Shown: positions 1 through 64,000 of the stretch, piece after piece
How positions within the stretch are numbered: position 1 is the stretch's first letter
Layout: every line of letters begins with the position of its first letter
UHGV virus genome: UHGV-1430452
DNA from: a virus
Strand: one strand, 5' to 3'
DNA length: 64,000 bases
Notes under the pieces: generated by a model
What the model saw: the letters and a program-made list of their open reading frames with translations, nothing else
The model's database searches: none
What the model was told of the DNA's origin: nothing
Translations under genes and position numbers: made by a program

Positions 1-107
1 GATTTCAAAATATCTTTCATGGTTAACAGCCCCTTCATTTTTTGTAATAAATCTTTCTTTACCGGAAGAGCAGGTTTTTCTTTAGTTAAATAAAAATAAG
101 TTACCAT
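1..107 (-). CDS. hypothetical protein, N-terminal part only (ORF runs off the window start)
   Basis: ATG at 105-107 on minus strand preceded by GAAAGGAA; frame stays open to position 1. Confidence 0.25.
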   Translation of the reverse strand, partial: MVTYFYLTKEKPALPVKKDLLQKMKGLLTMKDILK

Positions 108-124
108 AGACATTCCTTTCATTT

Positions 125-337
125 CTAATCCGTATATTCATGAACTGTATTTAGAACTTTACTAGCACCAGAACAACCGCCTATTTCGATAGATAACGTG
201 GCTAAATGTTCTGTTAAATACGTCGCAGCTTCAATATCGTTAACGTATTTGTTACATATGATCTGACAGGCTGCGATTCGTTTAAGCAATTCGTCCTGTT
301 TATTTTTAGTTAATAGTTTCATAACCTCTCCTTTCAT
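125..337 (-). CDS. hypothetical small protein
   Basis: 70-aa ORF, translationally coupled to upstream gene. Confidence 0.4.
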   Translation of the reverse strand: MKGEVMKLLTKNKQDELLKRIAACQIICNKYVNDIEAATYLTEHLATLSIEIGGCSGASKVLNTVHEYTD

Positions 338-705
338 TTGTATTCAAATAGCACTTGCGTATCTGGACTGCATTCTTTTCGTTCTTCTTTTTCGCAATAT
401 GGGCAACCAAACTTGTCGTAGTTTAGATGCTTACAAAATTCACAAGTTCTTAAAAACGGAACTGGAAAATTACCAAAATCCCAGAAAGATATCTCCCCGC
501 ACTTAGAACATTTATACTTAATGATTCCGTCATTATCCTCTATAAATTGTCCATTTTTAATAAGTTCGTTGATGCACTTAGGACAATATATGAAGGTATG
601 TTGTTTGTTCTTATTTCCATGTTTGATAATGAAGTCTAACATTATAGACCACACCATAATGATTATCACTGCTATTAAAATATCAATCATACTTACTCCT
701 TTCAT
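334..705 (-). CDS. membrane-anchored Cys-rich zinc-ribbon protein
   Basis: N-terminal hydrophobic helix then several CxxC pairs (CPKC, CSKC, CEFC, CPYC). Confidence 0.45.
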   Translation of the reverse strand: MKGVSMIDILIAVIIIMVWSIMLDFIIKHGNKNKQHTFIYCPKCINELIKNGQFIEDNDGIIKYKCSKCGEISFWDFGNFPVPFLRTCEFCKHLNYDKFGCPYCEKEERKECSPDTQVLFEYK

Positions 706-1205
706 CTATGCTGATCGCAGCACCCATTATCGTAATCGAATTCTTCTCGATCTAATGCGCAGTAATAGCCAGATATGTTATCGCAAGTCTCTTCATCATA
801 ATAGTCTTCAAAATCACAATGAACACACTCCCCGCAGCAATGTTTTTCTCTAATATCTTCAACATTCGCATACTCATCATCTCCGGTTAAACGTAATAAT
901 TCTTTAATCTCATCGTCTGTTAAATCGAGTTCACCAGAGTTAAGTCTACTTCTCAAATATTCTGAAAATACAACATCCGAATTACTTGTATAATCAGAAA
1001 TGATATCACCTAACTTGTCATAAGCATCCGGTCCTTCTCCATATTCCTCAGCACATTTCTTACTATTCGGAATATAGTACATACACTGATCTCCGGAAAC
1101 ATCACAATAGTATCTTCCTTCATCCGGATCAAATTTTGCAGCTTTACAAGACATAGTTTTCTCCTTTCTACAATTAACAAAATTCAAGTCCATACCAAGT
1201 ATCAT
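702..1205 (-). CDS. acidic Cys-rich hypothetical protein
   Basis: 167-aa ORF with multiple CxxC/CC motifs. Confidence 0.45.
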   Translation of the reverse strand: MILGMDLNFVNCRKEKTMSCKAAKFDPDEGRYYCDVSGDQCMYYIPNSKKCAEEYGEGPDAYDKLGDIISDYTSNSDVVFSEYLRSRLNSGELDLTDDEIKELLRLTGDDEYANVEDIREKHCCGECVHCDFEDYYDEETCDNISGYYCALDREEFDYDNGCCDQHR

Positions 1206-1458
1206 TGATTTTAGTTACTTTTAATTTGTCTTCATAATACTCGTTTTTATAATTATCAATCAGCTTCTTTTTAGCTTTTGATAAATTTGTAAACCATTCC
1301 TTATCATACATATCGTAATCCCATTCCCAACTGTCTGGTTCAGTCGCTGTACCGAAGCTATCAATAATAAAGCTATCCTTGCCTAAGAACCCGACAGTAT
1401 CGACTAAGATACCATCGTCGTAAATACAATATACTTTTCTACCAAGCTTTGGTTTCAT
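1174..1458 (-). CDS. hypothetical protein
   Basis: 94-aa ORF. Confidence 0.4.
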   Translation of the reverse strand: MKPKLGRKVYCIYDDGILVDTVGFLGKDSFIIDSFGTATEPDSWEWDYDMYDKEWFTNLSKAKKKLIDNYKNEYYEDKLKVTKINDTWYGLEFC

Positions 1459-1471
1459 AGTTTCCCCTTTC

Positions 1472-1615
1472 CTATTTATTGCTCTTTAATTCGTTAGATA
1501 ACGATAACACGATAAGTCCAGCAAATATCAACCAAGCATCCGGTGAAATATTTGAAGTCTGTGCGTTAGTTCCAAAGACAAAACATAAAATTAATAGTAT
1601 TAATATAGTAATCAT
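1472..1615 (-). CDS. small hydrophobic peptide (47 aa)
   Basis: Hand-translated MITILILLILCFVFGTNAQ...; RBS GGAAAGGA upstream; below ORF-track size cutoff. Confidence 0.3.
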   Translation of the reverse strand: MITILILLILCFVFGTNAQTSNISPDAWLIFAGLIVLSLSNELKSNK

Positions 1616-1643
1616 ATATTTATTCGAATCCTTTCCGTAAAAA

Positions 1644-1690
1644 TAAAACAAAAGAGTCTCAACTAAATATCAATCTAGTTAAGACTCCTT
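1644..1690 (-). terminator. intrinsic terminator hairpin
   Basis: Minus-strand GGAGTCTTAACT...AGTTGAGACTC stem followed by TTTTGTTTT, downstream of gene 1702..1917. Confidence 0.55.
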
Positions 1691-1701
1691 TGTGTGATAA
1701 A

Positions 1702-1917
1702 TCATCTTTTTTTAGTAATCGGAATATTCAAATTCATACCACTCTCTTTCAAATCCTTACGGACATTATCGAATTCCTCTTTCCACTTATCAGTCCAGTC
1801 TCCGGCCTTTGTCTTTTCAGGTCTTGTGAACCTGATTTTAGACAGATCGCATCCCTTTTCTTTAAGTCCGTTTGCTACTTCGATAATTTCCTTAATAATT
1901 TTTCCATCAGTATTCAT
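1702..1917 (-). CDS. hypothetical protein
   Basis: 71-aa ORF with AGGAGG RBS. Confidence 0.45.
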   Translation of the reverse strand: MNTDGKIIKEIIEVANGLKEKGCDLSKIRFTRPEKTKAGDWTDKWKEEFDNVRKDLKESGMNLNIPITKKR

Positions 1918-1950
1918 TTCAATTCCTCCTTTAATAAAAAAATGTTTTAT

Positions 1951-1977
1951 TTCATTAAAGTAGATGTTTTTTACGCG
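1951..1977 (-). promoter_or_regulatory. conserved early-gene motif copy (promoter-like)
   Basis: ttcattaaag...ttttttacgcg, divergent member of the repeated motif family; upstream of gene 1702..1917. Confidence 0.35.
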
Positions 1978-2235
1978 TTATTTCCTAATAAACTGTCCAC
2001 ATGATCCGCAATAATGATCATACTCAGCTGTAGGTATTGGTGCCTCGCATGTCGGACATAATTTAAGAGATCCCTGGTCTGGATCGTCCGCCACTCGATA
2101 TTTTAATTCACTAACTACTTCTGTAAAAAGATCGGCGTTAGGTCCACCGTTTTTAATTTCCAAATCTCTAAGTTCTCTCATTCTATTTACAATATTGATT
2201 ACTCTCTGATTTCTTTCTTCTAAATATTTTTTCAT
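1978..2235 (-). CDS. zinc-ribbon protein
   Basis: 85 aa; C-terminal CPTC...CGSC. Confidence 0.45.
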   Translation of the reverse strand: MKKYLEERNQRVINIVNRMRELRDLEIKNGGPNADLFTEVVSELKYRVADDPDQGSLKLCPTCEAPIPTAEYDHYCGSCGQFIRK

Positions 2236-2236
2236 C

Positions 2237-2851
2237 TTATTTCTCCTTTCTTACTACCCTAGCTCTCTCAAAAATATAATTGTTAATATTATCAGGACCG
2301 TTACCATAGCGTTGTACATATGGCACTCCTAAAACATTTCTACCATTTACAAATCTATGTTCTCCGATCCCGATAACTTCGTGTTTCTCATATCGTCCAC
2401 TACTATTCATAATGAACACAATATCACCGACTTTAATCTCATTTACTGGAGTTTCTACAGCATCTAGGAATTCTCCGAGCTGTTCTTTTAATGGTTGACG
2501 AATATCAATCTCTTTAAGGAATTCGTCTAGATCATAACCTTCATGATAGTCTTCACCACCAACATGTCTAACAATATCCCAGTCTTTTACGACATAAATA
2601 CCATTATCCAACCAGTAATCCTCGACTTCACTTTCCCTTACATCAGTCTCAATTCCGATAGATAAGTTTCCACCAAAGAAATTACCTACGACCTGACAGA
2701 ATCTAGCCATACCGTAGGAATCATCAAATCCTCTATGCTCTTTTAACTCACAGTATTTAAGAAATGCAGTAACGCTATCAATACCTCCATTCCAATGCAA
2801 ATATACTCCGATGTCTTTTCCTTCTGGTTTTACGATAGCTCTGTTACCCAT
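2237..2851 (-). CDS. hypothetical protein
   Basis: 204-aa ORF. Confidence 0.45.
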   Translation of the reverse strand: MGNRAIVKPEGKDIGVYLHWNGGIDSVTAFLKYCELKEHRGFDDSYGMARFCQVVGNFFGGNLSIGIETDVRESEVEDYWLDNGIYVVKDWDIVRHVGGEDYHEGYDLDEFLKEIDIRQPLKEQLGEFLDAVETPVNEIKVGDIVFIMNSSGRYEKHEVIGIGEHRFVNGRNVLGVPYVQRYGNGPDNINNYIFERARVVRKEK

Positions 2852-2874
2852 GTTAAGTCAGCTCCTAAGTTGAT

Positions 2875-3075
2875 TTATTTTAAAATGCCTTTATGTCTAC
2901 ATAACTCTAGCAACATTTCATTCTCTTCTTGTAAAGCCTCTAATTTATCGGCAGCATTCTTACAGTAAATATGAATCGCATTAGACATTTTATCCGTTTC
3001 ATCCAACGGAACTTTCGTTAATGGAAACATATTTACAAGCCAACGTAGAGACTTAGCTTCTGGTACTTCTTTCAT
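2875..3075 (-). CDS. hypothetical protein
   Basis: 66-aa ORF. Confidence 0.35.
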   Translation of the reverse strand: MKEVPEAKSLRWLVNMFPLTKVPLDETDKMSNAIHIYCKNAADKLEALQEENEMLLELCRHKGILK

Positions 3076-3281
3076 TCGTTTCTCCTTTCAAATATCAGCT
3101 CCTAATTTAGTCTATCTTTACTATTTGTTCTATGCCGCCATCCCTAAGCTCACGATTTACAACTTGTGCTCCGTAAATTTCAAAATAGTCTGATTCTACA
3201 ATTTGCAAATCCTTTGGCAATTGTTCTAAAATATCGATAAGTTCACCTACTGTCATTTAGTTTCTCCTTTCAAATATCAAC

Positions 3282-3632
3282 TCACAAATCCTCATAGCTA
3301 TGAGCAATCAATGCGTAAATACTTTTATCTAAAACAAACGCATTATCGCCATCATTTCCGAAACCGATTACTCTATGATTCTTCAAGTTGTCACCGTGGA
3401 ATTTCGCATCAATACAACTTTCATCTTTGCTAGTCTGCATAACACAAAAAGTGACATAATTATCGTTAGGAAGTTTTATAGATATAGTGTTCATCCAGTC
3501 TTTAGATTTATGGTCCAAATGAGACATATCAACTGTATAGTGATTACATTTGTTGAATGTCGGATAACCTAATTTCTCAGCTTCCTCGATTGAACATTTA
3601 GTAAATATCAATTCTTTTTGTGTTGCTTCCAT
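3282..3632 (-). CDS. hypothetical protein
   Basis: 116-aa ORF. Confidence 0.4.
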   Translation of the reverse strand: MEATQKELIFTKCSIEEAEKLGYPTFNKCNHYTVDMSHLDHKSKDWMNTISIKLPNDNYVTFCVMQTSKDESCIDAKFHGDNLKNHRVIGFGNDGDNAFVLDKSIYALIAHSYEDL

Positions 3633-3721
3633 TGTTGGTCAGCTCCCTAAGTTAGTTTTAATGCTTAACATTAAATATAAAAAGAAGAAGCCCCAGCTAA
3701 ATATAGCCAGAGCTTCATACT

Positions 3722-3976
3722 TTACTTGCAATGAAATCCCATTACTACTTTTTCTTCAGATTCATTTTCCTTATTTTCTTCCGGTTCAACTTTGATTTTC
3801 GCTTTCTCGCATACCTCCTGTGCGATTTCGTTACCTTCTTTAGCAGCAAACTTCAATGTACCAAGGCCGATACCTGTAATAACTGCCTGAGCCATTTCCG
3901 CTGCAAACTTACCCATAGCAACTCCAAATGACACTGCAAATGCTGCTTTGCGTAAATCTTTAAATTGTCCATTCAT
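3722..3976 (-). CDS. small membrane-associated protein
   Basis: 84 aa, glycine-rich hydrophobic helices; AGGAGG RBS. Confidence 0.4.
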   Translation of the reverse strand: MNGQFKDLRKAAFAVSFGVAMGKFAAEMAQAVITGIGLGTLKFAAKEGNEIAQEVCEKAKIKVEPEENKENESEEKVVMGFHCK

Positions 3977-4006
3977 TTTAAGTTCCTCCTTTAAGAAATA
4001 TAGACT

Positions 4007-4037
4007 TCATTCCATTAAAGGCGATGTTTATGTCGCG
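4007..4037 (-). promoter_or_regulatory. conserved early-gene motif copy (promoter-like)
   Basis: ttcattccattaaaggcgatgtttatgtcgcg; ~30 nt upstream of the RBS of 3722..3976. Confidence 0.45.
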
Positions 4038-4039
4038 TA

Positions 4040-4369
4040 TTATCTATTTTTCTTACCGTAAGCGGAATAATCCCTACGCTTTGGAGTTACTGGTGCTTCT
4101 GGTTTTTCCGGACTTTCTTCCACCACCTCAACAGCATCGACGGGAGTGTCTGGCTTCTCTTCTTTTTTGACTTCTCCGTATGCGCTGCTAGTCTCGACTT
4201 TCTTACCGTTAACTCTTTTCTTCCATTCACAATCAAACTCTTCATCGATGCCAGACTTGTAAGAAAACGTGCAAATATACTCCTGTCCTGTTTTTGAATC
4301 TGTGTAAATATCACCGATAGCTCCTTCTGTTCTTCTTGTTGGTGCTCCTACTCCTGTTAATTTAGCCAT
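4040..4369 (-). CDS. hypothetical protein
   Basis: 109-aa ORF, Lys/Glu/Pro-rich tail. Confidence 0.4.
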   Translation of the reverse strand: MAKLTGVGAPTRRTEGAIGDIYTDSKTGQEYICTFSYKSGIDEEFDCEWKKRVNGKKVETSSAYGEVKKEEKPDTPVDAVEVVEESPEKPEAPVTPKRRDYSAYGKKNR

Positions 4370-4388
4370 TGATATTATCCTCCATAAT

Positions 4389-4607
4389 TTAAACTTTTTC
4401 TATTTTGCATTCATCACTGAGTAACCAGTTAAGACTTACTCCAGATAAACAAGGGTGTGGTGCAAAACCAGGTAATTTGATTAATGAACCCTGCTTACTA
4501 TCGAAATAATAAATATCGTTACTCTTCTGATTTGTAAATCTGAAGTATTCAGACGGCCCAATACCGAGCCGCCTTCTGATTAAAAATATAATTAATCTAT
4601 TTAACAT
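4389..4607 (-). CDS. hypothetical protein
   Basis: 72-aa ORF. Confidence 0.3.
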   Translation of the reverse strand: MLNRLIIFLIRRRLGIGPSEYFRFTNQKSNDIYYFDSKQGSLIKLPGFAPHPCLSGVSLNWLLSDECKIEKV

Positions 4608-4622
4608 ATCGCTCCTTTCTGA

Positions 4623-5120
4623 TTACTCTTCCGGATGTTCCTCCGCTGCAAATCTGGATGAGAATCTGTCAATATCCTGAGTTACACACATTGACTGCAA
4701 ATATGCTGCACGGAATGGTTTACCGTTAATCTCAGAATCATACGGTCTGATATCAAGATCGACACTTGCAATATCAATTTCGTCGAGCATGGATACTGTT
4801 TCTTCATCAAGTTTGACTCTATTTCTACCAGACTGAAGATATACAATAGGGCCTCTGTCGTTAAATTTGACTTTAACTGGAAGATAGATAAATGGTTCAT
4901 CTCCATCTTCTCTTGGCGGTTTGATCTTTACATTCCATCCTGCTCCAAACTTATTTACATCATTCTGCAAAGCTTCTGCCATTTCTTCGTTAGGGATAAT
5001 CAAAGCGAAGTTACGGTCTCCTTCTTTGTTGAATTTACCGCCTTCTCCTCTGAAGTTTCTGAAAATGATTCTTGCGTCATCGATCTGTAATACTCCTCTT
5101 GGTGCGAATGTTAATTCCAT
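4623..5120 (-). CDS. hypothetical protein (possible ssDNA-binding protein)
   Basis: 165 aa next to the replicase; the function is a guess from context. Confidence 0.3.
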   Translation of the reverse strand: MELTFAPRGVLQIDDARIIFRNFRGEGGKFNKEGDRNFALIIPNEEMAEALQNDVNKFGAGWNVKIKPPREDGDEPFIYLPVKVKFNDRGPIVYLQSGRNRVKLDEETVSMLDEIDIASVDLDIRPYDSEINGKPFRAAYLQSMCVTQDIDRFSSRFAAEEHPEE

Positions 5121-5230
5121 AATGTTAATCTCCTTTTAAATAAATATAGTTTTTAATGGATTTGATTTAATTGCTGCGTTGGACTTTTGTTTAACTTCCT
5201 CGCATATGATTGCTCCTTTCTTGTGATAGA

Positions 5231-5270
5231 AAAACAAAAAGAGTCTCAACCATAATCGGTCAAGACTCCT
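5231..5270 (-). terminator. intrinsic terminator/attenuator hairpin
   Basis: Minus-strand GGAGTCTTGACC...GGTTGAGACTC + TTTTTGTTTT; near-duplicate of the hairpin at 1644..1690. Confidence 0.5.
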
Positions 5271-5277
5271 TATCTCT

Positions 5278-5305
5278 TCATTAAAGCCGTTGTATTTTTC
5301 GCGAT
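5278..5305 (-). promoter_or_regulatory. conserved early-gene motif copy, here immediately followed by a terminator hairpin
   Basis: ttcattaaagccgttgtatttttcgcga; lies between the stop of 5311..5601 and the hairpin at 5231..5270. Confidence 0.4.
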
Positions 5306-5310
5306 TCGTA

Positions 5311-5601
5311 CTATCGTAAAGATTTTGGGACAAGGCTTTTGATAATCTTTTTCTGATGCTCGTCCAGATCGTGATATAGAGTGAAACCCGTTGCCCCATT
5401 ATACTCATCGCCAAACTGTTTGTAGTACATAGATTGTTTCCATAACTCCGGATACTCTTTTTTGTACTTTGCGAGTTCTTTTGCTTTCTTGTCATACTGT
5501 TTATCCGAAATTATATTATTATCTAACTCGTAATAAATATATGAATGAAGTATGATATATCTTTGCAAGTAATCTATGTATTCGAGGGTTGTTAGTTCCA
5601 T
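5311..5601 (-). CDS. hypothetical protein
   Basis: 96-aa ORF. Confidence 0.4.
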   Translation of the reverse strand: MELTTLEYIDYLQRYIILHSYIYYELDNNIISDKQYDKKAKELAKYKKEYPELWKQSMYYKQFGDEYNGATGFTLYHDLDEHQKKIIKSLVPKSLR

Positions 5602-8600
5602 GGCAGCTCTACATCTTCATCATCGAATGGAATTTCCTCAGGAGATCCTTCCGGTATGTTCATGAAGTCTGGTAAATGAGAATCTCTAAAAGGAGGTTCA
5701 TGCCGATCTGAAGCATCCCAAGGCGGAGTACCAACATATGGATCGTCTGATATGAACCACTCAGCGTCTCCGTATTGACCAATAGTTTCAAGAGCATCAT
5801 CCACAAGCTTTCGATAATATGAACGATCAATATTTTCTTCATTTCCCGGAGACATCATTAACTCGGATTCAAGCCAACGGAAACCAGTTGTTCCTGTAGC
5901 TGCATAATATTTACCGTTCTGTTCTCGCATCAATAGTCCTCCACCCTTTCCAGGCTTAACCGGACAAAATTGCCCAACTTTACCTACGAAATGATAGTCA
6001 TGACCTTCAGCTATTAAATCGTTTAATCTTCGACACTCACTTTCGAAAGTTGTGTCCGATAACTTACCTTTCCTGTACTTATCTTCAAGTTTGGATAGTT
6101 CTTTTTCATACTCGGATACATCTGGAAGTTTTTCGTTCATATCCAAATATAAAGCAGATTTTACTGAGAATGCTTCGCACATATCTTTCAACTCAATTGG
6201 TTCTTTACTGAACAGTGTTTTAAATACATACGGAACTGCAAACTGTTTTCCAGTAGCTGTCCATTCTCCGGCATTCTTTCCATCTTTAAACCTAGCCACG
6301 TACACAGCATCATTTACTAAACAGAATTTTTCAAAGTTAGCCTCTGTTTCAAATGTATATCCGTATTCTTTACCGAATTTGGTTACGAAATCAATAATAT
6401 CAGGAGTAGCATCGGGTATCTTTATGGAATCTGTCTTGATATGACAAACAGTAAATCCTCGTTTCTGAACTTCTCTTTTCAATAATGTCATGAAGAGAGC
6501 TCCTCTTTTGGCAACAATGTTATCCTTATTTCTAGGATCTCTAAATTCATTTACGAAGCCAGCTGATGTCAAACCATAAATGGAATTGATAACAATCTTA
6601 AGTGCCTGCGCTAAATCAGCAGCCTGTTCTTCATTTAAGTATGGTTTCAACGCTCCACCTAATAATTGTCCAGCTGTTTCAAAGTCTTTATGCTTAATTG
6701 CAACACGAGCTTTTACAATATCCTCAAACCGTTTTGTATATTCTGGTCCAAATAGACATTCGAATATAATACTGTGAGGATGCTGAGAAGCAATGTCTCC
6801 ATCCCATACATTACCGTAATGCCCAGGTTCAGAGTAAACCCGACCGCCTTCTCCAATGGCTTCGCCTAAATATGTTGATTTACCAAACTCAAAAGTATAG
6901 CCTTTAAAGAATGGAAGAATGCTATAACCTTCTGGAAGCTTTTCGCCAGGAACGTAAGATCGATATAATGGAAGACCCTCAGAATCAAATACTCTGAAAT
7001 CATAATCATCTCCGAATTTAATTCTATATTCATCATAACGATCTGAGCTAACCGGTTCCGCCAAGTATCTATAGTTGAATACATTCTGCGGTTTTTTATT
7101 ATTTCCAAATATAATTCTTTTAGAAAGAGTATTTGTCGTATCATTAACTGTAACGTTTGTAATATCATGTAAGAGTTTTACAAGATCAACCTGAATCTGT
7201 CTAGCAACAAAGTCTGCTTTTCTTGCATTGAATACAGCTTCCGTCGCAATGACATCATTATCGCAATACTCAGCAACCTTTGCCCATAATTCTTCTGGAA
7301 CTGGTTGATCCCAAGGAAGACCAAGCTCTTGATGATGAATACCCAGTTCAATCTCCCATTTCTTTAAACTCTGTTTCACAGTTGACATATCATATACATC
7401 AATGTAACCAAGATTATATGCCTCACCAAACATGCCATTATCACGGCTTCCCTTTGGAGCATTAATAATTCTTTGAGATAACTTATATATTTCCTCATTT
7501 GTGTATCCCATAAGTCTAGCATAAATGATATGTCTGTCGTATTTACGTCCATTAAAATCAACAAGTTTAAACTTTAGAAGATTTTCTATTTCTGCTGGTG
7601 TAGGATTAATTAATCTAACTACTGTTTTTCCTTCTCCAGCAAACTTATAGTTTACCAAAAATAAATTTGGGAATACCTCACAATCATAGAATACAAGATC
7701 GTCAGTATCACCCTCATTACTTGTCTCTGAAGCCTCTTCACTCTTAAACGCCATCTGATTAACTAACTTCAAACACTCATCAGCCTGGTTACTACTACTC
7801 GCCGCCAAAGCAAATACAGCATTTTTCATATCAGACACATCATATCCAATACCACTCTCATAAGCCTCATCCAAAAGTTTCTTAATCATTTGAATACTTG
7901 GAGCTGTGTTACCCATAATTTCTTTATTCAGATGTTTCTTAAGAACGGATCTCAAATATTTCTCATTCTTAATACCATCAAAGTTAATCACATTTTTCAC
8001 CTCTTTCAACGGAAGACCTGAGCTAATTGTACGAATAACAAGATTGACACACTTAGTAAGTTTTCTTCTAAGAGATGTTTTACCGGTAAATACCTTAATC
8101 TCGATATCCTCATCAAATATACGACTTAATTCACTCACATCACCGTTATAAATATAATGAAGATGAATACCTCCACCACTTTTGCTTAACTCAGCATATG
8201 TTGGAGGCCATTTACTAGCTGCTTCAAGATTCTTCTCGAAACATTTATTACCATTCTCGTCCTTAATATCAAAGTCAATAACTACATGATTTTCAGGGAC
8301 CTTGACGTAATGAAGTTTTGATGTGTCAAGTTCTGATAGGGTAGTTGAAACTTCATCCCATGGCTTCGTCGGAGTTTCTTTTGAAGTAGCATATTGAGCT
8401 GGACAATCAGAACATTCTTTATCAAAAATAGACTCCTGTTCTTCAAATATAAGCCAGCTCTCAGTTTTCTCATCTCCAATAGGTTTCTCTGCTTTAACCT
8501 TTTTCTTCCCACCAATAGAGTCTTCGAAAATATCAGTCTTAAAACCGTCGTAATAACTCAGCAGCTTACTTCCATCTTCTTTCTCCACCTTCTCATCAAA

Positions 8601-9818
8601 TTCCAAAAAATAGTTTCTCAACTCGTCTTTGAATTTTGTCTTAGAAAATGGATACGGCACTTTTGCTTCCTCACAGTAGTTTTTATACATCTCCCATGCT
8701 GCTTTTAGCGTAGTACCATCTTCTTTCTTGAAGACACTGAATGAATCACATACGAAGTTATAAAAGTCATTAGAAGCCATAAGCATGTCCTTCGGAGCGT
8801 AAGTATCGTAATACTCTGGATCTTCTTTAAAGACTTGTAAACAATGATATGCGATTGCTCCCAACTCAAAATCAACCTGTTTGGTCAATCTACGATATTC
8901 TCGAATCGGTATCTTGTTTCCAGTAGGACGAACGTCAATCAAACGCCTTAGTAAACCAGACTTAGCATCAGTGATCTTAACAGGTGTGTTTGTACCCATA
9001 AATAAAAAACATTTGAATCTTGTTTCATATTGTCCTTTAAATTTTTCATTCATGGTCATTATCTCGTGTGAAATCACCGAGTTTAAGCGCGTATTATCTT
9101 CGATTTTTGATAAATCACCATCATGTTGTATCGCTACAAGAGGGTTATTCTTAAACGGTTCCAGAGCGAAAACATTATTCGGATTACCCAAAGCTTTTGC
9201 GTCAAAAGAACAACAATATCCTTCAAATAATTTCTCGATAATATTTATGATAGTTGATTTACCAGTACCACCAGCTCCGTAAAGCACCAGGAACTTTTGA
9301 AGTATTTTTGATTCCCCAGATACAACGGAGCCGATAGCCCATTCTATTTTACGTCGTTCTTCTTCGGAATATAGAGTACCGATGAGTTTATCCCATGCAG
9401 AAATATCGCCAGGTTCGAGAGGATACGGGAGTCTCTTGCTTGCGAAATTCTCTCTGCTTAATTCTGTGTTTGAAAATATAAGTTCATCATCGAGTACAGC
9501 AAAGTTATCACGCATCTGTTTCTGACAATATTTATGGAACTTATCGATTGAGCCACTGTCAGCATCCCACATATACTTAATTACAGGAGTACCTTCAAGA
9601 CGTCCTTCATTTTCAGCGACATATCTATCAAGTTCTCTATCTACAAGACGGGTTACATCGTCTTCATCTGTACTCCACATCTTTCGATCTTCATCCCAGA
9701 TAGCGTAAAAGTCCCTACCTCGAATCATGAGATCTTTAGATTTCAACATTTTGAACTTAGGAGAAACATCAACACTGCTTTTATTCGTCTTCGTTGATAC
9801 TGTCATGAAGTCCAACAT
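5592..9818 (-). CDS. fused replication protein: SF3-type P-loop helicase + AEP primase-like + family-B DNA polymerase with 3'-5' exonuclease
   Basis: Walker A LVLYGAGGTGKST; primase-like VIDFDIKD and GGGIHLHYIYNG; exo-like FYDCEVF and YCDNDV; PolB motif B KIVINSIYG; motif C HIKTDSIKI. Confidence 0.8.
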   Translation of the reverse strand: MLDFMTVSTKTNKSSVDVSPKFKMLKSKDLMIRGRDFYAIWDEDRKMWSTDEDDVTRLVDRELDRYVAENEGRLEGTPVIKYMWDADSGSIDKFHKYCQKQMRDNFAVLDDELIFSNTELSRENFASKRLPYPLEPGDISAWDKLIGTLYSEEERRKIEWAIGSVVSGESKILQKFLVLYGAGGTGKSTIINIIEKLFEGYCCSFDAKALGNPNNVFALEPFKNNPLVAIQHDGDLSKIEDNTRLNSVISHEIMTMNEKFKGQYETRFKCFLFMGTNTPVKITDAKSGLLRRLIDVRPTGNKIPIREYRRLTKQVDFELGAIAYHCLQVFKEDPEYYDTYAPKDMLMASNDFYNFVCDSFSVFKKEDGTTLKAAWEMYKNYCEEAKVPYPFSKTKFKDELRNYFLEFDEKVEKEDGSKLLSYYDGFKTDIFEDSIGGKKKVKAEKPIGDEKTESWLIFEEQESIFDKECSDCPAQYATSKETPTKPWDEVSTTLSELDTSKLHYVKVPENHVVIDFDIKDENGNKCFEKNLEAASKWPPTYAELSKSGGGIHLHYIYNGDVSELSRIFDEDIEIKVFTGKTSLRRKLTKCVNLVIRTISSGLPLKEVKNVINFDGIKNEKYLRSVLKKHLNKEIMGNTAPSIQMIKKLLDEAYESGIGYDVSDMKNAVFALAASSSNQADECLKLVNQMAFKSEEASETSNEGDTDDLVFYDCEVFPNLFLVNYKFAGEGKTVVRLINPTPAEIENLLKFKLVDFNGRKYDRHIIYARLMGYTNEEIYKLSQRIINAPKGSRDNGMFGEAYNLGYIDVYDMSTVKQSLKKWEIELGIHHQELGLPWDQPVPEELWAKVAEYCDNDVIATEAVFNARKADFVARQIQVDLVKLLHDITNVTVNDTTNTLSKRIIFGNNKKPQNVFNYRYLAEPVSSDRYDEYRIKFGDDYDFRVFDSEGLPLYRSYVPGEKLPEGYSILPFFKGYTFEFGKSTYLGEAIGEGGRVYSEPGHYGNVWDGDIASQHPHSIIFECLFGPEYTKRFEDIVKARVAIKHKDFETAGQLLGGALKPYLNEEQAADLAQALKIVINSIYGLTSAGFVNEFRDPRNKDNIVAKRGALFMTLLKREVQKRGFTVCHIKTDSIKIPDATPDIIDFVTKFGKEYGYTFETEANFEKFCLVNDAVYVARFKDGKNAGEWTATGKQFAVPYVFKTLFSKEPIELKDMCEAFSVKSALYLDMNEKLPDVSEYEKELSKLEDKYRKGKLSDTTFESECRRLNDLIAEGHDYHFVGKVGQFCPVKPGKGGGLLMREQNGKYYAATGTTGFRWLESELMMSPGNEENIDRSYYRKLVDDALETIGQYGDAEWFISDDPYVGTPPWDASDRHEPPFRDSHLPDFMNIPEGSPEEIPFDDEDVELPWN

Positions 9819-10029
9819 TCATCTTATGGCCTCCTTTCATTTTTTTAATATATGATTCTAATGTTTCATAGCACCAGTCATAAAAATTATGGTAAGTAAA
9901 AACAAAATCCGAGCCGCTTTTTATGCGAACTCGGACACTATCTTTACCGTTGGGGAACCAGTCTTCTACATGAATTGCAATTTCCGGAAATTGTTTGCTA
10001 AATTGTTTATATACATCTTCGTGCTTCAT
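9781..10029 (-). CDS. hypothetical protein
   Basis: 82-aa ORF. Confidence 0.4.
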   Translation of the reverse strand: MKHEDVYKQFSKQFPEIAIHVEDWFPNGKDSVRVRIKSGSDFVFTYHNFYDWCYETLESYIKKMKGGHKMNVGLHDSINEDE

Positions 10030-10038
10030 ATCTTACCT

Positions 10039-10593
10039 CTAAACAAAAGTATCTAAATACCATAACATTTGAATCCAGATTTCAAATTTACGTAAGTCAT
10101 GATCGCAATTCTTAACTCTGAATAATCCACCGCGGCCGTCGGGTTCATATTCACGTTTGAGAAATGTGTTGATCACTTCTCTAACATACTTTTTATCAAA
10201 CCTGGAATCATACATACCGCCCAAACCGAGATTTACGATCATCTTCCAGAACCATTGTCCTGTTCTATCGCCGACACTCGGATCGTCCATAATATCTTCG
10301 CAACGAATTGCAAGAGCTATTATCATTTCTAGGATACTACATGGACGAGATAACATATCGACGATAACTTCTCGGCTTTCAGGGCTGTATATTTCATAAG
10401 CAAACCGACTTCTCAGATTTTCTCCGTCAGTTTCTCTGTTCTCATCTTTTGGGATGCTGTATCTGAATTCAATCTCATGTAAATATTCCAAAAGCTTTTT
10501 ATATGAATTTGCTTTGGCATATCTACCACTGCATACCAGATTATACATCCACTCGAAATATTCTATCTCAATTTCAGTCCTCGTCACCGCCAA
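10039..10593 (-). CDS. hypothetical protein
   Basis: 184-aa ORF. Confidence 0.45.
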   Translation of the reverse strand: MAVTRTEIEIEYFEWMYNLVCSGRYAKANSYKKLLEYLHEIEFRYSIPKDENRETDGENLRSRFAYEIYSPESREVIVDMLSRPCSILEMIIALAIRCEDIMDDPSVGDRTGQWFWKMIVNLGLGGMYDSRFDKKYVREVINTFLKREYEPDGRGGLFRVKNCDHDLRKFEIWIQMLWYLDTFV

Positions 10594-11167
10594 CTACCTC
10601 GCTGTAACTTCCGTAATCTCTAAGGATTTCGTAATATGACTTAAAATTAGGATTTTTGATATACACAGTATCGTCTTCATACTCTCCGAAATGGGAAGCG
10701 AAATCCTCTCCTACCATCTCGTCAATATTACCAATTATTCTGTCACGTTCATCCGCGAGCACTCCATCACCTTCATAATATGTCAGAGTGATCATCGGAT
10801 AATCCTGCTCCCATGTCTCTTCTGGAGCAATTACTTCAGGTCCGCCCATGTCATCTGCTTCCTCCTTTTCTTTCTCTTTCATAGCCTGCTCGTTAATATA
10901 ACCGAGCTCCTGTACTTTATCTCTGATTTCCTGAACAGTAAGTTTATCCGGATTTTCAATACCATCTTTTAAACCTTCCGTTAAAGCCTCTCCAACTTTT
11001 TTACAAGCTTTGCTCTCAGAATAGCGATCCCTAAGGAATTCATTCTCTTCGGTTTTGTCAGCAATGATCTGCTCGTACTTGGTTTTAACTAACTTCCATG
11101 TTACTACCGAACCGATTGCACCTCCAGCTAAGAATATCATTCCTTTAATTAATAAATTCTTGTTCAT
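10574..11167 (-). CDS. membrane-anchored acidic protein
   Basis: N-terminal TM helix (IFLAGGAIGSVVTW) then acidic soluble region. Confidence 0.45.
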   Translation of the reverse strand: MNKNLLIKGMIFLAGGAIGSVVTWKLVKTKYEQIIADKTEENEFLRDRYSESKACKKVGEALTEGLKDGIENPDKLTVQEIRDKVQELGYINEQAMKEKEKEEADDMGGPEVIAPEETWEQDYPMITLTYYEGDGVLADERDRIIGNIDEMVGEDFASHFGEYEDDTVYIKNPNFKSYYEILRDYGSYSEVVGGDED

Positions 11168-11179
11168 TTGTTTCTCCTT

Positions 11180-11377
11180 TCACTCAGAGTATATAAGTTC
11201 GTACTCACCGCTATCATTTTGTTCCTCGTTTGGATCAGTCTTTACCGATAACACCGTCACTGCTAGTCCACCGAATAACAGTGAAATACTCATAAGAATC
11301 CCTCCTGCGATATGACGTCTTTTCTTTGTATTTAACGAATGGTCTATCATTGATAGAATTCTTCCGAGCTTCTCCAC
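11180..11377 (-). CDS. small membrane protein
   Basis: 65 aa with TM segment GGILMSISLLFGGLAVTVL. Confidence 0.35.
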   Translation of the reverse strand: MEKLGRILSMIDHSLNTKKRRHIAGGILMSISLLFGGLAVTVLSVKTDPNEEQNDSGEYELIYSE

Positions 11378-11396
11378 TTATATCTCTCCCTTTGTT

Positions 11397-11525
11397 TTAT
11401 TTAGTTGCTGTTGTAGTTTTTAAAATATGCGAATTCCCCTCAATAGGATGAGTAAGAATCATAAGTCCACTGACAAAACAAATCCCAGCAATAGTGGCAA
11501 ACGTAATTGATAACTTTTCTTTCAC
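11397..11525 (-). CDS. small hydrophobic peptide (42 aa, GTG start)
   Basis: Hand-translated KEKLSITFATIAGICFVSGLMILTH...; RBS AAAGGA; below ORF-track cutoff. Confidence 0.25.
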   Translation of the reverse strand: MKEKLSITFATIAGICFVSGLMILTHPIEGNSHILKTTTATK

Positions 11526-11773
11526 GTTAAGTCAGTCCTTTCATTCTTTTCGAACGGATTTGGTTGCAACGCTAAAACAAAGTAGTCATCGACGATTTTA
11601 GCACCTTTTACTTTGCCGATTTCAATCATTGCTTTAACTGTTGCAGTTCCACAATTCCATCTCACAGCTGCTTTTTCTGCTGAGATAAATAACGGCGTAA
11701 GATTCTGACTGAATAACTCTTTGTCTTCCAAACCGTTCTCCAAAATATAAATGATTAACTCTCTACCGGTCAT
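11522..11773 (-). CDS. HTH-like small DNA-binding protein
   Basis: 83 aa; helix-turn-helix-like stretch AEKAAVRWNCGTATVKAMIEIG. Confidence 0.4.
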   Translation of the reverse strand: MTGRELIIYILENGLEDKELFSQNLTPLFISAEKAAVRWNCGTATVKAMIEIGKVKGAKIVDDYFVLALQPNPFEKNERTDLT

Positions 11774-11925
11774 AAATCTCTCTCCATTTTTGATATATAC
11801 TCTTCAGGAAATATGGAATCGATAGACTTCAAGATGTCATTTAGATCATCTTCATCCATCGGTTCACTTAGAGTACAGGCTACTGCAATTTTTAAGTTAT
11901 TGAGTCTTTCTCGTAAATCGGTCAT
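11770..11925 (-). CDS. small acidic protein (51 aa)
   Basis: Hand-translated MTDLRERLNNLKIAVACTLSEPMDEDD...; AAGGAG RBS; ATGA overlap with next gene. Confidence 0.3.
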   Translation of the reverse strand: MTDLRERLNNLKIAVACTLSEPMDEDDLNDILKSIDSIFPEEYISKMERDL

Positions 11926-12028
11926 TCAATTCTCCTTATACTTACCCTCAGCCTCATGCACGAAGCCAAGGGTAGTCAAACATATCTCTGTAGGGATTCC
12001 CAGACCCGAGATTATCGAGTCCTGACAT

Positions 12029-12967
12029 TCAAATCATGTTGAGAATATCCCCATCCACATTGAAATCAAGAAGAATAGTTCTCTCATAACCGTTCACGAA
12101 GTTACGATTTGCCTCGTTGTAAGTGTTATAGATTCCGAAATCTACGAAATTATCACCTACTGGATGTTTCTCGTCATAAATCCATCCAACAATCTGACCT
12201 GCCTGTGTACGCGGGATTCCGAGCATATCATATACTTCATTCAGGAACAGATGACCTTTCGTTTTCAACATGTCATTTGCATAACGCTGCTGATCTTTAA
12301 GGAACATTAGATTGAATTCAGGATCTTTAGTCCATCCTGTACATCCATCATCGAAGAATTTAGCATAATCGCTGTAACTGTCGAGAGTTGCTACATTTGC
12401 TGTTTTCTTAACAGTAGTTTCTGTACCATCTTCATTTACAACAGTCTCTTCGATTTCTTTTGCTTTGATGTTGTACTTCAGTTCTTTATCAAGCTCTTCA
12501 CCAAATCTCTCAATAACACGACCACGATATTCCTTGAAGCCTTTGTCAATAGTTGCATAAGCGGCTGCAAGTGCTAAGTTACGTTTACGAAGAATATGAT
12601 GACCACTAAGAATAGCAGCGATAGAAACTGTTCCAAGGATTACTGCTGGAGCATAAAGTTTTGCTACCTTTACGGCTGTTTGAGTATACATGATAGTTAA
12701 ATCTTTCTTACCATCTTCTTCTGTGTACTCTTTACCTTCTGGAACCATATCTGGATTTTCCATAAATTCATGAATTTTCTCGATTTTTTCTTTTGGCTCA
12801 GCGAGCACCTCATCGAGTTTAGTAGTTGCTTTACATGCCATTACAGCAGAGCCAACTACACCAACAATACCTGCGCCAACCAAGATTTCAGGGCTATGCT
12901 TTTTAAATTTAAAACCTACACGATGGAGGCTTCTAGTTACTGTGTTCATAATTTCTAATTTTGCCAT
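12029..12967 (-). CDS. membrane-anchored protein, paralogue family member A
   Basis: 312 aa; shares the N-terminal block (SPEIL..G.GI.G..S.V.A.KAT.K..E) and the YAPAVILG...RxLALAAAY block with 15042..15869 and 17330..18106. Confidence 0.5.
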   Translation of the reverse strand: MAKLEIMNTVTRSLHRVGFKFKKHSPEILVGAGIVGVVGSAVMACKATTKLDEVLAEPKEKIEKIHEFMENPDMVPEGKEYTEEDGKKDLTIMYTQTAVKVAKLYAPAVILGTVSIAAILSGHHILRKRNLALAAAYATIDKGFKEYRGRVIERFGEELDKELKYNIKAKEIEETVVNEDGTETTVKKTANVATLDSYSDYAKFFDDGCTGWTKDPEFNLMFLKDQQRYANDMLKTKGHLFLNEVYDMLGIPRTQAGQIVGWIYDEKHPVGDNFVDFGIYNTYNEANRNFVNGYERTILLDFNVDGDILNMI

Positions 12968-12969
12968 GA

Positions 12970-13416
12970 TTATTTACTCTCCTTTTCTAATTCTTTACAA
13001 AATTCCATTAAACTTTTACCGCGAATAAGAATATCGTTTGGTGTTAAAACAATATCAGGTTCCTTGCTCTTATTCGGATTCTCAACATATTCAATAAGCC
13101 TATTGAGATACCACTGAGCTTTCTTTAAGTCCTCAATGCCGTTTTTCTTTTTCCAGCGACATAAATACTTCATTGCATTACCTGTACAAAATGCTTCTAA
13201 TCCGTTAAGACCATCACAAAAGGCCTCGATAACGTCGATAGTTTCGAGACCTGATTTTGACTGATAATGATCCGGATGATTCACCATATCGTTTTTGGCA
13301 ACCCATTGTGTCGGAATACAAAAAGGATCATCGCTCGTTATACAGTGTTTACAAGCTTCCGATCCCATTGTACGACCACAATTGTCACAATCATATTTGC
13401 TTTTTGTTATACTCAT
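12970..13416 (-). CDS. DUF3310-like phage protein
   Basis: HPDHYQ...GLETIDVIEAF...NAMKYLCRWKKKNGIEDLKKAQWYLNRLIE pattern recalled from the DUF3310 family. Confidence 0.5.
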   Translation of the reverse strand: MSITKSKYDCDNCGRTMGSEACKHCITSDDPFCIPTQWVAKNDMVNHPDHYQSKSGLETIDVIEAFCDGLNGLEAFCTGNAMKYLCRWKKKNGIEDLKKAQWYLNRLIEYVENPNKSKEPDIVLTPNDILIRGKSLMEFCKELEKESK

Positions 13417-13426
13417 AGTTTTCCTT

Positions 13427-13735
13427 TCAAATATAATCTTTTACCTTCTTGCCAGTGTTATAAATCTCTCGTTCGATTCCTAGACCAAAAGGTAATCTAA
13501 CACTCTCTAATTCAGACAGCATTACATAACCCCATTCCCATTCAAAAAGATGACAATAACCGTATAATAACCAGTCACCGTCATCTTGTTTTTCACCTTC
13601 TGTAATTAACCAGGTACCTGTTCCAGTTGGATTAAAATACTTAACTACTACATCAGCTTCTTCCATCTTTCCTTCCTGAGAACCAATCGGATAATTTTCA
13701 AAAGTTTTCTCCAATTCATCGGTCATTAGTAGCAT
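13427..13735 (-). CDS. hypothetical protein
   Basis: 102-aa ORF, Trp-rich. Confidence 0.4.
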   Translation of the reverse strand: MLLMTDELEKTFENYPIGSQEGKMEEADVVVKYFNPTGTGTWLITEGEKQDDGDWLLYGYCHLFEWEWGYVMLSELESVRLPFGLGIEREIYNTGKKVKDYI

Positions 13736-13767
13736 CGTAACGACACATCCTTATTGTGTATTTTTAT

Positions 13768-14376
13768 TTAGTCAATTGGCATAGCTTTTGGCAACTTAAG
13801 AACATATCCATCTTTAATTCTCACAGTCTCGGCAGTACGAATGTTTGTCCATCCGTATTTGTTACTTGTATACGGTGCTGGAAGAGCAGCCATATCATAC
13901 ATATCAGCTACAGTAACAAAGCCATATGTGTCTATAAGATCTACCATCTGTTCTCTTACAGCCTCACATTCACCGCGAGAATCAAACACAAGATCATCAT
14001 AATCAAACCGGCCTTTTGCACGTAGACCACCATCACGTCGATCGTCTTTCTTATCGTCATAATAACTTCGGTAAGATATCTTGTTCCCAGTCTTACGCTT
14101 ATTACTTCCAGAACCGCCGTAAAGAATCATGTCGGCACCATCAGTAACAATATCCAAGATTGCTTTCTTAATTGCTGGAATCAAAACATCCAAGACAATA
14201 TATGATTTAACATTAGCTGCATCTTCGGAAATGAACATGCTTGCTAATTTACGTCCTTCGTTTTTCTTCGTTTTCACTTTACCATTAACAACTTTCTGCA
14301 CCCTCTTTTCTTTCGTAGGCGCTTCAGTTGCTTTTTCTTCTTTGCTCTTATGAGAATTCGGTTGATATTCTCTCAT
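13768..14376 (-). CDS. hypothetical protein
   Basis: 202-aa ORF with basic N-terminus. Confidence 0.45.
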   Translation of the reverse strand: MREYQPNSHKSKEEKATEAPTKEKRVQKVVNGKVKTKKNEGRKLASMFISEDAANVKSYIVLDVLIPAIKKAILDIVTDGADMILYGGSGSNKRKTGNKISYRSYYDDKKDDRRDGGLRAKGRFDYDDLVFDSRGECEAVREQMVDLIDTYGFVTVADMYDMAALPAPYTSNKYGWTNIRTAETVRIKDGYVLKLPKAMPID

Positions 14377-14390
14377 TTTCTTATCACCTC

Positions 14391-14594
14391 TTAATTAACC
14401 ATTTTGATTTCACCAGGCAATGTTATCCTCACACCTGGCAATAAATTTAATTGTTTCTTAGCCTGATAAGTTAAGTTACTCCTGGCTTTTTGTTTTGATG
14501 AAGCACTTGTTTCACCCTTCCAACGATCGATCATGCATTTATCAAACGACATTACAGGACCTTCGTATGTGTATTTGTCATACTCTTCGTTCAT
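14391..14594 (-). CDS. hypothetical protein
   Basis: 67-aa ORF. Confidence 0.35.
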   Translation of the reverse strand: MNEEYDKYTYEGPVMSFDKCMIDRWKGETSASSKQKARSNLTYQAKKQLNLLPGVRITLPGEIKMVN

Positions 14595-14666
14595 TGTTAC
14601 CTCCTAGAAACAAAAAGAGAAGAGTCCCATAATTGAGACCCGTCTCTTTTTCGAATACTTTAAATG

Positions 14667-14972
14667 TTATTTCTCGGCTGCTTCCTCGTCGATTTCTTCC
14701 TCGATAACGGATTCATCTTCAGGTTCATCAACCTCTTCAACCTCGACCCATTTCAGTCTTTTCTTGGCTTTCTTCTTTTTAGGCTGCTCGTCTTTCTTTT
14801 TGGATTTGATTTTCTTGTAAGCTGCTGCTCCTAATGCAACTGCTCCAGCAATCAATCCTACTGTCAGACCGATAGCCTTTCCAGATCCACCTTCTTCTAC
14901 TGAATAGTCTTCCGGCTCCAGGTCAATAACCTCAACCTCGTTATCCATTACTTCGTCTTTGATTTCGCTCAT
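14667..14972 (-). CDS. acidic membrane protein (start moved to the ATG with an RBS)
   Basis: AGGAGG 8 nt upstream of the ATG at 14970-14972; central TM helix; the ORF-track start at 15014 overlaps the motif. Confidence 0.45.
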   Translation of the reverse strand: MSEIKDEVMDNEVEVIDLEPEDYSVEEGGSGKAIGLTVGLIAGAVALGAAAYKKIKSKKKDEQPKKKKAKKRLKWVEVEEVDEPEDESVIEEEIDEEAAEK

Positions 14973-15009
14973 AGCAAGATCCTCCTTTAAAATAATTTTA
15001 AGTATTTTC

Positions 15010-15036
15010 TTCATAAAGCACTGTGTATTTTTCGCG
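15010..15036 (-). promoter_or_regulatory. conserved early-gene motif copy (promoter-like)
   Basis: ttcataaagcactgtgtatttttcgcg upstream of 14667..14972. Confidence 0.45.
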
Positions 15037-15041
15037 TATGA

Positions 15042-15869
15042 TTAATAGTAGCTATCGAAACCATATTCCGGAGGCATCAGATGATCAATAACAATACACG
15101 GTTCATTATCTTCCGTAATTTGAGCACTATATCTCACATCGATTTTGCCTTTATCGATTCTCCAACCGATGCTATTACCAACTTCGGTATGCTTAAGACC
15201 AATTTCGTCATAGAAATCATTCAGAGAAATATACATCTCGTTACCGTTGATCATTCTCTCATTAAGAGTAAGAACAGCATTTTTAATCTTGTCGATATCC
15301 GATCTGAAATATCTGTCGGAATGACTGTCATAACACAACGTGTTACCTTTACCTGTCATGATAATCTGAGTGTCTGCAACCGGATGTTCTTCAACTTGCT
15401 TCTTAGCGACTTTATCTCTGATGTTATTTTCCTTCTTCTCTCCGATAGTCTCTACCACTTTCTCTCTGTAGTCAGACAGTGCTGTTGTAGATAACTGATA
15501 TGCTGTTGCCAATGCTGCGTTACGTCTTACATGTACGGAATTAGCACCGATAAGACAAGCGACTGACGCAATGCCAGTGATAGCTGCTGGAATATAAGGT
15601 TTCCAAGCTGCTTTTACTGTTTCGACAGGTGTGAGATTTAAAGCGTTTCTTTCGTCTTCTTCTGTGAAAATACCGCCTTCATGAGCTTCTTTCTCTTTAA
15701 ACTTCTTCTCTTCCTCGATTAACTCCATAGCTTTTGGTGTTGCTTTTACTGCAAGCACAACAGTAGATATCATACCTGCGATACCAATGCCAGTAAGAAT
15801 TTCCGGACTGCGTTTTTTCATTACATATTTTGCAGTGTTTAAAAATTTTGTTACATTTGGTTTGTTCAT
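15042..15869 (-). CDS. membrane-anchored protein, paralogue family member B
   Basis: 275 aa; same N-terminal and central blocks as 12029..12967 and 17330..18106. Confidence 0.5.
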   Translation of the reverse strand: MNKPNVTKFLNTAKYVMKKRSPEILTGIGIAGMISTVVLAVKATPKAMELIEEEKKFKEKEAHEGGIFTEEDERNALNLTPVETVKAAWKPYIPAAITGIASVACLIGANSVHVRRNAALATAYQLSTTALSDYREKVVETIGEKKENNIRDKVAKKQVEEHPVADTQIIMTGKGNTLCYDSHSDRYFRSDIDKIKNAVLTLNERMINGNEMYISLNDFYDEIGLKHTEVGNSIGWRIDKGKIDVRYSAQITEDNEPCIVIDHLMPPEYGFDSYY

Positions 15870-15958
15870 TTTTTATCTCCTTTCATGAACAGTTAAATTG
15901 TTTTTACCAAAAATCCCACTCGGGAAAATTTTGATCTTGAAAAAATAGAAATCGAAAA

Positions 15959-16030
15959 GAAACAGTGTAGGACTCGAACCCACAACCTACAGATATAAGT
16001 CTGTTGCTCTACCAATTGAGCTAACTGTTT
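15959..16030 (-). tRNA. tRNA with non-canonical 6-nt anticodon loop (anticodon unresolved; UAU or UUA are the options)
   Basis: Minus-strand fold: 7-bp acceptor AAACAGT/ACTGTTT, D-arm GCTC-AATTGGTA-GAGC, T-arm GTGGG-TTCGAGT-CCTAC; anticodon stem ACAGA/TCTGT encloses only CTTATA. Confidence 0.6.
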
Positions 16031-16080
16031 CTTCTCATAATAGCGCTTGTAAATTTCGCGAATATAGATCTTCAGAAACA

Positions 16081-16106
16081 AAAAAGAAGAACCCCGAAGG
16101 ATTCTC
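16081..16106 (-). terminator. intrinsic terminator
   Basis: Minus-strand GAAUCC-UUCG-GGGUUC hairpin followed by UUCUUUUUUG, between small gene and tRNA. Confidence 0.5.
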
Positions 16107-16277
16107 CTAGACTTTCTTCTGAAGCTCAGAAACTGCTTTCTTCAACTCTTCAAACTCCTTTTCTTTTTTCTGATCTGATAATGCACCTGCTATAGCCATA
16201 ATACCTGTTACTACAACACCTGCATATTTTCCGACAGACTTCAGAAGCGGATTATTGATAATACCTTTGAATTTCAT
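16107..16277 (-). CDS. small membrane peptide (56 aa)
   Basis: Hand-translated MKFKGIINNPLLKSVGKYAGVVVTGIMAIAGALSDQKKEKEFEELKKAVSELQKKV; GGAGA RBS. Confidence 0.4.
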   Translation of the reverse strand: MKFKGIINNPLLKSVGKYAGVVVTGIMAIAGALSDQKKEKEFEELKKAVSELQKKV

Positions 16278-16295
16278 TTTTCTCGTCTCCTTTCT

Positions 16296-16327
16296 TCATT
16301 CCATTAAAGGAAATGTTTTTGTCGCGA
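16296..16327 (-). promoter_or_regulatory. conserved early-gene motif copy (promoter-like)
   Basis: ttcattccattaaaggaaatgtttttgtcgcga. Confidence 0.45.
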
Positions 16328-16364
16328 TACCGGTTTCGCTATATCAAAATATCATCGTTTATCG

Positions 16365-16853
16365 TCACCCGTGTATGGGTAAATCCATTTTGATTTTGTC
16401 AGGATTCATAATGAGGATACTATCGCAGTCCCAGCCATACAGATCCCAATATAACTGATGATCAGCTGATAAATTTAACTCGATGGCATCATAGCCAAGT
16501 TCAATGCATTTCTCGAAATCTATCAGTGTACTTATTGATTTCCATACCGGGTCAGCAATTGTTGGAAGTTCCTTTAATTTTTCTACGGAATCTATAACGA
16601 ATATATTGGCTTCCGGAAGAGTGAATATGAAACTATTTTCTTCAATACATTCACGAAAATTTTCTCTTTCACACCAGTCTTTCCAACCTAATTTGGCATC
16701 TATCGGACTAGCCCAAAGACCTCCTCTAGGTTTAACCCAGCATTGCTCATTTTGAATAGGTTTAAATAAGTTTGGATTAAAAGTTGCATGTCCGTAATGA
16801 ATATAAATCTTGTCTTGCATATTACTATCCTTTCGTTCAAAAACATATGTCAC
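16365..16853 (-). CDS. hypothetical protein
   Basis: 162-aa ORF. Confidence 0.45.
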   Translation of the reverse strand: MTYVFERKDSNMQDKIYIHYGHATFNPNLFKPIQNEQCWVKPRGGLWASPIDAKLGWKDWCERENFRECIEENSFIFTLPEANIFVIDSVEKLKELPTIADPVWKSISTLIDFEKCIELGYDAIELNLSADHQLYWDLYGWDCDSILIMNPDKIKMDLPIHG

Positions 16854-16878
16854 TTAGTAACAAAAAGAAAAGAGGCCC

Positions 16879-17082
16879 CTATTTCAGGACCTCAAATTTC
16901 TCTTTTTTATTTTTCTTGATTTTATTCTCAACGGATTCTTTCCATTGATTCGCTTTAGTTGCCACTGCCTGTCTGACTTCTGGAATAGCAAGTGCCGAAC
17001 CGACAACCGTTACTGCCGGCACAACAATCTGTCCAATCCAAAGTCTTACTTCTCTCATAGCATCAATATTTTTGCGTTTCAT
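16879..17082 (-). CDS. small membrane protein
   Basis: 67 aa with TM helix; AGGAGG RBS. Confidence 0.4.
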   Translation of the reverse strand: MKRKNIDAMREVRLWIGQIVVPAVTVVGSALAIPEVRQAVATKANQWKESVENKIKKNKKEKFEVLK

Positions 17083-17112
17083 AGTTTTATCCTCCTTTAA
17101 AAATATAATCTT

Positions 17113-17140
17113 TTCATTAAAGGCGTTGTTTATTTAGCGA
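17113..17140 (-). promoter_or_regulatory. conserved early-gene motif copy (promoter-like)
   Basis: ttcattaaaggcgttgtttatttagcga. Confidence 0.45.
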
Positions 17141-17316
17141 GTGTAATGGATATGCTCATTGTTTAATTCGTCGAGATGTTTAATAAAATCTAAATATCTT
17201 TTATTTCGTCTATTCTCCACAAAGTTTATAACTAACCAAGCAATCCCTACGATAGGCAAGCCAACGAATACTAATAGAAATAGTAAGCATGTAATCATAG
17301 AAACAAGCGTATTCAT
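17134..17316 (-). CDS. small membrane protein (start moved to ATG with RBS)
   Basis: AAAGGAG RBS before MNTLVSMITCLLFLLVFVGLPIVGIAWLV... Confidence 0.4.
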   Translation of the reverse strand: MNTLVSMITCLLFLLVFVGLPIVGIAWLVINFVENRRNKRYLDFIKHLDELNNEHIHYTR

Positions 17317-17329
17317 AAATCTTCTCCTT

Positions 17330-18106
17330 TCAATACTCTTCGTAATCAATGAACGGCTCTGTGAAATCTACAATATAACATTCAATACCGTCGTCCATTT
17401 CTACTTTTGTATGGTGGAAATATAGCCAACCATCCCAGTACATTTCATACATCTGAGCTGCGGACCAACCCATAAATTCACCGTAATCCTGTCGATCAAT
17501 CTCTAGTAAATCGTAATAATCGTTTAAAGATGCACCACCGGATTGAGATAGCATTTTATTAATCTCATACTCTGCTCTCAATTGAGTTTCTTTCGTCACA
17601 CGGTAATAACGTTTGGAATATTCATCGTAGAATAGTGTTTTGCCATCCTCGTATTCGTCGTCATATTCTTCTTTGTCTTCTTCCTCGTAATGGTCTTTTG
17701 CTACAGCAGCACGAATGAGTTTGTCTCCGTCTTCACCATATAACTTTTTAACTTTGTTTTTGTACTCTTTGTGAGTTTGGTCTAGTAAGGCATAAGCAGA
17801 TGCGATGGCTGCTTGGGAATGTTTGTTTAATAGATTCGCGCCAAATATGCAAGCTAGGGTTCCTGTTCCAATCAATAAGGAAGGAATATATGTTGGTCCT
17901 GCTACTCGAATAGTCTCCCATTTTGTTAATTCATCTCCTTTCTCTTCTTCAGCTAGTTCAATAAGTTCCATTGCTTTCGGAGTAGCTTTAACCGCCATTA
18001 CAGCTGTACCTACCACTCCGGCAGCTCCTAATACTGTTAATATAGTAGAGCTGTTTTTCTTTACGAATCTTTTCGAAACTGTTAGTAAGTCATTCATTTC
18101 CAGCAC
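17330..18106 (-). CDS. membrane-anchored protein, paralogue family member C
   Basis: 258 aa; N-terminal block KKNSSTILTVLGAAGVVGTAVMAVKATPKAMELIE matches members A and B. Confidence 0.5.
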   Translation of the reverse strand: MLEMNDLLTVSKRFVKKNSSTILTVLGAAGVVGTAVMAVKATPKAMELIELAEEEKGDELTKWETIRVAGPTYIPSLLIGTGTLACIFGANLLNKHSQAAIASAYALLDQTHKEYKNKVKKLYGEDGDKLIRAAVAKDHYEEEDKEEYDDEYEDGKTLFYDEYSKRYYRVTKETQLRAEYEINKMLSQSGGASLNDYYDLLEIDRQDYGEFMGWSAAQMYEMYWDGWLYFHHTKVEMDDGIECYIVDFTEPFIDYEEY

Positions 18107-18216
18107 GCTCCTTGGCGATAAATTTGGTAAAAATAAAAAGAGAAAGAAAAGAGTCAGCTTGTTGTGTAAACCAAGTCTAACTCAATTCTTTTTGTCATTA
18201 TCCGAAATAACAATAT

Positions 18217-18246
18217 CCCATAACAGGTGATGTAATTTTCGCGAAT
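18217..18246 (-). promoter_or_regulatory. conserved early-gene motif copy (promoter-like)
   Basis: cccataacaggtgatgtaattttcgcgaat. Confidence 0.45.
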
Positions 18247-18248
18247 CC

Positions 18249-18470
18249 CTACTGCTCAAAAAATAAAACTACATCTACCGGATCTTTGAAGTGCTGCTCC
18301 TCCACTACTTCTTTAAATTCTTCAAATGATTCCGGTTCGTATTCTTGTAAATATAAAATCTGTTCAAGCAATCTTCCGTAAAATCCTTGAGAATTAGATA
18401 GCATTTTTACCACACCAATGACTTGTTCAACATCATAACCGTCTGCTTTCTTTTCCATAGCGTTTGCCAT
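18249..18470 (-). CDS. small acidic protein (start moved to ATG)
   Basis: AAAGGAG RBS 7 nt before the ATG at 18468-18470; the ORF-track start is a GTG upstream. Confidence 0.4.
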   Translation of the reverse strand: MANAMEKKADGYDVEQVIGVVKMLSNSQGFYGRLLEQILYLQEYEPESFEEFKEVVEEQHFKDPVDVVLFFEQ

Positions 18471-18645
18471 TTTGAACACTCCTTTAATTGGTTTTTGATA
18501 AAAATAAAAAGAGAATACAATGACTTCAGGGTCGGCCCAACGAAAACCGTTGCCCGGTGGGTAGCATGTTTTATTACGTTATTACGTGCCGCTACGCCTT
18601 CGTGTCTCACCACTGGATTTCCACCAGTATCTATCCATTGCTTTC

Positions 18646-18675
18646 TCTCATAATAGGTGATGTAATTTTCGCGAA
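18646..18675 (-). promoter_or_regulatory. conserved early-gene motif copy (promoter-like)
   Basis: tctcataataggtgatgtaattttcgcgaa. Confidence 0.5.
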
Positions 18676-18702
18676 TAGAAAAAGAAAATGCCTAGTTTTT
18701 AA

Positions 18703-18966
18703 CTAGACAAATTCTTTAATAATTATTGTTCCACCAACTACATCGATTTTTATTTTATTCATCGCTTTCAACATACTAGCCACTTTTTGCACTGGTAACT
18801 TACTTGTGAAACCATAGAACACCAAGTCGCCCATGGTATATACATGCCCTACTGAATACTTAACTTCAATATCGGCTGTATATTTGCCAAGGCAATCCAT
18901 TGCTCCTAAATTTTTCACAACTTCGTTTTTATTCGCGCATAAAGTAATTTCATATTTAGTAAACAT
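18703..18966 (-). CDS. hypothetical protein
   Basis: 87-aa ORF; AGGAGG RBS. Confidence 0.45.
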   Translation of the reverse strand: MFTKYEITLCANKNEVVKNLGAMDCLGKYTADIEVKYSVGHVYTMGDLVFYGFTSKLPVQKVASMLKAMNKIKIDVVGGTIIIKEFV

Positions 18967-18997
18967 ATAAATTCCTCCTTATTCGATTTCATTGTTT

Positions 18998-19028
18998 TTC
19001 TCATAATAGGTGATGTAATTTTCGCGAA
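18998..19028 (-). promoter_or_regulatory. conserved early-gene motif copy (promoter-like)
   Basis: ttctcataataggtgatgtaattttcgcgaa. Confidence 0.5.
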
Positions 19029-19050
19029 AACAAAAGAGAAAGGGCCCATG

Positions 19051-19191
19051 TTACTGAGCCACTTTCGCTTTCTTATGATTTTTAACTGCTTTCTTAGAAA
19101 CCTCTACTGCTTTATTCACTGCATCACTTGCCAAACTACCGACTACCAATCCGCCAGCAATCTCAATAATGTGTCTAACTAAAACATTCAT
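19051..19191 (-). CDS. small membrane peptide (46 aa)
   Basis: Hand-translated MNVLVRHIIEIAGGLVVGSLASDAVNKAVE...; AGGAGG RBS 8 nt upstream. Confidence 0.4.
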   Translation of the reverse strand: MNVLVRHIIEIAGGLVVGSLASDAVNKAVEVSKKAVKNHKKAKVAQ

Positions 19192-19224
19192 TTTAGATTC
19201 CTCCTGTTAAGCAATTTATTATCT

Positions 19225-19255
19225 TTCCATAATAGGACTTGTAATTTTCGCGAAT
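19225..19255 (-). promoter_or_regulatory. conserved early-gene motif copy (promoter-like)
   Basis: tttccataataggacttgtaattttcgcgaa. Confidence 0.5.
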
Positions 19256-19284
19256 TAAAAGAAAAGACACCGTGTTTCAGGTGC

Positions 19285-19512
19285 CTAATCCTCTGAATCA
19301 ACCATTTGTTCAATTTTCAGTAATACTTTCTGATCAATTTCTCCATCCGCATTGATATGAAATCGTATTTTACCATCCTTCATCTCAGCTTCTATCTCAC
19401 TAATACGGATGTCTGGTTTGACTCCAATATTTTTGTATATAGCTCTAGATATAAGTTTGGCTACCATACCTCTCATAAATCTAGTAGATAATTTAATTTT
19501 CATTTCGTCCAT
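19285..19512 (-). CDS. hypothetical protein
   Basis: 75-aa ORF; AGGAGG RBS. Confidence 0.45.
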   Translation of the reverse strand: MDEMKIKLSTRFMRGMVAKLISRAIYKNIGVKPDIRISEIEAEMKDGKIRFHINADGEIDQKVLLKIEQMVDSED

Positions 19513-19525
19513 AATTACCTCCTCC

Positions 19526-19557
19526 TTCTAGGTTGTTTCCTATAATAGGGGAAGTTT
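19526..19557 (-). promoter_or_regulatory. conserved early-gene motif copy (promoter-like)
   Basis: tttcctataataggggaagtttaagtcgcgaa. Confidence 0.5.
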
Positions 19558-19598
19558 AAGTCGCGAAAACAAAAGAAAGAGCAGTGGGTGACACCGCT

Positions 19599-19706
19599 CT
19601 AACTGTTTCTCAAAAATCGAATGAGAATCCATACAAGCCATAATCCTCCGGTTGCAAATACTAATACAAAGTCGATAAGCAATCCGAATAATCCACGCTT
19701 TTTCAT
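19599..19706 (-). CDS. small hydrophobic peptide (35 aa)
   Basis: Hand-translated MKKRGLFGLLIDFVLVFATGGLWLVWILIRFLRNS; AGGAGAAG RBS. Confidence 0.35.
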   Translation of the reverse strand: MKKRGLFGLLIDFVLVFATGGLWLVWILIRFLRNS

Positions 19707-19731
19707 GATTATCTTCTCCTTTCATTTTCTT

Positions 19732-19758
19732 TTCACAATAGGAGAAGTTTTTATCGCG
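19732..19758 (-). promoter_or_regulatory. conserved early-gene motif copy (promoter-like)
   Basis: ttcacaataggagaagtttttatcgcg. Confidence 0.45.
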
Positions 19759-19809
19759 TGCATTATCAGTTCCTTCAAATACAAAATAAAAGAGACCAAT
19801 CGGCCTCTC

Positions 19810-19959
19810 TTACATGTTTCGTTTAGAAAGTTCTTCTGCTACCTTCTTTGCAATCTTTTCATCCAATAACTTATCTGTACTTTGTTTCCCTGCGAATGTT
19901 AATCCCGCACTAACAATAGCTGTTATAAGCTTTGCAATTCTAATTACTTTTGGTGACAT
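19810..19959 (-). CDS. small membrane peptide (49 aa)
   Basis: Hand-translated MSPKVIRIAKLITAIVSAGLTFAGKQSTDKLLDEKIAKKVAEELSKRNM; AGGAGG RBS. Confidence 0.4.
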   Translation of the reverse strand: MSPKVIRIAKLITAIVSAGLTFAGKQSTDKLLDEKIAKKVAEELSKRNM

Positions 19960-19972
19960 AAATATACCTCCT

Positions 19973-20000
19973 TTCTATAATAGAAGAGGTTTAAATCGCG
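19973..20000 (-). promoter_or_regulatory. conserved early-gene motif copy (promoter-like)
   Basis: ttctataatagaagaggtttaaatcgcg. Confidence 0.45.
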
Positions 20001-20350
20001 CGTCTATCGAAGCAAGTTTCCCATCGTTCTCGCTTAACTGGCTTCATTTTCATAGTCCACATCATTTGTCGGACCGTTACGGTGGGATATAAACCGTTCT
20101 CAGGTTCTCCCGATCTATCCTCGAAGAACTCCAGGAATCTTTCATGTAAATATAAAGTGTCTGTCAGCCACGGATCAATCTCGCCCCACCAGGTATTTTT
20201 CGTCGCTGGATCATATCGCTGCTGAATAACAGCTAGTCCTTTTCGTCCCATTTTGAATAAAGTACATTTACTGTAAACTGGATGATCACATTCATAAGTT
20301 TCTCCGTACATCGATACATAAACTTTTGGCTTTTCGTAGTGATAACGCAT
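19991..20350 (-). CDS. hypothetical protein
   Basis: 119-aa ORF. Confidence 0.45.
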   Translation of the reverse strand: MRYHYEKPKVYVSMYGETYECDHPVYSKCTLFKMGRKGLAVIQQRYDPATKNTWWGEIDPWLTDTLYLHERFLEFFEDRSGEPENGLYPTVTVRQMMWTMKMKPVKRERWETCFDRRAI

Positions 20351-20378
20351 ATTACTATTATCCTTTCTTTAACTTTAG

Positions 20379-20408
20379 TTATATAACTTTTGTTTAAACT
20401 CTCGCGTT
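20379..20408 (-). promoter_or_regulatory. degenerate copy of the early-gene motif
   Basis: Minus-strand AACGCGAGAGTTTAAACAAAAGTTATATAAC keeps the CGCGA, AAACA and TTATAT elements. Confidence 0.3.
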
Positions 20409-20446
20409 AGGAAATATAAAAGAAGAAAAAAAAAGAAAAGACTATG

Positions 20447-20523
20447 GGAATAGCGCGGGATTCGAACCCACGACGTTGAGTTTCCTCTTATTCTTCCATT
20501 AGAACTAACCGTCTTAACTATTC
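20447..20523 (-). tRNA. tRNA-like element (good acceptor and T-arm; no canonical anticodon stem found)
   Basis: Minus-strand GAATAGT/GCTATTC acceptor, T-arm GTGGG-TTCGAAT-CCCGC, D-arm-like AGA-CGGTTAGT-TCT; central 29 nt purine-rich with only a short GAG-GAAA-CTC hairpin. Confidence 0.4.
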
Positions 20524-20570
20524 CAGAGACTTCTTCCGATATATTGCTATACGGGAATTGTTCTCTTCTT

Positions 20571-20600
20571 TTCTATAATAGGAAATGTTTATTTAGCGAA
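20571..20600 (-). promoter_or_regulatory. conserved early-gene motif copy, upstream of the tRNA-like element
   Basis: ttctataataggaaatgtttatttagcgaa, ~45 nt from the 5' end of the tRNA-like element. Confidence 0.45.
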
Positions 20601-20643
20601 AGAAAATAGCCCAGGCGTTTAACCCGAGCTAATTCTCTTAAAC

Positions 20644-21012
20644 TTATTCGTTACCATTGAGTTTCTCAATAGCTTCAACCTTCCTGCTGTCAAACATCGT
20701 AGAATTTACAATACTCATCACAGCTTTGTAATATGTTTTCGGCTGATCCTTCTTGAGCAACTCTATCGCCTGAACTTTACGACTATCAAACATGCTGCTG
20801 TTCATTATCGAAGCTACCGCACTGTCATAATCTGCTGTGCTAAATATATCCGCTAATAAATCAACTTCATATGTGTCCTGTTTTCGTTTCTTTTCACGCA
20901 ATACAACTGCCACAATTGGAATCGCAATACCAATCCCATTTGCTACATATTCTGTGATTTTCCATAAACTCTCTTTTGTTTTCTCGCTAGTTAAAACTTC
21001 TTTGATTTTCAT
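20644..21012 (-). CDS. membrane protein with internal duplicated segment
   Basis: 122 aa; TM helix; SIMNSSMFDSRKVQAIELL and SIVNSTMFDSRKVEAIEKL repeats. Confidence 0.45.
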   Translation of the reverse strand: MKIKEVLTSEKTKESLWKITEYVANGIGIAIPIVAVVLREKKRKQDTYEVDLLADIFSTADYDSAVASIMNSSMFDSRKVQAIELLKKDQPKTYYKAVMSIVNSTMFDSRKVEAIEKLNGNE

Positions 21013-21035
21013 ATCAATAACCTCCTATAAGTTTA

Positions 21036-21066
21036 TTCTCATAACAGGCGTTGTAATAATAGCGAA
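21036..21066 (-). promoter_or_regulatory. conserved early-gene motif copy (promoter-like)
   Basis: ttctcataacaggcgttgtaataatagcgaa. Confidence 0.45.
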
Positions 21067-21112
21067 AAAGAAGAGCCTAAGTCATTTCGACTCAAGCCCT
21101 TCCATTTTGAAA

Positions 21113-21496
21113 TTACTTTTTTGGGAGTAACTTCTGAATGAATCCTCGACCCATTATTGTTGTGATGGTTCCAGTCTCTTCGAATTTGATAGACTTGATT
21201 GTGCCCCAGATAGTAACCGCTGTCGGTATAACAATACCCGCTCCTGTTAAGCAATTCTTAACAACTCGATCTTTTCGTTCATCTTTAAGCTGCTCTGCTC
21301 TTAATTCAGCATCAACATTTTGCTGATCCTTTTTAAGTTCTTGTTCAGCCTTAATTTTCTCAAGTTCGATTGCTCGATCACATAACTTTGTCAGGCCGTC
21401 TACCGTATTTTTGTACTTATCTGTACCTACTTCAAGTTTTCCTAACTCTTCGAATTCGTCCTGAATCTCATCTTTTAATAATGTTTCAATACTCAT
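21113..21496 (-). CDS. membrane protein with coiled-coil N-terminus (start moved to ATG with RBS)
   Basis: AGGAGG before MSIETLL...; C-terminal TM helix. Confidence 0.45.
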   Translation of the reverse strand: MSIETLLKDEIQDEFEELGKLEVGTDKYKNTVDGLTKLCDRAIELEKIKAEQELKKDQQNVDAELRAEQLKDERKDRVVKNCLTGAGIVIPTAVTIWGTIKSIKFEETGTITTIMGRGFIQKLLPKK

Positions 21497-21520
21497 TTTG
21501 AACTCCTCCTTATATTCGTA

Positions 21521-21549
21521 TTTCATAATAGGGAATGTTATTTTTGCGA
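21521..21549 (-). promoter_or_regulatory. conserved early-gene motif copy (promoter-like)
   Basis: tttcataatagggaatgttatttttgcga. Confidence 0.45.
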
Positions 21550-21747
21550 CAGATCTACTCTAAGCATTACGTGTTTATCTTTTCGTAGCTTATATGCCTT
21601 ACCACTATCTATTTCTAAAAATAAATACGGTGCTGAGTCTGGATCTGAGCTGTCTACTTTCAGTGTGCCGATTGGCTTTTTTACTAAGAGTGTCGTTGCC
21701 ACAACTGCACCTATCAGCATACCTACTAATAAAAATAAAAGTTCCAC
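21538..21747 (-). CDS. small membrane protein (GTG start)
   Basis: GGAGG RBS then GTG; ELLFLLVGMLIGAVVATTLLVKK... Confidence 0.35.
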   Translation of the reverse strand: MELLFLLVGMLIGAVVATTLLVKKPIGTLKVDSSDPDSAPYLFLEIDSGKAYKLRKDKHVMLRVDLSQK

Positions 21748-21766
21748 TACGCTACTTCCTCCTTTC

Positions 21767-21789
21767 TTCAATAGAATTGTTTTATCGAA
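21767..21789 (-). promoter_or_regulatory. weak copy of the early-gene motif
   Basis: ttcaatagaattgttttatcgaa. Confidence 0.3.
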
Positions 21790-21907
21790 AACTCCCTCCC
21801 GGGAAATTTTCACTTTAGAATTTTAATATTGTTTCCTGTCACCTATGTACGGAATATCTATTCTAGATTAGAGTTTGTTTTAATCTAGGTTAAAGAAAAA
21901 AGAGAGC

Positions 21908-22144
21908 CTAAGCCCTCTTATCTGTCATAAAACTTGGTAACTGAAGTTCTGGTTTATAAGTCATTAACTCTGCTTCATATAGCCTCATGATAATAGCTAT
22001 CTCATCTTCATGAATACTTTTTATCAACTTAAAGACTTTATCATAATCAACATCTGATTTATTCTTCATTTGACAAATATAATCCACGAGTCTGGTATAC
22101 TTATCATCCGCAGTTCCTATCATTGCCGCAAATTTAACTTCCAT
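21908..22144 (-). CDS. hypothetical protein
   Basis: 78-aa ORF; AGGAGG RBS. Confidence 0.45.
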   Translation of the reverse strand: MEVKFAAMIGTADDKYTRLVDYICQMKNKSDVDYDKVFKLIKSIHEDEIAIIMRLYEAELMTYKPELQLPSFMTDKRA

Positions 22145-22176
22145 AATTTATCCTCCTTAAATTTAAAGTTTTATGT

Positions 22177-22206
22177 TTCTATAAAGTAGTATGTATTTTT
22201 GGCGAA
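22177..22206 (-). promoter_or_regulatory. conserved early-gene motif copy (promoter-like)
   Basis: ttctataaagtagtatgtatttttggcgaa. Confidence 0.45.
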
Positions 22207-22225
22207 AAAGAAAAGAAGAGACCGA

Positions 22226-22426
22226 TTAGGCCTCCTCTTTAAATAACTCAGGGTATTTCTCCATCAGTTCTTTTCTGTCTCGTTCAATGTCTTTTTCTAT
22301 ATGCTCGATTTCTGCTTCCAATTTACCTGTGCTTTTACCTAAACGGTAACCCAGATAAGATCCTACAGCATAAACCAATCCGGCATATAAACCAAAACCT
22401 AAACCAGCTTTTAAATTAGCTTTCAT
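22226..22426 (-). CDS. small glycine-zipper membrane protein
   Basis: 66 aa; AGLGFGLYAGLVYAVGSYLG then a charged helix. Confidence 0.45.
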   Translation of the reverse strand: MKANLKAGLGFGLYAGLVYAVGSYLGYRLGKSTGKLEAEIEHIEKDIERDRKELMEKYPELFKEEA

Positions 22427-22447
22427 GATAGATCACTCCTATAATTT

Positions 22448-22477
22448 ATTCTCATAATAGGCGTTGTTTTAGTCGCG
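22448..22477 (-). promoter_or_regulatory. conserved early-gene motif copy (promoter-like)
   Basis: ttctcataataggcgttgttttagtcgcga. Confidence 0.5.
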
Positions 22478-22657
22478 ATCATCAAACGGTACTTCTATGT
22501 TTTCAATCTCGTCAGAAATAATCTCCCCGTCACCGATAAGTAGTTCTCTTTTGTTTATTTGATTAACGCTAGTTCGATATATACCCTCAGCTACTGCTAG
22601 TCCGATAAATGTACTTACTCCCCAAAGAATTCCTTTGATTAATTTATTAGTATCCAT
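22469..22657 (-). CDS. small membrane protein (start moved to ATG)
   Basis: GAGAGGAAA RBS before MDTNKLIKGILWGVSTFIGLAVAEG... Confidence 0.4.
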   Translation of the reverse strand: MDTNKLIKGILWGVSTFIGLAVAEGIYRTSVNQINKRELLIGDGEIISDEIENIEVPFDDRD

Positions 22658-22737
22658 TTTGAATTTTCCTCTCATGATATATTCTCTATTGGAAATCAAA
22701 AGGAAGAGTATCTGCATAGATACCCGCCTTTTTGTTT

Positions 22738-22953
22738 TTAATTATTGCTTGTGGTCCAACCCATGTTGTTCTGTGTGAATGAGTTGTTAATGCCGTTGAT
22801 AGTTCTTACTCTATCCTCGTACAATGAATTGTCGCTAATGATGCTAACTCCGAATTTCCATTTGAAGTCTGGAATTTCGTTAGCTGCTTTCATAGCTTCA
22901 TCCCATTTCTCAAGGAAGACTTCTATCGCATATCCTCTCTCTACACTATCCAT
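22738..22953 (-). CDS. hypothetical protein
   Basis: 71-aa ORF; GGAGGG RBS. Confidence 0.45.
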   Translation of the reverse strand: MDSVERGYAIEVFLEKWDEAMKAANEIPDFKWKFGVSIISDNSLYEDRVRTINGINNSFTQNNMGWTTSNN

Positions 22954-22987
22954 GTCGTTACCCTCCTTTATAATAATTTTCTATAAA

Positions 22988-23017
22988 GGAGCGTGTAATT
23001 TTCGCGAATATCTAATC
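22988..23017 (-). promoter_or_regulatory. conserved early-gene motif copy (promoter-like)
   Basis: ttctataaaggagcgtgtaattttcgcgaa. Confidence 0.5.
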
Positions 23018-23056
23018 CCGTGCATTAATCAACTTCAGATTCTCACTTCGTTCTAA

Positions 23057-23476
23057 TCAATCCCTAGCATTCGATAGCAGCCAAAAGAACCTTCTGTACC
23101 TGTCGTAATACATGTCTCTACCGCACGGAATATCTAACTTTGACCGCAGGTAAGTATACGATAAACCCTCTGTAACCGCTTTTAAAATGTAATCGTACAA
23201 ATAACGGTCTGCATCCAAAGCTATCCTCTCGATTAGATCGATTTTCTCTTTATAATAAGCTCTCAAGATTGCTCTCTTACCTGTTGGATCACCAGGCATA
23301 TTGCTCGTTGGGATTTTCTCGATCATGGATAACGGTACAGAATGATCGTTAAAAGCAGCATAAGCACTCTTCCATATCGGATACTGTAAACAAAAATGTT
23401 TTAGTTCGTAATATCGATGTTTGCTAATCCAGTATTTGTTGTTCTCAGACAGCTCTGGACGTATTCTTGTTGCCAT
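23057..23476 (-). CDS. hypothetical protein (possible transcription regulator)
   Basis: 139 aa, third gene of the Cro-side operon; regulator role is a guess from context. Confidence 0.3.
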   Translation of the reverse strand: MATRIRPELSENNKYWISKHRYYELKHFCLQYPIWKSAYAAFNDHSVPLSMIEKIPTSNMPGDPTGKRAILRAYYKEKIDLIERIALDADRYLYDYILKAVTEGLSYTYLRSKLDIPCGRDMYYDRYRRFFWLLSNARD

Positions 23477-23615
23477 TTTGATTTTTCTCCTTCAATTTAT
23501 TCTTCCTGCATTTATCTGCTTTCTTCATAAATTTAACAGTGGCTTTTTCCAACTTCTCTCTATCAACTTCTCCATAAACATTAACGATAGCATTCTTATA
23601 ACGGTATGTTTCCAT
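23445..23615 (-). CDS. small basic protein (56 aa)
   Basis: Hand-translated METYRYKNAIVNVYGEVDREKLEKATVKFMKKADK...; coupled to the stop of the Cro-like gene; weak RBS. Confidence 0.25.
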   Translation of the reverse strand: METYRYKNAIVNVYGEVDREKLEKATVKFMKKADKCRKNKLKEKNQNGNKNTSRAV

Positions 23616-23617
23616 CA

Positions 23618-23827
23618 CTATTTACTCCGTGATAAGAATATGTCCAATGCTTCTAGGTTAGTTAATCCAAGAACCTCTTTTAACTTAGCCGCTTCATTTA
23701 CCGTAAATGCATCAAATCCATTTAGCTTACGATAAAAAGAAGATCTGTTGATGTCGATCAGATCAGCGGTCTTAGCCACGTTCAATCCCTTTTCGACTAT
23801 CTTGCCTTTTAATTTATTCGCATTCAT
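23618..23827 (-). CDS. Cro/excisionase-like HTH protein
   Basis: HTH LNVAKTADLIDINRSSFYRKL; divergent from the XRE repressor gene; GAGAGGTG RBS before MNANK. Confidence 0.6.
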   Translation of the reverse strand: MNANKLKGKIVEKGLNVAKTADLIDINRSSFYRKLNGFDAFTVNEAAKLKEVLGLTNLEALDIFLSRSK

Positions 23828-24052
23828 GCACATCACCTCTCGCTGTATTTGTCGCTTATCTGCAACAACACGAGAATATCACCAGCTTACTTTTTCTGTC
23901 AATAACTTTTTCGCATAAAACGAAAACGATTTATTCTAGAATACAATTTATTTGCATATATGCGATTTTGTGTGTATCATATGGATTGATAAGAGAAGAA
24001 TAAGAAAGAGTCCTAAGACTCATCTTCGCGATAGTATAAAGGAGTTAACCGA
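23828..24052. promoter_or_regulatory. lysis/lysogeny switch region with divergent promoters and palindromic operator candidates
   Basis: Between divergent HTH genes; palindrome GCATATATGC at 23954-23963, TGTGTATCATATGG -10-like element, GAGTC-CTAA-GACTC hairpin at 24009-24022. Confidence 0.5.
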
Positions 24053-24649
24053 ATGACAATAGGACAAAAAATAAAAGAATTACGCAATCAACTTAATATG
24101 TCGGTGGATGATCTTGCTGTGAAACTGGGTAAGAACCGTGCGACTATCTACCGCTATGAACGAGGAGATATCGAGAACCTCCCTCTCGATGTACTAGAAC
24201 CATTAGCAAATGCTCTTGAGACCACACCTGGTTATTTAATGGGATGGGAAGAAACTACGAAAAAGAAAGAGCCTTCAATTATCGATGAAGTTACCATGGG
24301 TGACGTTTTTAAAGCGTTACGTCTAGGAAGTAATTTATCGATAGAGGAATTTTCGCATGAGATTGGATTATCTGCCCAAGACATAAGCAATTATGAAGCA
24401 GGAAAGACTCCTATACCTGTAAATATAATTAATCTTGTTGCTGATTTCTTTGGCATATCAATAGCGGAAATAGTTAAGGCACACAAAAACAGCGAAAATA
24501 GAACGCCTTCTGGTTTCGAAATGAAAAAGGAACGATTTGAACGTTTTAAAGTTTGGAATAAAGAGTTTGGACGAATACATTTTACTGATGAAGAAATCAA
24601 TAAAATAATGGAATATACAAGGTTCTTACTTAGCCAAAGAAGACAGTAA
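24053..24649 (+). CDS. XRE-family repressor with two tandem HTH domains
   Basis: IKELRNQLNMSVDDLAVKLGKNRATIYRYERG and FKALRLGSNLSIEEFSHEIGLSAQDISNYEAG. Confidence 0.8.
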   Translation: MTIGQKIKELRNQLNMSVDDLAVKLGKNRATIYRYERGDIENLPLDVLEPLANALETTPGYLMGWEETTKKKEPSIIDEVTMGDVFKALRLGSNLSIEEFSHEIGLSAQDISNYEAGKTPIPVNIINLVADFFGISIAEIVKAHKNSENRTPSGFEMKKERFERFKVWNKEFGRIHFTDEEINKIMEYTRFLLSQRRQ

Positions 24650-24734
24650 GTCTACATAGGTTTACTCTATTTAAAGGAGGTGATGCCTGAATTCAGTTCA
24701 TCGTAGAATTTACATCAAAGGAAAGGTGGAACCA

Positions 24735-26312
24735 ATGACAACGTTTGATATGAACAACGCTGTAGACAATGCGTTCGGTATGGACGTATATGCTATCTAT
24801 CTTCGGAAAAGTCGAGCCGATGTAGAAGCAGAAAAACTTGGAGAAGGAGAAACACTAGCAAGGCATAGAAAGATACTAACAGAACTTGCTGCTAGAAAAG
24901 GATTGTATATCGGTAAGATTTACGAGGAAATTGTATCTGGTGAAACAATCGAAGCTAGACCTGAAATACAAAAACTGATAGAAGATTGTTATAAAGGGAA
25001 ATATAGAGGAATCCTAATAGTAGAAGTTACTCGTCTATCTCGTGGTAATCAAGGAGACGCTCAAAAAATACTCGACTGTCTCAAATATTCGAATAGAAAC
25101 AATGGTGTATTAGTTATCACTCCTACTAAGACTTATGACGTTGCACACAGCCAAGAAGACGAAGAATATATGGAGTTTGAATTGTTTATGTCTCGTCGAG
25201 AATATAAGATGATTCAAAAGCGTATGGATCGTGGCCGTAAACAAGCAGTCGTAGAAGGAAACTTCATGGGTAGTTACCGTCCCTATGGATATGACATCTT
25301 AAAAACCAAGACCGGACGAACACTTATACCGAATGAAGATGAAGCTCCTATCGTGAAAATGATTTACGAATGGACAGTTAACGATAATTTATCTCCTTTC
25401 AAGATAGCTGAGCGTTTAACTAATATGGGTGTTCCTACTTATTATGGTGAGAAGGATTGGTCTAAAGAAACAGTTAAAACCATTTTGACGAATCAGACAT
25501 ACATGGGTAAAGTTCGTTGGAATGATCGAATGACTGTTAAGACTATGGTCGACGGAGAACTTAAAGCTACACGACCTCGTTCAAATCATTCCGATCACTT
25601 CATGCTATATGATGGAAAACATATGAAACACGCACTCGTCGACGAAGAAACATTCAAAGCAGCCTCCTCTCGCTTTCATAACGATAGGACAAGATCAAAT
25701 CTAAAACTTGTTAATCCTCTTGCAGGACTTCTATTTTGTAAGAAATGTGGTAAATCTATGGGTTATCAATCATATAGACATAAGAAAAACGGACCAATGG
25801 ATCGATACAATCATAGACAGTCTGCTAATGGATGCAAGGTTAAGTCAGCAGTTGCTGAGGATGTTATAAAAGCTGTTATACATGCTTTGAAACTTTATAT
25901 AGAAGATTTCGAATTTAAGTTAGACAACACTCCAGATGTTGACGAAAATTCAATCAATACGCAGCTCGAAGCTTTACAAAAAGAAATACGAAAATCCGAA
26001 CGAAAACTTGCTAAGCTATTCGATTCTTGGGAAGATGAGAAGATAACAGATAATGAATTTGTTCAAAGGAAAGCCGTCCATAATCAGAAGATAGAAAATA
26101 TAAAGAGGCAAATGGAAGAACTCGAATATTCGATACCAGAAAGAGAAGAATATGAGGATAAAATAATATTGCTGTCTGAAGCACTTGTCGCTATCACAGA
26201 CGAATCGCTTGACGCAGATATTAAGAACGAGTATCTTAAAAGAATCATTGATAGAATAGAGTTTAGTAGAGAGAATAACTCAGAGTTTATACTAGATATA
26301 GACTTATGCTAA
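24735..26312 (+). CDS. int: large serine recombinase (integrase)
   Basis: N-terminal catalytic region YLRKSRAD...ARHRKIL; recombinase domain; zinc ribbon CKKCGKSMG...CKVKS; C-terminal coiled-coil; ~525 aa. Confidence 0.85.
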   Translation: MTTFDMNNAVDNAFGMDVYAIYLRKSRADVEAEKLGEGETLARHRKILTELAARKGLYIGKIYEEIVSGETIEARPEIQKLIEDCYKGKYRGILIVEVTRLSRGNQGDAQKILDCLKYSNRNNGVLVITPTKTYDVAHSQEDEEYMEFELFMSRREYKMIQKRMDRGRKQAVVEGNFMGSYRPYGYDILKTKTGRTLIPNEDEAPIVKMIYEWTVNDNLSPFKIAERLTNMGVPTYYGEKDWSKETVKTILTNQTYMGKVRWNDRMTVKTMVDGELKATRPRSNHSDHFMLYDGKHMKHALVDEETFKAASSRFHNDRTRSNLKLVNPLAGLLFCKKCGKSMGYQSYRHKKNGPMDRYNHRQSANGCKVKSAVAEDVIKAVIHALKLYIEDFEFKLDNTPDVDENSINTQLEALQKEIRKSERKLAKLFDSWEDEKITDNEFVQRKAVHNQKIENIKRQMEELEYSIPEREEYEDKIILLSEALVAITDESLDADIKNEYLKRIIDRIEFSRENNSEFILDIDLC

Positions 26313-26373
26313 ATGGTGGCTTTGCTGCCTGTAAGACCTGCACTAAAATGGTGTAGGTAACTTTTTCCCCGAC

Positions 26374-26421
26374 ATATATATCATGGTTGTGTTTCTTTTA
26401 TATCGCCACCATGATATATAT
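26374..26421. repeat. 14-bp perfect inverted repeat with 20-bp spacer (candidate attP core or operator)
   Basis: ATATATATCATGGT at 26374-26387 and its reverse complement ACCATGATATATAT at 26408-26421. Confidence 0.4.
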
Positions 26422-26468
26422 CACAGGGAAACTATTCTAAACGTTGATATATCAAGGAGGAGATATAC

Positions 26469-26720
26469 ATGAGAATAGTATGGAAAGACAGTGCGCCTAA
26501 AACAAAACCTTGGTTGACGTTCAAATATAGAGAACATATCGTTAGCCAATATGGAGATGGATGGATTACCGATATACCTGGTGATAACAATATCTATTTT
26601 CCGAGAGAGTGTGCTTATAATGCAATCGATAAGTCTCTAGGTGGAAAGACACGAAAAGCTAATCCTCAAAGACATAAATTAGGAATAAAAGTTATTGGTA
26701 GAAAGGACGATGTATCATGA
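26469..26720 (+). CDS. small protein, tandem paralogue 1
   Basis: 83 aa MRIVWKDS...GDNN.Y...NAID; GGAGG RBS. Confidence 0.55.
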   Translation: MRIVWKDSAPKTKPWLTFKYREHIVSQYGDGWITDIPGDNNIYFPRECAYNAIDKSLGGKTRKANPQRHKLGIKVIGRKDDVS

Positions 26721-26968
26721 GAATCGTATGGAAAGATAGTCATAAGCCAAAAGAATATGAACCTATGAAATATCGAAATATTTACATCTTCGGTACTCCT
26801 GAAGGATGGGAAGTAAATATAAAAGGAGATAATAATCTATACAAGACTCATTACTGTGCTATGAATGCGATTGATGATTACTTTGGAGATTTTGGAGAAC
26901 GTGGTACAGAAAAACGTAAACGATATGGAATACAAATAATAGGTAAGAAAAATGATGAGACTGCATGA
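26717..26968 (+). CDS. small protein, tandem paralogue 2
   Basis: 83 aa, also starts MRIVWKDS; ATGA overlap with paralogue 1. Confidence 0.55.
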   Translation: MRIVWKDSHKPKEYEPMKYRNIYIFGTPEGWEVNIKGDNNLYKTHYCAMNAIDDYFGDFGERGTEKRKRYGIQIIGKKNDETA

Positions 26969-26977
26969 ATCTCAAAA

Positions 26978-27011
26978 GCCACTTCCTTTTCTGGAGGTGG
27001 CATATTTTTAT
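26978..27011. terminator. bidirectional terminator between convergent genes
   Basis: GCCACTTCC-TTTTCT-GGAGGTGGC hairpin + ATATTTTTA. Confidence 0.5.
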
Positions 27012-27016
27012 CTAGG

Positions 27017-27568
27017 TTAGACATTTCTATTTTCGTATGACGTAAATTTTACATTTGTGTACTCGTTAACCAAAAAGCTACATGCTTCATTAACTGTTTT
27101 AACGACGGATTCCCCTTCTATATAACTCTGATAATTCCTTCTTTGATTTTCAAATTTAAGATCAGGTTCAACCATGGTATCTACACTTAACCATATTAGT
27201 TCCGTAGTATAGTCTTCGGTAAAATATCCTTTTATAAAAACCTCTTTCTTTCCAACCGTTCCGATTAGTTTTATAAACGACATATCATGCTTCGTCAGAT
27301 TAAACGCATATCTTATTCCTTTTACATATTGCCCGCCAAGTTTCCTCGACTTAATTGTTTCATAGTAATTATCTTTATTGTTGTTCTTTTTATGCCACTC
27401 ATCCGATATACAAATCCACATTAAAAGTTCGCTTAAAGTTGCAACCATGGATATGCTATTTTGTTTGTCGCTTGTGCTTAAATATTCATGAAATCTTTTA
27501 TGAGATTCTCTTAATCCATGGTTTATATACATTAGCCTAAATTCTTCGACACTATTCATTATCTGCAT
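27017..27568 (-). CDS. moron-like hypothetical protein
   Basis: 183 aa, visibly AT-rich, bracketed by terminators at 27632-27662 and 26978-27011, GGAGG RBS. Confidence 0.5.
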   Translation of the reverse strand: MQIMNSVEEFRLMYINHGLRESHKRFHEYLSTSDKQNSISMVATLSELLMWICISDEWHKKNNNKDNYYETIKSRKLGGQYVKGIRYAFNLTKHDMSFIKLIGTVGKKEVFIKGYFTEDYTTELIWLSVDTMVEPDLKFENQRRNYQSYIEGESVVKTVNEACSFLVNEYTNVKFTSYENRNV

Positions 27569-27631
27569 TCCTCCTTTTATCGTAATATTCGACCATATAG
27601 GAGAAATTTCCTTTTAACCATATGAAGAAAA

Positions 27632-27662
27632 ATAAAAGGGGCTGTTTTATTCGCCCCAATTA
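27632..27662 (-). terminator. intrinsic terminator
   Basis: GGGGC-N10-GCCCC hairpin flanked by A/T runs. Confidence 0.6.
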
Positions 27663-27664
27663 TT

Positions 27665-27973
27665 TTACATCTTGTGTGAAATCTCCTCGCAATGCTTTTC
27701 CAATGATTTGATTCGTTCTTCGTGACCCTGATTTTGAATTTTCAGCTCGTCTATTTCAGATCCATGATTCGTAACCCGAGTCTTCAAGTTATTAATCATC
27801 TCGGTCAAGAAGTTTATAGTCGCGTTGAGTTTGATTATGTTTTCGTTTAGCTTTTCGATAGGCTCATTTTTAGAATGTTCTTCCTGAGTAATATCCTTCC
27901 TCAGTTTCATATAGAAAGCGAACACTGAGCCTATGACTGTTAAGACAATGATTATAACTTGATTCTCTGCCAT
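27665..27973 (-). CDS. membrane-anchored coiled-coil protein (lysis-associated?)
   Basis: N-terminal TM helix VIIIVLTVIGSVFAFYM then coiled-coil; next to holin. Confidence 0.35.
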   Translation of the reverse strand: MAENQVIIIVLTVIGSVFAFYMKLRKDITQEEHSKNEPIEKLNENIIKLNATINFLTEMINNLKTRVTNHGSEIDELKIQNQGHEERIKSLEKHCEEISHKM

Positions 27974-27975
27974 AG

Positions 27976-28269
27976 TTATTTTTCCTTCGCTGTATTATTA
28001 TCGTCTTTCTTACCTTCTACAAATCTACTAAATCCCTGATGTAGACCTGTAGATGCCAGACCCATAACTGCACCATATACGATGGAATCGACAGAGATGC
28101 CGCTTACTGCCGTATTCAATGCTGCGCCGACAACAGCCAGGATGACTGGAATATCGTCGTTAGGGATACGTTTTAAAAAAGTCGCATGTTTGATGATATA
28201 TCCAACCACCAGACAAGCGACCATTACTACAAGTACGAAATGTTCAGTTAAAATTTTTGCGAAATCCAT
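27976..28269 (-). CDS. holin
   Basis: 97 aa with two to three TM helices and a charged C-terminal tail. Confidence 0.6.
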   Translation of the reverse strand: MDFAKILTEHFVLVVMVACLVVGYIIKHATFLKRIPNDDIPVILAVVGAALNTAVSGISVDSIVYGAVMGLASTGLHQGFSRFVEGKKDDNNTAKEK

Positions 28270-28293
28270 TTTGAATTACCTTCCTTTCTTTTA

Positions 28294-28929
28294 CTAATTA
28301 ACTTTTTCCCATCCAGCAGGATATGCCTCAGGGGAGTACACGTTGTTATCGATAAGTGAAACGTACTTCTCGTTATTGAATGTTATCTTATCTCCCTTTT
28401 TATATGCCGTCTCAGCGTTGATCGGCTGTTTAAATTCTGGATACTCAACGTTAGGATCTGAGATTTCAACATACAAGGACGGAGAAACATCCGGCTTCCA
28501 TTCTTCAGTAGATGTGAACGGATCTGACGCGACAACCTTATAGAATTTATCCTGATAGATAAAGCGATCTCCTTTGCTATATGTAACTCCCACAACATAT
28601 TCCGGATACATATATCTCATAATATAAGCATCTTTGTCAGAAGCTTGTTTAAGTGTAAGATCGAACTGCAACTCTTCAAGTTTCTTAGTTCCTTCTTCGA
28701 TAGCTGCTTCTTTTTCTTTTTCTTTCAGGATATTATTGTAATGCTCTTCGTCATAAACTAGATGGTATTTCTTATCCTCTTCGTTAAGTTTCAAAGCATA
28801 ACAATGTAATTTGGAAAGATCCACAACAGTATCATCGAGAATCGCACAAATATAATTATTGCGTAATTGACGAAGAGAAATGTTAGTTATCTCTCCATTG
28901 ACGTTTTCCGCTTCAACATAAACATTCAT
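28294..28929 (-). CDS. hypothetical protein with C-terminal YxKGD repeats
   Basis: 211 aa; YSKGDRFIYQDKFYKV and YKKGDKITFNNEKYVS repeats. Confidence 0.4.
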   Translation of the reverse strand: MNVYVEAENVNGEITNISLRQLRNNYICAILDDTVVDLSKLHCYALKLNEEDKKYHLVYDEEHYNNILKEKEKEAAIEEGTKKLEELQFDLTLKQASDKDAYIMRYMYPEYVVGVTYSKGDRFIYQDKFYKVVASDPFTSTEEWKPDVSPSLYVEISDPNVEYPEFKQPINAETAYKKGDKITFNNEKYVSLIDNNVYSPEAYPAGWEKVN

Positions 28930-28945
28930 TGCTCATCACCTCCCC

Positions 28946-29281
28946 TTAAACATCAACAGCCCCCGTATAGGAAGGCTGAGTTTTTAACCAATCGTATGCA
29001 TTTTGAATTAGATCGCCTATAAGTAGTTTCTGAGCCTCATCCCATTCAATGCTAAGATAATCCATGTTGGTGTATGGAAAAGATGGCTCTCCTATGATTC
29101 TACCAGCCATATAATCCTTATCGTATTGACGACCTTCTTTATCAATGTACGATTCTACAATAATAGTAGCTCGCTGATTAATTTCTACGTTAATGGCGGC
29201 AATATGATGATAGCTTACTACTACACCATTAGCGGTTTTAATGTTTACTTCTATAGCCAAAATATCACTCCTAAACTCCAA
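28946..29281 (-). CDS. small protein downstream of the fibre gene (possible fibre chaperone), paralogue of 31724..32005
   Basis: 111 aa; shares the SYIDKEG/SYIDEHAR and YDWLKTQP/YEYLKTLP blocks with 31724..32005. Confidence 0.4.
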   Translation of the reverse strand: MEFRSDILAIEVNIKTANGVVVSYHHIAAINVEINQRATIIVESYIDKEGRQYDKDYMAGRIIGEPSFPYTNMDYLSIEWDEAQKLLIGDLIQNAYDWLKTQPSYTGAVDV

Positions 29282-31703
29282 TTACTTGTCTAAGAACAAA
29301 CCTGTTATTGGTATAAGCAACTCCATTGTTTCCCTGTCCGGTATAGTTATTTTCAACCCCACCGGTGAGTTTGCCATCAGATATGTTCAATACTTTAACA
29401 CTCGCATATCCGCAAACTTCAGACATAAGCGTGAAACACCACGGTTTTCCTGAGTATGTAGAAACAGCGCTTTTAGGCACGAAGAAGCTATGTAATCTTG
29501 TATTAGTAGCAGACCCATTATAATAGTCAGAGAATATCAATACGATTCCATGAGGTTGATTTGATACAGGGCTACTAAAAGTTATGGTATGAGTATTACT
29601 CGGCCATAAACTTCCGGTCCATAGTGTATTATTTGTAAACCTTTCGGTAACTGAACCTCTTACAAAGCCATTATCAGCAGTAAACGTCATAGCAGTTCTG
29701 ATACTGTGAGGGGAATATGAATCTGTTGGGGTCATGAGAAAATAATTTTCGCTACTCCCATCAACTTTTCTAGCAAACATTTTTACTGTAGGACTGACTC
29801 CTCCTCTATCCCCTTTAACGCTAACATAAGAAGCCACACCATCGTGTGACTCAAAATTTGCTAACATATCAGCAATATCTGCTCTTAATACCACGCGATA
29901 CTCTCCATCATAGCGGCTAGTGTAAATTGTTTCAGTAGTTGAGGCAGCATTAGCTTCGTATGTAATGATTGGATCATCATCATCTTCGAAATAAACGAGA
30001 ACATCGTCTGTAAATGCTTCATCGTTTTCGATGACTAAAGTACCTTTTACAGTAGATATCTTACCTCTACCGTTATTCATGGATATTACTGTATTATCTG
30101 AATTTTTCCCGAGATCTATTAACGATTCACCAAAAGTAGCCAACTCAGTAATTCCGTTTCTCATTTCGATGTCTGTACTACTAATAAGAATATTTCTGCC
30201 AAGAGTTGATGTTCTCTTATCAGCAACCATAAGTCCATTAGCATCGAAACCGAGGAAGTTTGTAGCGGTTTTAGCAGCTTCTACAGCCTGACCATAAGGA
30301 TCAATCCAGCTACTCCATGTTGAAGTTGAAGTTCCAACACGCCAATATTCTTTTCCAGTACCTTCGACTTTGGCTGTCTGTCTCGGATATCCTCCGCTAG
30401 TATCTTTGTACGGCATATCAGTTCGTAAATGACAGTAAGTCCCTACTCCAGACAATCCTATAGTAGAACAATACTTGAATTCGGCAACTGATGTACTAGG
30501 ATAATTATTTATGTAATATAGCGGCGGGTAATTCGAATTTTTGGTATCTTTTACGTCAAGTCCGTCGCCTTTTGGTCCTTGTGGTCCAGTAGGTCCTTGT
30601 GGTCCTGTTGCGCCTGTACTACCAGTTTCTCCTCGTGGTCCAGTAGGTCCTTGTGGTCCAGTGGCTCCTGTGGCTCCGGTGTTACCAGTAATACATACAC
30701 CATTAGATGATGGAGTATATGATGTAGTGTTGTCTGTGTACGTTACCAGTGTTCTTCTCCAAATATACTTTCCATCAGCCCACGTAGGTTGACTCGTACT
30801 CCATGATCCACCTGTTAATGTTGTCGGGGAATTGGATGAATAGAACTGTTCTTGTGTACTTTTTATGGTAGAACCCAGTGTTACGCTCAATCCATTAGCA
30901 GTCTGTTCTAGAGTAGAGACCTCGCCTTCCAAATCTGTTACTTTCGAACTTAAACCACTGGCAGTCTGTTCTACCGTACTAACCCTGTTTCCAAGAGAAG
31001 TAGTTTCCTGTACATTTGCTTCTATTCTGTCAGCATTTTGATCGATACTGGATTTAGCGTTTGTTAGATCTGTAGTGAGCTTCGATACATCCGAAGTTAA
31101 GCCATCAGCAGTCTGTTCAAGCGTGCTTGTCCTGACACCTAATTCATTTGTGGCGTTCACATTTGCTGTAATACGTTCTCTTTCTATGTTCAGATCAGCT
31201 TCGTACTCCGTTCTGAGGTCATTCACGGCTTCCCATGAACTATCACAAACTGGGCTTGTGTATGCATTTGACGTTGGGTTCTTATACGTAATGAGATATC
31301 TCGTCCATAAATACATACCAGTAGACCAGGTAGGCATGGAAGTTACCCATGACCCGCCTGTCTGTGTTGTTTTGGAAGTGCTTAAATAATATTGCTGAGT
31401 GATGCTATCAATGCCAGTACCAGTAGGACCCTGAGATCCTGTTGCCCCGTCGGTTCCATTCTTAGGTATGTAAGATACTGAATATGTTGTAGATGTATCA
31501 CCCTCTGTATATGTAATGACGGTTCTGCTCCACAAATACTGTCCAGGTGATACAGAGGGGATTGTCGTACTCCATGTACCGTTTGGAGGATTTGTGCCTG
31601 ACGTACCAGCCTGATAAGTTATGACTGTGGATGTAATTCCCTTGCCGTCTATTCCGTCTATAATGTCCGAGATAGTAACCTCGGCTTTAGCTATCACAGC
31701 CAA
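29271..31703 (-). CDS. tail fibre protein with collagen-like Gly-X-Y repeats
   Basis: 810 aa; GATGSQGPTGTG and GATGATGPQGPTGPRGETGSTGATGPQGPTGPQGPKGDG; heptad-like segments. Confidence 0.65.
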   Translation of the reverse strand: MAVIAKAEVTISDIIDGIDGKGITSTVITYQAGTSGTNPPNGTWSTTIPSVSPGQYLWSRTVITYTEGDTSTTYSVSYIPKNGTDGATGSQGPTGTGIDSITQQYYLSTSKTTQTGGSWVTSMPTWSTGMYLWTRYLITYKNPTSNAYTSPVCDSSWEAVNDLRTEYEADLNIERERITANVNATNELGVRTSTLEQTADGLTSDVSKLTTDLTNAKSSIDQNADRIEANVQETTSLGNRVSTVEQTASGLSSKVTDLEGEVSTLEQTANGLSVTLGSTIKSTQEQFYSSNSPTTLTGGSWSTSQPTWADGKYIWRRTLVTYTDNTTSYTPSSNGVCITGNTGATGATGPQGPTGPRGETGSTGATGPQGPTGPQGPKGDGLDVKDTKNSNYPPLYYINNYPSTSVAEFKYCSTIGLSGVGTYCHLRTDMPYKDTSGGYPRQTAKVEGTGKEYWRVGTSTSTWSSWIDPYGQAVEAAKTATNFLGFDANGLMVADKRTSTLGRNILISSTDIEMRNGITELATFGESLIDLGKNSDNTVISMNNGRGKISTVKGTLVIENDEAFTDDVLVYFEDDDDPIITYEANAASTTETIYTSRYDGEYRVVLRADIADMLANFESHDGVASYVSVKGDRGGVSPTVKMFARKVDGSSENYFLMTPTDSYSPHSIRTAMTFTADNGFVRGSVTERFTNNTLWTGSLWPSNTHTITFSSPVSNQPHGIVLIFSDYYNGSATNTRLHSFFVPKSAVSTYSGKPWCFTLMSEVCGYASVKVLNISDGKLTGGVENNYTGQGNNGVAYTNNRFVLRQVIGV

Positions 31704-31723
31704 ATAACATCACTGTCCTTTCT

Positions 31724-32005
31724 CTAAATATCTGTAGCTCCCTCGAATTCAGGAAGTGTTTTAAGATACTCATATGCAAGTTCAATTGTCATATTAGGAC
31801 TATAATCTGTCTCATAAGTCTTGCTCTTTTTATAAGCAACAGAATCGAATGTGTCTTTTTCGTCATTCCTTGCATGTTCATCAATGTATGAGAGAACCGC
31901 TATGGAATTCTGCCGATTGATTGTCGACTGAATAAATAAGATTCTATGATAGTTTGTAGTAACGCCGTCCAGTTGTTTAATAGCTTTACATAATGCCATA
32001 ATCAT
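31724..32005 (-). CDS. small protein downstream of a fibre gene (possible fibre chaperone)
   Basis: 93 aa; paralogue of 28946..29281. Confidence 0.4.
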   Translation of the reverse strand: MIMALCKAIKQLDGVTTNYHRILFIQSTINRQNSIAVLSYIDEHARNDEKDTFDSVAYKKSKTYETDYSPNMTIELAYEYLKTLPEFEGATDI

Positions 32006-32013
32006 CAGTCTCC

Positions 32014-33798
32014 TTAACTAAAAGTAATCTTTCCGTCCCAATATATACCAATAGCATCATTGTTTGTTACATTTGTTGTGTTAGTAAAAACTACTTTAAT
32101 ATAAACACCAACTCCATATGTAGCGTACGTATCATATGAATCGGGTTTCACATAAACAGAAGCAGCCGATCCGTGTGTATACTTAGTGTTCTGCCTTAAT
32201 ACAAAACCGTCCAAACTGGTAGCCGTTGCAGTTGGTGATCCTATTATTGGTTTTGACATAGGAACCCAGAATGAAATATCTCTGCCGGAATTAGTCACAT
32301 AACCAGCAGTTCGTAATGTTATCGAAATGGTATCTCCACGCGAATAATATGGTTTGTATGTACCTGGACTAGCCAAGTCACTAATACCAAATGTTATGTT
32401 ATGACCATAAATATTCGTGTTGCCCGTTCTAGCATCCCAGTTTCCATACCCGACAATAGTATTACCATATTGGTTCTGAGCCTGGAATGCTTCGTGATAA
32501 GTCCCATCGGTAGCATTTTTAGCTATAATGGAATTCGGAGAATCCAGAACCACATCTTGCCTAAAATAAGCTTTATAATTAACATCAAAAGCGTCATTTA
32601 ACTCAGCTGGTTTACCAATTGATACACCTTTTCCTCCAGCTTTAAAGTCGATAGGAAATCTAGCACCACCAAGAGTTTTCTTAACCGATGTAGTACCATT
32701 CTTACTATCAGTTACTTTAATTGTGAATTCATAAGATTTATCAACGTTTAACGCATTATCTCCTACTACTACAGAAGCGCTTCCACTATTACCAGATGCA
32801 GAGATGGTTTTCGTGTTGGTCAACCATGACACAGTTACTGATGTTACCGGGTTTGATCCGGTTAACTGACTACAAGACCAATTAAATGTAATCTTACAAT
32901 AAGTTCCGGTTTCCTGTGTCGTACCGCTTGAATTACAACGAGTAACTTTCACGCTTGATATAGTTGGAGGCTTATACGCAAGTTCCCATACAGCGTAAAG
33001 AGTAATAGCAGCATTTGAAGTATAGTTAGCTCCTGCCGCATAAGCTACAGCACCTGTCGCAGACTTAGCCCAACCTTTAAAGTTATAGTTCGTCCTGGTA
33101 GGTTTAGTAGTTGATAATTTAAGAGTTACACCGTACGTTTTCGTTTGCTGTGCAGGTGCTCCACTTCCTCCGTTAGCATTATAAGTAACTTTGTAAGTGA
33201 TAGCCTGCCATACCGCATAAAGAGTAACACTCGCATTTGCTGTATAACTTGCCCCAGCAGCATAAGCCACACCCCCAGTAGAAGATGTGGCCCAACCTTT
33301 AAATGTATATCCTGTTCTCGTAGGTTTTGTAGACGATAATGTAATGTTTGTTCCATGCCATTTTGTCTGTTGAGATGGAGCACCTGAACCTCCGTTTGCG
33401 TTATAACTAATCTTATAGGAAGTTTTAGCCGCAACCGAGATCGATCCACTGGCAGTCTTAGTTCCAGCGTAGGTTCCGCTCCATGTGAAATTCATTTCAA
33501 AGGAGAACCACAAAGCGATAGATCTTGCTGATGTTCCCTTTGTAATAGTTACGGTTCCACTTGTAATTGTCTGAGAACTTTTACCACCTATGGAGAATGT
33601 TCCAGATTTAACAACTTTACCATCTATTTTGACACTGTAATTTTTCGCAACGCTAGAGTTAACAGTATATCCATGAGTTACCCATTTGAGTGTCCAAGAA
33701 AGTGTGGCAGTGGTTGCAGTACTACTTGACTGAGTTACTACAAGTTGAACCTGCGGACAGGATGAACTACCAAATTGTGCCGTTGTTAAAGTTGCCAT
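32014..33798 (-). CDS. tail/receptor-binding protein with two Listeria-Bacteroides (Flg_new-type) repeats
   Basis: Two copies of Y.(I/V).YNANGGSGAP.QQTK...KPTRT.Y.FKGWA.S.TG.VAYAAGA.YT.NA..TLYAVW. Confidence 0.55.
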   Translation of the reverse strand: MATLTTAQFGSSSCPQVQLVVTQSSSTATTATLSWTLKWVTHGYTVNSSVAKNYSVKIDGKVVKSGTFSIGGKSSQTITSGTVTITKGTSARSIALWFSFEMNFTWSGTYAGTKTASGSISVAAKTSYKISYNANGGSGAPSQQTKWHGTNITLSSTKPTRTGYTFKGWATSSTGGVAYAAGASYTANASVTLYAVWQAITYKVTYNANGGSGAPAQQTKTYGVTLKLSTTKPTRTNYNFKGWAKSATGAVAYAAGANYTSNAAITLYAVWELAYKPPTISSVKVTRCNSSGTTQETGTYCKITFNWSCSQLTGSNPVTSVTVSWLTNTKTISASGNSGSASVVVGDNALNVDKSYEFTIKVTDSKNGTTSVKKTLGGARFPIDFKAGGKGVSIGKPAELNDAFDVNYKAYFRQDVVLDSPNSIIAKNATDGTYHEAFQAQNQYGNTIVGYGNWDARTGNTNIYGHNITFGISDLASPGTYKPYYSRGDTISITLRTAGYVTNSGRDISFWVPMSKPIIGSPTATATSLDGFVLRQNTKYTHGSAASVYVKPDSYDTYATYGVGVYIKVVFTNTTNVTNNDAIGIYWDGKITFS

Positions 33799-35171
33799 TA
33801 TGAATCACTTCCTTTCCAAATGAGACCCATGTTACCGTTACTGCGCTCTGCAAATGCAAATCCGCCAAATGCTAATTCATCCTCAACTTCTGCTTTTCCG
33901 ATTTTTAACGATTGGTTAGTTACATATGCCGGGACGGTTGTACCATCCATGAATTTTATAGCTGTATTGGTGATTAGAACTTTAAACGAACTCTCATTTC
34001 CAAGCTCAATGCACGGTTCGTCTCCATCAGTTGTGATTCGAATATAATTCGTTAACTCTTCCAAACCTGTCACAGCATTTTCCAATGCAGTGATATCTCC
34101 ACCTTGAGCGTCAATATCATTCTCCAAAGACTTTATTCCATCAATAGCATTCTGTAATTGAGTTAAAGTCTCACCCATAGAAAATATCCATCCACTTGAT
34201 GTTTGCTCCATTAACGAAGCTCCGCTACCGTCAACAACCATGGTAGATATTGAATCAGCTATCTGTGAAATCCTAGATTCTGCTTGTTCGATACGTTCAG
34301 TCAATCTATCGGCTGCATCTTGAGCAGCATTTTCCGCTGCTTCTAAGCCATTAGATGACGCTAAATCTTCCGGAGCCGGTGTCCAGTCGGTTGCTTTGTT
34401 TCCGAGTTCGAATTTAACATTTCGAATTTTGCAACCTACCTGTGTTGGACAATATATCTCTATTTTGTTACTACTAATCAAGTCAGTTCCTTCTTCTCCT
34501 TTATCAGCAACGGTAATGTCCAATTCTTGATGTACCCAAGTAGTTCCAACAGCCTGGATTGAATTGTTTATAGTCATTACATATCTGGGTGTTCCGTTCG
34601 TATTATATACATTGCAAGTTGTACTTCCGTTTGGACTAACGATATCAAAACTCATTTTGACTTTTTCCCCAACGAAGTTACTCATAGGAACTGTCAGATT
34701 ATAAAATTGTGAAAAAGAACCTGTATCTTGATATGTTGCTAAGACATATTCATTATTTTCATCAAATGGTAAACCACTACGACCATCACCATCATAATCA
34801 ACGTCTCTTGTTCCGAAATAGTTTCTTCCTCCTATTTCAAGTCCGTCAATCTTATTATTAGTGCTATTCGCAGTGTTCTGTGCATTAACCGCTTTGTTGT
34901 ATGCCTGCTTCGCCGCTTCATACGAGCTCGATTTCGAAACTGACGAATATCTAAAATTCCCATTTGTAAATACAGTACAATCCACGAAATATAAAGTATT
35001 AGTAGATCCAGCACTGTATGAAGGTTCCGTCAATGACCAATTACCGCCTGGCGGATTACTTGTGGGTTTGGCCGGGATGTTGGTAGTAGACGATTGTAAC
35101 AGATAATATCGAGTTACAGATTCTATATCAACGATATGGGATATTGTTATCTCGGCCTTCCCCCTAATCAT
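33798..35171 (-). CDS. tail fibre / baseplate protein
   Basis: 457 aa in the fibre block; coiled-coil segment. Confidence 0.45.
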   Translation of the reverse strand: MIRGKAEITISHIVDIESVTRYYLLQSSTTNIPAKPTSNPPGGNWSLTEPSYSAGSTNTLYFVDCTVFTNGNFRYSSVSKSSSYEAAKQAYNKAVNAQNTANSTNNKIDGLEIGGRNYFGTRDVDYDGDGRSGLPFDENNEYVLATYQDTGSFSQFYNLTVPMSNFVGEKVKMSFDIVSPNGSTTCNVYNTNGTPRYVMTINNSIQAVGTTWVHQELDITVADKGEEGTDLISSNKIEIYCPTQVGCKIRNVKFELGNKATDWTPAPEDLASSNGLEAAENAAQDAADRLTERIEQAESRISQIADSISTMVVDGSGASLMEQTSSGWIFSMGETLTQLQNAIDGIKSLENDIDAQGGDITALENAVTGLEELTNYIRITTDGDEPCIELGNESSFKVLITNTAIKFMDGTTVPAYVTNQSLKIGKAEVEDELAFGGFAFAERSNGNMGLIWKGSDS

Positions 35172-35181
35172 ATTAAGCTCC

Positions 35182-36306
35182 TTACTGCTCTAACTGAGCG
35201 GTATAAACTACAGAATTAGTAACCTCAGCCGCTGATACGCTCAATGTCTTACTGGTTTTAATTGCTGTAGTTGATCCCTGTTTATACCATTTAATACTTC
35301 CAAGAGATCCGCATACTCCGGCGTCCGTGATTGACTGTTCAATAGCGCCTTTAAATACATGAGCTGTTAATACAGTAGAGCCGGAATTGTTCTTAAATAT
35401 AGTTCCGTTTGAGGAAGTAATGGTAATTGTAATAGCATCAGCTCCAGCATTACCCTGAGCACCTGTTGCTCCATGAGTTCCGATGATTGCTGGAGTAGAA
35501 GAAGCTGTCTGACCATTTGTATATGTAGTCTTCTGATATGACCAAATATATTTGTTTGTTGTTGTAGTTGCTGTCGGTGTAGTTGACCATCCACTTGTAG
35601 ATGTAGTCACTCCACTTGATGCGGATGTTGTAAGGTAGAAAGTTTCAACCTTCGATATGCCATTACCTGTAGCACCTGTCTGACCTGTAGCTCCTGTTGC
35701 CCCATGAGTACCAATAATGACAGGTGTGGTTGTGGTCGGAGAACCTGTAGTATACGAAATTTTCTGATAACTCCACAAATATTTGTTAGTTGTTGTAGTG
35801 GACTGCATTGATGTTGTCCATCCGGTAGTAGAAGTAGTAACACCAGAAGGAGATGATGAAGCCAGGTAGTAGGTTTCAACTCCCGTAATACCTTTTCCCG
35901 GAGATCCAGTAGCTCCTGTCTGTCCAGTTGCTCCTGTCTGCCCCTTCATCGCTACCGCAAACGAGAACTTCTTATTTACGGTGATTCCATCCACTACTAC
36001 AGGTATTGTAGCCTCACAAGCTTCTGTAATTGCAGCTGTTGTTGTGAATGTTATTTTCACGGCTGATGTTCCACTGTTTGCCACAGATGCACTAATTCCT
36101 TCTGGACAAGTTATATTAGCTGCTGTAACACTAACCGATGAACACTGATTTGTTCCGCAGAATGCAACAGCTTCTGTAGTACAAGTCAGACCAGTAGCTG
36201 TACCGCTAGTACCTCCAACAAAAGTGTAAGCTTCACTAGTTAACATGACTGAATACGCGTCTGTAACGTCTATAATCGTAATCTGATCAGCTGATCTAAT
36301 TGCCAT
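35182..36306 (-). CDS. tail fibre protein with GxT repeats and internal duplication
   Basis: 374 aa; GQTGATGQTGATG; duplicated block YLWSYQKISYTTG...IIGTHGATGATGQTGATG. Confidence 0.5.
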   Translation of the reverse strand: MAIRSADQITIIDVTDAYSVMLTSEAYTFVGGTSGTATGLTCTTEAVAFCGTNQCSSVSVTAANITCPEGISASVANSGTSAVKITFTTTAAITEACEATIPVVVDGITVNKKFSFAVAMKGQTGATGQTGATGSPGKGITGVETYYLASSSPSGVTTSTTGWTTSMQSTTTTNKYLWSYQKISYTTGSPTTTTPVIIGTHGATGATGQTGATGNGISKVETFYLTTSASSGVTTSTSGWSTTPTATTTTNKYIWSYQKTTYTNGQTASSTPAIIGTHGATGAQGNAGADAITITITSSNGTIFKNNSGSTVLTAHVFKGAIEQSITDAGVCGSLGSIKWYKQGSTTAIKTSKTLSVSAAEVTNSVVYTAQLEQ

Positions 36307-36324
36307 TTTGATTTTCCTCCCTTA

Positions 36325-37899
36325 TTAAACAATTAATTGACATAGAAATGTGATTTTTGTATCGACGTCTTCAGGACTTAGTGTGAAGGTAAAACCATCG
36401 TTGCCAAGTCGCTCATCGTCGGCTGATATAACTCCAAATGAATCGTCATTAAGTCGTTGCCAGCTCCATTCAAGGTATGCACCAGGACCAACTGCCTCTT
36501 TAAGGGTTTTCATATCTGTAATTCTTCTGCTTCCACGATAAATAACCGCCGATAATACGGTGGCTACTTGATCGTTCTTAAATACAGTTCCTCTCGATGA
36601 TTCAATCCTCAAAAGAGTTGTTACTTCATCCTCAATCTGGGTCATATGATTTTTGATGCTATCAATCTCTTCTTGAAGACTTGGACCGCTGCTACCACCA
36701 GCAGACATTGATATGCTGTTTGCTGATATTTCGAGCTTATAAGTACCGTCTTCTGTTTTATAATATTTCAAGAAATTGCTAGAGTCTCCGAAAGCTATTT
36801 GCCCCTCATTATCGAGATAAATACCACGAGTATTGTTATCTACAGTCTCTTTAACTCCAGAATATATGGAATTGTTTGTTATATTAAGTCCACCAATAGT
36901 TGCGCCAAAAGCAACCAAATCGCTAACTGATATCTTCTCTGCTGTTACTGATTTCGCTCTAATGACTTGTCCATTAAGGCTGTTATAATCAGTTTGTTCG
37001 GCTTCTGTGGTAACTCCATCTGTATTAAGTTTGTAATATAGACCGTCTTCACCTTTCACCACTAACTTATCAGCAACAATAGTATTGGCTTCAATCATGT
37101 CACCACGGATAGTAACACCGACCAACTCTCCTGTGAGCGTTTGATCTCCTACAACCAAATCTTTAATAAGACCACTTTCAGTAAATAAGTTTGTAATAGC
37201 AGCTTTTCCGATATTGGAAAAATCGATATTGGCATATTTACCGTCAAGGTTGGCAATTGTAGCGTTGATGGCAGTTAAATCCTCTGTGGTAAGATTCTTG
37301 AAGTTACCAAAGTCAGATTCTAAATTATGAATATTAGCGTCGACAGCTTCCAGACTTCCTATTGTCGCGTATTTAATATCAGCTATATCGGCATCGAGTT
37401 TCTTAGCGTTTAAGTTTTCTATTTCCGCAGAATTAGCGGTTAGTTTCCCTTCAATTGTTGCATCATTGGCTTTTAATGTTTCAATATCGGCTTTGCTAGC
37501 AGTCAATGTATCTTTAATAGTCACATTATCACTGACTAAGTCATCGATACGACCCATCTGAGCATCGAATTCTTTAGTACTTACTTTGTCAGCAATTACT
37601 ATTTCGAATTCTGATATTTGATCACCAATTTCCGTAACAACTTTATTACTAGCCGACGGGGATGACGTGCTACCAGTGACAGTCGCAGAATGGTCTTTAA
37701 TTGTCACAATAACTCGGTCACCGTTTTCTACTACTGTAGTAGATTTCATAGGTGTTAATAGATCAGACCCATCAAGCTTTACAAATTTCTCACCATTGTA
37801 ATCGACTATTGTTCCAAAAGAGGTGCTTTCGGAAGGTTCCTTTTTGGTATCTTTAGTCGCTTTTACGAATTGTGATATCAAATCGCTAGAGAGTCCCAT
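36325..37899 (-). CDS. minor tail structural protein (coiled-coil)
   Basis: 524 aa; long coiled-coil, position in tail block. Confidence 0.45.
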   Translation of the reverse strand: MGLSSDLISQFVKATKDTKKEPSESTSFGTIVDYNGEKFVKLDGSDLLTPMKSTTVVENGDRVIVTIKDHSATVTGSTSSPSASNKVVTEIGDQISEFEIVIADKVSTKEFDAQMGRIDDLVSDNVTIKDTLTASKADIETLKANDATIEGKLTANSAEIENLNAKKLDADIADIKYATIGSLEAVDANIHNLESDFGNFKNLTTEDLTAINATIANLDGKYANIDFSNIGKAAITNLFTESGLIKDLVVGDQTLTGELVGVTIRGDMIEANTIVADKLVVKGEDGLYYKLNTDGVTTEAEQTDYNSLNGQVIRAKSVTAEKISVSDLVAFGATIGGLNITNNSIYSGVKETVDNNTRGIYLDNEGQIAFGDSSNFLKYYKTEDGTYKLEISANSISMSAGGSSGPSLQEEIDSIKNHMTQIEDEVTTLLRIESSRGTVFKNDQVATVLSAVIYRGSRRITDMKTLKEAVGPGAYLEWSWQRLNDDSFGVISADDERLGNDGFTFTLSPEDVDTKITFLCQLIV

Positions 37900-37905
37900 T
37901 AAATA

Positions 37906-38982
37906 TCACCCCCATAATTTAGTTGTAAATACAGCTTTCTCTGTAACTGGACATCCAGGCTCACATTTGATAGATTGACTAACAACTTTGGCTTTTATGT
38001 TACTTATTCCAGCTCGTTTATAGTTAAGACGTACACAATCATTTAACCGTACAGGACAATACGCGTGAGTATATGTCACCGTATATTCAAGGCAGGACAC
38101 TTCACGGAGTAATTGCTCTGCATATTTTTGAATCTGTGATTCGGTCGGTATACCTGACAAGCTAGGATTAGTCACTCGATGTAAAATCTCTCGACCGCGA
38201 TTGATAGTAGAAGTTGGACTATTTTCGTCGTCATTAACTGCCCTACCGTAATAAATATCGTTAGCGTCAGAGTATACTACCTCAACAACATTCGGTATTC
38301 CGTACAGATCATGATTTACTGTTATCTCAGGATACAAGATAGAACTATTATTATCATCATAGGTATGAACAGGTTGCAAAGAGGCCGTATCCTGATCGGG
38401 AGCGAAAAGAATACGACCTAATTCGTCTAAACTAAGTTTATATTTTGCATTTGATATCAAATCCGAAGTAAATGTTATCCAAGTATCATCCGTGTTTGCT
38501 ACAAAATCGTTATATAATTCAGTCTCATTGTCTGCTTTTATAACTGGTGCTCTTACGTTGTCACGACATATCTGATAGGCCATTTTCATGATGTTCTCGC
38601 CTTTTAATATGGAATATCCAAGAGGTGGTGGATTCTCCTTTAACTCAATCAGTGGTGTGTAAGCGTCAAGAGTGTTGTCTTGTTTCTTACCGTCGAATGA
38701 TGAGGATGGGGTTTGAACTAAGTAAGTGCCTAGAGGATGTTTCTCAGTTAATCCATTTTGAATCGTAATGAGATAAACCCTCACATAGCACTCACCGATA
38801 GTTTCCGTAATATCTAATGTAGCTGATCCAAGTGTTTCAGCCCCTGAGTCTCTGGAAATAGAACACGATTTCACGGTATCTATTCGTTTCATATCTTTCC
38901 ATGTGCCTGGATCGACTATATAGTATTCAAATGTCTGTTCCATCGACTTAGTCCAATCTGGCATATCAGATACCTCCTTCAA
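37906..38982 (-). CDS. tail/baseplate component
   Basis: 358 aa directly after the distal-tail-like gene. Confidence 0.4.
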   Translation of the reverse strand: MKEVSDMPDWTKSMEQTFEYYIVDPGTWKDMKRIDTVKSCSISRDSGAETLGSATLDITETIGECYVRVYLITIQNGLTEKHPLGTYLVQTPSSSFDGKKQDNTLDAYTPLIELKENPPPLGYSILKGENIMKMAYQICRDNVRAPVIKADNETELYNDFVANTDDTWITFTSDLISNAKYKLSLDELGRILFAPDQDTASLQPVHTYDDNNSSILYPEITVNHDLYGIPNVVEVVYSDANDIYYGRAVNDDENSPTSTINRGREILHRVTNPSLSGIPTESQIQKYAEQLLREVSCLEYTVTYTHAYCPVRLNDCVRLNYKRAGISNIKAKVVSQSIKCEPGCPVTEKAVFTTKLWG

Positions 38983-41545
38983 CTCTTGTTATGTCTAGAG
39001 TAACCGGAATAGTGACATCGGAATGTTTCTGATTAAAAGATACAGTGATGTTTGCCCAATAGCCGCTTCCGGACGGTTCCCTAACATACACATCACCCAT
39101 CCATACGGATAAACGCCGTAATGCATAAAGAGTCTCTTTGTCTTCCTTAGGAATAACCATATTCCAAGTTGCAGAAGCGCCAACATGAGTGCCATAATAA
39201 CTAACCGGATACTTTCTTCCGATATAATTTACGAGTGTACTATCCGGTTTGTTATTGTCTGATACATCAATGTTGTAAGGGATTTTCAGCATCGAACCTA
39301 CCCATGGAGGAGTTTCGAGTTCTTCGTCTTCAGTTGTGTTAAAATTGGTCCATTCATCGTCCCACTGAATTATTACGGAATTGCCTCCTACTGGATACCC
39401 AGGTGGATCATAGTAACTAACAGAACCTGTACTTTTCGATGTGGCGACAATTCTATATCGCGCGTAATCTAAAGCTGGGTGTGGATCAGTTACGTATGAT
39501 TCATCTAAAGGAGATAGACCGGTAGCTAGCTCGGTAAATGTTCCATCAAACTCTTTCCTATAAACCGATAGCTCAACATCGGCCACAGCTTCCGACATTT
39601 CGTTCAAACAATATGGACTTATGTATGCTGTGTATGTTTCTTCGTCAATTCCTATTTCTGCATCCGGTTCATATGTGAATTCAGTCCATGATACATCGAA
39701 TTCTAATTCCGCTTCTGACGTAAGACCGGAATCCATAGAAGCAGTGCATTTAACTGTATAGCTGATGGCATTTTCGAGATCTATACTATGTGCAGAGATC
39801 TCCAATAACAACTGCTCTTTAGTGTCAAAGTACTGAGAATATAATGCTTCTCCTGCGTTTATTATTTTCTCATTGCCTATTTCATCAACTGTTGTGTAAA
39901 CTTCATTCGATGTTATTTCAACATGATATCCAATTGGCATCTGAGTGTTAGGACCAGTTTCACACTTAAGATAAATAGGAAACGAATTTACTGTAGTGAT
40001 AATATTATTTTGATTATCAGTCAAATTCATGGACAATGTGGCCGGAGCATAAACGTTAACTGTTCTCTGTATCGACCAATCGCCATACTGTTTAGTTACA
40101 CCAGCAGTTCTAACTCGCCACTTTATAACAGTGCCTTCTTTGTATTGGGTAGTATCCACAGAATAGAAACTGGTTCTATCTTTATCTTCTTCGACATTGG
40201 TATTTTCTATAGTGTGGGTTATTTTTTCTTCATCATAATATATCTCTAATTCAGCAAACGTCTGACTAGAGCCGTCTTCCGCATTATGAACCCAATATAG
40301 AAGTAACTCTTCCCCAGTAATCGCGGTAGTTGTTGAAGACCATGTTGTAGGAGCTGATGGACTTTTACCAATAACTATGGATTTAATCGATGTCCATGAC
40401 GATTCTCCATTATCGTTTACAGCTCGTACTCTAAAGAAATATTCCTGTCCTGATTCCATCCCGGTTATCTGAGCATATTGGTAAGCAGTAGATGTCACGC
40501 TTTTAACCTCTCCAGGATTTTGATCGAAATACGATTGTTTTGTTGTATATTCGATAGTAAAGCTTGTAGCATTCTCTACTTTTTCCCATTTAAGCTGCAC
40601 AGACGTGTCCGACGTAGCCTTGATGAAAATTATTTCTTTAGGAGCTGCTGGTACTGTTCCTGCTGAATTCGAGTAATCAGACCATTCGCCATAGATTTTA
40701 TCGCTTCCGTATAGGTTCACTGCTCTACAACGAACTCTGTAGTCTGAACCTGGATTAATAGTAAAAGACGCCACAGCTCTACAGGTCTGAACCTTTACTG
40801 TCGACGTCTTAAACCGAGTTGCCCCACTATAAACTTCAAAAGCGATCTGGTCAGTTCTAGGATCATCAATGTTATCGATAGTTGCTGTTAATGTGTACTT
40901 ATCGATTTTTACACTTGGTGCATTAGGCTTAGCAGGAGGATTACCTGCAAAATTCAAGTATGCACTAGCTTTAGTGGCAGTCCAATAAGCAACGTCTTTA
41001 CCATTCACCTTATGCTTTTTAGCGACAGGTTTAACATATACCATGACACTTATCGCATTTGACGGGACGGTGTATGTAGATTGGTGTACTTTTTCTTGTG
41101 AATTACTTCCTACAAAAAATATTCCATCACCAGTGCTATAACGCCATTCAACTTGATAATAATCTACATAAGAGGTAGCTCTTGGTGCTGCGAAAAAAGA
41201 TACTGACCTGGTTCCATCACCGAAGTCAGTACCACTTCCATCTTTTATCAGATATCCGACATTTATAGCGGACTGAATATTATGAGTACCACTTTTATTC
41301 CTGCCTAGAACAGCTCTTGCTCCTTTAATCTGAGTAATTTTCCATGTCTCATTAAAAACCCAGGAGGAAATGCTAACACCGTTATACCATGTAGCACCAC
41401 TTTGAATTGTTACCCATTCGCCTACTCGATAGTTTCCAATTTGTTCTGCATATATTTTTGCCGGTTCTTTAAAGTCCCATGTAGCGTAATATGTACTATC
41501 TGTACCAGACTGAAGCGCTAATTTAAGATTGGTAACTGACGCCAT
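38966..41545 (-). CDS. tail tip protein with fibronectin-III-like domains (distal tail protein-like)
   Basis: 859 aa immediately after tape measure; FN3-like segments (SVQLKWEKV...YFFRVRAVNDNGESSW). Confidence 0.45.
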   Translation of the reverse strand: MASVTNLKLALQSGTDSTYYATWDFKEPAKIYAEQIGNYRVGEWVTIQSGATWYNGVSISSWVFNETWKITQIKGARAVLGRNKSGTHNIQSAINVGYLIKDGSGTDFGDGTRSVSFFAAPRATSYVDYYQVEWRYSTGDGIFFVGSNSQEKVHQSTYTVPSNAISVMVYVKPVAKKHKVNGKDVAYWTATKASAYLNFAGNPPAKPNAPSVKIDKYTLTATIDNIDDPRTDQIAFEVYSGATRFKTSTVKVQTCRAVASFTINPGSDYRVRCRAVNLYGSDKIYGEWSDYSNSAGTVPAAPKEIIFIKATSDTSVQLKWEKVENATSFTIEYTTKQSYFDQNPGEVKSVTSTAYQYAQITGMESGQEYFFRVRAVNDNGESSWTSIKSIVIGKSPSAPTTWSSTTTAITGEELLLYWVHNAEDGSSQTFAELEIYYDEEKITHTIENTNVEEDKDRTSFYSVDTTQYKEGTVIKWRVRTAGVTKQYGDWSIQRTVNVYAPATLSMNLTDNQNNIITTVNSFPIYLKCETGPNTQMPIGYHVEITSNEVYTTVDEIGNEKIINAGEALYSQYFDTKEQLLLEISAHSIDLENAISYTVKCTASMDSGLTSEAELEFDVSWTEFTYEPDAEIGIDEETYTAYISPYCLNEMSEAVADVELSVYRKEFDGTFTELATGLSPLDESYVTDPHPALDYARYRIVATSKSTGSVSYYDPPGYPVGGNSVIIQWDDEWTNFNTTEDEELETPPWVGSMLKIPYNIDVSDNNKPDSTLVNYIGRKYPVSYYGTHVGASATWNMVIPKEDKETLYALRRLSVWMGDVYVREPSGSGYWANITVSFNQKHSDVTIPVTLDITRVEGGI

Positions 41546-41549
41546 TAGC

Positions 41550-44500
41550 TTATATCCTCCTTTCTATCACGGCTGCTCTTACAATTTCTTTAACAGCTTC
41601 TGTAATATTGCTTCCATCATCATAAGTAAGACCGTTAATGTTATATGAAACACCACCAACATTACCTAAGTCTTTACGAAGTCTGTTTATTGCTGAAACA
41701 ACATCATCCATAGATCCATTTTGAATTCTTTCACCCATCATAGAATTTATGGTGTTTAGTCTTGACATTACTCCCAATGTAGGAGTTCCATTCAACATGC
41801 CGTTAATTGCACTAGCTCCAGATTTAATATCAGACAAATCAAGGACTGGTCTTATTGTCGGCTGAGTGTTGATATCTCCGTCAAGAAGACTCGAAATTCT
41901 CGACATTGCTGTTTGAGTACTGTTAACAGCGTTATCGGACATTCTAGAAATAGATTGTTTCACTAATCCTCCGAACATACCGATACCCTTAGCAAATCCA
42001 ATAGGAACATATGAACCTATTTTCATGAACACCCTTGAAGGTGAATGAATAGCAAGATTAGCCCTAGCTGCTGCCGATGCTGCCGCTGCCATTGAAGCTG
42101 CTGCATTTGCCGCCGACCAAATGTTCGCTTGAATACCTGCTACAAATCCGCTAGCTACATAAGATCCAGAACTATAAAAGCTTGAATAATATCCTCTAGT
42201 AGAAGATACTGCTGAAGACAATATCGACGTTGTTGTGTTCACAACACTTGAAGCTCTACTTCGCATACCGTTTACGAATTGTGTCATTAAAGCAACGCCA
42301 TTAGTTCCAAATACGGATCTTTTACTGCTAATAGCTTTAAGCATCGAGTTGATAATATTGGTAGCTGTTGATGTTACCAATGCTTGTTTTGATTTCAAAC
42401 CATTAGAGAAAGATGTAATTAAGTTCGATCCAATGTTCGACATCTTAGACGTTGAACCACTAAATGATTTAGTAATACTATTCATAGAAGTTTGACCCAA
42501 AGTAGATACAGCAGTTTTAAACGATGCTACGCCGCTTGTGTTAAGTCCGGCCAAACTACTAATAAAATTCTTAATCTTAGTAGCCGCTGTTATAGAGCTA
42601 GATATTGATCCGACATTTATACCTGCAACAGAATCAGAGTAACTTTTTAAAGTACTTCCGATAGTTCCTATCTTAAAGTTTGAAACTCCACTAGAATCCA
42701 AACTTGATAGTCCCTGAATAAAAGTCTTTAATCTATTTGCCGCAGTAACAGAAGATGTAACTTTACCAGAGTCCACATTTTCAACCGACTTAGAGTAGCT
42801 CTTCAAAGTAGTTCCAATAGATCCTATTTTGAAGTTACTAACACCACTACTATCCAATCCCGTAAGACTTGATACAAAATTTCTAAGTCTATTTGCTGAT
42901 GATATGGATGATGAGACTATACCCGGGTCCATATCTTTAACGGAGTTTCCGTAGTCCTGCATAGCCTTACCTATGGAATTAATCTTGAAGTTTTCAATAC
43001 CGCTTGTATCAAGACCCACCAGACTAGCTATTAAACTCTTAAGTCTTAAAGCTACTGAGACTGCTGTGTTTACTTTAGCGATATCGATATCGGCTACAGA
43101 TTCTCCGAACTTACCTATAGCCTGTCCAATATTAACCAAATGACCGTCTCCGGCTCCAACACCTGCAAAGCTACTAACACCACTTGCATCGAGATCGGCT
43201 AAAGCGGTAATCAGGTTTTTAATCCTATAAGCGGCTGTTATGGCGGTGTTTATACCATCAGAGTTTATGTTTGCAGCGTCTGTTGAGAATGTAGTCATGG
43301 CCGAGCTGAATTTTTCGACGTATTTTGAGAATTCCTCAAGATTCATCTTACCGTCAAACCAGCCTTCTTCTGGAAGGGCTTCTTGAAGAGCTATAATAGC
43401 GCTACCTGCATTCGTTACGGATGTTACGACTGCTTCCGATATACCGTCCTCTCCCATTCCGGTTTTAAGTTTGCCCATAGCTGTAGCAAATTGACCTATG
43501 TTTTCGCCAAAAGTTCCTAAGTCATCTTTTCCGGTAAACCAGTCGATTACTCCTCCCATATTCTCAAGAGAAGATTGTAATCCAGCAAGTTTAGTAGCCG
43601 CATTTATAATAGAAGTAATTGAATCATCATCTATTTTTGTATCTCCTAAATCGGCAAAAGCAGTTTTCATCGATCCCATAAAGCTAGCGACACTAGACCC
43701 AAAAGTCCCTAAGTCGTCCCTTCCAGTGAACCAGTCAACCACTCCTCCTATATTTTCAAGCGATGACTGCAAGCCTGATAATTTAGTAGCTGCGTCGATG
43801 ATTATGCCGATTGCTTCGGTATTTATTTTGACTCCGTCTAAGCTTGAAAATGCTTTTGTCATAGATCCTATAAATAGACCTATATTTACACCAAATGTGC
43901 CGAGGTCGTCTCTACCTTTAAACCAGCTTATTACTCCACCTATTGGTTCGAGTGCTGACTGCAATCCTGCTAATTTAGTTGATCCATCGATAATGGTAGT
44001 CAAAGCTTCAGAATTAAATTCAACACCATCAAGACTCTGAAAAGCAGTTTTCATAGAGAATATAAATTGAGCTACGTTTGTTCCAAAAGTTCCAAGATCA
44101 TCTCTACCTTTAAACCAACTTATTACTCCGCCTATAGGTTCCAATGACGATTGTAAATTAGCTAGAATAGTAGTAGCACTTATTATTGCGGTTAATCCTT
44201 CTGTGTTTAAAGTAATTCCTTCTAGATCAGAGAACGCAACTTTCATGGAAGATATGAATTCTCCTACACTTTCTCCAAATGTGCCGAGGTCGTCTCTACC
44301 TTTAAACCAGCTTATTACTCCGCCTATTGGTTCAAGGCTAGATTGAAGTTTACTCAGTTCAGCAGCTCCAGTAATGATCGATGTTAAAGCTTCCGTATTG
44401 AAGGATACTCCGTCAAGACCTAGAAAAGCATTCTTCATTGAGAATATAAATTGACCGACGTTAGTTCCGAAAGTCGCGAGGTCATCCCTGCCAGAGAACC

Positions 44501-47500
44501 AATCCATAACACCGCCTATAGGCTCCAATGACGATTGTAATTCGCTAAGTTTCGTTGCTACATTTATCACAGCGCCCATTGCCGCCTCGTCTATTGTGAT
44601 TCCAGCAGAAGCTTGCGATATCGCTTTCATAGCATTGAAGAACGCAACACCATCGGTCTCAAACTTCTCCATAGAAGTACCACCGAGAGTGAATATGTCA
44701 GCGATAGAAGTACCAACTGTTGTAAATCCTATCTCTGCCATAGCACTCATTAAATCGGACACGCCATCGAAAGATCCTGATTTAATACCACTAGCATTTT
44801 CGCTTGCTATAGCTAGTTTGTCCATGAAATCAGCAATATTTTGACCTATTTCCGGTAAACTTCCGGTAATACCTTCTCCGATTCCTCCTATGAATGCTCC
44901 GATTCCTTTGCCGATTGCGTTTCCTATTTTTCCTAATAATCCACCGCCAGCTTCAACAAGGGACGAAAAACCTGGAATTTTAGATAACCCACCGATTGCT
45001 GCCAGAAGTACTGCTATCTCAGCTATTACAGCACCAACGGCTAATACTCCGGTCATTGCTGGGCCGGCTAAAGCTCCAGCTCCGGCGAATACTTTCATCA
45101 ATATTCCGATTACTCCGAATGCACCTATGCCTTTTAGCATAGTATCCATATCTAAATTGCCTATCGAATCGACGATACCTTTGACAACTTGTCCGACAAA
45201 ATTCATTATTGCCGATATTAATTCTGGAGTATGCTCGGCAAGACTATTAATAACTCCGATTATAAAACCGAGAAGTGAATCGACAATCTGTGGTGCATAC
45301 TGTTCTAATGCGTCTAAAACGCCTAAGAGCAGTTTCAGAAAACTTTCAGCCAATTGAGGTGCATATTCTCCTATAACTTTTGCGATTTCGACGATACCTC
45401 GACCTATTACTTCAGCAATTTGTGGAATCAATCCTAAAATACCGGTGATTATAACTGTTATTGATGCGACAAGCGCTGTGGCACCAGCAGTTCCAGCAGT
45501 AGCAAGAGCTGTGAATCCAGCTGATAGAGCAAGTATACCAACGCCAATTCCAGCTATAGCTACAGCAAATATAGCCATCGCAGCGGATAAACCAAGTATT
45601 GCCGGAGTGAGTGGACTCAGAAGAGCTCCAGCTACTCCTATTACTACAAAGGCTCCAGCAAGAGTTACGAGACCTTTTACTATGCTCTCCCAACTCATAG
45701 ATCCTAATGATTTCAATACAGGTGTTAAAATTGCTAATCCAGCAGCTGCAACAACTAATGCGGCAGACCCCTTAAGAGATCCACTCATGGCTTTTAATCC
45801 AATAGATAGCTCGACCAAAGCTATTCCAAGTACAACGAGTCCTTTTCCTATACTCTCCCAGCTCATCGATCCTAATGATTTTAAGACTGGAGTTAATATA
45901 GCAAGTGCTGACGCCATCAAAAGCATTTGACCGCCGAACTTAGCGATAGATCCACTACCCTTGCTCATAATTTTAGAAGCTAACACCAGCATTGTAACAA
46001 TACCTAATATTCCAGCTCCACCTTTAGCTAATTCGTTCCAACTCATAGAACCCAAACTCTTACCAACAGCAGCCAAAATGCCAACCGCAGCTGACATGAT
46101 AAGCATCTGTCCAGCAAATTTGGTTATAGACTTACTTTCAGTATTCATGAGTTTGGCAGCACCAACTAATATAGCGACTATTCCTAATATTCCGGCCCCA
46201 CCTTTGGCTAATTCTTCCCAACTCATTGAACTGAGAATTTTAGCGACTCCAGATAACGCTGCTATTGCTGCTGATAATATAAGCATCTGTCCAGCAAATT
46301 TGGTTATAGACTTACTTTCGGTATTCATAAGTTTAGCAGCCGCGACGAGTATAGCTACCATTCCACCAATACCAACGAGGCCTTTTGCTACACCGTTCCA
46401 ATCAAGTCCAGCTATAATTTTCATAGCGCCTGCTAATATAAGAATAGCTGCTCCGAGTCCAATCATCTGAACAGTTCTAGCTATACCTGACAAACTTGAT
46501 ACTATACCAGATAAAGGTTTGACACTTTTGCTGTTTATTTTTTCAAGCACTGCTAATGCAGATATCAACTCTACAAACAAACCGCCTATTGCGCCTAAAG
46601 AACTTCCGAGTTTATCCTCGTCTATTCCAGATATGACAAAAAGAGCCGCTGCCAGTATTCCAATAGCACCCGCTATTTTTAGCAATGTTCCGGCTTTAAG
46701 ATTCTGTTGCCATGATTCCAAACTTCCCTTAACGCCATCAAGTATTTTTTTAACGTTATCTAAGAAACTTATTTTTTCGAATGGATCAGATAATCCTTTA
46801 ATAAAGTTTCTTATGGCTAGTAATATTCCAGCAAACAATCCGCTGTTTAATACTTCGAAAATATCGCCTTTACCAAAGGCATCGGCTATCATATTACCTA
46901 TATCGGAAAAAGCTTCTCCGATGGCCGCGCCAACCGACTTTATAGTGTTCCATAGACCGGAAAAGAAGCCAAGAAAACCTTGAAGTGTAGGAGAAATCTT
47001 AAAACTCTCAATAAGTGAGCGTCCAAACTCTGCTATTTTTGAAATCCCGTTGCTAAGAAATCCAACAATTTTATCAACTGCGTCGCCAAACAGATTTCCT
47101 TCTACTATGGAGTCTCTCACATTCGAGATAAAATCTCCAAAAGAACTCGTTGCATCCAGTATTCCTCCACCAAGTCCGGTGAAGTTTCCAATAATATCTA
47201 GAGCGCCTTTTCCAACAGCTTTAAAAGCCTCTATAACAATATCGATAGCGGAAAAGATTCCTTTAAATGTAGATTTTATTTTAGATGCAGCGCCTTCACT
47301 TACTTTTAAAGTATCAGTGAAAGCTTTGAATCTATCAATCATACTTACTACTTGGTCGACTGTAGTAGGTGGAAATATCTCTCTAAAAGCTTCTTTTATC
47401 GGTTTTATTATATCTCCAAGGAATTTGAATATATTTTTCAAACCCTCTATAATTTTTTCTCTACCGCCAAGCTCGGTTATTCCATCGATAAGACCATCTA

Positions 47501-49097
47501 TGTTGTCTTTTAATTTATTCGTAGATTCGTTTGCTTCATTTAGCGCTTTTAATGTAGCGTCATCAACGATACCTGTTATTTCTAAATCGTTAGCTTCCTG
47601 AAAAGCTTTAATAGCTGACTCTGTGGCACTTCCGAAAATTCCATCAGCACCAGAATCGCCAATATCATAGTTAAGGCTTTGTAATGCTTTTTGTACTTTT
47701 GTTACGTCGTCTCCTGTATTACCTTTCGATAAACCGGCTTCGACTCCACTTAAATCTACAAGTTCGCCTTTTAATCCGCTAACAGCTTCTTTTAAAATAT
47801 CAGAAGATATGGCACCAGATTGAAAAGCTTTTTCTAGAGAACCATATTTTTTTATGATCTCGTCCATATTAACGCCATGGTCCTCAGCAATCGATCTAAC
47901 TTTTTCCTCAAAAGTATCGGTTTCTACACCAGCTTCATTTATTTTTTTTACAAGCTTATCCCAGTTAGAAGACATCGCGCCTTCCAATAATTCGTTACGA
48001 GATTTCGCTGATGATTCAACCATCTTTCCAATGGTATCTGAAATTCCAGTGAACAATTCTTTGGAGTCTTCAAAATCACCGACAAGTATTCTCCAAGTTT
48101 GACCCCATCCAGATTGGAGAGATTCTTTTACCGTATCTATCAGCTGTGTGAATGTTTTTACTTTTGTAGCAGCGTCTTCAGCGTCCTTCGCTAAAGCCAT
48201 AATATCGTTTGCTTGAGATTCGCTATAACCTTGGGCAATAAGATCGGCCTTACTATATGCGCCAGACAATTGGTTAAGAGTTTCAGTTAATACCTCGGTC
48301 GTTAACCATTCACCTTTTGTTAGGCTTTCTCTAAAGCTGCCATATGTATCAATAGCTTGTTTAGCGCCTGTTCCCAAAAGTTCAGACGTTCTAACAAGTG
48401 CGTCCTGAAATACCTTACCACCCATACCGGCATTAACAACTGAGTTCCAGTCCATAAGACTAACTTTACCTGCCGCCAATGCCTGAGAAAGCTGATACAT
48501 CGCAGTAGATGCCTGTTGAGAAGTTGATCCAGAAACTGCGGCCAAGTTCGCAATACCTTTAATAGCATTAACTGAGGTATCAAGTTTTACACCAGCTGCT
48601 GTAAACGTACCGATATTACGAGTCATTTCCGTAAAATTGTAAATCGTCTTATCGGCATATGTATTTAGCTCATCTAAAGCCTTATTTACAATATCAACAT
48701 TAGTGCCTTCCTGCCTTGTATTGGATAGAATTGTCTGAATAGCACCAATCTGAGTTTCGTATTCTTGGAAACCGCTTTTAACCGGATCTATAGTTAATGC
48801 TGATATCATACGTTTACCAGTGTTAACAGCCTGGTTAGTGATGTTTGCTAAAGCAGTTACACCAGCGACCTGTAGTGCTGAAAATTTAGCCTGAACTGTC
48901 TCTATACCACTGCTCATTCCTGCAAAGCTAACACCTTTAGCAGCCTTACCGACATTCTCCAACCCTTTGGAGGCACCAGATAGATTTAACTTTTGTTTGA
49001 GCTTATCGAGAGTTGACATACTGGTTGCGACTCCGCTCTCAAACTGCTTATTGTCGAACCGCATCTCCAAGACTCTGTTGTCAATAGTCGTACTCAT
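41550..49097 (-). CDS. tape measure protein (2515 aa) with internal repeats and a peptidoglycan-binding domain
   Basis: N-terminal tape-measure domain (GFQEYETQIGAIQ...MYQLSQALAAGKVSLMDWNS); PG_binding_1-like segment DDVTKVQKALQSLNYDIGDSGADGIFGSATESAIKAFQ; repeated ISWFKGRDDLGTFG and TM-rich blocks. Confidence 0.85.
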   Translation of the reverse strand: MSTTIDNRVLEMRFDNKQFESGVATSMSTLDKLKQKLNLSGASKGLENVGKAAKGVSFAGMSSGIETVQAKFSALQVAGVTALANITNQAVNTGKRMISALTIDPVKSGFQEYETQIGAIQTILSNTRQEGTNVDIVNKALDELNTYADKTIYNFTEMTRNIGTFTAAGVKLDTSVNAIKGIANLAAVSGSTSQQASTAMYQLSQALAAGKVSLMDWNSVVNAGMGGKVFQDALVRTSELLGTGAKQAIDTYGSFRESLTKGEWLTTEVLTETLNQLSGAYSKADLIAQGYSESQANDIMALAKDAEDAATKVKTFTQLIDTVKESLQSGWGQTWRILVGDFEDSKELFTGISDTIGKMVESSAKSRNELLEGAMSSNWDKLVKKINEAGVETDTFEEKVRSIAEDHGVNMDEIIKKYGSLEKAFQSGAISSDILKEAVSGLKGELVDLSGVEAGLSKGNTGDDVTKVQKALQSLNYDIGDSGADGIFGSATESAIKAFQEANDLEITGIVDDATLKALNEANESTNKLKDNIDGLIDGITELGGREKIIEGLKNIFKFLGDIIKPIKEAFREIFPPTTVDQVVSMIDRFKAFTDTLKVSEGAASKIKSTFKGIFSAIDIVIEAFKAVGKGALDIIGNFTGLGGGILDATSSFGDFISNVRDSIVEGNLFGDAVDKIVGFLSNGISKIAEFGRSLIESFKISPTLQGFLGFFSGLWNTIKSVGAAIGEAFSDIGNMIADAFGKGDIFEVLNSGLFAGILLAIRNFIKGLSDPFEKISFLDNVKKILDGVKGSLESWQQNLKAGTLLKIAGAIGILAAALFVISGIDEDKLGSSLGAIGGLFVELISALAVLEKINSKSVKPLSGIVSSLSGIARTVQMIGLGAAILILAGAMKIIAGLDWNGVAKGLVGIGGMVAILVAAAKLMNTESKSITKFAGQMLILSAAIAALSGVAKILSSMSWEELAKGGAGILGIVAILVGAAKLMNTESKSITKFAGQMLIMSAAVGILAAVGKSLGSMSWNELAKGGAGILGIVTMLVLASKIMSKGSGSIAKFGGQMLLMASALAILTPVLKSLGSMSWESIGKGLVVLGIALVELSIGLKAMSGSLKGSAALVVAAAGLAILTPVLKSLGSMSWESIVKGLVTLAGAFVVIGVAGALLSPLTPAILGLSAAMAIFAVAIAGIGVGILALSAGFTALATAGTAGATALVASITVIITGILGLIPQIAEVIGRGIVEIAKVIGEYAPQLAESFLKLLLGVLDALEQYAPQIVDSLLGFIIGVINSLAEHTPELISAIMNFVGQVVKGIVDSIGNLDMDTMLKGIGAFGVIGILMKVFAGAGALAGPAMTGVLAVGAVIAEIAVLLAAIGGLSKIPGFSSLVEAGGGLLGKIGNAIGKGIGAFIGGIGEGITGSLPEIGQNIADFMDKLAIASENASGIKSGSFDGVSDLMSAMAEIGFTTVGTSIADIFTLGGTSMEKFETDGVAFFNAMKAISQASAGITIDEAAMGAVINVATKLSELQSSLEPIGGVMDWFSGRDDLATFGTNVGQFIFSMKNAFLGLDGVSFNTEALTSIITGAAELSKLQSSLEPIGGVISWFKGRDDLGTFGESVGEFISSMKVAFSDLEGITLNTEGLTAIISATTILANLQSSLEPIGGVISWFKGRDDLGTFGTNVAQFIFSMKTAFQSLDGVEFNSEALTTIIDGSTKLAGLQSALEPIGGVISWFKGRDDLGTFGVNIGLFIGSMTKAFSSLDGVKINTEAIGIIIDAATKLSGLQSSLENIGGVVDWFTGRDDLGTFGSSVASFMGSMKTAFADLGDTKIDDDSITSIINAATKLAGLQSSLENMGGVIDWFTGKDDLGTFGENIGQFATAMGKLKTGMGEDGISEAVVTSVTNAGSAIIALQEALPEEGWFDGKMNLEEFSKYVEKFSSAMTTFSTDAANINSDGINTAITAAYRIKNLITALADLDASGVSSFAGVGAGDGHLVNIGQAIGKFGESVADIDIAKVNTAVSVALRLKSLIASLVGLDTSGIENFKINSIGKAMQDYGNSVKDMDPGIVSSSISSANRLRNFVSSLTGLDSSGVSNFKIGSIGTTLKSYSKSVENVDSGKVTSSVTAANRLKTFIQGLSSLDSSGVSNFKIGTIGSTLKSYSDSVAGINVGSISSSITAATKIKNFISSLAGLNTSGVASFKTAVSTLGQTSMNSITKSFSGSTSKMSNIGSNLITSFSNGLKSKQALVTSTATNIINSMLKAISSKRSVFGTNGVALMTQFVNGMRSRASSVVNTTTSILSSAVSSTRGYYSSFYSSGSYVASGFVAGIQANIWSAANAAASMAAAASAAARANLAIHSPSRVFMKIGSYVPIGFAKGIGMFGGLVKQSISRMSDNAVNSTQTAMSRISSLLDGDINTQPTIRPVLDLSDIKSGASAINGMLNGTPTLGVMSRLNTINSMMGERIQNGSMDDVVSAINRLRKDLGNVGGVSYNINGLTYDDGSNITEAVKEIVRAAVIERRI
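43300..46400. repeat. in-frame tandem repeats inside the tape measure gene
   Basis: Recurrent protein blocks (PIGGVISWFKGRDDLGTFG x5-6; GILGIVAILVGAAKLMNTESKSITKFAGQMLI x2-3) and matching DNA periodicity; boundaries approximate. Confidence 0.5.
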
Positions 49098-49471
49098 ATC
49101 TTAGTAACCTCCCTCCAGGCCTCTTCTGCCATTTTGTCAAAAATAGGCTGAATCGCAGGATTGATATAATCTCTCCCTTGAACCCAGCCTCCAGTACCAG
49201 TCCCATGACCATATTGCAAAATAATAGCGATTGGTACACCTTTATTAATGTTAGAGTTTGTAAAAGTAATCTTTGCTGATCCGGATGTATTCTCAATTTC
49301 GTATCCCCACGATTTAGCAGTCAATCCAGATTCTACAGGAGTAGCAGACATAAGAGCAGCCACCCCTTCCCGACCATATTTGTCGAGTACGCTGAGCTTT
49401 GCATTCCCTTTAAGTTTCTCAAAATATCGAGTAACTTTAGAGAAGTCTCCCTTATGTCTGAAACTAATCAT
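49094..49471 (-). CDS. tail-module hypothetical protein
   Basis: 125 aa, 4-nt overlap with the tape measure start. Confidence 0.35.
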   Translation of the reverse strand: MISFRHKGDFSKVTRYFEKLKGNAKLSVLDKYGREGVAALMSATPVESGLTAKSWGYEIENTSGSAKITFTNSNINKGVPIAIILQYGHGTGTGGWVQGRDYINPAIQPIFDKMAEEAWREVTKI

Positions 49472-49486
49472 TTTGATCTTTCTCCT

Positions 49487-51205
49487 TTACAGTAGCTCGT
49501 TAACTCGATCCTGAATTTTCTGAATCATGTTGTGATCGTATCCAGCTTTTGCGAGGGCATTAATTCGTGCATCTCCATTACCGTATTTTCCGGCAATGAC
49601 ATCACGGGCTACATTATCAATCACTATCTGATTTACTTTCTTCTGCACAGTGTCTGGATTATAACCAGCTTTCTTGAGAGCAGACACACGAGCATCACCA
49701 TTACCCCATTTTCCAGCTAAAACCTCTTTAGCTACTTCATCGATAGATTTAGTAGGTTTTGCAGGAGCTTTAAGTAGTTCATTCACTTTCTTCTGTACAG
49801 TGTCTGGATTATAACCAGCTTTCTTGAGAGCAGACACACGAGCATCACCATTACCCCATTTTCCAGCTAAAACCTCTTTAGCTACTTCATCGATAGATTT
49901 AGTAGGTTTTGCAGGAGCTTTAAGTAGTTCATTCACTTTCTTCTGTACAGTGTCTGGATTATAACCAGCTTTCTTGAGAGCAGACACACGAGCATCACCA
50001 TTACCCCATTTACCGGCGATTACTTCTTTAGCAATTTCATCGATAGATTTGGTCGGTTTTGGCGTAGATGTAGGTTTAGATGTTGGTGCTGGTGTGGAAG
50101 AACTTTTCGCATATTTTGGTCTAGCAAAACCACGAATCATACCCCAGCCAACCGGAATGGTACGTCTTGCTACTGCTTCTCCTCTGTTACCTTCAATCGC
50201 TGTGATTTGTCCGTTTGAAACAGATTCCACATACCCGATATGATCAGAATATCCGTCGTTTGGCTGAGTCTTATCATCCCAGTTATAAACAATTACATCA
50301 CCAGGTTTCGGAGTAATGGTGCCGTCCTCGACCCAAATGCCTTTCTGCTTAAAAATCTTAATATGTTCCTCACAACCAACTTCTGTACCGATGAGATCGA
50401 CTGCTCCGGATTTGATAGCTGCTGCTGATACTGTACAATCACACCATTCATCATTAGGTTTAATAGCGTATCCGCGAGCCAAAGGTTTGTGAGAATTATA
50501 GATGTTAAGAATCTCAATATATTTACCGTTAGCTTCAGAATAACCGAGCCAACTTCTCATAACATTAAGAACGTCCTGTGCTGTTACACCCAATTCCGTA
50601 TCCTCCTGTTTTCCGTAAAAATAGTTCATGTCGACTTTACCTTTAATACCGCCTACAGTTCCGGAACTCGTATACTGATGAACCAAACAACCGTAATCTG
50701 CTTTTCCGTTATAATCAGCGAGCCAGAATTTGTACTGTTTAATCAGATCATGATTATACCAATTTCGATAGTAGTCGATATTTGCGTAGATTCCAGCTTT
50801 GTATCCCTGAGATTCTACGTACTCACAAAAGATTCTTGTAAAGTTATTACATTCATTTTTACCAAGTCTCACACCTTTTGCAGCTGCTTTCTTGACTGTG
50901 TCATATTCGAAATCTGCGAAGATGATTGTGTTTTTATCAAGACCAGCTTTTCTAACAACATCAACACAGAATTTTGCTTCGTCAAGTGCGCCCTGTTCGT
51001 TTAAGGCATAAATAAAATGGTAAGTTCCTATAATCGGAATCTTGTTGTTTTTACACCCATTGACATACTCATAGAATTTTGAATCTACTGTCTTCCTGTA
51101 AGAAGATCTAAGAATCGCGAACTCTATTCCGGAGGACTTGACTTTAGAAAAATCTACATCTCCCTGCCAATAGCTGATATCAATTCCTTTCTTCACAATC
51201 ATCAT
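49487..51205 (-). CDS. peptidoglycan hydrolase: GH25 muramidase + CHAP-like domain + four CW_7 cell-wall-binding repeats
   Basis: GIDISYWQG GH25 N-terminus; Cys/His segment DEWCDCTVSAA...SDHIGYV...IEGN; 4x IDE(V/I)AKEV(L/I)AGKWGNGDAR(V/I)SALKKAGYNPDTVQKKVN. Confidence 0.8.
   Translation of the reverse strand: MMIVKKGIDISYWQGDVDFSKVKSSGIEFAILRSSYRKTVDSKFYEYVNGCKNNKIPIIGTYHFIYALNEQGALDEAKFCVDVVRKAGLDKNTIIFADFEYDTVKKAAAKGVRLGKNECNNFTRIFCEYVESQGYKAGIYANIDYYRNWYNHDLIKQYKFWLADYNGKADYGCLVHQYTSSGTVGGIKGKVDMNYFYGKQEDTELGVTAQDVLNVMRSWLGYSEANGKYIEILNIYNSHKPLARGYAIKPNDEWCDCTVSAAAIKSGAVDLIGTEVGCEEHIKIFKQKGIWVEDGTITPKPGDVIVYNWDDKTQPNDGYSDHIGYVESVSNGQITAIEGNRGEAVARRTIPVGWGMIRGFARPKYAKSSSTPAPTSKPTSTPKPTKSIDEIAKEVIAGKWGNGDARVSALKKAGYNPDTVQKKVNELLKAPAKPTKSIDEVAKEVLAGKWGNGDARVSALKKAGYNPDTVQKKVNELLKAPAKPTKSIDEVAKEVLAGKWGNGDARVSALKKAGYNPDTVQKKVNQIVIDNVARDVIAGKYGNGDARINALAKAGYDHNMIQKIQDRVNELL
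49530..50130. repeat. 150-bp tandem DNA repeat (about 4 copies, two identical) encoding the CW_7 repeats
   Basis: Copies starting 49681 and 49831 are identical over ~150 bp; flanking copies diverged. Confidence 0.8.
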
Positions 51206-51762
51206 CCTTTCGAATTGAATTTCTTTCTTCGAGCTGCATTCATTTCAGCATAACGACTCATTAATTCTCGCTTACTTGTCTGTTTAGGTGGCTCATTGTG
51301 AGCACTACATACCCTTATCAAAGTAATAAGTCTATTAAGATGCCATTTTTCACACTCAAATGGAATATTGTTTGCAATCATCCAATAATATATAAGCTCT
51401 GACGTTATGATCTCTCGATTTTTCTTTCCAGATCTTCTGTCATTGATAGTAGTTGCTGTCATTGGAGCATAAATATAGTCAGTTATTTGCTTTAAGTTAT
51501 CTTCACTTAACCGACCATACACACTTGGATCAACATTCTTATTGAGTGTCATACACCTTATGTAATCTATTGTTTCTTCAATGGTTTTCTCTTTATTTGT
51601 ATAAAAAGGTTTACACCATTTTGATTCCCATTTTGAAAGAGAGATGAGTGAATGTTCTAATTGTAGTGTCTGCTCTTTCTGAGCTGGCACGGGTATAAAC
51701 ACTTGATTTCCTTCATCCCATAATTCGTCAGCTTCTCTAGCAGGTACTATAATCTGAATCAT
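51202..51762 (-). CDS. tail-module hypothetical protein
   Basis: 186 aa; GGAGGG RBS. Confidence 0.4.
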   Translation of the reverse strand: MIQIIVPAREADELWDEGNQVFIPVPAQKEQTLQLEHSLISLSKWESKWCKPFYTNKEKTIEETIDYIRCMTLNKNVDPSVYGRLSEDNLKQITDYIYAPMTATTINDRRSGKKNREIITSELIYYWMIANNIPFECEKWHLNRLITLIRVCSAHNEPPKQTSKRELMSRYAEMNAARRKKFNSKG

Positions 51763-51791
51763 TACTCATCCCTCCATTGTGTTCGAATTTA

Positions 51792-52205
51792 TTAAGCTCC
51801 TGGAAGCAGATTCTTTGAATTAGCTTCCTGTGCAACATCAGCCGGAACGATGCCGTTAATAAATGCCGCTGCTGCTTCTGCGTCTGTAGCAAGTTCCATG
51901 AAGAGTGTGGAATAAGCTTCTGTCTGTGAAAACTTTCTTGACAGTGGTCTTCCGTCCTCATCAAGTTTCATGAAACCTTTACCATCCGGAGCCTTTTCTC
52001 CATATGCTTTAAGAATAAGATCTTTAAAGATAGCTACGATTGTCGGAGTATCCTGTGCTGCCACGACTTTCTCAATCATCTCAGCGAATCCACCAACTGT
52101 AGATAATTCCATCTCCATAATTTCTGCTTTAGAAAGGTTGAAGTAATATGTATCTTCTCTTTCTACTCCGTTGTAATCTGTGTATTTAATAGCTTTTTTT
52201 AACAT
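51792..52205 (-). CDS. putative tail assembly chaperone
   Basis: 137 aa acidic protein directly after the major tail protein gene. Confidence 0.4.
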   Translation of the reverse strand: MLKKAIKYTDYNGVEREDTYYFNLSKAEIMEMELSTVGGFAEMIEKVVAAQDTPTIVAIFKDLILKAYGEKAPDGKGFMKLDEDGRPLSRKFSQTEAYSTLFMELATDAEAAAAFINGIVPADVAQEANSKNLLPGA

Positions 52206-52241
52206 GTTGTTCTCCTTTCAATTTTTCAACGTTTAATAATT

Positions 52242-52276
52242 AAAAAAAAAGACCCCACCTATTGCTAAGCGGGGCC
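52242..52276 (-). terminator. intrinsic terminator after major tail protein gene
   Basis: Minus-strand CCCCGC/GGUGGGG stem followed by a run of 9 U. Confidence 0.6.
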
Positions 52277-52301
52277 TATCGTTATTCCATTACTTAGTTA
52301 C

Positions 52302-52967
52302 TTACGCACCTGTCGTAGTTTTCATCATAGTAGCAACCTCATCCGGGAGTGGAAGTCTTGCTTCTGTATCCTCGTCACCGTAAAGAACTGCCTCCAGTGC
52401 TGCCAGTTTAGTTGGATCAGCTGTGGTAGAGTCGATTATGAGATGAGATGTAGGTTTGAAATTAGCTACAGATACCGGAGTAGTACTACACTCCCAGGAC
52501 ATAGTAGCCGCTTCCGGACTATCATTTACAGTCGCACGAGATACTTCGGAAGGAGCTGCAAGAGCACCGTATACCAGATGCAGTTTGTAACCATGTGATT
52601 CGCCCTCTGTATCATTACCAATAAGGCTTCGATAAGATAAACCGAAATTTTTACGTTTCTGCTGTCCAATCTTAACGCCGGTTGCAATTTCTCCTTCACC
52701 GTTACATTCTGCGAATTCATCGGGATACATATAAGCTTCGATTGTGAAACCAAATTCCTCAGCGGACATAAGTGTCACATACTTAATGTTATCTGCATAG
52801 AGCGGTGTCGGTTCTGCTCCAGATGGTGATTCTGTTACAGCTGTAAGACCATTCCATGCTGCTCCTTTCGGATAGTTTCCATCAGTTCCCATTGGATAAA
52901 TTACGCCATGATCGACGCCAGTTTCAAACAAACGTTCGCCTGTTGCGTCCCATACAAGTTTAGCCAT
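52302..52967 (-). CDS. major tail protein
   Basis: 221 aa, position between head-tail genes and chaperone, followed by a strong terminator. Confidence 0.5.
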   Translation of the reverse strand: MAKLVWDATGERLFETGVDHGVIYPMGTDGNYPKGAAWNGLTAVTESPSGAEPTPLYADNIKYVTLMSAEEFGFTIEAYMYPDEFAECNGEGEIATGVKIGQQKRKNFGLSYRSLIGNDTEGESHGYKLHLVYGALAAPSEVSRATVNDSPEAATMSWECSTTPVSVANFKPTSHLIIDSTTADPTKLAALEAVLYGDEDTEARLPLPDEVATMMKTTTGA

Positions 52968-52981
52968 ATTTGATTTCCTCC

Positions 52982-53302
52982 TTAATAATATAGCGTTAAT
53001 ACATCGTGATTGAGATTATCGGCTTTATACAGCCTATCGTAAGAGCAGTATGGAAGTTCCATAAGCTTCTGTATAACAGGATTATCCGGTAATTTACTAA
53101 TCACGGTAATGTCATATTTCCTACGTGTTAAATATGTTGAGTTGTTAGCTTTCATGGTTTCGATATCACTTAATGAATACACAATAGCTGGATAACTCAT
53201 TTGAAGTGACGCTGGGGGTTGATAGAAAACCTGGTTACTACCAAGAAGTTCTTCAAGTTTCGCTTGTAGTTCTAATCTACTAGCCACGCCACACACCCCC
53301 AA
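52982..53302 (-). CDS. head-tail joining protein (putative)
   Basis: 106 aa between capsid and tail genes. Confidence 0.35.
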   Translation of the reverse strand: MGVCGVASRLELQAKLEELLGSNQVFYQPPASLQMSYPAIVYSLSDIETMKANNSTYLTRRKYDITVISKLPDNPVIQKLMELPYCSYDRLYKADNLNHDVLTLYY

Positions 53303-53597
53303 TCGATAATATCAGTCTAGGATACTGAACTTCGACGTCTGTCACTTTCCATTTCTCATTTGAGAATTCAATCCAAGTCATGGCAGATACATGATCTCTG
53401 GCGTAGGGATCGGCCACTATACTAATCTGGTTTGAGATATTAATATCATCGTTAACGTTTCCAGAATTCTGCCGTTTCCACCGATTGCTCATGATATCAC
53501 CAAAATACTGACGTTCGACGATTTCATCTTCTATCCAGACACCAGGCTCAACCTCGCCAGTATAAGTAAATCCGATCTTCCCACACCATTTATTCAT
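53280..53597 (-). CDS. head-tail joining protein (putative)
   Basis: 105 aa directly after the capsid gene. Confidence 0.35.
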   Translation of the reverse strand: MNKWCGKIGFTYTGEVEPGVWIEDEIVERQYFGDIMSNRWKRQNSGNVNDDINISNQISIVADPYARDHVSAMTWIEFSNEKWKVTDVEVQYPRLILSIGGVWRG

Positions 53598-53621
53598 GTT
53601 CTATCACTCCATTTTGAATTG

Positions 53622-55559
53622 TTAGGCAGTTTCTTTCACGAATTCAAGAGCTACTGCGGAATACGGTTTAACAAGTGTACCGGAGCAACGTGTCTCCATA
53701 AGATACTTCTGCTTGTTGTAATCGATATCGAAATCATCGAAGAAGTTGATTTCTCCACCCTTATCTGTACCTACGTTGTAATCTTTAAGATTTACATAGA
53801 TACCAGCAAGCTCATATGTCTTATTTTCATCGTCTGTTCTTGTAAGACCTTCCATTACCGGAACCGGAACGATTTCTCTTACGCGAAGAGATGCTGCAAG
53901 TTTCTGTACGCTATCATAGATAACACGTCCGTTTGTATCTTCAATGAGCAAGCAATCTGTAAGCATATCCTCAGACATGAACATATCAGGGTTGCCAGAT
54001 CCTTTATAATTCTTTCTGGATTTGATGCAAGCTTTGATGAATGCCTTAGCTTTCTCTTCAGCAGTAGCGGAATCGCTTACATTGATAGCTGCTTTAACTG
54101 TGAAAAGATCTTCCATCTTCCAGATAGGTCTGATGCAGTCCTCATTGATTTTATCGTTAGCCTCTTCAACCGGATCTCTTCCATCACCGATAAGGAATGC
54201 GCGAGCAAGTTCCTCATCAAGCATCATACGAACTTCTCTCTTCAGCCATGGAAGAATATCGAAATCTGTAATATCAAGCATGTCATCGCGATCTAATGCC
54301 TGTTTCTTGTATACAGTTGTTGGATTTGTTACACGTTTGAGAAGCTTAAATACTTCTTCAATTTTAAGTTTGCCTTTCTGGTATCCCTTTGCTCTAGCCT
54401 GTGCTGCTGTGATGTCAGCAAAGATAGTTTTGATACGGGAGAACGGTGTGTGATGTACTCCGCCAAGTACTTTTGATACCCAATCGTCATTACGTTTGAT
54501 AAATTCCGGTTCATTGTTAAGATTCTTTGCATCCGGGAATAAGATGTCAATGTCTGTGATACCATGAGCAAGCACTGCCTCTTTAAGAGAACCTGAGCGT
54601 TTCGCATCTTCGAAAATCGCAGTCATCTCGGAGTGTGTAAGCACATCATCTGCCATAGGGGTTTCATTGTCGAATACGTTGTGTTTCATATTTTTGTTTC
54701 CTCCTTCATTTTCATCATCTTCTTCGGTTTCAACACCAGCATCTTCTAATGCCTGTCCGATCATAGCGTACACAACAGTTTTCTGTTTCTCAGAAAGAGT
54801 GTTGAATACATCAGCTACAGTTTCTTCTTTGTTTTCTCCCTTTGTTTCTTCCTCGGCATGTTTTACTTCTTCCTCAGAATGGGTTACTTCTTCTTTGTCT
54901 GGTTTATCATCGTTTTCTTCTTTGATACCAGCATCTTCTAATGCCTGTCCGATCATAGCGTACACAACAGTTTTCTGTTTTTCAGAAAGAGTGTTGAATA
55001 CATCAGCTACAGTTTCGTCCTTATTTTCTTCGGCATTATGTTTTTTGGTTTCTTCTGCCATTTTTTCTTCTCCTTTCTCAGAAGTATCTGCGTGGAACAA
55101 TGACTCCACATTTTCGATATATTCGCCTGAGCTGATATATCCCTCTTCATAAGAATCTTCGCCATGCATCATGACAGACTCTATTACTGCGCCTGGATTA
55201 GCACCAGCTAAAACCAAACTAAGCTCACGAATGACTCCGTGAACTACATTACTTCCCTGCTGTTTAAGTCTGTTGGCATATATGGAAAATCTATTCACAT
55301 CACCATGCTGAACCAGCAATTTAGCATTCTGCCCTGATTCCGTATCGTTAAATGTGCAATATGCATACACACCTTCGTCCCTGTTTTCCAGCAAGGCATG
55401 ACCGAGCACTTCATCTACGCTATTATGCTGATGATTCCAAACTAACGGTACAGTTTCACCATCGCACTCTTTGAATGCATCTTTCATGATGACTCTACCG
55501 TCCGCACACAGCATGTCAGCTTTAGTAGCCCAGCCAGAACAATCATATGACTTAGCCAT
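53622..55559 (-). CDS. prohead protease - scaffold-like linker - major capsid protein fusion
   Basis: N-terminal prohead-protease-like region (VPLVWNHQ...FSIYA...ELSLVLAGANPGAVI); acidic linker with duplicated ETVADVFNTLSEKQKTVVYAMIGQALEDAG; ~350-aa C-terminal capsid-like domain. Confidence 0.6.
   Translation of the reverse strand: MAKSYDCSGWATKADMLCADGRVIMKDAFKECDGETVPLVWNHQHNSVDEVLGHALLENRDEGVYAYCTFNDTESGQNAKLLVQHGDVNRFSIYANRLKQQGSNVVHGVIRELSLVLAGANPGAVIESVMMHGEDSYEEGYISSGEYIENVESLFHADTSEKGEEKMAEETKKHNAEENKDETVADVFNTLSEKQKTVVYAMIGQALEDAGIKEENDDKPDKEEVTHSEEEVKHAEEETKGENKEETVADVFNTLSEKQKTVVYAMIGQALEDAGVETEEDDENEGGNKNMKHNVFDNETPMADDVLTHSEMTAIFEDAKRSGSLKEAVLAHGITDIDILFPDAKNLNNEPEFIKRNDDWVSKVLGGVHHTPFSRIKTIFADITAAQARAKGYQKGKLKIEEVFKLLKRVTNPTTVYKKQALDRDDMLDITDFDILPWLKREVRMMLDEELARAFLIGDGRDPVEEANDKINEDCIRPIWKMEDLFTVKAAINVSDSATAEEKAKAFIKACIKSRKNYKGSGNPDMFMSEDMLTDCLLIEDTNGRVIYDSVQKLAASLRVREIVPVPVMEGLTRTDDENKTYELAGIYVNLKDYNVGTDKGGEINFFDDFDIDYNKQKYLMETRCSGTLVKPYSAVALEFVKETA
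54736..55018. repeat. ~90-bp duplicated module inside the capsid fusion gene
   Basis: Near-identical DNA at 54736-54825 and 54929-55018. Confidence 0.7.
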
Positions 55560-55598
55560 TTTGATTTTCTGCCTCCTTTTTAATTAACTTAAACTGCA

Positions 55599-55865
55599 TT
55601 AAACCGAAGCAGTGAAAGTAACAGCTGTTGAACTTCCATCACTAGCGATAAGACCAGTAGACTTAAGGCATACCGGTTTGTAATATGTATCTGTCATGTA
55701 AACAGTTACTCCTTTAAGGAATAACTCCTGGAGATCTTCCTTCATGACTTTCTCCGCTTTTGCTTCCTTATCGTAGAACAGAACTTTTGAAGAATTTGCA
55801 TATAAAACAACTGTTTTTACAAACTTTTCATCATATGCTGCATTAACTGTTTCTCTTTTAGCCAT
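55599..55865 (-). CDS. hypothetical head protein (start moved to ATG with RBS)
   Basis: GGAGG RBS before MAKRETVNAAYDEK... Confidence 0.35.
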   Translation of the reverse strand: MAKRETVNAAYDEKFVKTVVLYANSSKVLFYDKEAKAEKVMKEDLQELFLKGVTVYMTDTYYKPVCLKSTGLIASDGSSTAVTFTASV

Positions 55866-55908
55866 AATTATTTTCCTCCATTTGTTAATAATGTGTATTG
55901 TTTCACAA

Positions 55909-57180
55909 TCATAGGTCCGAAATTGGTGTGTCACCTAATGAGGGTTCTTCCTCTGGTGGAATATCTTCTTCACTTATATCCGGAGTTGGATTCAATCCAG
56001 TTCCTGTTTGATTGATGTTGCTATTTACTAACTGGTCAGCTTTTGGATCATCTGATGGTTTCATACCAATAATCTGTCGAACCTCATTAGCTGTAAGTAT
56101 TTCATTCTGCGTAAACACTCCAGCGATTTCAGCCAGTTTACTAAGAGGAACGAGTCTAAACGAATCTCTGAAGAATTTGATAGTCTGATTCTGAGATCGT
56201 GCTGTCTTTGTTAAAAACTTGCGTTTCATCTCATCGACGATTGCTGCGACAATTGGCTCAATAGTCCTTGAATAGTAGTTCAGCATTTCTTCTTCGCTCG
56301 CTGATCCATCGAGTATCGCCTGTGTGATTCCAAGCTGGCTGTATAGTTGAGCAGTTAGATATTCCACTTGTTTCATCAGGTTATTGTCGAGAGGTCTGTT
56401 TAACTGCACTATCTTTTCAGTTCCATCAACATAGCCAATACCGTAAGTGGAACCGCTTAGCTGTTGCTCCAGGTCCGCACGTCTTTCATTAGCTAGTTTT
56501 CGCCGAGCTTCAGATTTAATAGAATATGGTAGCTGAATAATCATGTCCAATTTTCCACTACTGATACGTTCGTCCATTCTATCGAGAAGGGCAAGTTTTC
56601 GCGTAAGACGCTGCATGGTAGAATTATGCTCATTGATAACCGCATATAAAGGATTCTCAACTATAGCTACCATTTTCTTTTCAAGCTTAATGTCTTCTCG
56701 TTCTCCTGTTCGTTCATTGTAAACTCTAACTTTCACATGGTTTGGATACCATTCAAGAATTTTACCAGTTCGCATGGAAAGTATTTTATATGATTCAGTT
56801 TGAGATGGATCTATATCTGTATCAACAGGAACTATTGCTACACAGCCCTCGTCAAGCATAGACATAACGATATCTTGTGTGAATGCTCTACCAGTCTGAT
56901 CGATATTCGCTTCAAGATTCAGACATTTATTAAGAGTCGAATCAATCTTTTCTATAAATCTACCGTTACTGTCTATACGACAGTGATTAATATTTATAGA
57001 AGAGACATCCAAAGCTATTCGATTAAAAATAGCAGTAACAACAGATCGCTCATTACCCCTAGTGAATCTCGGCCTATCCGGTCTATTTGAATATCCTGGA
57101 CCAATGTTACGAGAGTCATATGTCGGATCTCGGTTCATGAAAGCATTCCACGAATGCCGAAGTCTATCTATAAAATCCAT
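55909..57180 (-). CDS. portal protein
   Basis: 423 aa, between terminase and capsid genes; acidic C-terminus. Confidence 0.55.
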   Translation of the reverse strand: MDFIDRLRHSWNAFMNRDPTYDSRNIGPGYSNRPDRPRFTRGNERSVVTAIFNRIALDVSSININHCRIDSNGRFIEKIDSTLNKCLNLEANIDQTGRAFTQDIVMSMLDEGCVAIVPVDTDIDPSQTESYKILSMRTGKILEWYPNHVKVRVYNERTGEREDIKLEKKMVAIVENPLYAVINEHNSTMQRLTRKLALLDRMDERISSGKLDMIIQLPYSIKSEARRKLANERRADLEQQLSGSTYGIGYVDGTEKIVQLNRPLDNNLMKQVEYLTAQLYSQLGITQAILDGSASEEEMLNYYSRTIEPIVAAIVDEMKRKFLTKTARSQNQTIKFFRDSFRLVPLSKLAEIAGVFTQNEILTANEVRQIIGMKPSDDPKADQLVNSNINQTGTGLNPTPDISEEDIPPEEEPSLGDTPISDL

Positions 57181-57194
57181 TTTGATTTTACCTC

Positions 57195-57791
57195 CTATGG
57201 TGTTGATGGATTAAGACTTTCAGCGATTTTAGCGTCTATGTATGAATGTATTTCAGCTATATCCGCTTCCGTCCAATAATCAGTACCTCTGACAGGTGTC
57301 TTCCCATCAGTACCAGGATCTCCTTTTGGTCCAGCATCACCAGTATCACCTTTTGGTCCCTGAACACCCTGTTCACCTTGAGGTCCGGTTAATCCTGTAT
57401 CTCCCTTTGGACCCTGAATACCTTGTTCACCTTGAGGTCCAGTAGCTCCGGTATCACCTTTTGGTCCCTGGATACCCTGTTCACCTTTCGGGCCTGTAGC
57501 TCCGGTATCACCTTTCGGACCTTTAAGACTAGCTAACCATTCAGTCTCGCTTCCTTCGAAACCAGTAGAAAGCGCTACTTGATAAGCAGAATCACCTGGA
57601 TCTCCTTTTTCACCAGGAGGGCCAGGAGTGGTTGAACCAGTTCCTCCGTTAGTAATGAGCTCGCATAATTCCCAAAGCAATTCTTCAGCTCTAGACTGAG
57701 GTCTCGGCAATCCTTCAGTACCTTTCTGTAAGATAGTATTTTTCATATATTCTTCAAATCTACTATCCGGTATGTATGTTTCATCGATCAT
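57195..57791 (-). CDS. collagen-like repeat protein
   Basis: 198 aa; GPKGDTGATGPKGEQGIQGPKGDTGATGPQGEQGIQGPKGDTGLTGPQGEQGVQGPKGDTGDAGPKGDPG. Confidence 0.55.
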   Translation of the reverse strand: MIDETYIPDSRFEEYMKNTILQKGTEGLPRPQSRAEELLWELCELITNGGTGSTTPGPPGEKGDPGDSAYQVALSTGFEGSETEWLASLKGPKGDTGATGPKGEQGIQGPKGDTGATGPQGEQGIQGPKGDTGLTGPQGEQGVQGPKGDTGDAGPKGDPGTDGKTPVRGTDYWTEADIAEIHSYIDAKIAESLNPSTP

Positions 57792-57809
57792 TTTGTCACC
57801 TCTAAGTGC

Positions 57810-58055
57810 TTAGAGTTCAATTCCTTCAATGGCTGCTCTTACCTCAAGACATCTGAGATACTCGCCCATGTAACGTTTCTGCTCCTGAAGTTTTGCTATC
57901 GGGCAAGTTGGTTTGAAGTCGAGAACTCCTGCTTCATGTTTTACAAGCATCTGATGTAATTTGTCATATCGAATCTTTGTCTGATAATACTCAGCTTTAA
58001 AACGATCTTTATAATCGGAACTATTCATAAGTTCAATCGTGTCTTTTAACTCCAT
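57810..58055 (-). CDS. hypothetical protein
   Basis: 81-aa ORF; AAGGAGG RBS. Confidence 0.4.
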   Translation of the reverse strand: MELKDTIELMNSSDYKDRFKAEYYQTKIRYDKLHQMLVKHEAGVLDFKPTCPIAKLQEQKRYMGEYLRCLEVRAAIEGIEL

Positions 58056-58144
58056 TTTGAATTTACCTCCTTATCTTATTTACGGCCGCCTTTCTTACCG
58101 CCTTTTCCTTTACGTCCACCTTTACATGCCATAGTTTTTCACCT

Positions 58145-59878
58145 CTATTCAAAAGCATCCTTGTTCAGTTTATAAGCAACGAACGCATCCATAAGTGCTG
58201 CAACGCAGTCAATCTTATGCTCTCGTTTGCGTTTATAAAGTTTTCTGTTACCGTTGGTGTCTTCAAGGGTGATACAGTTTCCCATAGCAAACGACATGAT
58301 CTCTTCATCGAATCGAAGCATTCTCTCTTCAGAAAGGTTCTTTAATTCTCCAAGAGGAATAGATTCTGTCTTTGCTCCCTGAATTACTTTCTCAATACCA
58401 AACGGACCATTCTCGGTTTCCCATCTATTAACAAATTCCTTTGCTCCATACGGGTCAAAGCCGAAACACCGAACATCGTAATCACTATCGATAATATGTT
58501 TATCCAGATCGTCGTAAACTTGCATCATATCGAGGATCGCACCGTCGAGAACTATCAAACTACCTTCATTCATAAACTGATCGTATTTCGTCCGCATAGC
58601 TGCTGGTAATTTCATCAGAGTTAATGAAGAAATATAGTTTCTAGTCTTAATACCGAACGTTCCATCCTGTAAAGGGAACATAAATGAGAATGAGCAAAAG
58701 TCGTCTCCCTGCGATAAGTCTGCTCCCATAGCACAAGGTAATCCCCAGTAATCTCTACGTCTATGAGGTATTGTCTCTTCATAAGTAAAGTAATAGGTAT
58801 AACCTTCCAACGGGATTCCAAATCTTTTCGCAAGAATATCGTTCTTTGCTGCTGGGTTCTGTTCGGCTCTTTCCACGTCAAGCTGATATGCTTCAGGGCT
58901 AACGGTCTTTCCAATATTCGGATTAGCCTTAAGCCACATTTCTGGATTTCCTACTTCCTCAATATCATCGAGCTTATACCACCAGATTGATACGTGAGGA
59001 TTAGTGTACTCGTCTCGAAGAATCTTAGATAATTCCATTTTGATTGTGTCGCCGCTACCATTTCGTACAGTACCTTCTGAACTGGTTGCCACAATAAGAT
59101 AATCATCATTTTTTGAGGCACCCTGTTCAACAGCACCAACGACGTCTTCTCGTACATCTCCTGATAGCCATTCATCTATAGTGGAGATCTTATCTCTTCG
59201 TGACTGCAATTTATCGATGGACATTGGTAGAACTTCGATTATTGAATTTGTAAGGAAGTTCTCTACACCCTTTTTCGTACTAGCTAACTTCTGTCGATTC
59301 GCCCTTGAGCCTGTAGTATTCTGTAAAGAGCCCTCTGTTAAGAATTTAAACAAAGGACCTCTAGCTCTTGCTATAGCTGTACGAATAGGAGCTAATGTTG
59401 CTTCTGATTGTCTCATTGTCGGCGCGGTTACTAATTGCTGAGTAGTACTCGTGTCGACATTTAAAAAATAAGCCTGAATACATGCCGCATACATCGATTT
59501 AGCAGCACCTCTGGCTACGATCAAATACTGTTTGTTAACCAGTCGTTTCTTAATTCTCTTGGTAACATATCGTCCTTCGTCGTAGTCATAGACTGATCGT
59601 TCAACGAAGTAATACCAACCGAAAATCTGTTCCGCCCAAAGTTTAAACGAATCAAGTAAATGTAGATCTTCGCCATCAGTTAATGTGAGTTCGTTCTCAC
59701 AATAATTAATAAAACCCTGGATCGCTTGGTCGTCATACCAAATTCCAGGGTTAGCTATAAGATCATCTATTCGATTCATCTCCATCGAGATTTCTTTACA
59801 TATTGGGATTTCTCCTCGCATGACCGCCTCTCTAAAGCGGCCGTAATATTTCGGAACAGCCGTGTTTGAAAGACTCAT
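58145..59878 (-). CDS. terL: terminase large subunit
   Basis: 577 aa; Walker A-like LIVARGAAKSMYAA; ATPase and nuclease halves in the usual order. Confidence 0.8.
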   Translation of the reverse strand: MSLSNTAVPKYYGRFREAVMRGEIPICKEISMEMNRIDDLIANPGIWYDDQAIQGFINYCENELTLTDGEDLHLLDSFKLWAEQIFGWYYFVERSVYDYDEGRYVTKRIKKRLVNKQYLIVARGAAKSMYAACIQAYFLNVDTSTTQQLVTAPTMRQSEATLAPIRTAIARARGPLFKFLTEGSLQNTTGSRANRQKLASTKKGVENFLTNSIIEVLPMSIDKLQSRRDKISTIDEWLSGDVREDVVGAVEQGASKNDDYLIVATSSEGTVRNGSGDTIKMELSKILRDEYTNPHVSIWWYKLDDIEEVGNPEMWLKANPNIGKTVSPEAYQLDVERAEQNPAAKNDILAKRFGIPLEGYTYYFTYEETIPHRRRDYWGLPCAMGADLSQGDDFCSFSFMFPLQDGTFGIKTRNYISSLTLMKLPAAMRTKYDQFMNEGSLIVLDGAILDMMQVYDDLDKHIIDSDYDVRCFGFDPYGAKEFVNRWETENGPFGIEKVIQGAKTESIPLGELKNLSEERMLRFDEEIMSFAMGNCITLEDTNGNRKLYKRKREHKIDCVAALMDAFVAYKLNKDAFE

Positions 59879-59921
59879 GATGTTTTTCTCCTGTTTTATT
59901 TTGTGTTCTATTTAGCACACT

Positions 59922-60494
59922 TTAACGACCATAACGAGCATTGTTCAATATTCTTGACACATAGGTTCGTCCAGTCTTTTTGTATGCTTCTTGAGATTCG
60001 AGCAACATAGCATCTGCCTTATCAGATAATCTTGAAGCATCTTCGAACATTTTATTATACTCCTTAGCATCTGCTGTTTTGTTCTGTGCAGAAGCTATAA
60101 ATCTTGAAACTGCGTTTTTACCAAGTTTCTTGCGCTGCTCTTTAACCTGATTCCACTTTGCATCAGCAACATCACTAGCTTTTGATGCTGCATCAACCTT
60201 TTTAGAATAATCTTTTACTGCTGATTTTTTGGCATCTACTTTCGCTTTCTTTATGTCGGCTTTTGCTTCTCTTAAAGAAGCCTTAGCTGCATCTCTTTGG
60301 ATCTTATTACCTTTTCGAATAGCTCCAATACCGTTCAACTGACCAGAATTCCTAGCTGCTTTACGAGCTTCTAATCCATCAGCTCTGGCTTTCTTAGAGG
60401 CTTGTCTAAAGGTCGGCTGATCGCTTCTCCTTCTAACTCCCCACTTCATGCCTTTTACACCGTAGTGCATTAATTTGTCATCATAGTATCCCAT
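59922..60494 (-). CDS. leader-sharing paralogue 4 (190 aa, Lys/Ala-rich coiled-coil)
   Basis: N-terminus LMHYGVKGMKWGVRRR shared with the three genes upstream; sits in the usual small-terminase slot. Confidence 0.5.
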   Translation of the reverse strand: MGYYDDKLMHYGVKGMKWGVRRRSDQPTFRQASKKARADGLEARKAARNSGQLNGIGAIRKGNKIQRDAAKASLREAKADIKKAKVDAKKSAVKDYSKKVDAASKASDVADAKWNQVKEQRKKLGKNAVSRFIASAQNKTADAKEYNKMFEDASRLSDKADAMLLESQEAYKKTGRTYVSRILNNARYGR

Positions 60495-60523
60495 TTTGAA
60501 TTTTCACCTCTTATCTCAAATAG

Positions 60524-61660
60524 TTATGTGTTCCCGGACAGCATCCCAATGATTTCTCTATCCGATAGTTTCGTGTTCGGATGTTGTTTACGATAATTAT
60601 TTATCGCTTTTGTGTTAAAAGCATATGATACTCCTACTGGAACAGTTGCTCCCAAAGCATACGTAGCTCCCTTTTTTGAGCCAGTTATTATTTTGTTGAC
60701 GTAGTCTTCAGCTTTCTGTATTTTCTTAGCTTGATCAAGATTCTTTGAAATCTCATCAACCGTTAATTCTCTAAAATTAGTTACAGAAATCTTTCCTTTC
60801 GCATCAAATACTATGAGAGGATTTTTTGTCTTGTAGTCATTAAACTTCATATCGTTAATGTCTTGAATAGCATTATATCCTTTTGATTTCATAGCACTAT
60901 AAAATGTTTTGGATGAATATGAATCATGATTCCCAGCTAATTTAGAATTGAAATTTTCATACAGTTTTGATAACTCACTATCTGTATACGTTCCGAATTT
61001 AGCAAATCTTATAGGCTTTTCATTCGAACTTATAGAGCTTGGTAGATTATGTACATACTCTGCGAACTTTTTATCATTCTTATAAAGATCTTTGAATACT
61101 TTCTTCGCATTATTCTTAGAAGCAACTTTGACATCATCTTTAACTAATAAAGACATCACATATGCTTTTCCAGTCTGTTGATATCGTTCTCTACCAAGTT
61201 TACCTGCATATTTTATGTTATCGGTTTTCTTGTATGAAGCGAAGAAATTATCGTATAACTTTCCTCCGGTATCTTTCATCTCTACTCGTTGCAACAACTT
61301 TCCAGACTTTATAGTTTTATCACAGTAATCTTTAATGTACTTATTTGTTGCATATGCAGCTATCGAAGCAACTGTGATACCGGCTGTTATGGCTATGATT
61401 TTCTCAGTTTTGATACGTCTATCAGCCGCCATCTTAGCCTGTTTAGGACTCATCCCTTTGCTAATATACTTAGATTCAATCCTCGATCTGTGACTCGATC
61501 TATTTGTGCTCTTATCGGATTCGTTTTGGTATTTATTCTTTCCAGCATTAGTGAGAGAACCGTCTTTATTTTGGTAACGTCTTATTCCCCATTTCATGCC
61601 TTTTACACCGTAATGGTAGAGTTCATCTGTAGAAGTTATTCTTGAAATTGCATACTCCAT
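60524..61660 (-). CDS. leader-sharing paralogue 3 (378 aa)
   Basis: N-terminus ELYHYGVKGMKWGIRRYQNKDGSLT; C-terminal block homologous to paralogue 2. Confidence 0.5.
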   Translation of the reverse strand: MEYAISRITSTDELYHYGVKGMKWGIRRYQNKDGSLTNAGKNKYQNESDKSTNRSSHRSRIESKYISKGMSPKQAKMAADRRIKTEKIIAITAGITVASIAAYATNKYIKDYCDKTIKSGKLLQRVEMKDTGGKLYDNFFASYKKTDNIKYAGKLGRERYQQTGKAYVMSLLVKDDVKVASKNNAKKVFKDLYKNDKKFAEYVHNLPSSISSNEKPIRFAKFGTYTDSELSKLYENFNSKLAGNHDSYSSKTFYSAMKSKGYNAIQDINDMKFNDYKTKNPLIVFDAKGKISVTNFRELTVDEISKNLDQAKKIQKAEDYVNKIITGSKKGATYALGATVPVGVSYAFNTKAINNYRKQHPNTKLSDREIIGMLSGNT

Positions 61661-61677
61661 TTTGACTCACCTACCTC

Positions 61678-62736
61678 TTAACTCAAATACTTATCAAGTT
61701 TACGGTTCACATAAGAATCGCACTCCGACACACTCTTCGTTCCGAGCTTAGATACGAAACCAACTGTATTAGCTCCGATTTCCTTAACGATTCTTTCTGA
61801 ATTGTATTTTCGATACAGCTTGTCTACAATTTTAGGATTCGCTTCGGTTACAGACTGAAGTTTCACCGAATCTGTATCAAACACAATCATAGGTCTTTTC
61901 GCATGATAACTTGAATACTCCTTATCGTTATAGTCAAGTAAAGCATTATAACCTTTCTTCTTTAACTCTGAGTAGAAACGATTTTGTGCAGCTATCTCTT
62001 GTTGATTATGGTTTACAAGGGATAGATTCAGAGCCTTATAGATAGCCACCTTTTCAGAATTTCTAAGTTTACTTGGATCTTTCTCCAAAGCATTTTGAGC
62101 TTGTTTAAATAGAACCTGTTGAGTAGGTCGCCGCATCTTCTCTTTAGAGTCAGCTATCGAAGCCTCTACATTCTTCTTAAACTCTGGCTCTTTCAATAAG
62201 TTTGCGGTTATGTAGCCAGCGTTCTCATCTGACGGAACTTTCAACTTCTTCACAGTTTCCAGTTTCAACTGATAAACCTTCATATTATTGCTTTTATCTC
62301 TTAGAGATTTTGCAACGTTGAAATCTTCCTCACTGCCGGTTGCCTCAGCCTGTTTCTCAGCACGTCTTGCATCCGAAGCAGCTCTACTCGTAAGATTCTT
62401 ACCAAATAATCCGAGATACTTATCCATGTCTTTCTTTTTATATGTAGCGTAGAATGCGAAATTCTCGAATTCTTTTGAAGTCTGGATTCGAGCGAATGTA
62501 GTACCTTTTCTTAAATATGTATCAACGTACTGCTTACCTGTGACTTGAGTTTTGACAGTGTTTTTTAATTCAGAAACTTTCATACTCATTAACGTAGTCT
62601 TTTTCTGTGTGATATGAGTATCTGAAGAATTCTGATATCGTTTCTTACCAGATGGTGTCAATGTTCCGTCAGCATACTGATATCTCCTAACACCCCACTT
62701 TTGACCTTTAACGCCGTGATGATAAAGTTCTTCCAT
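61678..62736 (-). CDS. leader-sharing paralogue 2 (352 aa)
   Basis: N-terminus MEELYHHGVKGQKWGVRRYQYADGTLT. Confidence 0.5.
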   Translation of the reverse strand: MEELYHHGVKGQKWGVRRYQYADGTLTPSGKKRYQNSSDTHITQKKTTLMSMKVSELKNTVKTQVTGKQYVDTYLRKGTTFARIQTSKEFENFAFYATYKKKDMDKYLGLFGKNLTSRAASDARRAEKQAEATGSEEDFNVAKSLRDKSNNMKVYQLKLETVKKLKVPSDENAGYITANLLKEPEFKKNVEASIADSKEKMRRPTQQVLFKQAQNALEKDPSKLRNSEKVAIYKALNLSLVNHNQQEIAAQNRFYSELKKKGYNALLDYNDKEYSSYHAKRPMIVFDTDSVKLQSVTEANPKIVDKLYRKYNSERIVKEIGANTVGFVSKLGTKSVSECDSYVNRKLDKYLS

Positions 62737-62739
62737 AAC

Positions 62740-63285
62740 TTACTTACCACTTAGCGCTTTGATGGCTAAAGCAATGCTTAATGCCGACCCGGTTACTGCT
62801 AAAACATCACCGGTGGTTTCTAGCATTCTACTAGCATACTCGCGTCCTTTCGTGGTTTTTTGAGGAGCAAACATATCATTATATTGTTTCTCCAAAAGAG
62901 CTCTATTAATCTGATCACGCATTTCTTTATCGGTCATGTTGCTTAAGTCCATCTTTTGTTTCGGATTATTTCTGATAGACTTATCGGTCATGGTCTTTAT
63001 ATTACGGCTCAGTCCAGCAGTAGCATCGGTCAAAGATTTGGTTCTTTCCAAGTCTTCTTTAACATATCGTCTAGCATCTGCTATGTTGTCAGTTCGACCG
63101 TTCTTTTTAGACTGCTTATAATAAGTACCAGTAGACTCATCATACTTATTAAATTCTTTTTCTCTAGAGTCTCTTTCATATCTCTTCTGACCTTTTTCAG
63201 TAAGAGTACCATCCTTGTTCTGGTATCTTCTTACTCCCCATTTCATGCCTTTAATTCCATGATGATAGAGTTCATTATTGTCCAT
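62740..63285 (-). CDS. leader-sharing paralogue 1 (181 aa)
   Basis: N-terminus NELYHHGIKGMKWGVRRYQNKDGTLT; C-terminal hydrophobic helix. Confidence 0.5.
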   Translation of the reverse strand: MDNNELYHHGIKGMKWGVRRYQNKDGTLTEKGQKRYERDSREKEFNKYDESTGTYYKQSKKNGRTDNIADARRYVKEDLERTKSLTDATAGLSRNIKTMTDKSIRNNPKQKMDLSNMTDKEMRDQINRALLEKQYNDMFAPQKTTKGREYASRMLETTGDVLAVTGSALSIALAIKALSGK

Positions 63286-63640
63286 TTTGAATTACCTCCT
63301 TTCCAGTTTGTTCTGCCTCCACATTAAGTCTCCATTCAAGCTCGTTGATCATCTGTTTCATGGCTTCCATTACAGCAGAGCTAAGAGGAGGATCGAAAAT
63401 AAGTCTAACCTTTAGATACATATAGGTTTTTACAGCCTCGAAGTTTTTGTTATCGGTCGGAAGAAATTCATCCCATGTAGTAAACTTATCCGTGATATGA
63501 AATCCATTACTAGGACCAACTCCCAACTGACTAAGTATCATGAATACAGAATTGATATGCATGATGATATCAGAATCAAAGTGCTCATAATCTTCTGTTA
63601 TACCGAGCATCTTTTTAACTGATGTAAGTATACTTTCCAA
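63275..63640 (-). CDS. gp6-like head-tail connector / DNA-packaging family protein (putative)
   Basis: 121 aa; N-terminal pattern SVKKMLGITEDYEHFDSDIIMHINSVFMILSQ resembles the gp6-like connector family. Confidence 0.35.
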   Translation of the reverse strand: MESILTSVKKMLGITEDYEHFDSDIIMHINSVFMILSQLGVGPSNGFHITDKFTTWDEFLPTDNKNFEAVKTYMYLKVRLIFDPPLSSAVMEAMKQMINELEWRLNVEAEQTGKEVIQNGQ

Positions 63641-63657
63641 TATTCACACCTCCTTCG

Positions 63658-63951
63658 CTATCGTTTCCAGGGACAAGTGTCATTTGGTTTTCGTTCTATT
63701 GGTTCTGTTATAAGTAAGCTCTCGTCTCCGTAGTGAATAGCGTTGTGGGTATTGAGTGTTGTAGAAATTACATTCTCTGGATCGAATACTTTCGGATCTC
63801 GTAGAAGAACGTCTTCTACTGAAATTGGATTTATATGATGCACGAGGATCTTACCCACTATCTCATAACCTTCACAGGCCAAATCACAGCCATTATCTCG
63901 AATAATTATTTCGTTACGAAAGCGCTTCCATTCTGTCGTACGATAAAGCAT
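63658..63951 (-). CDS. HNH endonuclease
   Basis: 97 aa; Cys pair CDLACEGY, HHINPI, NTHNAIH; packaging-module position. Confidence 0.7.
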   Translation of the reverse strand: MLYRTTEWKRFRNEIIIRDNGCDLACEGYEIVGKILVHHINPISVEDVLLRDPKVFDPENVISTTLNTHNAIHYGDESLLITEPIERKPNDTCPWKR

Positions 63952-64000
63952 CTGATTTAAATATCGATCATAGCCGAATGTCTCAACACCAACTTGTCCG

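Follow-up and report, generated by a model that had tools for sequence, protein, structure and literature searches.

A moron-type accessory cassette of a temperate siphovirus, with a putatively HEPN-like product and a predicted sigma-H-type promoter

The gene located at positions 27017–27568 (minus strand) of the window, i.e., the whole 64-kb stretch of phage DNA that was analysed, belongs to an autonomous accessory cassette, or moron, which is inserted in a variable slot flanked by the end of the late/lysis operon on one side and by the attP-proximal genes on the other. In the order of transcription, the late-operon terminator is followed by a predicted sigma-H-type promoter, a Shine–Dalgarno sequence, the open reading frame (ORF), and the cassette’s own terminator. 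Structure modelling and residue conservation suggest that the product is HEPN-like in its fold and in the geometry of its putative site, with another residue at the position of the canonical HEPN arginine. The most likely function is that of a stand-alone HEPN-like RNase, produced by lysogens and acting in abortive infection or exclusion; by analogy with described systems, a probability of about 0.45, somewhat below even odds, is assigned to this reading.

In its entirety, the window looks like a large temperate siphovirus, and the phage is a temperate siphovirus of a low-GC Firmicute, integrating via a large serine recombinase. Nearly all genes are found on the minus strand, and a 2515-aa ORF lies at the tape-measure position. 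Upstream of the gene under study, on the same strand, are genes for tail-fibre-like proteins with collagen repeats and Listeria–Bacteroides repeats, a CBM_5_12 protein, a holin (Phage_holin_5_2, 1.2e-11), and a 102-aa membrane/coiled-coil protein which is weakly XhlA-like. The gene has the orientation of the late operon, so its late expression by read-through is possible. Beyond it, a lysogeny unit on the plus strand is oriented towards the gene, including an HTH_3 repressor (24053–24649) and the large serine recombinase of 528 aa (24726–26312), while two tandem paralogous 83-aa genes (26469–26968, plus strand) are located between the recombinase and the ORF. Just 3′ of the integrase gene, a 24-nt inverted repeat (26364–26387 and 26408–26431) represents a candidate attP. 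In a related locus, L009, this repeat remains with the integrase block, and a 424-bp insertion starts exactly at the repeat edge.

The earlier note had placed the gene between the lysis genes and the integration module. This description holds in so far as the holin and XhlA-like genes lie on one side and the recombinase on the other, but it requires amendment, as the two 83-aa genes intervene and the only recognisable endolysin-type protein of the window (GH25 and CHAP domains with four CW_7 repeats; 49487–51205) is encoded 22 kb from the ORF. No Amidase_3 homologue was found in the window. Adjacency to the holin and the XhlA-like gene, in a lysis cassette devoid of an endolysin, might indicate that the product is itself a component of this cassette, namely an endolysin, an antiholin or a lysis regulator. 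Such a role is extremely improbable. The protein has no signal peptide, transmembrane segment, or peptidoglycan-hydrolase fold or domain, and the GH25–CHAP–CW_7 enzyme is present elsewhere in the window. Moreover, locus L001 carries an Amidase_3 endolysin in addition to the gene, in L010 the gene is separated from the holin by 4.7 kb, and close relatives of the phage lyse their hosts without it.

The ORF was found on the minus strand as the stand-alone 183-aa gene that the earlier note had described. Its Shine–Dalgarno sequence, AGGAGG, read from the sequence at 27570–27575 (minus strand), precedes the first ATG (27568) by 1 nt and the ATG of Met4 (27559) by 10 nt. Since a homologue with 92% identity (P0001) begins at the position equal to Met4, the start codon is probably that at 27559, which would give a product of 180 aa. 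In comparison with the closest homologue, L009, the dN/dS ratio is 0.043 at a dS of 0.81, and it ranges from 0.08 to 0.19 with homologues more distant than L009. These ratios identify the ORF as a real gene under strong purifying selection. The AT-richness noticed earlier was likewise borne out, as the GC content of the ORF is 31.7% versus 38.2% for the window, which places it in the 1st percentile of 552-bp windows; the neighbouring 83-aa gene has a similarly low GC content (32.5%).

The two hairpins which had been proposed as flanking terminators are both real. The one at 27632–27662 (minus strand), identified by RNA folding and by its match to the terminator of locus L026, is the intrinsic terminator of the late operon, i.e., of the holin and XhlA-like genes. 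Its GGGGC/GCCCC stem closes a loop of 10 nt and precedes a U-tract, and its folding energy is −15 kcal/mol (z = −4.1); the consensus scan missed this hairpin solely because of the length of its loop. The second hairpin, GCCACTTCC/GGAGGTGGC, recovered by both the consensus scan and RNA folding, lies at 26978–27001 at the 3′ end of the cassette and can be read on both strands. It is stronger on the plus strand (−17.6 kcal/mol) than on the minus strand (−12.9 kcal/mol), where it is followed by the tail UUUUGAGAUU, and is thus a terminator common to the ORF and the convergent 83-aa gene. The same hairpin is found 3′ of the gene in L009 and in L010, where the integrase is of another type and the 83-aa genes are missing. 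Therefore, this terminator travels with the gene.

Comparison with related phages allows the insertion to be delimited. Relatives of the phage were sought via the 83-aa genes, and 28 IMG/VR loci were obtained, most of which share the serine integrase (57–93% identity) and many of which share the holin. When 84 diverse members of the protein family were used as tblastn queries (E ≤ 1e-3), relatives of the ORF were detected in none of these 28 contigs. The related GenBank prophage MT835495 likewise has no homologue of the ORF. L018, L020, L026, L036 and L041, five of the closest loci that were examined, have only one terminator, a bidirectional one, between the convergent last 83-aa gene and XhlA-like gene, and that of L026 is 87% identical over 39 nt to positions 27628–27666 of the window. 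Judging from this match, the terminator at 27632–27662 is the ancestral bidirectional terminator, also carried by the relatives devoid of the gene. As these relatives have a single terminator which matches the upstream hairpin of the window, the gene, its leader and the second terminator represent an insertion.

The boundaries of this insertion can be placed approximately at 26970–27627 (minus strand). The homology to the window ends at 26953 in L018 and L026 and at 26969 in L020. It resumes at 27628 in L026, and only inside the holin gene, at about 27998–28016, in L018, L020 and L023. Relative to the collinear phages without the gene, the indel comprises the second terminator, the ORF and a 59-nt leader; according to these breakpoints, the cassette has the 83-aa gene on one side and the ancestral late-operon terminator on the other. 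In other relatives, the same slot is occupied by different cargo, including genes for 197-aa and 114-aa proteins, for 144-aa and 61-aa proteins, for a 241-aa protein, for a secreted 158-aa protein, or for an amidase. Prophage MT835495, in which the host junction is preserved, indicates where this slot lies. Its genes are arranged in the order host genes, 83-aa gene homologue, XhlA-like gene, holin and tail fibre, with a host side (CbiD, a MutS-like protein, a sortase and a pilin-like protein) of about 47% GC. Since host genes lie directly beyond the 83-aa homologue, the slot is near the prophage end. No sequence similarity was found between the MT835495 junction and the candidate attP of the window, presumably reflecting a different integrase.

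These findings support the earlier classification of the gene as a moron, which had been proposed from its position and composition. The cassette is absent from the 28 contigs and from MT835495, it is present or absent at a discrete insertion point, and it has its own terminator, its own predicted promoter and a different base composition. The morons of lambdoid phages are autonomous units composed of a promoter, a gene and a terminator, of deviant composition, which are inserted between genes; expression from the repressed prophage is a further mark of a moron. The cassette described here shares all of these structural characteristics, including the low GC content and a cargo slot near the attachment site. 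It differs in its predicted promoter, which belongs to the sigma-H (transition-phase) type instead of the housekeeping type.

The promoter assignment is based on the 59-nt leader, which is conserved in the window, L009, L001 and L010 despite their different neighbouring genes. The conserved blocks have the form AAAGGAAAT-N12-GTCGAAT, and they are predicted to constitute a promoter of the transition-phase sigma factor SigH at 27587–27614 (minus strand), with the −35 element AAAGGAAAT at 27606–27614, a 12-nt spacer, and the −10 element GTCGAAT at 27587–27593. A position weight matrix was built from 29 SigH promoters of Clostridioides difficile (PMC7438776, Table 3), and both strands of the window were scanned. 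The predicted site, which was recognised as a promoter only after the conserved block had been seen, scored 20.65 bits and ranked first of about 128,000 positions. For comparison, the promoters of the training set scored 17.2 bits in the median and 21.3 bits at most, and the best scores in 20 shuffled windows have a mean of 16.1 and a maximum of 19.4 bits. The simple consensus AGGAWWW-N11-12-RNNGAAT occurs twice in the window versus 0.87 occurrences expected.

Experimentally supported SigH promoters of C. difficile include those of spo0A (AGGAATA and GTGTCGAATAT), lplA (AAAGGAGTT and TTGTCGAATTAT) and CD3458 (GTTAAAGGAAATT and TATCGAAT) (PMC7438776), and the −10 element of the cassette, GTCGAAT, is identical to that of the spo0A and lplA promoters. 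The predicted promoter is present in five of the seven loci carrying the gene (the window included), with the boxes kept and the spacer diverged. In L009, L016, L001 (also in L002 and L003) and L010, 25–29 nt separate it from the start codon downstream. In L004 and L005 it is lacking, and in L004 the gene begins only 16 nt after the upstream gene. No sigma-70 consensus promoter was detected 5′ of the gene in the window, L010 or L001.

Some of these observations could also be explained by a role in the lytic cycle. The product might be a late HEPN-like nuclease or RNA-binding protein which acts in host shut-off, in exclusion of a co-infecting phage or satellite, or in counter-defence, and which is expressed by read-through of a leaky late-operon terminator. 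The location of the gene directly downstream of the late operon on the same strand, its arrangement in L004 immediately behind the preceding gene, with no separate promoter or terminator, and the lack of a detectable sigma-70 promoter are all compatible with this explanation. On the other hand, a good terminator separates the late operon from the gene, and the predicted sigma-H-type promoter, the best in the window, travels with it. In L010, the upstream gene is divergent, which makes late read-through impossible there, and many close relatives do without the gene altogether. Hence, a lytic-cycle role is considered unlikely, while retaining some weight, and expression from the prophage is preferred.

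Close homologues of the gene are rare, as only 12 clusters, all of them metagenomic, were found among 5.8 billion proteins. The gene occurs in seven independent phage loci (the window, L009, L016, L001, L004, L005 and L010), and in all seven it is oriented convergently with the genes for a serine recombinase and an HTH repressor. The upstream gene varies among them, being an RNA ligase gene after an amidase gene, an ORF with no known function, or a divergent gene. In effect, the promoter, the Shine–Dalgarno sequence, the ORF and the terminator move jointly into phages with unrelated neighbours. Among more distant family members, some have as neighbours a tyrosine integrase or what remains of one, others a PIN toxin, an AAA_13 ATPase, or both a DNA methylase and a resolvase, and some lie in islands of small ORFs with no assigned function. 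No conserved partner gene was found among the family neighbourhoods examined. No relatives were detected when the protein and two distant members were compared by tblastn with 50,697 GenBank phages, nor by a family pattern scan of IMG/VR. The GTDB genomes, in which patterns from both the family alignment and the integrase were sought, also gave no relatives.

The constant neighbourhood of the recombinase gene, with the gene lying 0.05–1.1 kb from its 3′ end in seven of seven loci, raises the question of whether the product serves the large serine integrase next to it as recombination directionality factor (excisionase). However, the two proteins do not co-vary: the product is 52–66% identical across phages whose integrases, of three types, are only 21–33% identical (and whose repressors are 21–34% identical), and phages with integrases of 77–93% identity lack the gene. 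The absence of co-variation and the absence of the gene beside near-identical integrases rule against this function. In addition, distant family members adjoin tyrosine integrases or no integrase, and a position behind the late operon, with a predicted stationary-phase promoter, would be wrong for early excision. The candidate attP lies between the integrase gene and the ORF, so the two would be placed at opposite ends of the prophage, which also counts against such a role. The same co-variation argument overturned the annotation of ith-1 as an excisionase gene, ‘xis’ (PMC11087260). Taken together, a directionality factor is very improbable.

The protein itself belongs to a poorly annotated family. 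Sequence searches of Pfam, NCBIfam, PADLOC and PDB, performed with the single protein and with alignments of 13 and 84 sequences, gave no significant match. The sole family match was phrog_30856 of PHROGs, of unknown function, which was also matched by 40 of the 84 relatives. A profile search of 1.84 billion representatives retrieved 112 relatives at E ≤ 1e-3, nearly all of them stand-alone proteins of 150–200 aa, and the 84 which were analysed share only 17–30% identity. The product is predicted to be soluble (pI 7.0, GRAVY −0.57), and no signal peptide or transmembrane segment was found in it (maximal 19-residue Kyte–Doolittle mean of 1.34). Among the 84 members, Pfam revealed no recurrent family (DUF4145 appeared once, at E of 0.064), and PADLOC gave nothing consistent. 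The PADLOC model of P2 Tin matched two of the 84 at E of 6e-4, and this candidate was rejected, the probability in an hhalign comparison of the family profile with P2 Tin being 0.2%. Foldseek searches of PDB and BFVD gave nothing significant; the best BFVD match, the unnamed protein A0A6G5YNV6 (TM 0.52), may be a distant family member.

Structure prediction, which the earlier note had recommended as a check on a protein without recognisable features, provides a confident AlphaFold2 model of a HEPN-like four-helix bundle. With 13 sequences, the model reached a pLDDT of 83.8 and a pTM of 0.82, and with 84 sequences the values were 93.4 and 0.89, the topology being identical in both. The model contains helices at residues 6–31, 38–62, 65–75 (a short one), 77–95, 137–150 and 155–171/182, as well as a four-stranded beta insert (102–126) between the third and the fourth core helix. 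By definition, helix 3 of HEPN domains terminates in an Rx4-6H motif in which the Arg is followed by a polar residue (N, D or H), helix 2 bears an acidic residue, and inserts occur between these two helices (PMC3710099). Some HEPN families have lost this Arg, and its part may be taken by a different basic residue (PMC3710099). HEPN proteins are further characterised by dimers with a shared, composite active site and by RNase activity that does not depend on metal. The model shows the corresponding topology: helix 2 bears an acidic residue, an additional helix (65–75) separates it from helix 3, and the motif is located where helix 3 ends. The acidic residue, Glu47, lies in the middle of helix 2 in an Ex3W context rather than Ex3[KR], and helix geometry suggests that it is near the motif in space.

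Conserved residues include Glu47, Trp51, Tyr69, Arg86, Asn90, Lys93, His94, Trp126 and Tyr146. Among the 84 relatives, His94 is present in all, Asn90 in 79, Glu47 in 76, and Arg or Lys at position 86 in 73 (61 R and 12 K). The putative active site would be composed of Glu47 from helix 2 together with Arg86, Asn90, Lys93 and His94 from the C-terminal end of helix 3. In the window protein, the latter segment reads R86-Y-A-F89-N90-L-T-K93-H94, so that Asn and His would match the register of the motif in the last part of helix 3, and phenylalanine is found at position 89, the place of the canonical Arg of Rx4-6H. Because of this replacement, catalysis is not assured. Position 89 is Arg in 27 of the 84 relatives, giving the textbook form GLRYARNxxxH, and in the other 57 it is mostly Tyr, Phe or Trp, or else N, H, Q or A. 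Lys93 occurs in exactly the 57 proteins without Arg89 and never in the 27, which means that the two residues are mutually exclusive and that exactly one of them is present in each of the 84 sequences. Parsimony gives about seven switches between Arg and Lys, a soft number, as it derives from a rough and noisy neighbour-joining tree with the motif columns removed. The presence of one basic residue at position 89 or 93 in all members argues that a positive charge beside the invariant His is required, as in active sites. In the branch of the window protein, the Lys beside His would thus take the place of the canonical HEPN Arg.

This pattern also bears on whether the protein is an enzyme at all. 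The HEPN resemblance could reflect a generic four-helix-bundle fold, and the product could be a non-catalytic binder or inhibitor of a host or phage protein, with an anti-defence, immunity or regulatory function. Profile similarity to a described HEPN family, or to any defence family, was not detectable in Pfam, NCBIfam, PADLOC or PDB, nor was HEPN similarity detectable by hhalign against Tha-1, where the probability was 0.15% (not significant) and the sole aligned segment placed the catalytic RNSIMH of Tha on FNLTKH. Against a purely structural role, His94 is invariant and Asn90, Glu47, Arg86, Tyr69, Tyr146 and the two Trp residues are near-invariant across the 84 sequences. Furthermore, strictly one basic residue occurs next to the His, a pattern which active sites typically show and binding surfaces do not, and the 27 members with the textbook RNxxxH carry it in the topologically correct place. 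A non-catalytic protein is therefore regarded as rather unlikely, and an RNase remains the favoured reading. An exclusion or abortive-infection function, which had been suggested from the moron position, would fit the HEPN-like fold and the residue pattern.

Several known HEPN-containing systems were considered in this context. HepT toxins of the HEPN/MNT type (type VII toxin–antitoxin systems; e.g., SO_3166, 5yep and 7ae2) are always paired with an adjacent MNT antitoxin. The window protein differs from them in lacking an MNT partner and in possessing the 25-residue beta insert (102–126) between helices 3 and 4. No MNT nucleotidyltransferase gene was found as a neighbour in the window or in 13 homologue contexts, which speaks against a HEPN/MNT (HepT/MntA) toxin–antitoxin system. 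An AbiF/Abi_2 system with an RNA antitoxin is likewise disfavoured, given that there is neither an Abi_2 match in Pfam nor an abiF-type RNA upstream; an Rfam scan of 26200–28400 (E ≤ 1) gave only sub-threshold hairpin matches on the inverted repeat and no antitoxin or leader RNA.

Closer parallels are offered by solo HEPN proteins of prophages, which, as recently demonstrated, act without help as both sensor and effector in abortive infection (HepS, PMC13043305; Tha, PMC11087260). HepS, encoded by the Gifsy-1 prophage of Salmonella, and compared here by its description, has the canonical R100x4H105 (PMC13043305), whereas the window protein has Phe in place of the Arg and Lys93 beside the His. 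Tha-1 and Tha-2 from S. aureus phages 80alpha and phiNM2 are longer (301 aa), with an extra N-terminal region and the canonical RNSIMH (PMC11087260). Moreover, Tha has a dedicated inhibitor, Ith, in a non-contiguous operon (PMC11087260), unlike the window protein, which has no conserved partner. Gp57r of Butters, a cluster N mycobacteriophage, is also stand-alone, prophage-expressed and predicted to contain a HEPN RX4-6H motif; it blocks heterotypic phages and alone is not toxic (bioRxiv 10.1101/2023.01.03.522681). It differs from the phrog_30856 protein in its actinobacterial host and canonical RDRCAH, and no relation between the two is detectable.

On this basis, the following mode of action can be proposed. 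The product, a member of phrog_30856, would be a cytoplasmic protein that works alone and is based on a HEPN-like four-helix bundle. In lysogens, host RNA polymerase with sigma-H would transcribe the gene when cells pass into stationary phase or sporulation. Its product would stay inactive, probably as a dimer or tetramer, until triggered by a component of a superinfecting phage, and it would then cleave RNA (tRNA, rRNA or mRNA), thereby aborting infection by the rival phage. Like HepS, Tha and Butters gp57r, it would need no antitoxin partner. A more specific version of this proposal, in which the family is an unrecognised branch of HEPN-like nucleases, with repeated exchanges of the catalytic Arg for a Lys adjoining the catalytic His (NxxKH in place of RNxxxH), and in which this phage lineage has wired it to the host sigma-H regulon as a growth-phase-gated abortive-infection RNase, is quite doubtful as a whole.

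Morons and solo HEPN defences on prophages are already known. The new elements are a family outside the defence catalogues and without annotation, an NxxKH variant with a clean Arg/Lys exchange, and a predicted sigma-H promoter of the cassette. As the family is missed by Pfam, NCBIfam and PADLOC, it is overlooked by current annotation of defence systems. The cassette is small, monogenic and delimited, and natural comparison phages without the gene exist, which makes it an easy experimental target. Should all of these proposals fail, what remains is a well-documented moron of the ordinary kind, with unknown function. The strict exchange between Arg89 and Lys93 offers a direct test of the tolerance of HEPN active sites to relocation of a basic residue. 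The sigma-H moron promoter, if true, would place a phage gene under a host developmental sigma factor in gut Firmicutes. A sigma-H-gated RNase, should it exist, would arm the host at entry into stationary phase or sporulation, and it could protect the sporulating lysogen.

The HEPN-like protein encoded by the 183-aa ORF of the window (27017-27568, minus strand) belongs to a family in which two positively charged positions replace one another. In an alignment of 84 family members, and in the numbering of the window protein, Arg89 is present in 27 sequences and Lys93 in 57. The two residues are perfectly mutually exclusive, with no member carrying both and none carrying neither (0/84 each), and about 7 switches between them are needed on a rough neighbor-joining tree. 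One metagenomic member, P0046 (331 aa), carries an additional N-terminal region of 170 aa, in which two hydrophobic helices are predicted. This fusion recalls membrane-anchored HEPN effectors; alternatively, it could be an artefact of gene calling.

The three best matches of the window to the matrix built from C. difficile SigH promoters all fall inside 900 bp. Besides the top site, which is the predicted promoter of the ORF, these are 27115-27141 (17.9 bits), lying within the ORF, and 27962-27988 (17.3 bits), located at the start of the XhlA-like gene and overlapping its RBS. Both lower-ranking sites are on the minus strand and are probably due to chance.

The holin cassette of the window contains no endolysin, in contrast to phage locus L001, where Amidase_3 immediately follows the holin. 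The sole endolysin-type enzyme found in the window is a 572-aa protein (49487-51205, minus strand) combining a GH25 muramidase, a CHAP domain and four CW_7 repeats. Its gene lies 22 kb from the holin and adjoins a 2515-aa ORF in the tape-measure position. Elsewhere in the window, ARAGORN reports a tRNA-like gene (15958-16031, minus strand) with an undetermined, two-base anticodon ('ta').

A candidate attP is the inverted repeat of 24 nt at 26364-26387 / 26408-26431 (88% complementary, 20-nt spacer), which lies 50 nt past the integrase stop codon. Rfam returned only miRNA-hairpin matches there, all sub-threshold. This repeat is conserved in L009, another phage locus with the family gene, where a 424-bp insertion (100-aa ORF and terminator) begins exactly at its edge. 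In loci L001, L004 and L005, a conserved intergenic stretch separates the family gene from a serine integrase of another type (458 aa). Their imperfect inverted repeat GGTGTAACAGGAC..GTCCACTTCCACC (L001 8655-8697) abuts the integrase stop codon and represents a candidate second attP type.

Two 83-aa genes follow on the plus strand of the window (26469-26720 and 26717-26968). These tandem paralogues are 43% identical to each other, match nothing in Pfam, PHROG or PDB, and keep the motifs MRIVWKDS, GW, GDNNIY and NAID. Homologues occur in 28 IMG/VR contigs, and wherever the contig includes the flank, a serine integrase of the same type lies directly upstream. In the related prophage MT835495, the last phage gene before the host DNA is one of these homologues.

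In related IMG/VR contigs that lack the family gene, the slot that separates the 83-aa gene from the holin carries other, uncharacterised cargo: L024 5636-6698, L019/L021 5626-6270, L031 3455-4180 and L025 3884-4360. The products include several membrane or coiled-coil proteins, and one carries a signal peptide. This slot behaves as an accessory-gene hot spot.

Follow-up and report, generated by a model that had tools for sequence, protein, structure and literature searches.

What does an uninterrupted open reading frame (ORF) of 2515 codons encode in a viral genome, and are its length, its internal repeats and its cell-wall-binding segment peculiar to it? The ORF (41550..49097, minus strand) lies in a 64,000 nt stretch of virus genome UHGV-1430452, the whole of which is referred to here as the window. 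A first-pass annotation had read it as an exceptionally long tape measure protein, with several in-frame tandem repeat families and a PG_binding_1-like segment, and as a likely hotspot for length variation. We found the length, the repeats and the peptidoglycan-binding module to be real but typical. The protein is an ordinary member of a large family of uncharacterised tape measures (2000-3200 aa) whose parts and their order are conserved.

The tape measure gene and the tail module

The gene is one intact ORF of 7548 nt, with an ATG start that is preceded by a GGAGG ribosome-binding site. Its product exceeded the cutoffs of both curated tape measure family models, Pfam TMP_3 (PF20155; aa 137-283, 50.4 bits with a cutoff of 41, E 2.9e-13) and NCBIfam TIGR02675, tape_meas_nterm (aa 182-226, 35.6 bits with a cutoff of 21.35). 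It also matched the PHROG family phrog_4372, "tail length tape measure protein", with 1255 bits. The protein is long and has about 16 internal hydrophobic segments of helix length, and the two stretches that were modelled were mostly helical, with low confidence beyond the variable slot described below. Together with a conserved syntenic position, this sequence evidence identifies the ORF as a genuine tail tape measure gene, in agreement with the first-pass annotation. We read the phage as temperate and long-tailed. A serine integrase is also encoded in the window, which has a GC content of 33-42%, and the predicted hosts of the phage are Clostridia-like gut bacteria. Six antisense ORFs (154-183 aa) within the gene were taken as spurious, since none had a PHROG match, and no RNA families were found in the gene in a search of Rfam.

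The tail genes are ordered as follows: the major tail protein (221 aa; 52302..52967; phrog_2645, E 3e-106), the tail assembly chaperone (137 aa; 51792..52205; Pfam Phage_TAC_17, E 1.6e-37), a 186-aa gene, a lysin, a 125-aa gene (49094..49471), the tape measure gene, an 859-aa protein with fn3 (38966..41545) and a 358-aa tail protein. All these coordinates, and those given below, refer to features on the minus strand. As expected of a tape measure gene, the ORF follows the genes for the major tail protein and the chaperone and precedes those for the distal tail and tip proteins, an order that is kept in relatives. Two additional genes separate the chaperone from the tape measure gene. The 125-aa gene, a tail completion or HK97 gp10-like gene (phrog_5, E 1e-13), has a stop codon that overlaps the tape measure start as ATGA, indicating translational coupling. 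It adjoins the tape measure gene upstream in all seven relatives compared (56-81% identical), and is at the same location in two metagenome relatives, L050 and L051. The 859-aa protein is encoded directly downstream and was classified by a match to phrog_6977 (minor tail protein), fn3 and synteny; its position suggests that it may be the distal tail protein. On inspection of the reading frames, no canonical overlapping G/GT chaperone frameshift was visible upstream of the tape measure gene. Stop codons in the frame of the 186-aa ORF that follows the chaperone separate both ORFs, and no long overlapping frame could be seen.

Family members share a plan in which an N-terminal tape measure core is followed by the variable slot, by an array of hydrophobic 60-aa helical hairpins, by two further repeat arrays (B and C) and by a conserved C-terminal region. 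In the protein studied here the N-terminal core corresponds to the TMP_3 match (48249..48689), and aa 100-300 are 87-92% identical to L001, a relative from IMG/VR. The slot, which was delimited by alignment and a census of 122 proteins, occupies aa ~379-540 (47478..47963). It is followed by a hydrophobic region at aa 804-1368 (44994..46688; Kyte-Doolittle 19-residue window >= 1.6), where the helix-length segments are found. This region contains repeat family A, with five to six copies of a 60-aa unit (aa ~809-1169; 45591..46673; self-BLAST E to 7e-34). Repeat family B comprises six 64-aa units (aa 1486-1869; 43491..44642; self-BLAST E to 1.7e-40), directly after which there is a degenerate seventh unit (aa 1870-1933; 43299-43490). 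Family C has five units of ~52 aa (aa ~1942-2206; 42480..43274; self-BLAST E to 6e-25). The conserved C-terminal region (aa ~2251-2515; 41553..42347) is common to other tape measure families, with matches to phrog_1204, phrog_1686 and phrog_5493 at aa 2251-2451. Over aa 2401-2515 the identity with L001 and with a second IMG/VR relative, L002, climbs to 55-60%.

The variable slot and its cell-wall-binding module

The slot is flanked by the conserved anchors RNELLEG and LGGRE. Its content here is a helical subdomain (aa ~376-440; AlphaFold pLDDT 70-80) and then a true PG_binding_1 domain (PF01471; aa 461-519; 47541..47717). The latter scored 67.2 bits with a cutoff of 23 (E 1.5e-18), covering model positions 1-57 of 57, and was modelled with a pLDDT of 81-90. 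The model superposed on the N-domain of SleB (6tci; TM 0.88, rmsd 1.0 Å) and on a C. difficile structure (5tv7; rmsd 0.5 Å over 66 columns), with further Foldseek matches to CtpB, SleC and phiKZ gp144. According to this model, the module has the three-helix bundle of solved PG_binding_1 domains, and it is predicted to bind peptidoglycan. No hydrolase or other catalytic domain was found in the tape measure in Pfam, NCBIfam and PHROG scans, and the matches to endolysin, SleB and hydrolase models were confined to the binding module (aa 440-534). In some relatives an annotation of PG_binding_3 was also encountered, but it was a weak overlapping match on the same stretch and does not represent a separate module.

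Relatives of the N-terminal part were sought using aa 1-641 as the query. The PG-binding segment is not special to this gene, being one of several alternative wall-binding modules at the same slot. Among the 122 proteins in the census, 44 carried CW_7, 22 carried PG_binding_1 and one carried LysM, and about a third of the relatives had an empty slot. The alignment showed the slot to be empty in L002, L003, L034, L009, L015 and L019, with other modules filling it in other relatives. Slot length was bimodal among relatives, with 7-33 aa in one mode and 114-245 aa in the other. Since about a third of the relatives have an empty slot, the PG_binding_1 module appears to be dispensable for basic function. 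The occurrence of PG_binding_1, CW_7, LysM or nothing at one slot fits an accessory that is matched to the host wall rather than an essential part. A recent exchange of PG_binding_1 between lysin and tape measure was refuted, as the PG module of the L050 lysin shares only 35-45% identity with those of tape measures, which are 61% identical among themselves.

Repeat arrays, length variation and mosaicism

Repeats were detected by querying the whole protein with 80-aa fragments of it, using BLASTP. The three tandem families are all in frame, and the unit-to-unit E-values (1e-8 to 1e-40) are far past chance, so that the repeat families noted earlier from the sequence can be accepted. Each A unit is a hydrophobic helix pair, and of the 28 IMG/VR relatives 25 had one to seven copies when searched with a profile of the unit. 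The B units share the invariant motif LQSxLE..GGV..WF.G.DDL.TFG and have 21 invariant columns in their alignment. An AlphaFold model of two B units, whose input was a five-row alignment of copies from this gene, was mostly helical but of low confidence (pLDDT 49.8). The C units have the motif L(D/S/N)xSG(V/I)..F, and HMM counts of this unit were five here, four in L001, L004 and L006, and two to three in L002.

A B-unit profile was run against 1.84 billion representative proteins and matched 934 of them. We examined the 150 best matches, 121 of which were full length. These relatives had 1923-3236 aa (median 2418 aa), and 32% of them were at least as long as the 2515 aa found here. The protein is indeed very long, but it is not exceptional as had been supposed, and published tape measures reach 5002 aa (Thermus phage P23-45; PMC10770324). 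Family members had 2-15 B copies, with limits that depend on how copies are counted, and the copy number was moderately correlated with protein length (Spearman 0.35, p 1e-4). The slope of 38 aa per copy instead of 64, together with the moderate correlation, indicates that other segments vary too.

A search with Tandem Repeats Finder, suggested as a check in the first-pass annotation, detected a single array at the DNA level, within family B (43891-44606; period 384 nt, equal to two B units; 74% matches). This is because the repeat copies have diverged. The B units are 53-74% identical to each other in nucleotide sequence, and the four recognisable A units 43-68%. The longest exact run between copies is 47 nt. 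With such identities and runs, assembly collapse and frequent slippage or recombination are unlikely.

The proposal of a hotspot for length variation therefore stands only on an evolutionary scale, at which relatives differ by whole units. A stronger form of it would have the repeats as a present-day hotspot, in which slippage or homologous recombination frequently changes the copy number and causes rapid tail length polymorphism. It would account for the gain of exactly 64 aa and 52 aa with respect to L001, for the wide range of B copies and for the 41 and 47 nt over which two unit pairs have remained identical. The 384 nt period suggests that the latest event was the duplication of a two-unit block, and it has been proposed that repeats facilitate changes in tape measure length (PMC5099701, PMC13585406). 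However, the low nucleotide identities, with exact runs shorter than 20 nt in most pairs, point to old duplications that have been kept by selection, and we consider a present-day hotspot to be improbable.

Whole-unit differences are accompanied by exchange of longer blocks. The stretch at aa 600-1300 is 68-82% identical to L002 and 21-42% to L001, and that at aa 1400-1700 is 65-71% identical to L001 and 23-30% to L002. Judged by these identities, the gene is an intragenic mosaic of L001-like and L002-like segments. The nearest relatives were 40-70% identical. The comparison of repeat number between genomes thus yielded unit differences among relatives, but not between near-identical isolates, as megablast found no match for the gene in 50,697 phage records. 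A scan of genome contigs detected only two distant prophage-like relatives, both in Clostridia MAGs (Lachnoclostridium sp. UBA903 and Candidatus Colivivens); the remaining matches there were to the PG_binding_1 segment only.

Proposed role in the tail and known tape measures

We consider it very likely that the protein is the tape measure of a temperate siphophage, which has the architecture of its family, is ejected at infection and carries a possible anchor in its slot, and whose length changes within the family through gain or loss of whole units, gain or loss of slot content and recombination between relatives. By analogy with lambda, TP901-1 and T5, copies of the protein would fill the lumen of the tail tube during assembly and so set its length. 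At 0.15 nm per residue, and considering the TP901-1 slope (PMC5099701) and the ratio in phage Katyusha (PMC4919401), the predicted tail length is probably ~350-420 nm. At infection the protein would be ejected with its C-terminus leading, as tape measure biology suggests, and the hydrophobic array would then help to form a passage across the cytoplasmic membrane. The non-catalytic PG_binding_1 module precedes the first hydrophobic helix by ~280-340 residues, so it would sit in the thick Gram-positive wall once the array lies in the membrane. From this domain order, it could anchor the ejected protein there. A folded PG_binding_1 bundle in each copy may not fit the siphophage lumen, and the module may therefore be unfolded or elsewhere in the virion. 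A more specific proposal is that the slot holds an exchangeable, host-matched wall anchor of endolysin-type modules, which fixes the ejected tape measure while the hairpin array forms a DNA conduit and which acts as a second, post-adsorption determinant of specificity. We put this forward tentatively, as a possibility that is less probable than not.

Much of the protein might not measure at all. The slot, the hydrophobic region or the B and C arrays could be compact or lie outside the tube and act mainly as an ejected effector that forms a pore and anchors in the wall, with a tail much shorter than 1.5 Å per residue predicts. The slot does model as two compact folded subdomains, length tracks the B copy number only moderately, and the P23-45 tape measure includes a non-measuring RNA polymerase part (PMC10770324). 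Against this, deleting parts of either the repeat or the hydrophobic regions of the TP901-1 tape measure shortened the tail proportionally (PMC5099701), the slot accounts for only ~165 of the 2515 residues, and the modelled stretches beyond PG_binding_1 (aa 341-620 and two B units, the latter with low confidence) are mostly helical. A largely non-measuring protein is therefore unlikely, slightly more so than a present-day hotspot.

The tape measure genes of L050 and L051 are broken: an in-frame TGA takes the place of a conserved Gly in the former, and a frameshift lies close to the LGGRE anchor in the latter. A two-gene arrangement or recoding was ruled out for them, as a single TGA in one is set against a frameshift at a different place in the other. 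These two genes could be taken to favour decay into a pseudogene, or an assembly artefact that expanded or collapsed the repeats, which the first-pass annotation had raised against its own reading; but the breaks are at different, non-conserved sites, the ORF studied here is intact, its copies differ too much for short reads to have collapsed or expanded them, and the same architecture recurs at similar lengths in over 100 independent cluster representatives and four IMG/VR contigs (78-98 kb or 13 kb), so either explanation is highly improbable.

If the protein is a measuring tape measure as proposed, very long tails of the predicted length would be common in abundant uncultured Clostridia-type gut phages, a group related to actinophage clusters AM and AU in its structural module. 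Giant tape measures in ~900 clusters carry the 64-aa B unit, whose range of copy numbers offers a natural series for relating unit number to tail length. The slot offers a testable example of how binding modules are shuffled into a virion protein, and could guide efforts to engineer how efficiently Gram-positive hosts are infected. Should the anchor reading be true, slot content would help to decide which hosts or growth states are infected. The intragenic mosaic shows that recombination swaps blocks within tape measure genes. In a limited search of the searchable literature we found no description of the B-unit series, the slot shuffling or the intragenic mosaic.

Wall-directed modules in tape measures have precedents. 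The T5 protein Pb2 is a tape measure with an embedded muralytic domain. In mycobacteriophage TM4, cell-wall-active motifs inside the tape measure Tmp aid infection (PMC1796659). As in the present protein, a wall-directed module is built into both tape measures, to be carried to the wall on infection, but their modules are catalytic or hydrolase-like and here there is a binding module only. Very long tape measure genes are also known from other long-tailed siphophages. Gordonia phages Katyusha and Benczkowski14 have genes of ~9 kbp (about 3000 aa) and 500-nm tails (PMC4919401). They and P23-45 have longer tape measures than the present phage, and the comparison with it is one of length.

The tape measure of Lactococcus phage TP901-1 has ~937 aa and did not appear among the matches of our searches. 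It resembles the present protein in outline, with an N-terminal region, an essential C-terminus, hydrophobic regions that infection requires and repeats whose removal yields a proportionally shorter tail, and in this phage the length of the tail scales with that of the tape measure (PMC5099701). Its two hydrophobic regions may serve chaperone binding, and their spanning of the membrane is unproven (PMC5099701). Unlike the 60-, 64- and 52-aa units found here, its repeats are aromatic and of 11 and 18 residues (PMC5099701), and no cell-wall-binding module has been reported in it.

Homology is found in the tape measures of Arthrobacter cluster AM/AU phages and of phages of Gordonia (Crocheter, Kenosha and Untouchable), Streptomyces and Bifidobacterium (BitterVaud1), which belong to phrog_4372 and have a homologous N-terminal core, 60-aa hairpin array and C-terminal region. 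These phages have the same structural gene order as the present phage, including a protease-capsid fusion gene (PMC5513430). However, their tape measures are shorter (1460-1700 aa), have an empty slot (L015 is the Crocheter contig) and lack the B and C arrays, and they are 32-38% identical over about half of the query. Their hosts are Actinobacteria, in contrast to the 33-42% GC of the present window. The tape measures of uncultured gut and metagenome phages are uncharacterised. The full architecture, including the B and C arrays and the slot position, is shared with such phages (IMG/VR L001 and L004, 2581 aa; L002, 2371 aa; GenBank MT835495.1), in which the neighbouring genes are 45-95% identical. 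Within this closest group the slot holds CW_7 in L001 and L004, is empty in L002 and holds PG_binding_1 in the present phage, and the numbers of repeat units differ as well.

The tape measure gene and its surroundings

The tape measure gene (41550..49097, minus strand) formed one intact open reading frame of 2515 aa, with an ATG start and a GGAGG site upstream. The stop codon of the 125-aa gene before it overlapped this start (ATGA), a sign that translation of the two may be coupled. The tape measure identity assigned in the first-pass annotation was borne out by Pfam TMP_3 (aa 137-283, 50.4 bits against a cutoff of 41), NCBIfam TIGR02675 (aa 182-226, 35.6 bits against 21.35) and PHROG phrog_4372, "tail length tape measure protein" (1255 bits), and the C-terminal 250 residues matched three more PHROGs for tape measure or tail proteins. 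The protein is one ordinary member of a large and uncharacterised family of giant tape measures.

On the minus strand, the gene was embedded in a structural module of conventional siphophage type. The module comprised the terminase large subunit (58145-59878), the portal (55909-57180), a 645-aa fusion that joins head maturation protease and major capsid functions (53622-55559; phrog_3270, 746 bits), two small connector genes, the major tail protein (52302-52967), a 137-aa TAC_17 chaperone (51792-52205), then a 186-aa gene (phrog_4338, function unknown; within 51202-52205), a 572-aa lysin (49487-51205), the conserved 125-aa gene (49094-49471; phrog_5, tail completion or HK97 gp10-like), the tape measure gene, an 859-aa fn3 tail protein and further tail and fibre genes. 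This order was kept in IMG/VR contigs L001-L004, L009 and L034, in a Lachnoclostridium MAG (L041) and in ENA contigs L050 and L051. Stop codons in the frame of the 186-aa gene separated it from the chaperone, and neither the canonical G/GT frameshift arrangement nor a long overlapping frame was visible at 51202-52205 (minus strand).

The lysin has GH25 (aa 8-187) and CHAP (aa 254-340) domains and four CW_7 repeats; it falls within the tail module, flanked by the chaperone genes on one side and by the 125-aa and tape measure genes on the other. Downstream of the tail fibres, the window showed no second lysin. The lysin site varied among relatives, holding a GH25-like gene in L002, a CW_7-bearing gene in L003 and L041, an Amidase_3 plus PG_binding_1 gene in L050, a CHAP-like gene in L051 and nothing in L009. 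The 125-aa gene was always directly 5′ of the tape measure gene, an odd site for a gene of the neck or tail-completion type. Between terminase and portal, outside the tail module, was a gene for a 198-aa protein resembling collagen or a tail fibre (57195-57791, minus).

Upstream of the terminase, four successive minus-strand genes (59922-63285; 190, 378, 352 and 181 aa) all matched the unknown-function phrog_7502, 32444 and 7021 and had N-terminal similarity in common; DUF7211 was present in the relatives' counterparts. Judged by sequence, they form an array of paralogues. A 528-aa large serine recombinase (serine integrase; 24726-26312, plus; phrog_95) indicates a temperate phage. The recombinase lies in the sole sizeable plus-strand block (24053-26312), where both GC and AT skew are locally reversed. 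A 1408-aa primase-polymerase fusion was found at 5592-9818 (minus; phrog_4210, 1871 bits), with primase-type matches at aa 119-428. The window's only tRNA (15958-16031, minus; Rfam, 62 bits) had a 6-nt anticodon loop, CTTATA, was labelled tRNA-?(Stop|Ile) by ARAGORN and may be a defective or unconventional decoder.

The wall-binding slot and its predicted role

An exchangeable cell-wall-binding slot and a series of 64-aa units are the only points of the protein likely to be of specialist interest. The slot (aa ~379-540) is flanked by a conserved anchor on each side, RNELLEG (aa ~367-373) and LGGRE (aa ~541-545), and the family differed sharply in between. Among 122 full-length proteins, that of UHGV-1430452 included, slot length was bimodal, with about 41 proteins at 7-33 aa and most others at 114-245 aa. 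CW_7 occupied the slot in 44 of the 122, PG_binding_1 in 22, including the protein studied here, and LysM in one, while about 14 had a helical insert of 67-157 aa with no recognised module. Precomputed Pfam labels for the 120 nearest N-terminal relatives gave PG_binding_1 in 30, CW_7 in 19 and LysM in one. Pfam placed these modules at equivalent coordinates: CW_7 at aa 408-446, 465-502 and 413-450, LysM at aa 452-494, and PG_binding_1 at aa 492-550 in one relative (P0032) and aa 461-519 here.

The last of these, already proposed as a peptidoglycan-binding segment at first pass, was an end-to-end match (E 1.5e-18, 67.2 bits against 23). The fold agreed in an AlphaFold model of aa 341-620, built from an alignment with 30 metagenomic relatives, in which pLDDT was 81-90 across the stretch. 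Foldseek superposed the modelled module on the SleB N-domain (6tci; TM 0.88, rmsd 1.0 Å) and on a C. difficile peptidoglycan-binding protein (5tv7; rmsd 0.5 Å), with CtpB, SleC and phiKZ gp144 as further matches. Pfam, PHROG and NCBIfam scans detected no catalytic domain in the protein, and its endolysin-type and hydrolase-type matches all ended within aa 440-534. The protein carries a folded, predicted binding module without a catalytic partner.

The module was 61% identical to that of the L050 tape measure, and the L050 lysin module was 35-45% identical to either. Since the tape measure modules are closer to each other than to lysin modules, the module was inherited within tape measure genes, not newly taken from the neighbouring lysin. 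In the GenBank phage collection, nearly all matches of the module were endolysins, and the whole slot inside a tape measure gene was matched by only a few uncultured phages. A literature search of incomplete coverage found no PG_binding_1 or CW_7 inside a tape measure, which does not prove novelty.

Family membership, architecture and variation by units and modules are established by these comparisons and those that follow; the mechanism is inferred from lambda, TP901-1, T5 and TM4 (PMC5099701, PMC1796659 and general knowledge). By analogy, the protein would fill the tube lumen and set tail length, and at infection it would exit first, C-terminus ahead, with its hydrophobic region helping membrane passage. 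Some 280-340 residues separate the binding module from the first hydrophobic helix, which follows it towards the C-terminus. Given this domain order, a hydrophobic array in the membrane would place the module in the wall layer, a position that suits an anchoring role. Weak points are that three folded modules may be too bulky for the lumen, that the hydrophobic regions may instead serve chaperone binding and that one third of the relatives lack the slot. The protein could also, though less probably, be in part a non-measuring effector.

Repeat arrays and length variation

The several in-frame tandem repeat families initially claimed were recovered as three (unit-to-unit E 1e-8 to 1e-40, fragment-versus-whole BLASTP). 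Family A (aa ~809-1169, 60-aa period, 5-6 copies) has a hydrophobic helix pair as its unit and, together with its flanking segments, contains about 16 helix-length hydrophobic stretches (aa 804-1368). Family B (aa 1486-1869, 64-aa period) has six good copies and a degenerate seventh, with 21 invariant alignment columns, including LQS.LE..GGV..WF.G.DDL.TFG. Family C (aa ~1942-2206, 52-aa period) has five copies. Nucleotide identity was 53-74% between B units and 43-68% between those A units, four in all, that could be recognised. The longest runs identical in register were 47 nt (B2/B4) and 41 nt (A1/A2), with fewer than 20 nt for most pairs. Because the copies have diverged, Tandem Repeats Finder reported only a single array (43891-44606, period 384 nt or two B units, 74% matches). 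The divergence also implies that the duplications are old, and makes collapse or expansion during short-read assembly unlikely.

B copy number in nature ranged from 3 to 15 in a library search and from 2 to 13 by a stricter local count, and was moderately correlated with protein length (Spearman 0.35, p 1e-4; 38 aa per copy). Global alignment to L001 showed one B unit more (64-aa gap around aa 1750-1850) and one C unit more (52-aa gap around aa 2001-2100) in our protein. L050 and L051 shared the PG_binding_1 slot, lacked most of the B and C arrays and had only ~1840-1930 codons. As sequence identities indicate, the gene is also an intragenic mosaic of L001-like and L002-like blocks. Identity to L002 and L001, respectively, was 72-83% and 66-92% at aa 1-200, 49-72% and 87-92% at aa 100-300, 68-82% and 21-42% at aa 600-1300, and 23-30% and 65-71% at aa 1400-1700; in the genes beside the tape measure, L002 is otherwise nearest to the window (65-95%). 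These differences in unit count, slot and mosaic blocks mean that whole-unit gain or loss, slot gain or loss and recombination all shape length.

The suggestion of a length-variation hotspot stands in that relatives vary by whole units, but a hotspot active today seems doubtful, as the copies are diverged and the duplications old. The relatives compared, none of them near-identical, did not show a high rate of length change in this lineage. An assembly artefact or pseudogene was rejected, since the frame is intact, the repeat copies are diverged, more than 100 independent clusters share the architecture, and the L050 and L051 genes are broken at different sites. L050 has one in-frame TGA at a conserved glycine (position 11837) and L051 a frameshift at ~7160-7218, near the LGGRE anchor; as the sites differ, sequencing errors or decay are likely, not recoding.

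Length in the family and among known tape measures

The B-unit profile, searched against 1.84 billion representative proteins, matched 934 at E ≤ 0.001 and 466 at E ≤ 1e-10. Among the best 150 matches, 121 were full-length, at 1923-3236 aa (median 2418 aa), and 32% of these had at least 2515 aa. The 28 IMG/VR relatives measured 1426-2581 aa as extracted, a few being cut at contig ends, and two reached 2581 aa. Described at first as exceptionally long, the protein is indeed long for phages in general, but within its own family its length is typical. Its predicted tail, as an estimate only, would be 377 nm at 0.15 nm per residue, ~350-365 nm by the TP901-1 slope and intercept (PMC5099701) or ~420 nm by the Katyusha ratio.

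Longer tape measures occur in the Gordonia phages Katyusha and Benczkowski14, with 9-kbp genes and 500-nm tails (PMC4919401), and in Thermus phage P23-45, with a 5002-aa protein (PMC10770324). Arthrobacter clusters AM/AU have tape measures homologous to the one studied here, and these clusters share the window's protease-capsid fusion, which has been called unusual in them (PMC5513430).

Follow-up and report, generated by a model that had tools for sequence, protein, structure and literature searches.

Does a peptidoglycan hydrolase encoded among phage tail genes belong to the tail, or can it be the enzyme that ends the lytic cycle? The virus genome UHGV-1430452, of which we analysed a stretch of 64,000 nucleotides (the window), raises this question. 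The window comes from an uncultured, temperate siphovirus-type phage, and a first-pass annotation made from its sequence had placed the only recognisable lysin inside the tail operon, 21 kb from the holin. Two explanations were offered: either the lysis cassette is split, or the lysin is virion-associated and the true endolysin is one of the unassigned genes at 28294-29281. Our analysis makes the split cassette the probable arrangement: the GH25-CHAP-CW_7 protein would be the phage's endolysin, whose gene has a fixed place (the slot) among the tail-assembly genes of the late operon, with the holin and its XhlA-like partner 21 kb downstream. This reading is grounded directly in the architecture and catalytic residues of the protein, its lack of an export signal, synteny, and the contents of the same slot in relatives.

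Gene order around the lysin

The late operon occupies the minus strand between about 63,950 and 27,665. It starts with DUF7211 paralogues and a connector protein, followed by the large terminase subunit (58145-59878), the portal protein, a protease-capsid fusion protein and DUF7253, and then the major tail protein. From there the order is chaperone, 186-aa gene, lysin, 125-aa gene and tape measure gene. Tail and fibre genes lie downstream of the tape measure gene, then the holin gene and, as the end of the operon, the XhlA-like gene; beyond it, on the opposite strand, are a serine integrase and a repressor-like gene. The features of the tail-assembly part are:

52302-52967, minus strand: major tail protein (phrog_2645)
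52250-52277, minus strand: terminator-like hairpin just 3' of the major tail protein gene, the sole one in 48800-53000
51792-52205, minus strand: tail assembly chaperone (PF23803 Phage_TAC_17, E=1.6e-37)
51202-51762, minus strand: conserved 186-aa protein, the upstream anchor of the slot (phrog_4338)
49487-51205, minus strand: probable endolysin gene, 572 aa, GH25 + CHAP + four CW_7 (Pfam and PHROG matches)
50645-51184, minus strand: GH25 muramidase domain, aa 8-187 (PF01183 Glyco_hydro_25, 103 bits)
50186-50446, minus strand: CHAP domain, aa 254-340 (PF05257, 34.6 bits, cut-off 26)
49490-50041, minus strand: four CW_7 cell-wall-binding repeats, aa 389-572 (PF08230, 243 bits, E=9.9e-74)
49094-49471, minus strand: 125-aa tail completion/Neck1-like protein, the downstream anchor of the slot (phrog_5, E=1e-13)
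41550-49097, minus strand: tape measure protein, 2515 aa, with PG_binding_1 at aa 461-519 (47541-47717)

These genes are tightly packed. The stop of the 186-aa gene overlaps the lysin start, 15 bases separate the lysin stop from the 125-aa gene, and the stop of the 125-aa gene overlaps the tape measure start. Promoter-like sites around the lysin show no excess over chance, and the GC content of the lysin gene is the same as that of its flanks. A programmed frameshift joining the chaperone and 186-aa ORFs is unlikely, since a 29-bp gap lies between the two and the 186-aa gene is equipped with a ribosome-binding site and an ATG of its own. As a minor point, the lysin may start at GTG 51196 instead of ATG 51205.

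Such a location favours another reading, in which the lysin is virion-associated and digests the wall locally at infection from a place on or in the tail, with a separate endolysin for lysis. The gene lies within the tail module, its start overlaps the stop of a tail-module gene, and it is tightly packed with the neck-like structural gene on its other side. Gene position is used as a cue in the field: Klyczek et al. considered a role in infection more likely for an amidase encoded in a tail module (PMC5513430). The PG_binding_1 module of the tape measure protein likewise suggests that the virion engages the wall; in that protein we detected no catalytic domain, only PG_binding_1 and tape measure matches. 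We nevertheless regard a virion-associated lysin as unlikely, on the grounds of the protein itself and of its homologues described below.

Domain architecture of the lysin

Pfam, PHROG and gene order bear out the first-pass description of a GH25, CHAP and four-CW_7 protein encoded between tail-module genes and the tape measure gene. The GH25 and CHAP scores both exceed the Pfam cut-offs. The acidic residues of GH25 are in place (D9, D98-x-E100 and D192), as are Cys255 and His322 of CHAP, and the GH25 domain aligns with the solved GH25 structures 4jz5 and 4kru. The C-terminal part matches the Cpl-7 wall-binding domain 5i8l (E=6e-33) and consists of four stretches of ~40-50 aa each, the tandem arrangement of PF08230, with the motif GK[WY]GNGD at aa 398, 448, 498 and 539. 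No signal peptide or transmembrane segment was seen in a crude hydropathy scan (maximum 1.02, below threshold), and GH25 begins at residue 8. GH25, CHAP, a linker and CW_7 account for all 572 aa, so that Pfam and PHROG searches over the full length leave no structural or attachment domain.

The protein therefore has sequence features of a canonical holin-dependent modular endolysin of Gram-positive phages: catalytic domains with their residues, a C-terminal wall-binding domain and no export signal. Holin adjacency, a usual trait of endolysins and not a strictly defining one, is absent. Two catalytic domains plus wall-binding repeats, with nothing left over to anchor the protein in a virion, argue for an endolysin. 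Virion-associated hydrolases such as TP901-1 Tal, the phiIPLA35 tape measure protein and T4 gp5 resemble the lysin in their tail-gene location and peptidoglycan-cleaving domains, but are usually domains of larger structural proteins and usually have no wall-binding domains, as reviewed in PMC6024856. The window lysin shares only the tail-module location with them; it is a stand-alone protein with four wall-binding repeats and no structural fusion.

A closer counterpart is the Cpl-7 lysozyme of the pneumococcal phage Cp-7 (GH25 and three CW_7), which likewise has GH25 followed by near-identical tandem CW_7 repeats. The Cpl-7 repeats are perfect at the DNA level. Unlike Cpl-7, the window lysin carries a CHAP domain between the GH25 and repeat regions and has four 50-aa repeats, and its gene lies within the tail operon and not beside a holin gene.

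The holin and the genes beside it

Four genes at and near the end of the late operon bear on whether a lysin adjoins the holin:

28294-28929, minus strand: 211-aa tail-fibre-like carbohydrate-binding protein (two CBM5/12 modules)
27976-28269, minus strand: holin, 97 aa, Hol44 family (Phage_holin_5_2; PF16079, 45.1 bits, cut-off 29.2; phrog_1129)
27665-27973, minus strand: XhlA-like protein, 102 aa (XhlA and SlyX matches weak, under cut-offs)
27017-27568: 183-aa protein, predicted helical bundle

The holin, encoded by the penultimate gene of the late operon, is small, has two to three hydrophobic segments in a crude hydropathy scan and scores above the cut-off, features by which it is predicted to be a Hol44-family member. 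Its gene lies in the same operon as the lysin, 21,218 bp downstream of the lysin stop codon, and the distance given in the first-pass annotation is thus accurate. The product of 27665-27973 has one N-terminal transmembrane helix (aa 6-24) and a coiled coil, and is likely the holin's partner.

Pfam, PHROG and fold checks found no lysin domain in the holin's neighbours, which are the tail-fibre-like CBM protein, the XhlA-like protein and the helical protein; here too the original observation stands. The proposal of a true endolysin at 28294-29281 is not supported. A domain search of 28294-28929 returned two CBM5/12 modules and no endolysin domain. The AlphaFold2 model of the 211-aa product (pLDDT 89) consists of a small beta domain, a long helix and the two CBM5/12 modules, and in Foldseek it matches only carbohydrate-binding modules (chitin-binding) and phage tail fibres, which rules it out as a lysin. 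By eye, the 111-aa ORF in the same interval is similar to a 93-aa ORF that follows the other fibre gene. The 102-aa protein at 27665-27973 is also ruled out as a lysin, its domain search having given only the weak XhlA/SlyX matches and no endolysin domain.

The search for a second lysin

A panel of 98 lysins from common families was compared with all 149 ORFs of at least 70 aa on the two strands of the window. It matched only the lysin under study and, in the tape measure protein, the PG_binding_1 segment. With no other catalytic match, the claim that this is the only recognisable lysin holds for the window, and the 7.7 kb past the window start contain no lysin-like ORF either. Two contigs from different samples end at one calculated point ~32 kb past the window start, and this common end point indicates a genome of ~96.5 kb. 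Over ~72 of these ~96.5 kb (the 64-kb window and the 7.7 kb), the phage has a single recognisable endolysin and a holin many genes away. The lack of another lysin-like ORF in this part favours the endolysin reading and weighs against a virion-associated lysin, which calls for a separate endolysin. Extending this walk in IMG/VR with a DUF2828 protein reached only unrelated phages.

The size of the genome allows the lysin to be a second, accessory enzyme, the main endolysin being encoded in the remaining ~24 kb or being cryptic, for example the 183-aa protein at 27017-27568. Of the ~32 kb past the window start, 7.7 kb are covered. Relatives, too, vary in where their lysins are encoded, which may be upstream of the terminase gene (Rima, Caterpillar and Tanis) or near the holin (FP_oengus). 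Yet the site upstream of the terminase gene, used in the actinophages, holds only DUF7211 and connector proteins here (it lies in the window except for ~650 bp), and the remaining ~24 kb come after the replication genes. Searches with the 183-aa protein (Pfam, PHROG, PDB and a fold search with its model) gave no match, which leaves room for a cryptic function, but the protein is modelled as an all-helical bundle with no lysozyme-like match, which argues against a lysin, and its gene is set off from the late operon by a 96-bp gap. Like the 211-aa and 102-aa proteins, it was rejected as a lysin. Since one complete endolysin suffices, we consider an accessory role for the lysin quite improbable.

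Homologues of the lysin and the slot in gut relatives

The protein family of the lysin has 4,050 matches, in human-gut Lachnospiraceae and Blautia data. Among isolated phages in the phage collection no close homologue was found, the best reaching 56% coverage and 41% identity, and in the Coprococcus and Agathobacter 'NatCom' phages lysin placement is ordinary. Two proteins of Lachnospiraceae prophages match the window lysin over its full length and with the same GH25-CHAP-CW_7 layout, but their genes occupy lysis-type positions: P0004 (61% identical) closes the late operon of a myovirus, after an XkdX-like gene, and P0024 (56% identical) directly follows a Phage_holin_1 gene. That such close homologues hold lysis-type positions in unrelated phages argues for an endolysin and against a virion component.

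In nearer relatives the tail-module position is conserved. The contigs L001 and L006/L007 share the window's gene series from the chaperone through the 186-aa gene, the lysin and the 125-aa gene to the tape measure gene, and the catalytic part of the L006 lysin is 81% identical to that of the window, with neighbours at 79-92%. The shared order, and a catalytic part that diverges in step with its neighbours, indicate that the position is inherited. The wall-binding part is exchanged within the slot: L006 has SH3_3 in place of CW_7, and P0006 is a GH25 + CHAP + SH3_3 protein. In the gut prophage MT835495.1 the slot is filled by an unrelated Amidase_2 + SH3_3 protein, while its Hol44 holin stands alone at the prophage end.

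For a wider sample we used the 186-aa protein as query and fetched 80 loci from IMG/VR, 68 of which have both anchors. The slot is occupied in 59 of the 68 (724-2310 bp) and empty in the other nine (12-103 bp), counts that include near-duplicates and are not independent. All but one of ~35 representative slot proteins, scanned singly or together, have a peptidoglycan-hydrolase domain. The catalytic domains found are GH25, Amidase_2, Amidase_3, CHAP, ELLD, Amidase_2 + Phage_lysozyme2 and S8 + CHAP, mostly accompanied by a wall-binding module (CW_7, SH3_3, SPOR, LysM or PG_binding_1); the exceptional protein has PG_binding_1 and an N-terminal part without a domain match. The slot proteins have no common region (mean column identity 19%). 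This replacement of one unrelated lysin family by another argues for an endolysin, and it is hard to reconcile with a tail component, as being lysins is all that the occupants have in common.

One or two extra small ORFs are present in 30 of the 59 occupied slots. Of the ones inspected, almost every one has between one and three hydrophobic segments, and some belong to phrog_34925. That slots often hold small membrane proteins as well, which are candidate holins, also speaks for the endolysin reading and against a virion-associated lysin. If they are holins, the slot would be the whole lysis cassette in those phages. On the other side, none of these small proteins matches a named holin family, and this weakens the argument.

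The location of the holin gives a mixed picture. Three relatives that have a slot lysin and a Hol44 holin on one contig have no lysin beside the holin, as in the window, which supports the endolysin reading. We had also considered that an empty slot might go together with a lysin beside the holin. This holds in FP_oengus but not in three IMG/VR relatives whose slot is empty and which have no recognisable lysin beside the holin or elsewhere in the 32-34 kb covered. Slot and holin locations are therefore not simply complementary, and we dropped the argument.

Taken as a whole, the endolysin architecture, the lysis-type positions of homologues and the presence of unrelated endolysins in the same slot support the split cassette put forward in the first-pass annotation.

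The slot in the wider supergroup

Homologues of the 186-aa protein are found in phages of Faecalibacterium, Streptomyces, Arthrobacter and Gordonia (42-61% identity) and in a Lactococcus phage (37%); isolated phages of these five groups have homologues of all three genes (186-aa, Neck1-like and tape measure), at 34-58% identity. The Faecalibacterium phage FP_oengus (Oengusvirus) has the same tail-module order as the window, with homologues of the chaperone, 186-aa, Neck1-like and tape measure proteins (43-58%). Its slot is empty, however, as is that of CHPC971, and the Peptidase_M15 endolysin of FP_oengus is encoded near the holin, with one gene between them, where the tail genes end.

In the actinophages (Streptomyces, Arthrobacter and Gordonia) the annotations of slot genes include major and minor tail proteins. 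In Streptomyces phage Rima the slot comprises three genes, one for a GH46 'chitosanase'; a CW_7 endolysin is encoded upstream of the terminase gene there, and the holin gene follows the tail genes. Arthrobacter phage Caterpillar places its endolysin and holin likewise, and the slots of Caterpillar and Qui hold several genes annotated as tail proteins. In Gordonia phage Tanis the gene directly before the Neck1-like one encodes Lysin B; Lysin A and the holin lie 15 kb upstream. Scattered lysis genes have been described in such phages: Lysin B lies ~15 kb from Lysin A in cluster DJ phages (PMC9671378), and endolysin positions vary widely in Arthrobacter phages (PMC5513430). The annotated tail proteins in actinophage slots weigh against the endolysin reading and, together with the Rima GH46 enzyme, for a virion-associated one. 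The window differs from the actinophages in that its slot enzyme is the peptidoglycan endolysin itself, in a phage of a Firmicute host, and in that its arrangement is the majority state among the sampled gut relatives.

The range of enzymes found in the slot invites a broader idea, namely that the slot is an ancient cross-phylum docking site for envelope-degrading enzymes throughout this siphovirus supergroup, a fraction of which is co-assembled with the tape measure protein, a bearer of peptidoglycan-binding modules, and delivered at entry, making each a dual lysis/entry enzyme; we hold this to be very doubtful. As for the window lysin, some of the endolysin might be carried in the tail, perhaps together with the tape measure protein, and aid entry. 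This would explain why, in phages of hosts from different phyla, the genes just ahead of the neck-like and tape measure ones encode varied envelope-degrading enzymes: peptidoglycan hydrolases in phages of Firmicutes, Lysin B in Tanis (Gordonia) and GH46 in Rima (Streptomyces). Such packaging is highly improbable, however, given that the lysin has no docking domain, that FP_oengus, CHPC971 and 9/68 relatives keep their tail genes with an empty slot, and that actinophage slots also hold non-enzymatic genes.

A model for lysis from a split cassette

With the lysin as endolysin, lysis would proceed as follows. The enzyme's gene would be transcribed together with the tail genes, probably with translational coupling to them, and because the enzyme has no signal peptide it would accumulate folded in the cytoplasm. 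At the end of the cycle the Hol44-type holin in the membrane would fire. The lysin would then get to the wall, where the CW_7 repeats would dock on peptidoglycan, the GH25 muramidase would cut glycan strands and CHAP would cut peptide or amide bonds. Adjacent genes would not be necessary for this, since both are late genes on the same strand and a cytoplasmic endolysin should be harmless until the holin triggers. From this model we infer the enzyme's part in lysis timing, its dependence on the holin and its absence from virions.

Displaced lysis genes are already recorded in the literature, and the present case is an ordinary variation on a known theme, of mainly practical value. Heuristics that look for a lysin beside a holin when delimiting prophages or lysis modules would mis-annotate this large group of human-gut Lachnospiraceae phages, and calling every hydrolase in a tail module a tail lysin would have the same effect. 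Diverse endolysins matched to their hosts can be mined from the slot, along with small membrane proteins (phrog_34925 and others) as holin candidates.

Variation in the CW_7 repeat

The CW_7 region had been described as a 150-bp DNA tandem repeat with two identical copies and a probably unstable copy number, and the data agree on each point. The feature is:

49631-50061: 150-bp DNA tandem repeat (Tandem Repeats Finder: period 150, 2.9 copies, 95% matches)

The longest exact run at a 150-bp offset is 215 bp (50011-49797), which implies two perfect 150-bp units. In contig L001, whose flanks are 99.98% identical to the window, exactly one 150-bp unit is missing, giving a lysin of 522 aa; the CW_7 copy number therefore varies in nature. 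Variable perfect repeats of this length are a practical caution for short-read assemblies, which the CW_7 repeat may break. The metagenome contig k109_3767 matches 20 kb of the window at 100% identity and, by our coordinate calculation, begins inside the repeat.

Enzymes at the slot position

Different kinds of envelope-degrading enzyme recur across phyla in the slot between the 186-aa gene and the Neck1-like gene, which in the window holds the lysin. The homologous slot of Streptomyces phage Rima encodes gp21 (L011/L012 13969-15765), which is 598 aa long and has a GH46 'chitosanase' domain, and that of Gordonia phage Tanis encodes a Lysin B, gp27 (L183 14978-15763). Homologs of the lysin are also found in other settings: in an unrelated phage (L008 9737-11704), terminase and portal genes flank a holin and the homologous lysin, and in a myovirus prophage with a homologous lysin, the tail fibre gene is followed by one for a reverse transcriptase (L004 7250-8377), possibly part of a diversity-generating retroelement.

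In relatives L037-L102, small proteins of 64-158 aa adjoin slot lysins and are likewise encoded in the slot, as at L039:5923-6546 and L048:11354-12063. Nearly all have one to three hydrophobic segments, which makes them holin candidates; some are assigned to phrog_34925, and none of those in L037-L102 matched a named holin family.

The tape measure protein has a peptidoglycan-binding module that is also kept in the 99.98%-identical contig L001 and in L006 and L007, which belong to the window's own lineage; a search of the protein for a catalytic domain found none. In relatives whose slot is empty, the tape measure proteins contain lysin-like segments at ~aa 340-510, which are probably CW_7-like.

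47541-47717: PG_binding_1 module of the tape measure protein (aa 461-519)
43879-44547 and 45997-46364: tape measure gene, internal DNA repeats of ~290 bp and ~190 bp that have diverged to 78-79% identity (secondary BLAST hits)

Genes following the lysis genes

Next after the holin and XhlA-like genes lies a gene for a 183-aa protein, which is kept in close relatives only (12 hits). It is predicted with moderate confidence to form an all-helical bundle (pTM 0.82), and a PDB fold search with this model returned no match. The inverted repeat and tandem genes at 26364-26968 could represent an attP region or a moron.

27017-27568 (-): 183-aa protein
26364-26431: 24-nt inverted repeat, directly past the serine integrase gene
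26469-26968 (+): two tandem paralogous 83-aa genes, after the inverted repeat

Structural genes, paralogs and genome ends

The prohead protease (Peptidase_S78) and major capsid protein are fused in one 645-aa ORF (53622-55559), as they are in Arthrobacter and Gordonia relatives. Three structural proteins contain collagen-like repeats, with one of the hits being weak, and a 594-aa tail protein contains Listeria-Bacteroides repeats. The tRNA-like gene detected by ARAGORN could encode a tRNA that has degenerated or is of an unusual type.

54709-55029: diverged internal DNA repeat in the capsid gene, ~130 bp, 91% identical (secondary BLAST hits)
57195-57791, 35182-36306, 29271-31703 and 32014-33798: structural-protein ORFs with repeats
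12029-12967, 15042-15869 and 17330-18106: three DUF6353 paralogs, early region
59922-63285: four DUF7211 paralogs, upstream of the terminase gene
15958-16031 (-): tRNA-like gene, undetermined two-base anticodon

By coordinate calculation, the contigs behind L001 and L020, which come from different samples, share an end point ~32 kb past window position 1. At the other side, L001 begins ~650 bp past position 64000. These positions suggest that the genome has defined ends and is ~96.5 kb long.

Follow-up and report, generated by a model that had tools for sequence, protein, structure and literature searches.

A fused protease-linker-capsid gene

The window, the whole stretch of 64,000 nucleotides analysed here (virus genome UHGV-1430452), contains at 53622..55559 (-) a single ORF of 645 amino acids plus stop, which begins with ATG and has a predicted full-length product, P1, of 72.4 kDa. 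All features described below lie on the same (-) strand. An earlier note had described this ORF as a protease, an acidic linker and a capsid protein fused in one frame, which is borne out by the domain matches in Pfam and NCBIfam and by the composition of the linker. The prohead serine protease domain occupies aa 1-134 (55158..55559; PF04586), with H43, S92, H107 and E112 invariant; the catalytic His and Ser, H43 and S92, are unchanged in two alignments of relatives. Peptidase_S78 (PF04586) matches aa 17-94 with 27.7 bits against a cut-off of 21, whereas the curated cut-off of the HK97-family prohead protease equivalog TIGR01543, set at 59 bits, is not reached (27.9-32.2 bits). At the level of sequence, the protease part is a divergent S78 domain and not an HK97 gp4 equivalog. 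When the domain was modelled alone with AF2 (pLDDT 54), its best Foldseek matches were herpesvirus assemblins at E 0.26-0.56, none of them significant, so that the protease assignment is based on sequence. The linker (aa 135-290) is 30% D+E with a pI of 4.2. The HK97-fold major capsid protein part (aa 291-645; 53625..54689) is matched by Phage_capsid (PF05065) at aa 422-639 with 24.2 bits, equal to the cut-off, and by TIGR01554 (major_cap_HK97; 34.8 bits, cut-off 27.5), and Foldseek finds resemblance to the capsids of GTA, T5 and HK97 (E 8e-7 to 1e-4) and of T7. The S78 protease and HK97 capsid assignments are thus both supported by domain searches, while the AF2 model of the whole protein has low confidence (pLDDT 58). 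No relative was found in the PDB by sequence search with the protein or with a 51-sequence profile, and megablast against phage genomes gave no match.

The gene order around the fusion (portal, small ORF, fusion, tail terminator, major tail) is identical in Lactococcus 1706, FP_oengus, Gordonia Fazel and Zeina. The neighbourhood of the fusion gene has no further gene for a scaffold, protease or capsid protein, and no paralogue occurs anywhere in the window; the fusion ORF is the sole head-assembly gene of a siphovirus-type phage, whose host is probably a Gram-positive gut bacterium.

The protein matches PHROG 3270 (phrog_3270) over its full length (E 5.1e-224, 746 bits), and 243 of the 244 phage records found by tblastn, annotated as capsid-protease fusions, match it over 80% or more of its length. 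Known members share 35-63% full-length identity with the window gene, together with domain order, synteny and helix modules; being a member, the window gene has no essential difference from the known family. The arrangement of protease, scaffold-like linker and capsid in a single frame is already annotated and published: Klyczek 2017 (PMC5513430) remarked on the fusion, and the Giantsbane preprint describes the gene as protease, scaffold and capsid. NCBIfam NF045541, 'prohead protease/major capsid protein fusion protein', has the idea of a fusion in common with the window gene but is a separate family (17.1 bits against a cut-off of 525). In the family literature searched, we found no mention of internal starts, a module array or a His motif, nor any data on the expression, proteomics or N-termini of family members. 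New here are the variation of module copy number from one to five across the family and two conserved internal ribosome-binding sites.

The linker carries the helix module ETVADVFNTLSEKQKTVVYAMIGQALEDAG twice, at aa 182-211 (copy 1; 54927..55016) and aa 246-275 (copy 2; 54735..54824). Both copies lie within DNA repeat arms of 127 nt (54711-54837 and 54903-55029; 90% identity, period 192 nt), and their cores of 90 nt (54735-54824 and 54927-55016) are identical except for a single synonymous change, GAA vs GAG, a likeness far beyond chance that agrees with the near-identical duplication of about 90 bp reported earlier. The spacer between the modules (54846..54893) contains a 21-nt tandem repeat (x2.3) encoding EEV[T/K]H[S/A]E, including the motifs VTHSEE (54870-54887) and VKHAEE (54849-54866). 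In the AF2 model each module forms a helix-turn-helix (pLDDT about 66-76) within a disordered linker; a short helix is followed by a 17-residue helix in each copy, in keeping with the helical character proposed for the repeated element. The same model contains no module-capsid contact (overall pLDDT 58) and lacks the one, largely helical stretch of about 100 aa that directly precedes the mature capsid protein in the HK97 delta type.

Predicted internal start sites and histidine motifs

The capsid part begins exactly at M291, whose codon is a potential start preceded by a Shine-Dalgarno (SD) sequence. This site, site 3, consists of GAAGGAGG at 54700..54707 (-11.7 kcal/mol, spacing 9 nt) and an ATG at 54687..54689, from which the capsid protein alone would be made (P3, 40.3 kDa predicted); no earlier report of an internal start here was found in the literature searched. 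Upstream, site 2 has an SD-like AAAGGAG at 55070..55076 (-8.7 kcal/mol) and the ATG of M167 at 55059..55061, predicted to yield the modules plus the capsid protein (P2, 54.1 kDa). Gene callers have already chosen an internal ATG on truncated contigs.

Site 3 is conserved at the level of the start signal. Among 85 sequences, the codon homologous to M291 is ATG in 70, GTG in 12 and TTG, ATT or GCT in one each, so a start-type codon is present in 83, and in the remaining two an ATG or GTG lies no more than three codons away. Pairing with the anti-SD at -8.4 kcal/mol or stronger is found at 86% of sites 3, compared with a background of 2.5% over all positions and 3.5% within the linker. The median strength of its SD (-10.2 kcal/mol; spacing 7-10 nt) is close to that of the annotated start (-10.3 kcal/mol), although five actinophage isolates have a weaker version, AGGAAGG (-5.7 to -6.5 kcal/mol). 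Purine richness of the linker raises the chance of SD-like strings, yet the in-linker background is only the 3.5% given above. The Met at site 3 doubles as the hydrophobic -2 residue of M-K-H-N, a string that resembles the His motif described below, so its conservation may be partly at the protein level. Site 2 is less constant: in 43/85 relatives an SD and a start codon are found no more than 30 codons ahead of module 1, against 1.3% of control windows, and the site is weak or missing in about half of them.

The split variant L091 separates the parts of the fusion. An in-frame TAA is followed by AAGGAGA and an ATG at the Met homologous to M291, which is the only start of its capsid gene; in its protease-scaffold gene, site 2 is the only internal SD+ATG and precedes five modules. 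We accepted L091 as a solid split gene on the basis of the in-frame TAA, a 31-kb contig and its occurrence in two samples, and as judged from these signals it appears to use the same two sites as real gene starts, site 3 for its capsid gene and site 2 inside its protease-scaffold gene. Several other candidates were set aside: L096 and L097 as stand-alone capsid genes, since their contigs break off 42 nt upstream while the frame continues; L088, which looks chimeric, with HrcA-like sequence upstream; and L089 as a solid split, its parts being separated by one base in an A-run, a possible assembly error.

The linker and the start of the capsid part also contain a recurring motif, [LIMV]-x-H-[SAG]-[DE]. 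Across 521 linker His residues, L/I/M/V occupies position -2 in 90%, S/A/G position +1 in 70% and D/E position +2 in 55%. Copies are placed on both sides of the protease end, after the modules and, within the capsid part, at 17 and 40 residues from its start: the first copy, MMHGED (55155..55172; H132 invariant), the second, LFHADT, where the protease part ends (55083..55100), LTHSEM, 17 residues after M291 (54624..54641; H309 invariant), and LAHGIT (54555..54572; H332 invariant) are all putative processing sites. Likening the motif to the cleavage sites of 80alpha proved wrong, the 80alpha cut being made by the host protease Prp.

With an internal ribosome-binding site and start kept in frame at both M167 and M291, three co-terminal products are expected, and the two conserved sites suggest that a single gene encodes three nested proteins: protease-scaffold-capsid, scaffold-capsid and capsid alone. 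Through the full-length product, protease and scaffold would enter the procapsid within its shell, the modules acting as scaffold-like, capsid-binding units. After assembly, the protease may cut at the recurring His motifs, and the mature capsid protein so freed would have a mass of some 36-38 kDa; cleavage at LAHGIT, for example, would leave 313 aa (35.6 kDa). The explanation as a whole, comprising a fusion gene, scaffold modules, three nested products, cleavage at His motifs and recent homogenisation of the module copies, is in our judgement a somewhat favoured one.

Its chief competitor, which we consider unlikely but worth serious attention, is a plain polyprotein started at codon 1 only, in which each capsid subunit carries its own protease and linker and loses them after assembly. 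The internal SDs and starts would then be relics of three ancestral genes, interdomain pause sites or by-products of protein constraints, namely a Gly-rich hinge and the hydrophobic residue in the M-K-H-N-V-F motif. Such a reading fits the frame, open and continuous in 84/84 relatives examined, the literature's view of the gene as a simple fusion (PMC5513430; Giantsbane preprint), the purine-rich linker, the place of M291 at position -2 of a His-motif-like string and the weak SDs of actinophages. However, relics would be expected to decay among relatives at 35-66% identity whose linkers are otherwise unalignable, and protein constraint leaves codon choice unexplained: Val at site 3 is GTG in 12/12 cases, compared with 15.5% GTG elsewhere, and the sole Leu is TTG, a codon used in 9.4% elsewhere. 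Moreover, other His motifs mostly carry L or I at position -2, whereas site 3 has M there in 82%, and the SD persists while the residues it encodes change (EGG, EEE, KGG, DGG or EGD). L091 also argues against the polyprotein, as there the capsid part from the site-3 Met is a functional unit.

The module array across the family

Among relatives, the modules are 28-30 aa long, form a helix-turn-helix and number one to five per protein: one in Lactococcus 1706, FP_oengus and SheRa, two in Gordonia Fazel, three in Zeina and Count, and five in Qui and L091. In L091 and L089 they are confined to the protease gene, while L092 has them on a capsid paralogue without a protease; the array thus appears variable and attachable to the protease, the capsid protein or both. 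The earlier note had taken the duplication as a sign of a recently expanded scaffold or delta segment that may set assembly geometry. Comparison of repeat number across relatives upholds the duplication, which is the norm in the clade, but not its recency: two copies, often diverged from each other, are present in 108 of the 120 closest relatives. Judged from these sequences, the helix module is ancient and family-wide, and two copies are the usual state in the clade of the window gene. What is recent is homogenisation or indel turnover of the copies, the duplication itself being old. Copies are more alike within a protein (identity 0.81) than between proteins (0.71-0.77), and P0011 has DNA about 99% identical to that of the window gene outside one linker stretch of 300 nt, in which copy 1 has diverged. 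The two window copies therefore probably owe their near-identity to recent gene conversion or unequal recombination in an old two-copy array. P0002 is a one-copy gene with DNA identical apart from one 192-nt period; we dropped it as proof of a recent deletion, given a possible repeat collapse in a 4.4x SPAdes assembly.

That a recent expansion of a scaffold or delta segment altered capsid geometry, with module number setting the T-number, seems improbable. Module number does show a loose positive trend with the length of the genome or contig (rho 0.49, 57 points), but these points are phylogenetically confounded and the trend depends on few independent lineages; the seven isolates on their own give rho 0.64 (p = 0.12). 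Below 70 kb, one copy is found in 25/34, and at 78 kb or more, two or more copies in 20/23. Against a fixed relation, isolate genomes of 55-60 kb have one, one, two or three copies (the full series, in kb and modules, is 43.6:1, 55.0:3, 55.6:1, 58.4:1, 60.1:2, 78.9:3 and 113.7:5), and the one-copy P0035, P0040 and P0041 lie on contigs of 89-99 kb, as do two-copy relatives (about 90-99 kb). The age of the two-copy state and the existence of P0002, with the reservation made above, also speak against it. Finally, an origin of the fusion or duplication in sequencing or assembly error is scarcely credible: near-perfect 90-nt repeats can mislead short-read assemblers and contigs L096 and L097 independently end just upstream of site 3, but hundreds of isolate genomes and independently made assemblies share the fused frame, its retention as a single frame in 120/120 closest metagenome homologues, 84/84 related DNA loci and 243/244 phage records excludes sequencing error as its source, and the diverged copies in many two-module relatives cannot be assembly duplicates.

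Relation to known assembly systems

Lambda gpC/Nu3, Mu I/Z and herpesvirus UL26/UL26.5 are nested protease-scaffold genes. The window gene resembles lambda C/Nu3 in having an in-frame internal ribosome-binding site and start with a predicted co-terminal shorter product, and the layout of L091, with site 2 before five modules, is exactly of this type. Unlike these three systems, the window frame includes the capsid protein with its own start, and the shared C-terminal part is predicted to be the shell subunit. A lambda scaffold-protease fusion is mentioned in PMC5513430. Likeness to HK97 gp5/gp4 lies in the S78-type protease, the HK97-fold capsid protein and an N-terminal scaffold function removed by proteolysis, which is putative here; in contrast to HK97 gp4, the window protease is covalently joined to the capsid protein. 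The HK97 delta is one helical domain of roughly 100 aa, whereas the window protein is modelled with an acidic disordered linker and helix-turn-helix modules of 28-30 aa. In 80alpha, the helix-and-hook of the SP touches the CP N-arm (PMC5744158). By analogy with the C-terminal coat-binding motifs, helix-turn-helix or helix-and-hook, of the free scaffolding proteins P22 gp8 and 80alpha SP, the module, also a short two-helix unit, may dock on the capsid N-arm. The window modules differ from those motifs in being repeated and acidic to neutral, and the likeness is drawn apart from any sequence or fold match.

Taken together, we propose a model, which we hold as evenly balanced between right and wrong, of a three-in-one nested gene that delivers its products in set proportions, with a shell-borne protease and scaffold cut at L-x-H-[S/A/G] and a recombining array of one to five modules that perhaps scales with capsid size. 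The array offers a natural series for relating scaffold length to capsid size. At E up to 1e-30, the search gave 565 clusters (50% identity) of phages with a fused protease-capsid gene, among them hundreds of actinophages in teaching collections, dairy Lactococcus phages and abundant gut phages. Annotation of the gene should list the alternative starts. How one gene sets the ratio of protease, scaffold and capsid protein is a question without earlier treatment for these common phages. The conserved internal starts, if true, would give it a simple, testable answer and would tie the family to the nested protease/scaffold genes of lambda, Mu and the herpesviruses.

Family membership, domains and gene context

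The window gene, a single ORF of 645 aa at 53622-55559 as the earlier note described, lies on the minus strand and almost certainly belongs to a known family of protease-capsid fusions. PHROG 3270 covers the whole window protein (E 5e-224), and tblastn with this protein returned 244 phage records, of which 243/244 were full length. In Arthrobacter clusters AM and AU, the fusion was described as unusual by Klyczek et al. 2017 (PMC5513430), and according to the Giantsbane preprint the gene combines capsid, protease and scaffold. With the capsid part as query, a scan of 1.84 billion representatives gave 565 clusters (E up to 1e-30); almost all are 560-790 aa long and have a capsid part that begins at residues 220-380. 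Since the open frame from protease to capsid is unbroken in 84/84 related DNA loci, a sequencing error as the source of the fusion is excluded.

Pfam detected both terminal domains, scoring Peptidase_S78 (aa 17-94) at 27.7 bits against a cut-off of 21 and Phage_capsid (aa 422-639) at 24.2 bits, level with its cut-off; in NCBIfam, major_cap_HK97 scored above its own cut-off and proheadase_HK97 below its own. H43, S92, H107 and E112 are invariant among relatives with identity down to 39%. The linker (aa 135-290) is acidic, as claimed, with 30% Asp+Glu and a pI of 4.2. AF2, run on a 51-sequence alignment, gave a model (mean pLDDT 58) in which the N-terminal domain is rich in beta structure, the linker is disordered and each module has one short helix and one 17-residue helix (pLDDT 66-76); the C-terminal part of the model matches HK97-fold capsids (GTA, T5, HK97 and T7; E down to 8e-7). 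Structure prediction thus bears out the capsid part and the helical modules but not the protease fold, for which a protease-only model reached pLDDT 54, with herpesvirus assemblins as best structural matches (E 0.26-0.56).

The gene order is portal, small ORF, window gene, phrog_4270 protein, tail terminator, major tail protein and tail chaperone, and no second capsid, second protease or further module copy was found in the 64-kb window outside the window gene. Directly upstream of the portal gene, a 198-aa protein (57195-57791, minus) with long collagen-like G-X-Y repeats matches many tail-fibre PHROGs, through the G-X-Y repeat only; relatives carry genes with Pfam Collagen and DUF7211 at this position. 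A 2515-aa ORF downstream of the tail genes (41550-49097, minus) is presumably the tape measure. Immediately downstream of the tail-chaperone genes, two related contigs have a gene with GH25, CHAP and CW_7 domains (L086, 7320+) or with TMP_3 and CW_7 domains (L091), which points to a Gram-positive host. Elsewhere in the window, a tRNA (15959-16030, minus; Rfam 62 bits) was assigned no anticodon by ARAGORN; its fold has an anticodon loop of 6 nt, CUUAUA, rather than the usual 7, with Ile-UAU-like or UUA suppressor-like as candidate identities.

Age and turnover of the helix modules

Two stretches of the protein, aa 182-211 and aa 246-275, consist of the same 30 residues, ETVADVFNTLSEKQKTVVYAMIGQALEDAG. 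The repeat arms (54711-54837 and 54903-55029) are 127 nt long and 90% identical, with a period of 192 nt, and their 90-nt cores differ by a single synonymous change (GAA vs GAG), in agreement with the near-identical duplication of about 90 bp first reported. Nested in this period is a smaller second repeat, a 21-nt tandem unit (2.3 copies, 54846-54893) inside the spacer separating the module copies, which duplicates the encoded motif EEV[T/K]H[S/A]E.

Within the family the module is old, and its copy number varies. Lactococcus 1706, FP_oengus and SheRa have one copy each, Gordonia Fazel two, Arthrobacter Zeina and Microbacterium Count three each, and Arthrobacter Qui and L091 five. Among 85 diverse sequences (the window gene and 84 related loci), 62/85 have one copy, 21/85 two and 2/85 three; the 120 closest homologues have two (108/120) or one (12/120). 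Many of these two-copy close homologues have clearly diverged copies (for example, ETVKDVFETLTEKQKKAVYAIIGMALED vs ETVADVFDTLSEKQKTVVYAMIGQALEDAG); therefore, the two-copy array is ancestral in the clade. Comparison across relatives shows that repeat number varies, from one to five, and does not support the proposed recent expansion.

Within the 128 two-copy proteins, copies of the same protein are more alike (identity 0.81) than copies at the same position in different proteins (0.71-0.77), and 19 of the 128 have identical module cores. Two close metagenome homologues differ from the window gene in this region. The P0011 gene shows about 99% DNA identity to the window gene outside one patch of about 300 nt, spanning the ATG of M167 (site 2) to the middle of copy 2, in which copy 1 is of the diverged type. 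The P0002 gene has 0 mismatches and differs solely by one 192-nt period, reflecting either real inter-repeat recombination or repeat collapse in a low-coverage assembly. The best reading is continuing homogenisation and indel turnover of the module copies, with no recent invention. Copy numbers from metagenome contigs can be unreliable, as two independent assemblies of one relative warn (L096 and L097; JGI and ENA): both break off at the identical base, 42 nt before the ATG of site 3 (equivalent to M291), probably because the repeated upstream modules halt short-read assembly.

Genome sizes neither support nor refute the suggestion in the earlier note that this segment may set assembly geometry. 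Longer genomes or contigs tend loosely to carry more modules (rho 0.49, 57 points; isolates only, rho 0.64, p = 0.12, n=7), with one copy in 25/34 below 70 kb and two or more in 20/23 at 78 kb and above. However, few lineages make up the large-genome group, genomes of 55-60 kb have 1, 1, 2 or 3 copies, and contigs of 89-99 kb also hold one-copy relatives.

Candidate internal starts, split relatives and candidate processing sites

M291, the first residue of the capsid part (site 3; window sequence GAAGGAGGaaacaaaaatATG), is probably a used start, judging from codon and Shine-Dalgarno (SD) conservation. Across the 85 sequences (35-66% identity), the homologous codon is ATG in 70, GTG in 12, and TTG, ATT and GCT in one each, and the two sequences with ATT or GCT have ATG or GTG at most 3 codons away; elsewhere in the same genes, GTG makes up 15.5% of Val codons and TTG 9.4% of Leu codons. 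At 86% of site-3 positions the SD pairs with the anti-SD at -8.4 kcal/mol or stronger, compared with 2.5% across all codon positions and 3.5% across the purine-rich linker. SD strength equals that at the annotated start (median -10.2 vs -10.3), with a spacing of 7-10 nt, and the residues encoded by the SD differ among relatives (EGG, EEE, KGG, DGG, EGD). Elsewhere, 44,015 codons contain 17 instances of an SD with a start-type codon. Actinophages have a weaker motif (AGGAAGG), and on truncated contigs the gene caller picks the site-3 ATG by itself. Site 2 (AAAGGAG...ATG), 15 residues upstream of module 1, is not universal; 43/85 sequences have an equivalent no more than 30 codons ahead of the first module, against 1.3% of control windows. 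As far as we found in the literature searched, these putative internal starts are new.

Natural variants separate the same parts. In L091 (L091:2912-5065; a 31-kb Logan SRR21150989 contig found in two samples), an in-frame TAA closes a 357-aa protease-linker gene with five modules; after a 15-nt spacer that holds an SD, a separate capsid gene of 354 aa opens at exactly the site-3 Met (AAGGAGAaattcaaaATG after the TAA). Its protease gene has one internal SD and ATG, directly upstream of module 1, the same layout as lambda C/Nu3. In another relative, L089, a single base in an A-run splits the gene, which could reflect an assembly error. A 795-aa paralogue without protease (L092:4001-6388; GCA_016852305.1, JAEIGA010015090.1) starts directly before a module and joins one helix module and an HK97 capsid domain to a C-terminal GDSL/SGNH lipase domain; it adjoins a normal 563-aa protease-capsid fusion on the same contig and is possibly an enzyme that the capsid displays or packages. 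We lean towards the modules being scaffold or tethering units.

From the protease end to 50 residues beyond site 3, 521 His residues share a consensus of L/I/M/V at -2 (90%), S/A/G at +1 (70%) and D/E at +2 (55%). The window protein has MMHGED, LFHADT, VTHSEE, VKHAEE, LTHSEM and LAHGIT; H132, H309 and H332 are invariant among relatives, and in L091 L-x-H-[A/E]-D follows each of modules 1-4 of five. The protease would cut at these motifs, a tentative assignment of putative cleavage sites that we hold somewhat short of even. A likeness to 80alpha cleavage sites was rejected because 80alpha cleavage is performed by the host protease Prp.

Collectively, the finding is real and mostly ordinary: the window gene joins a fusion family that was already known, and its repeat is old. 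Beyond that, it contributes two conserved candidate internal starts, an array of scaffold-like modules and a motif that may mark cleavage sites, sequence features that together suggest a nested gene with three products: protease-scaffold-capsid, scaffold-capsid and capsid alone.
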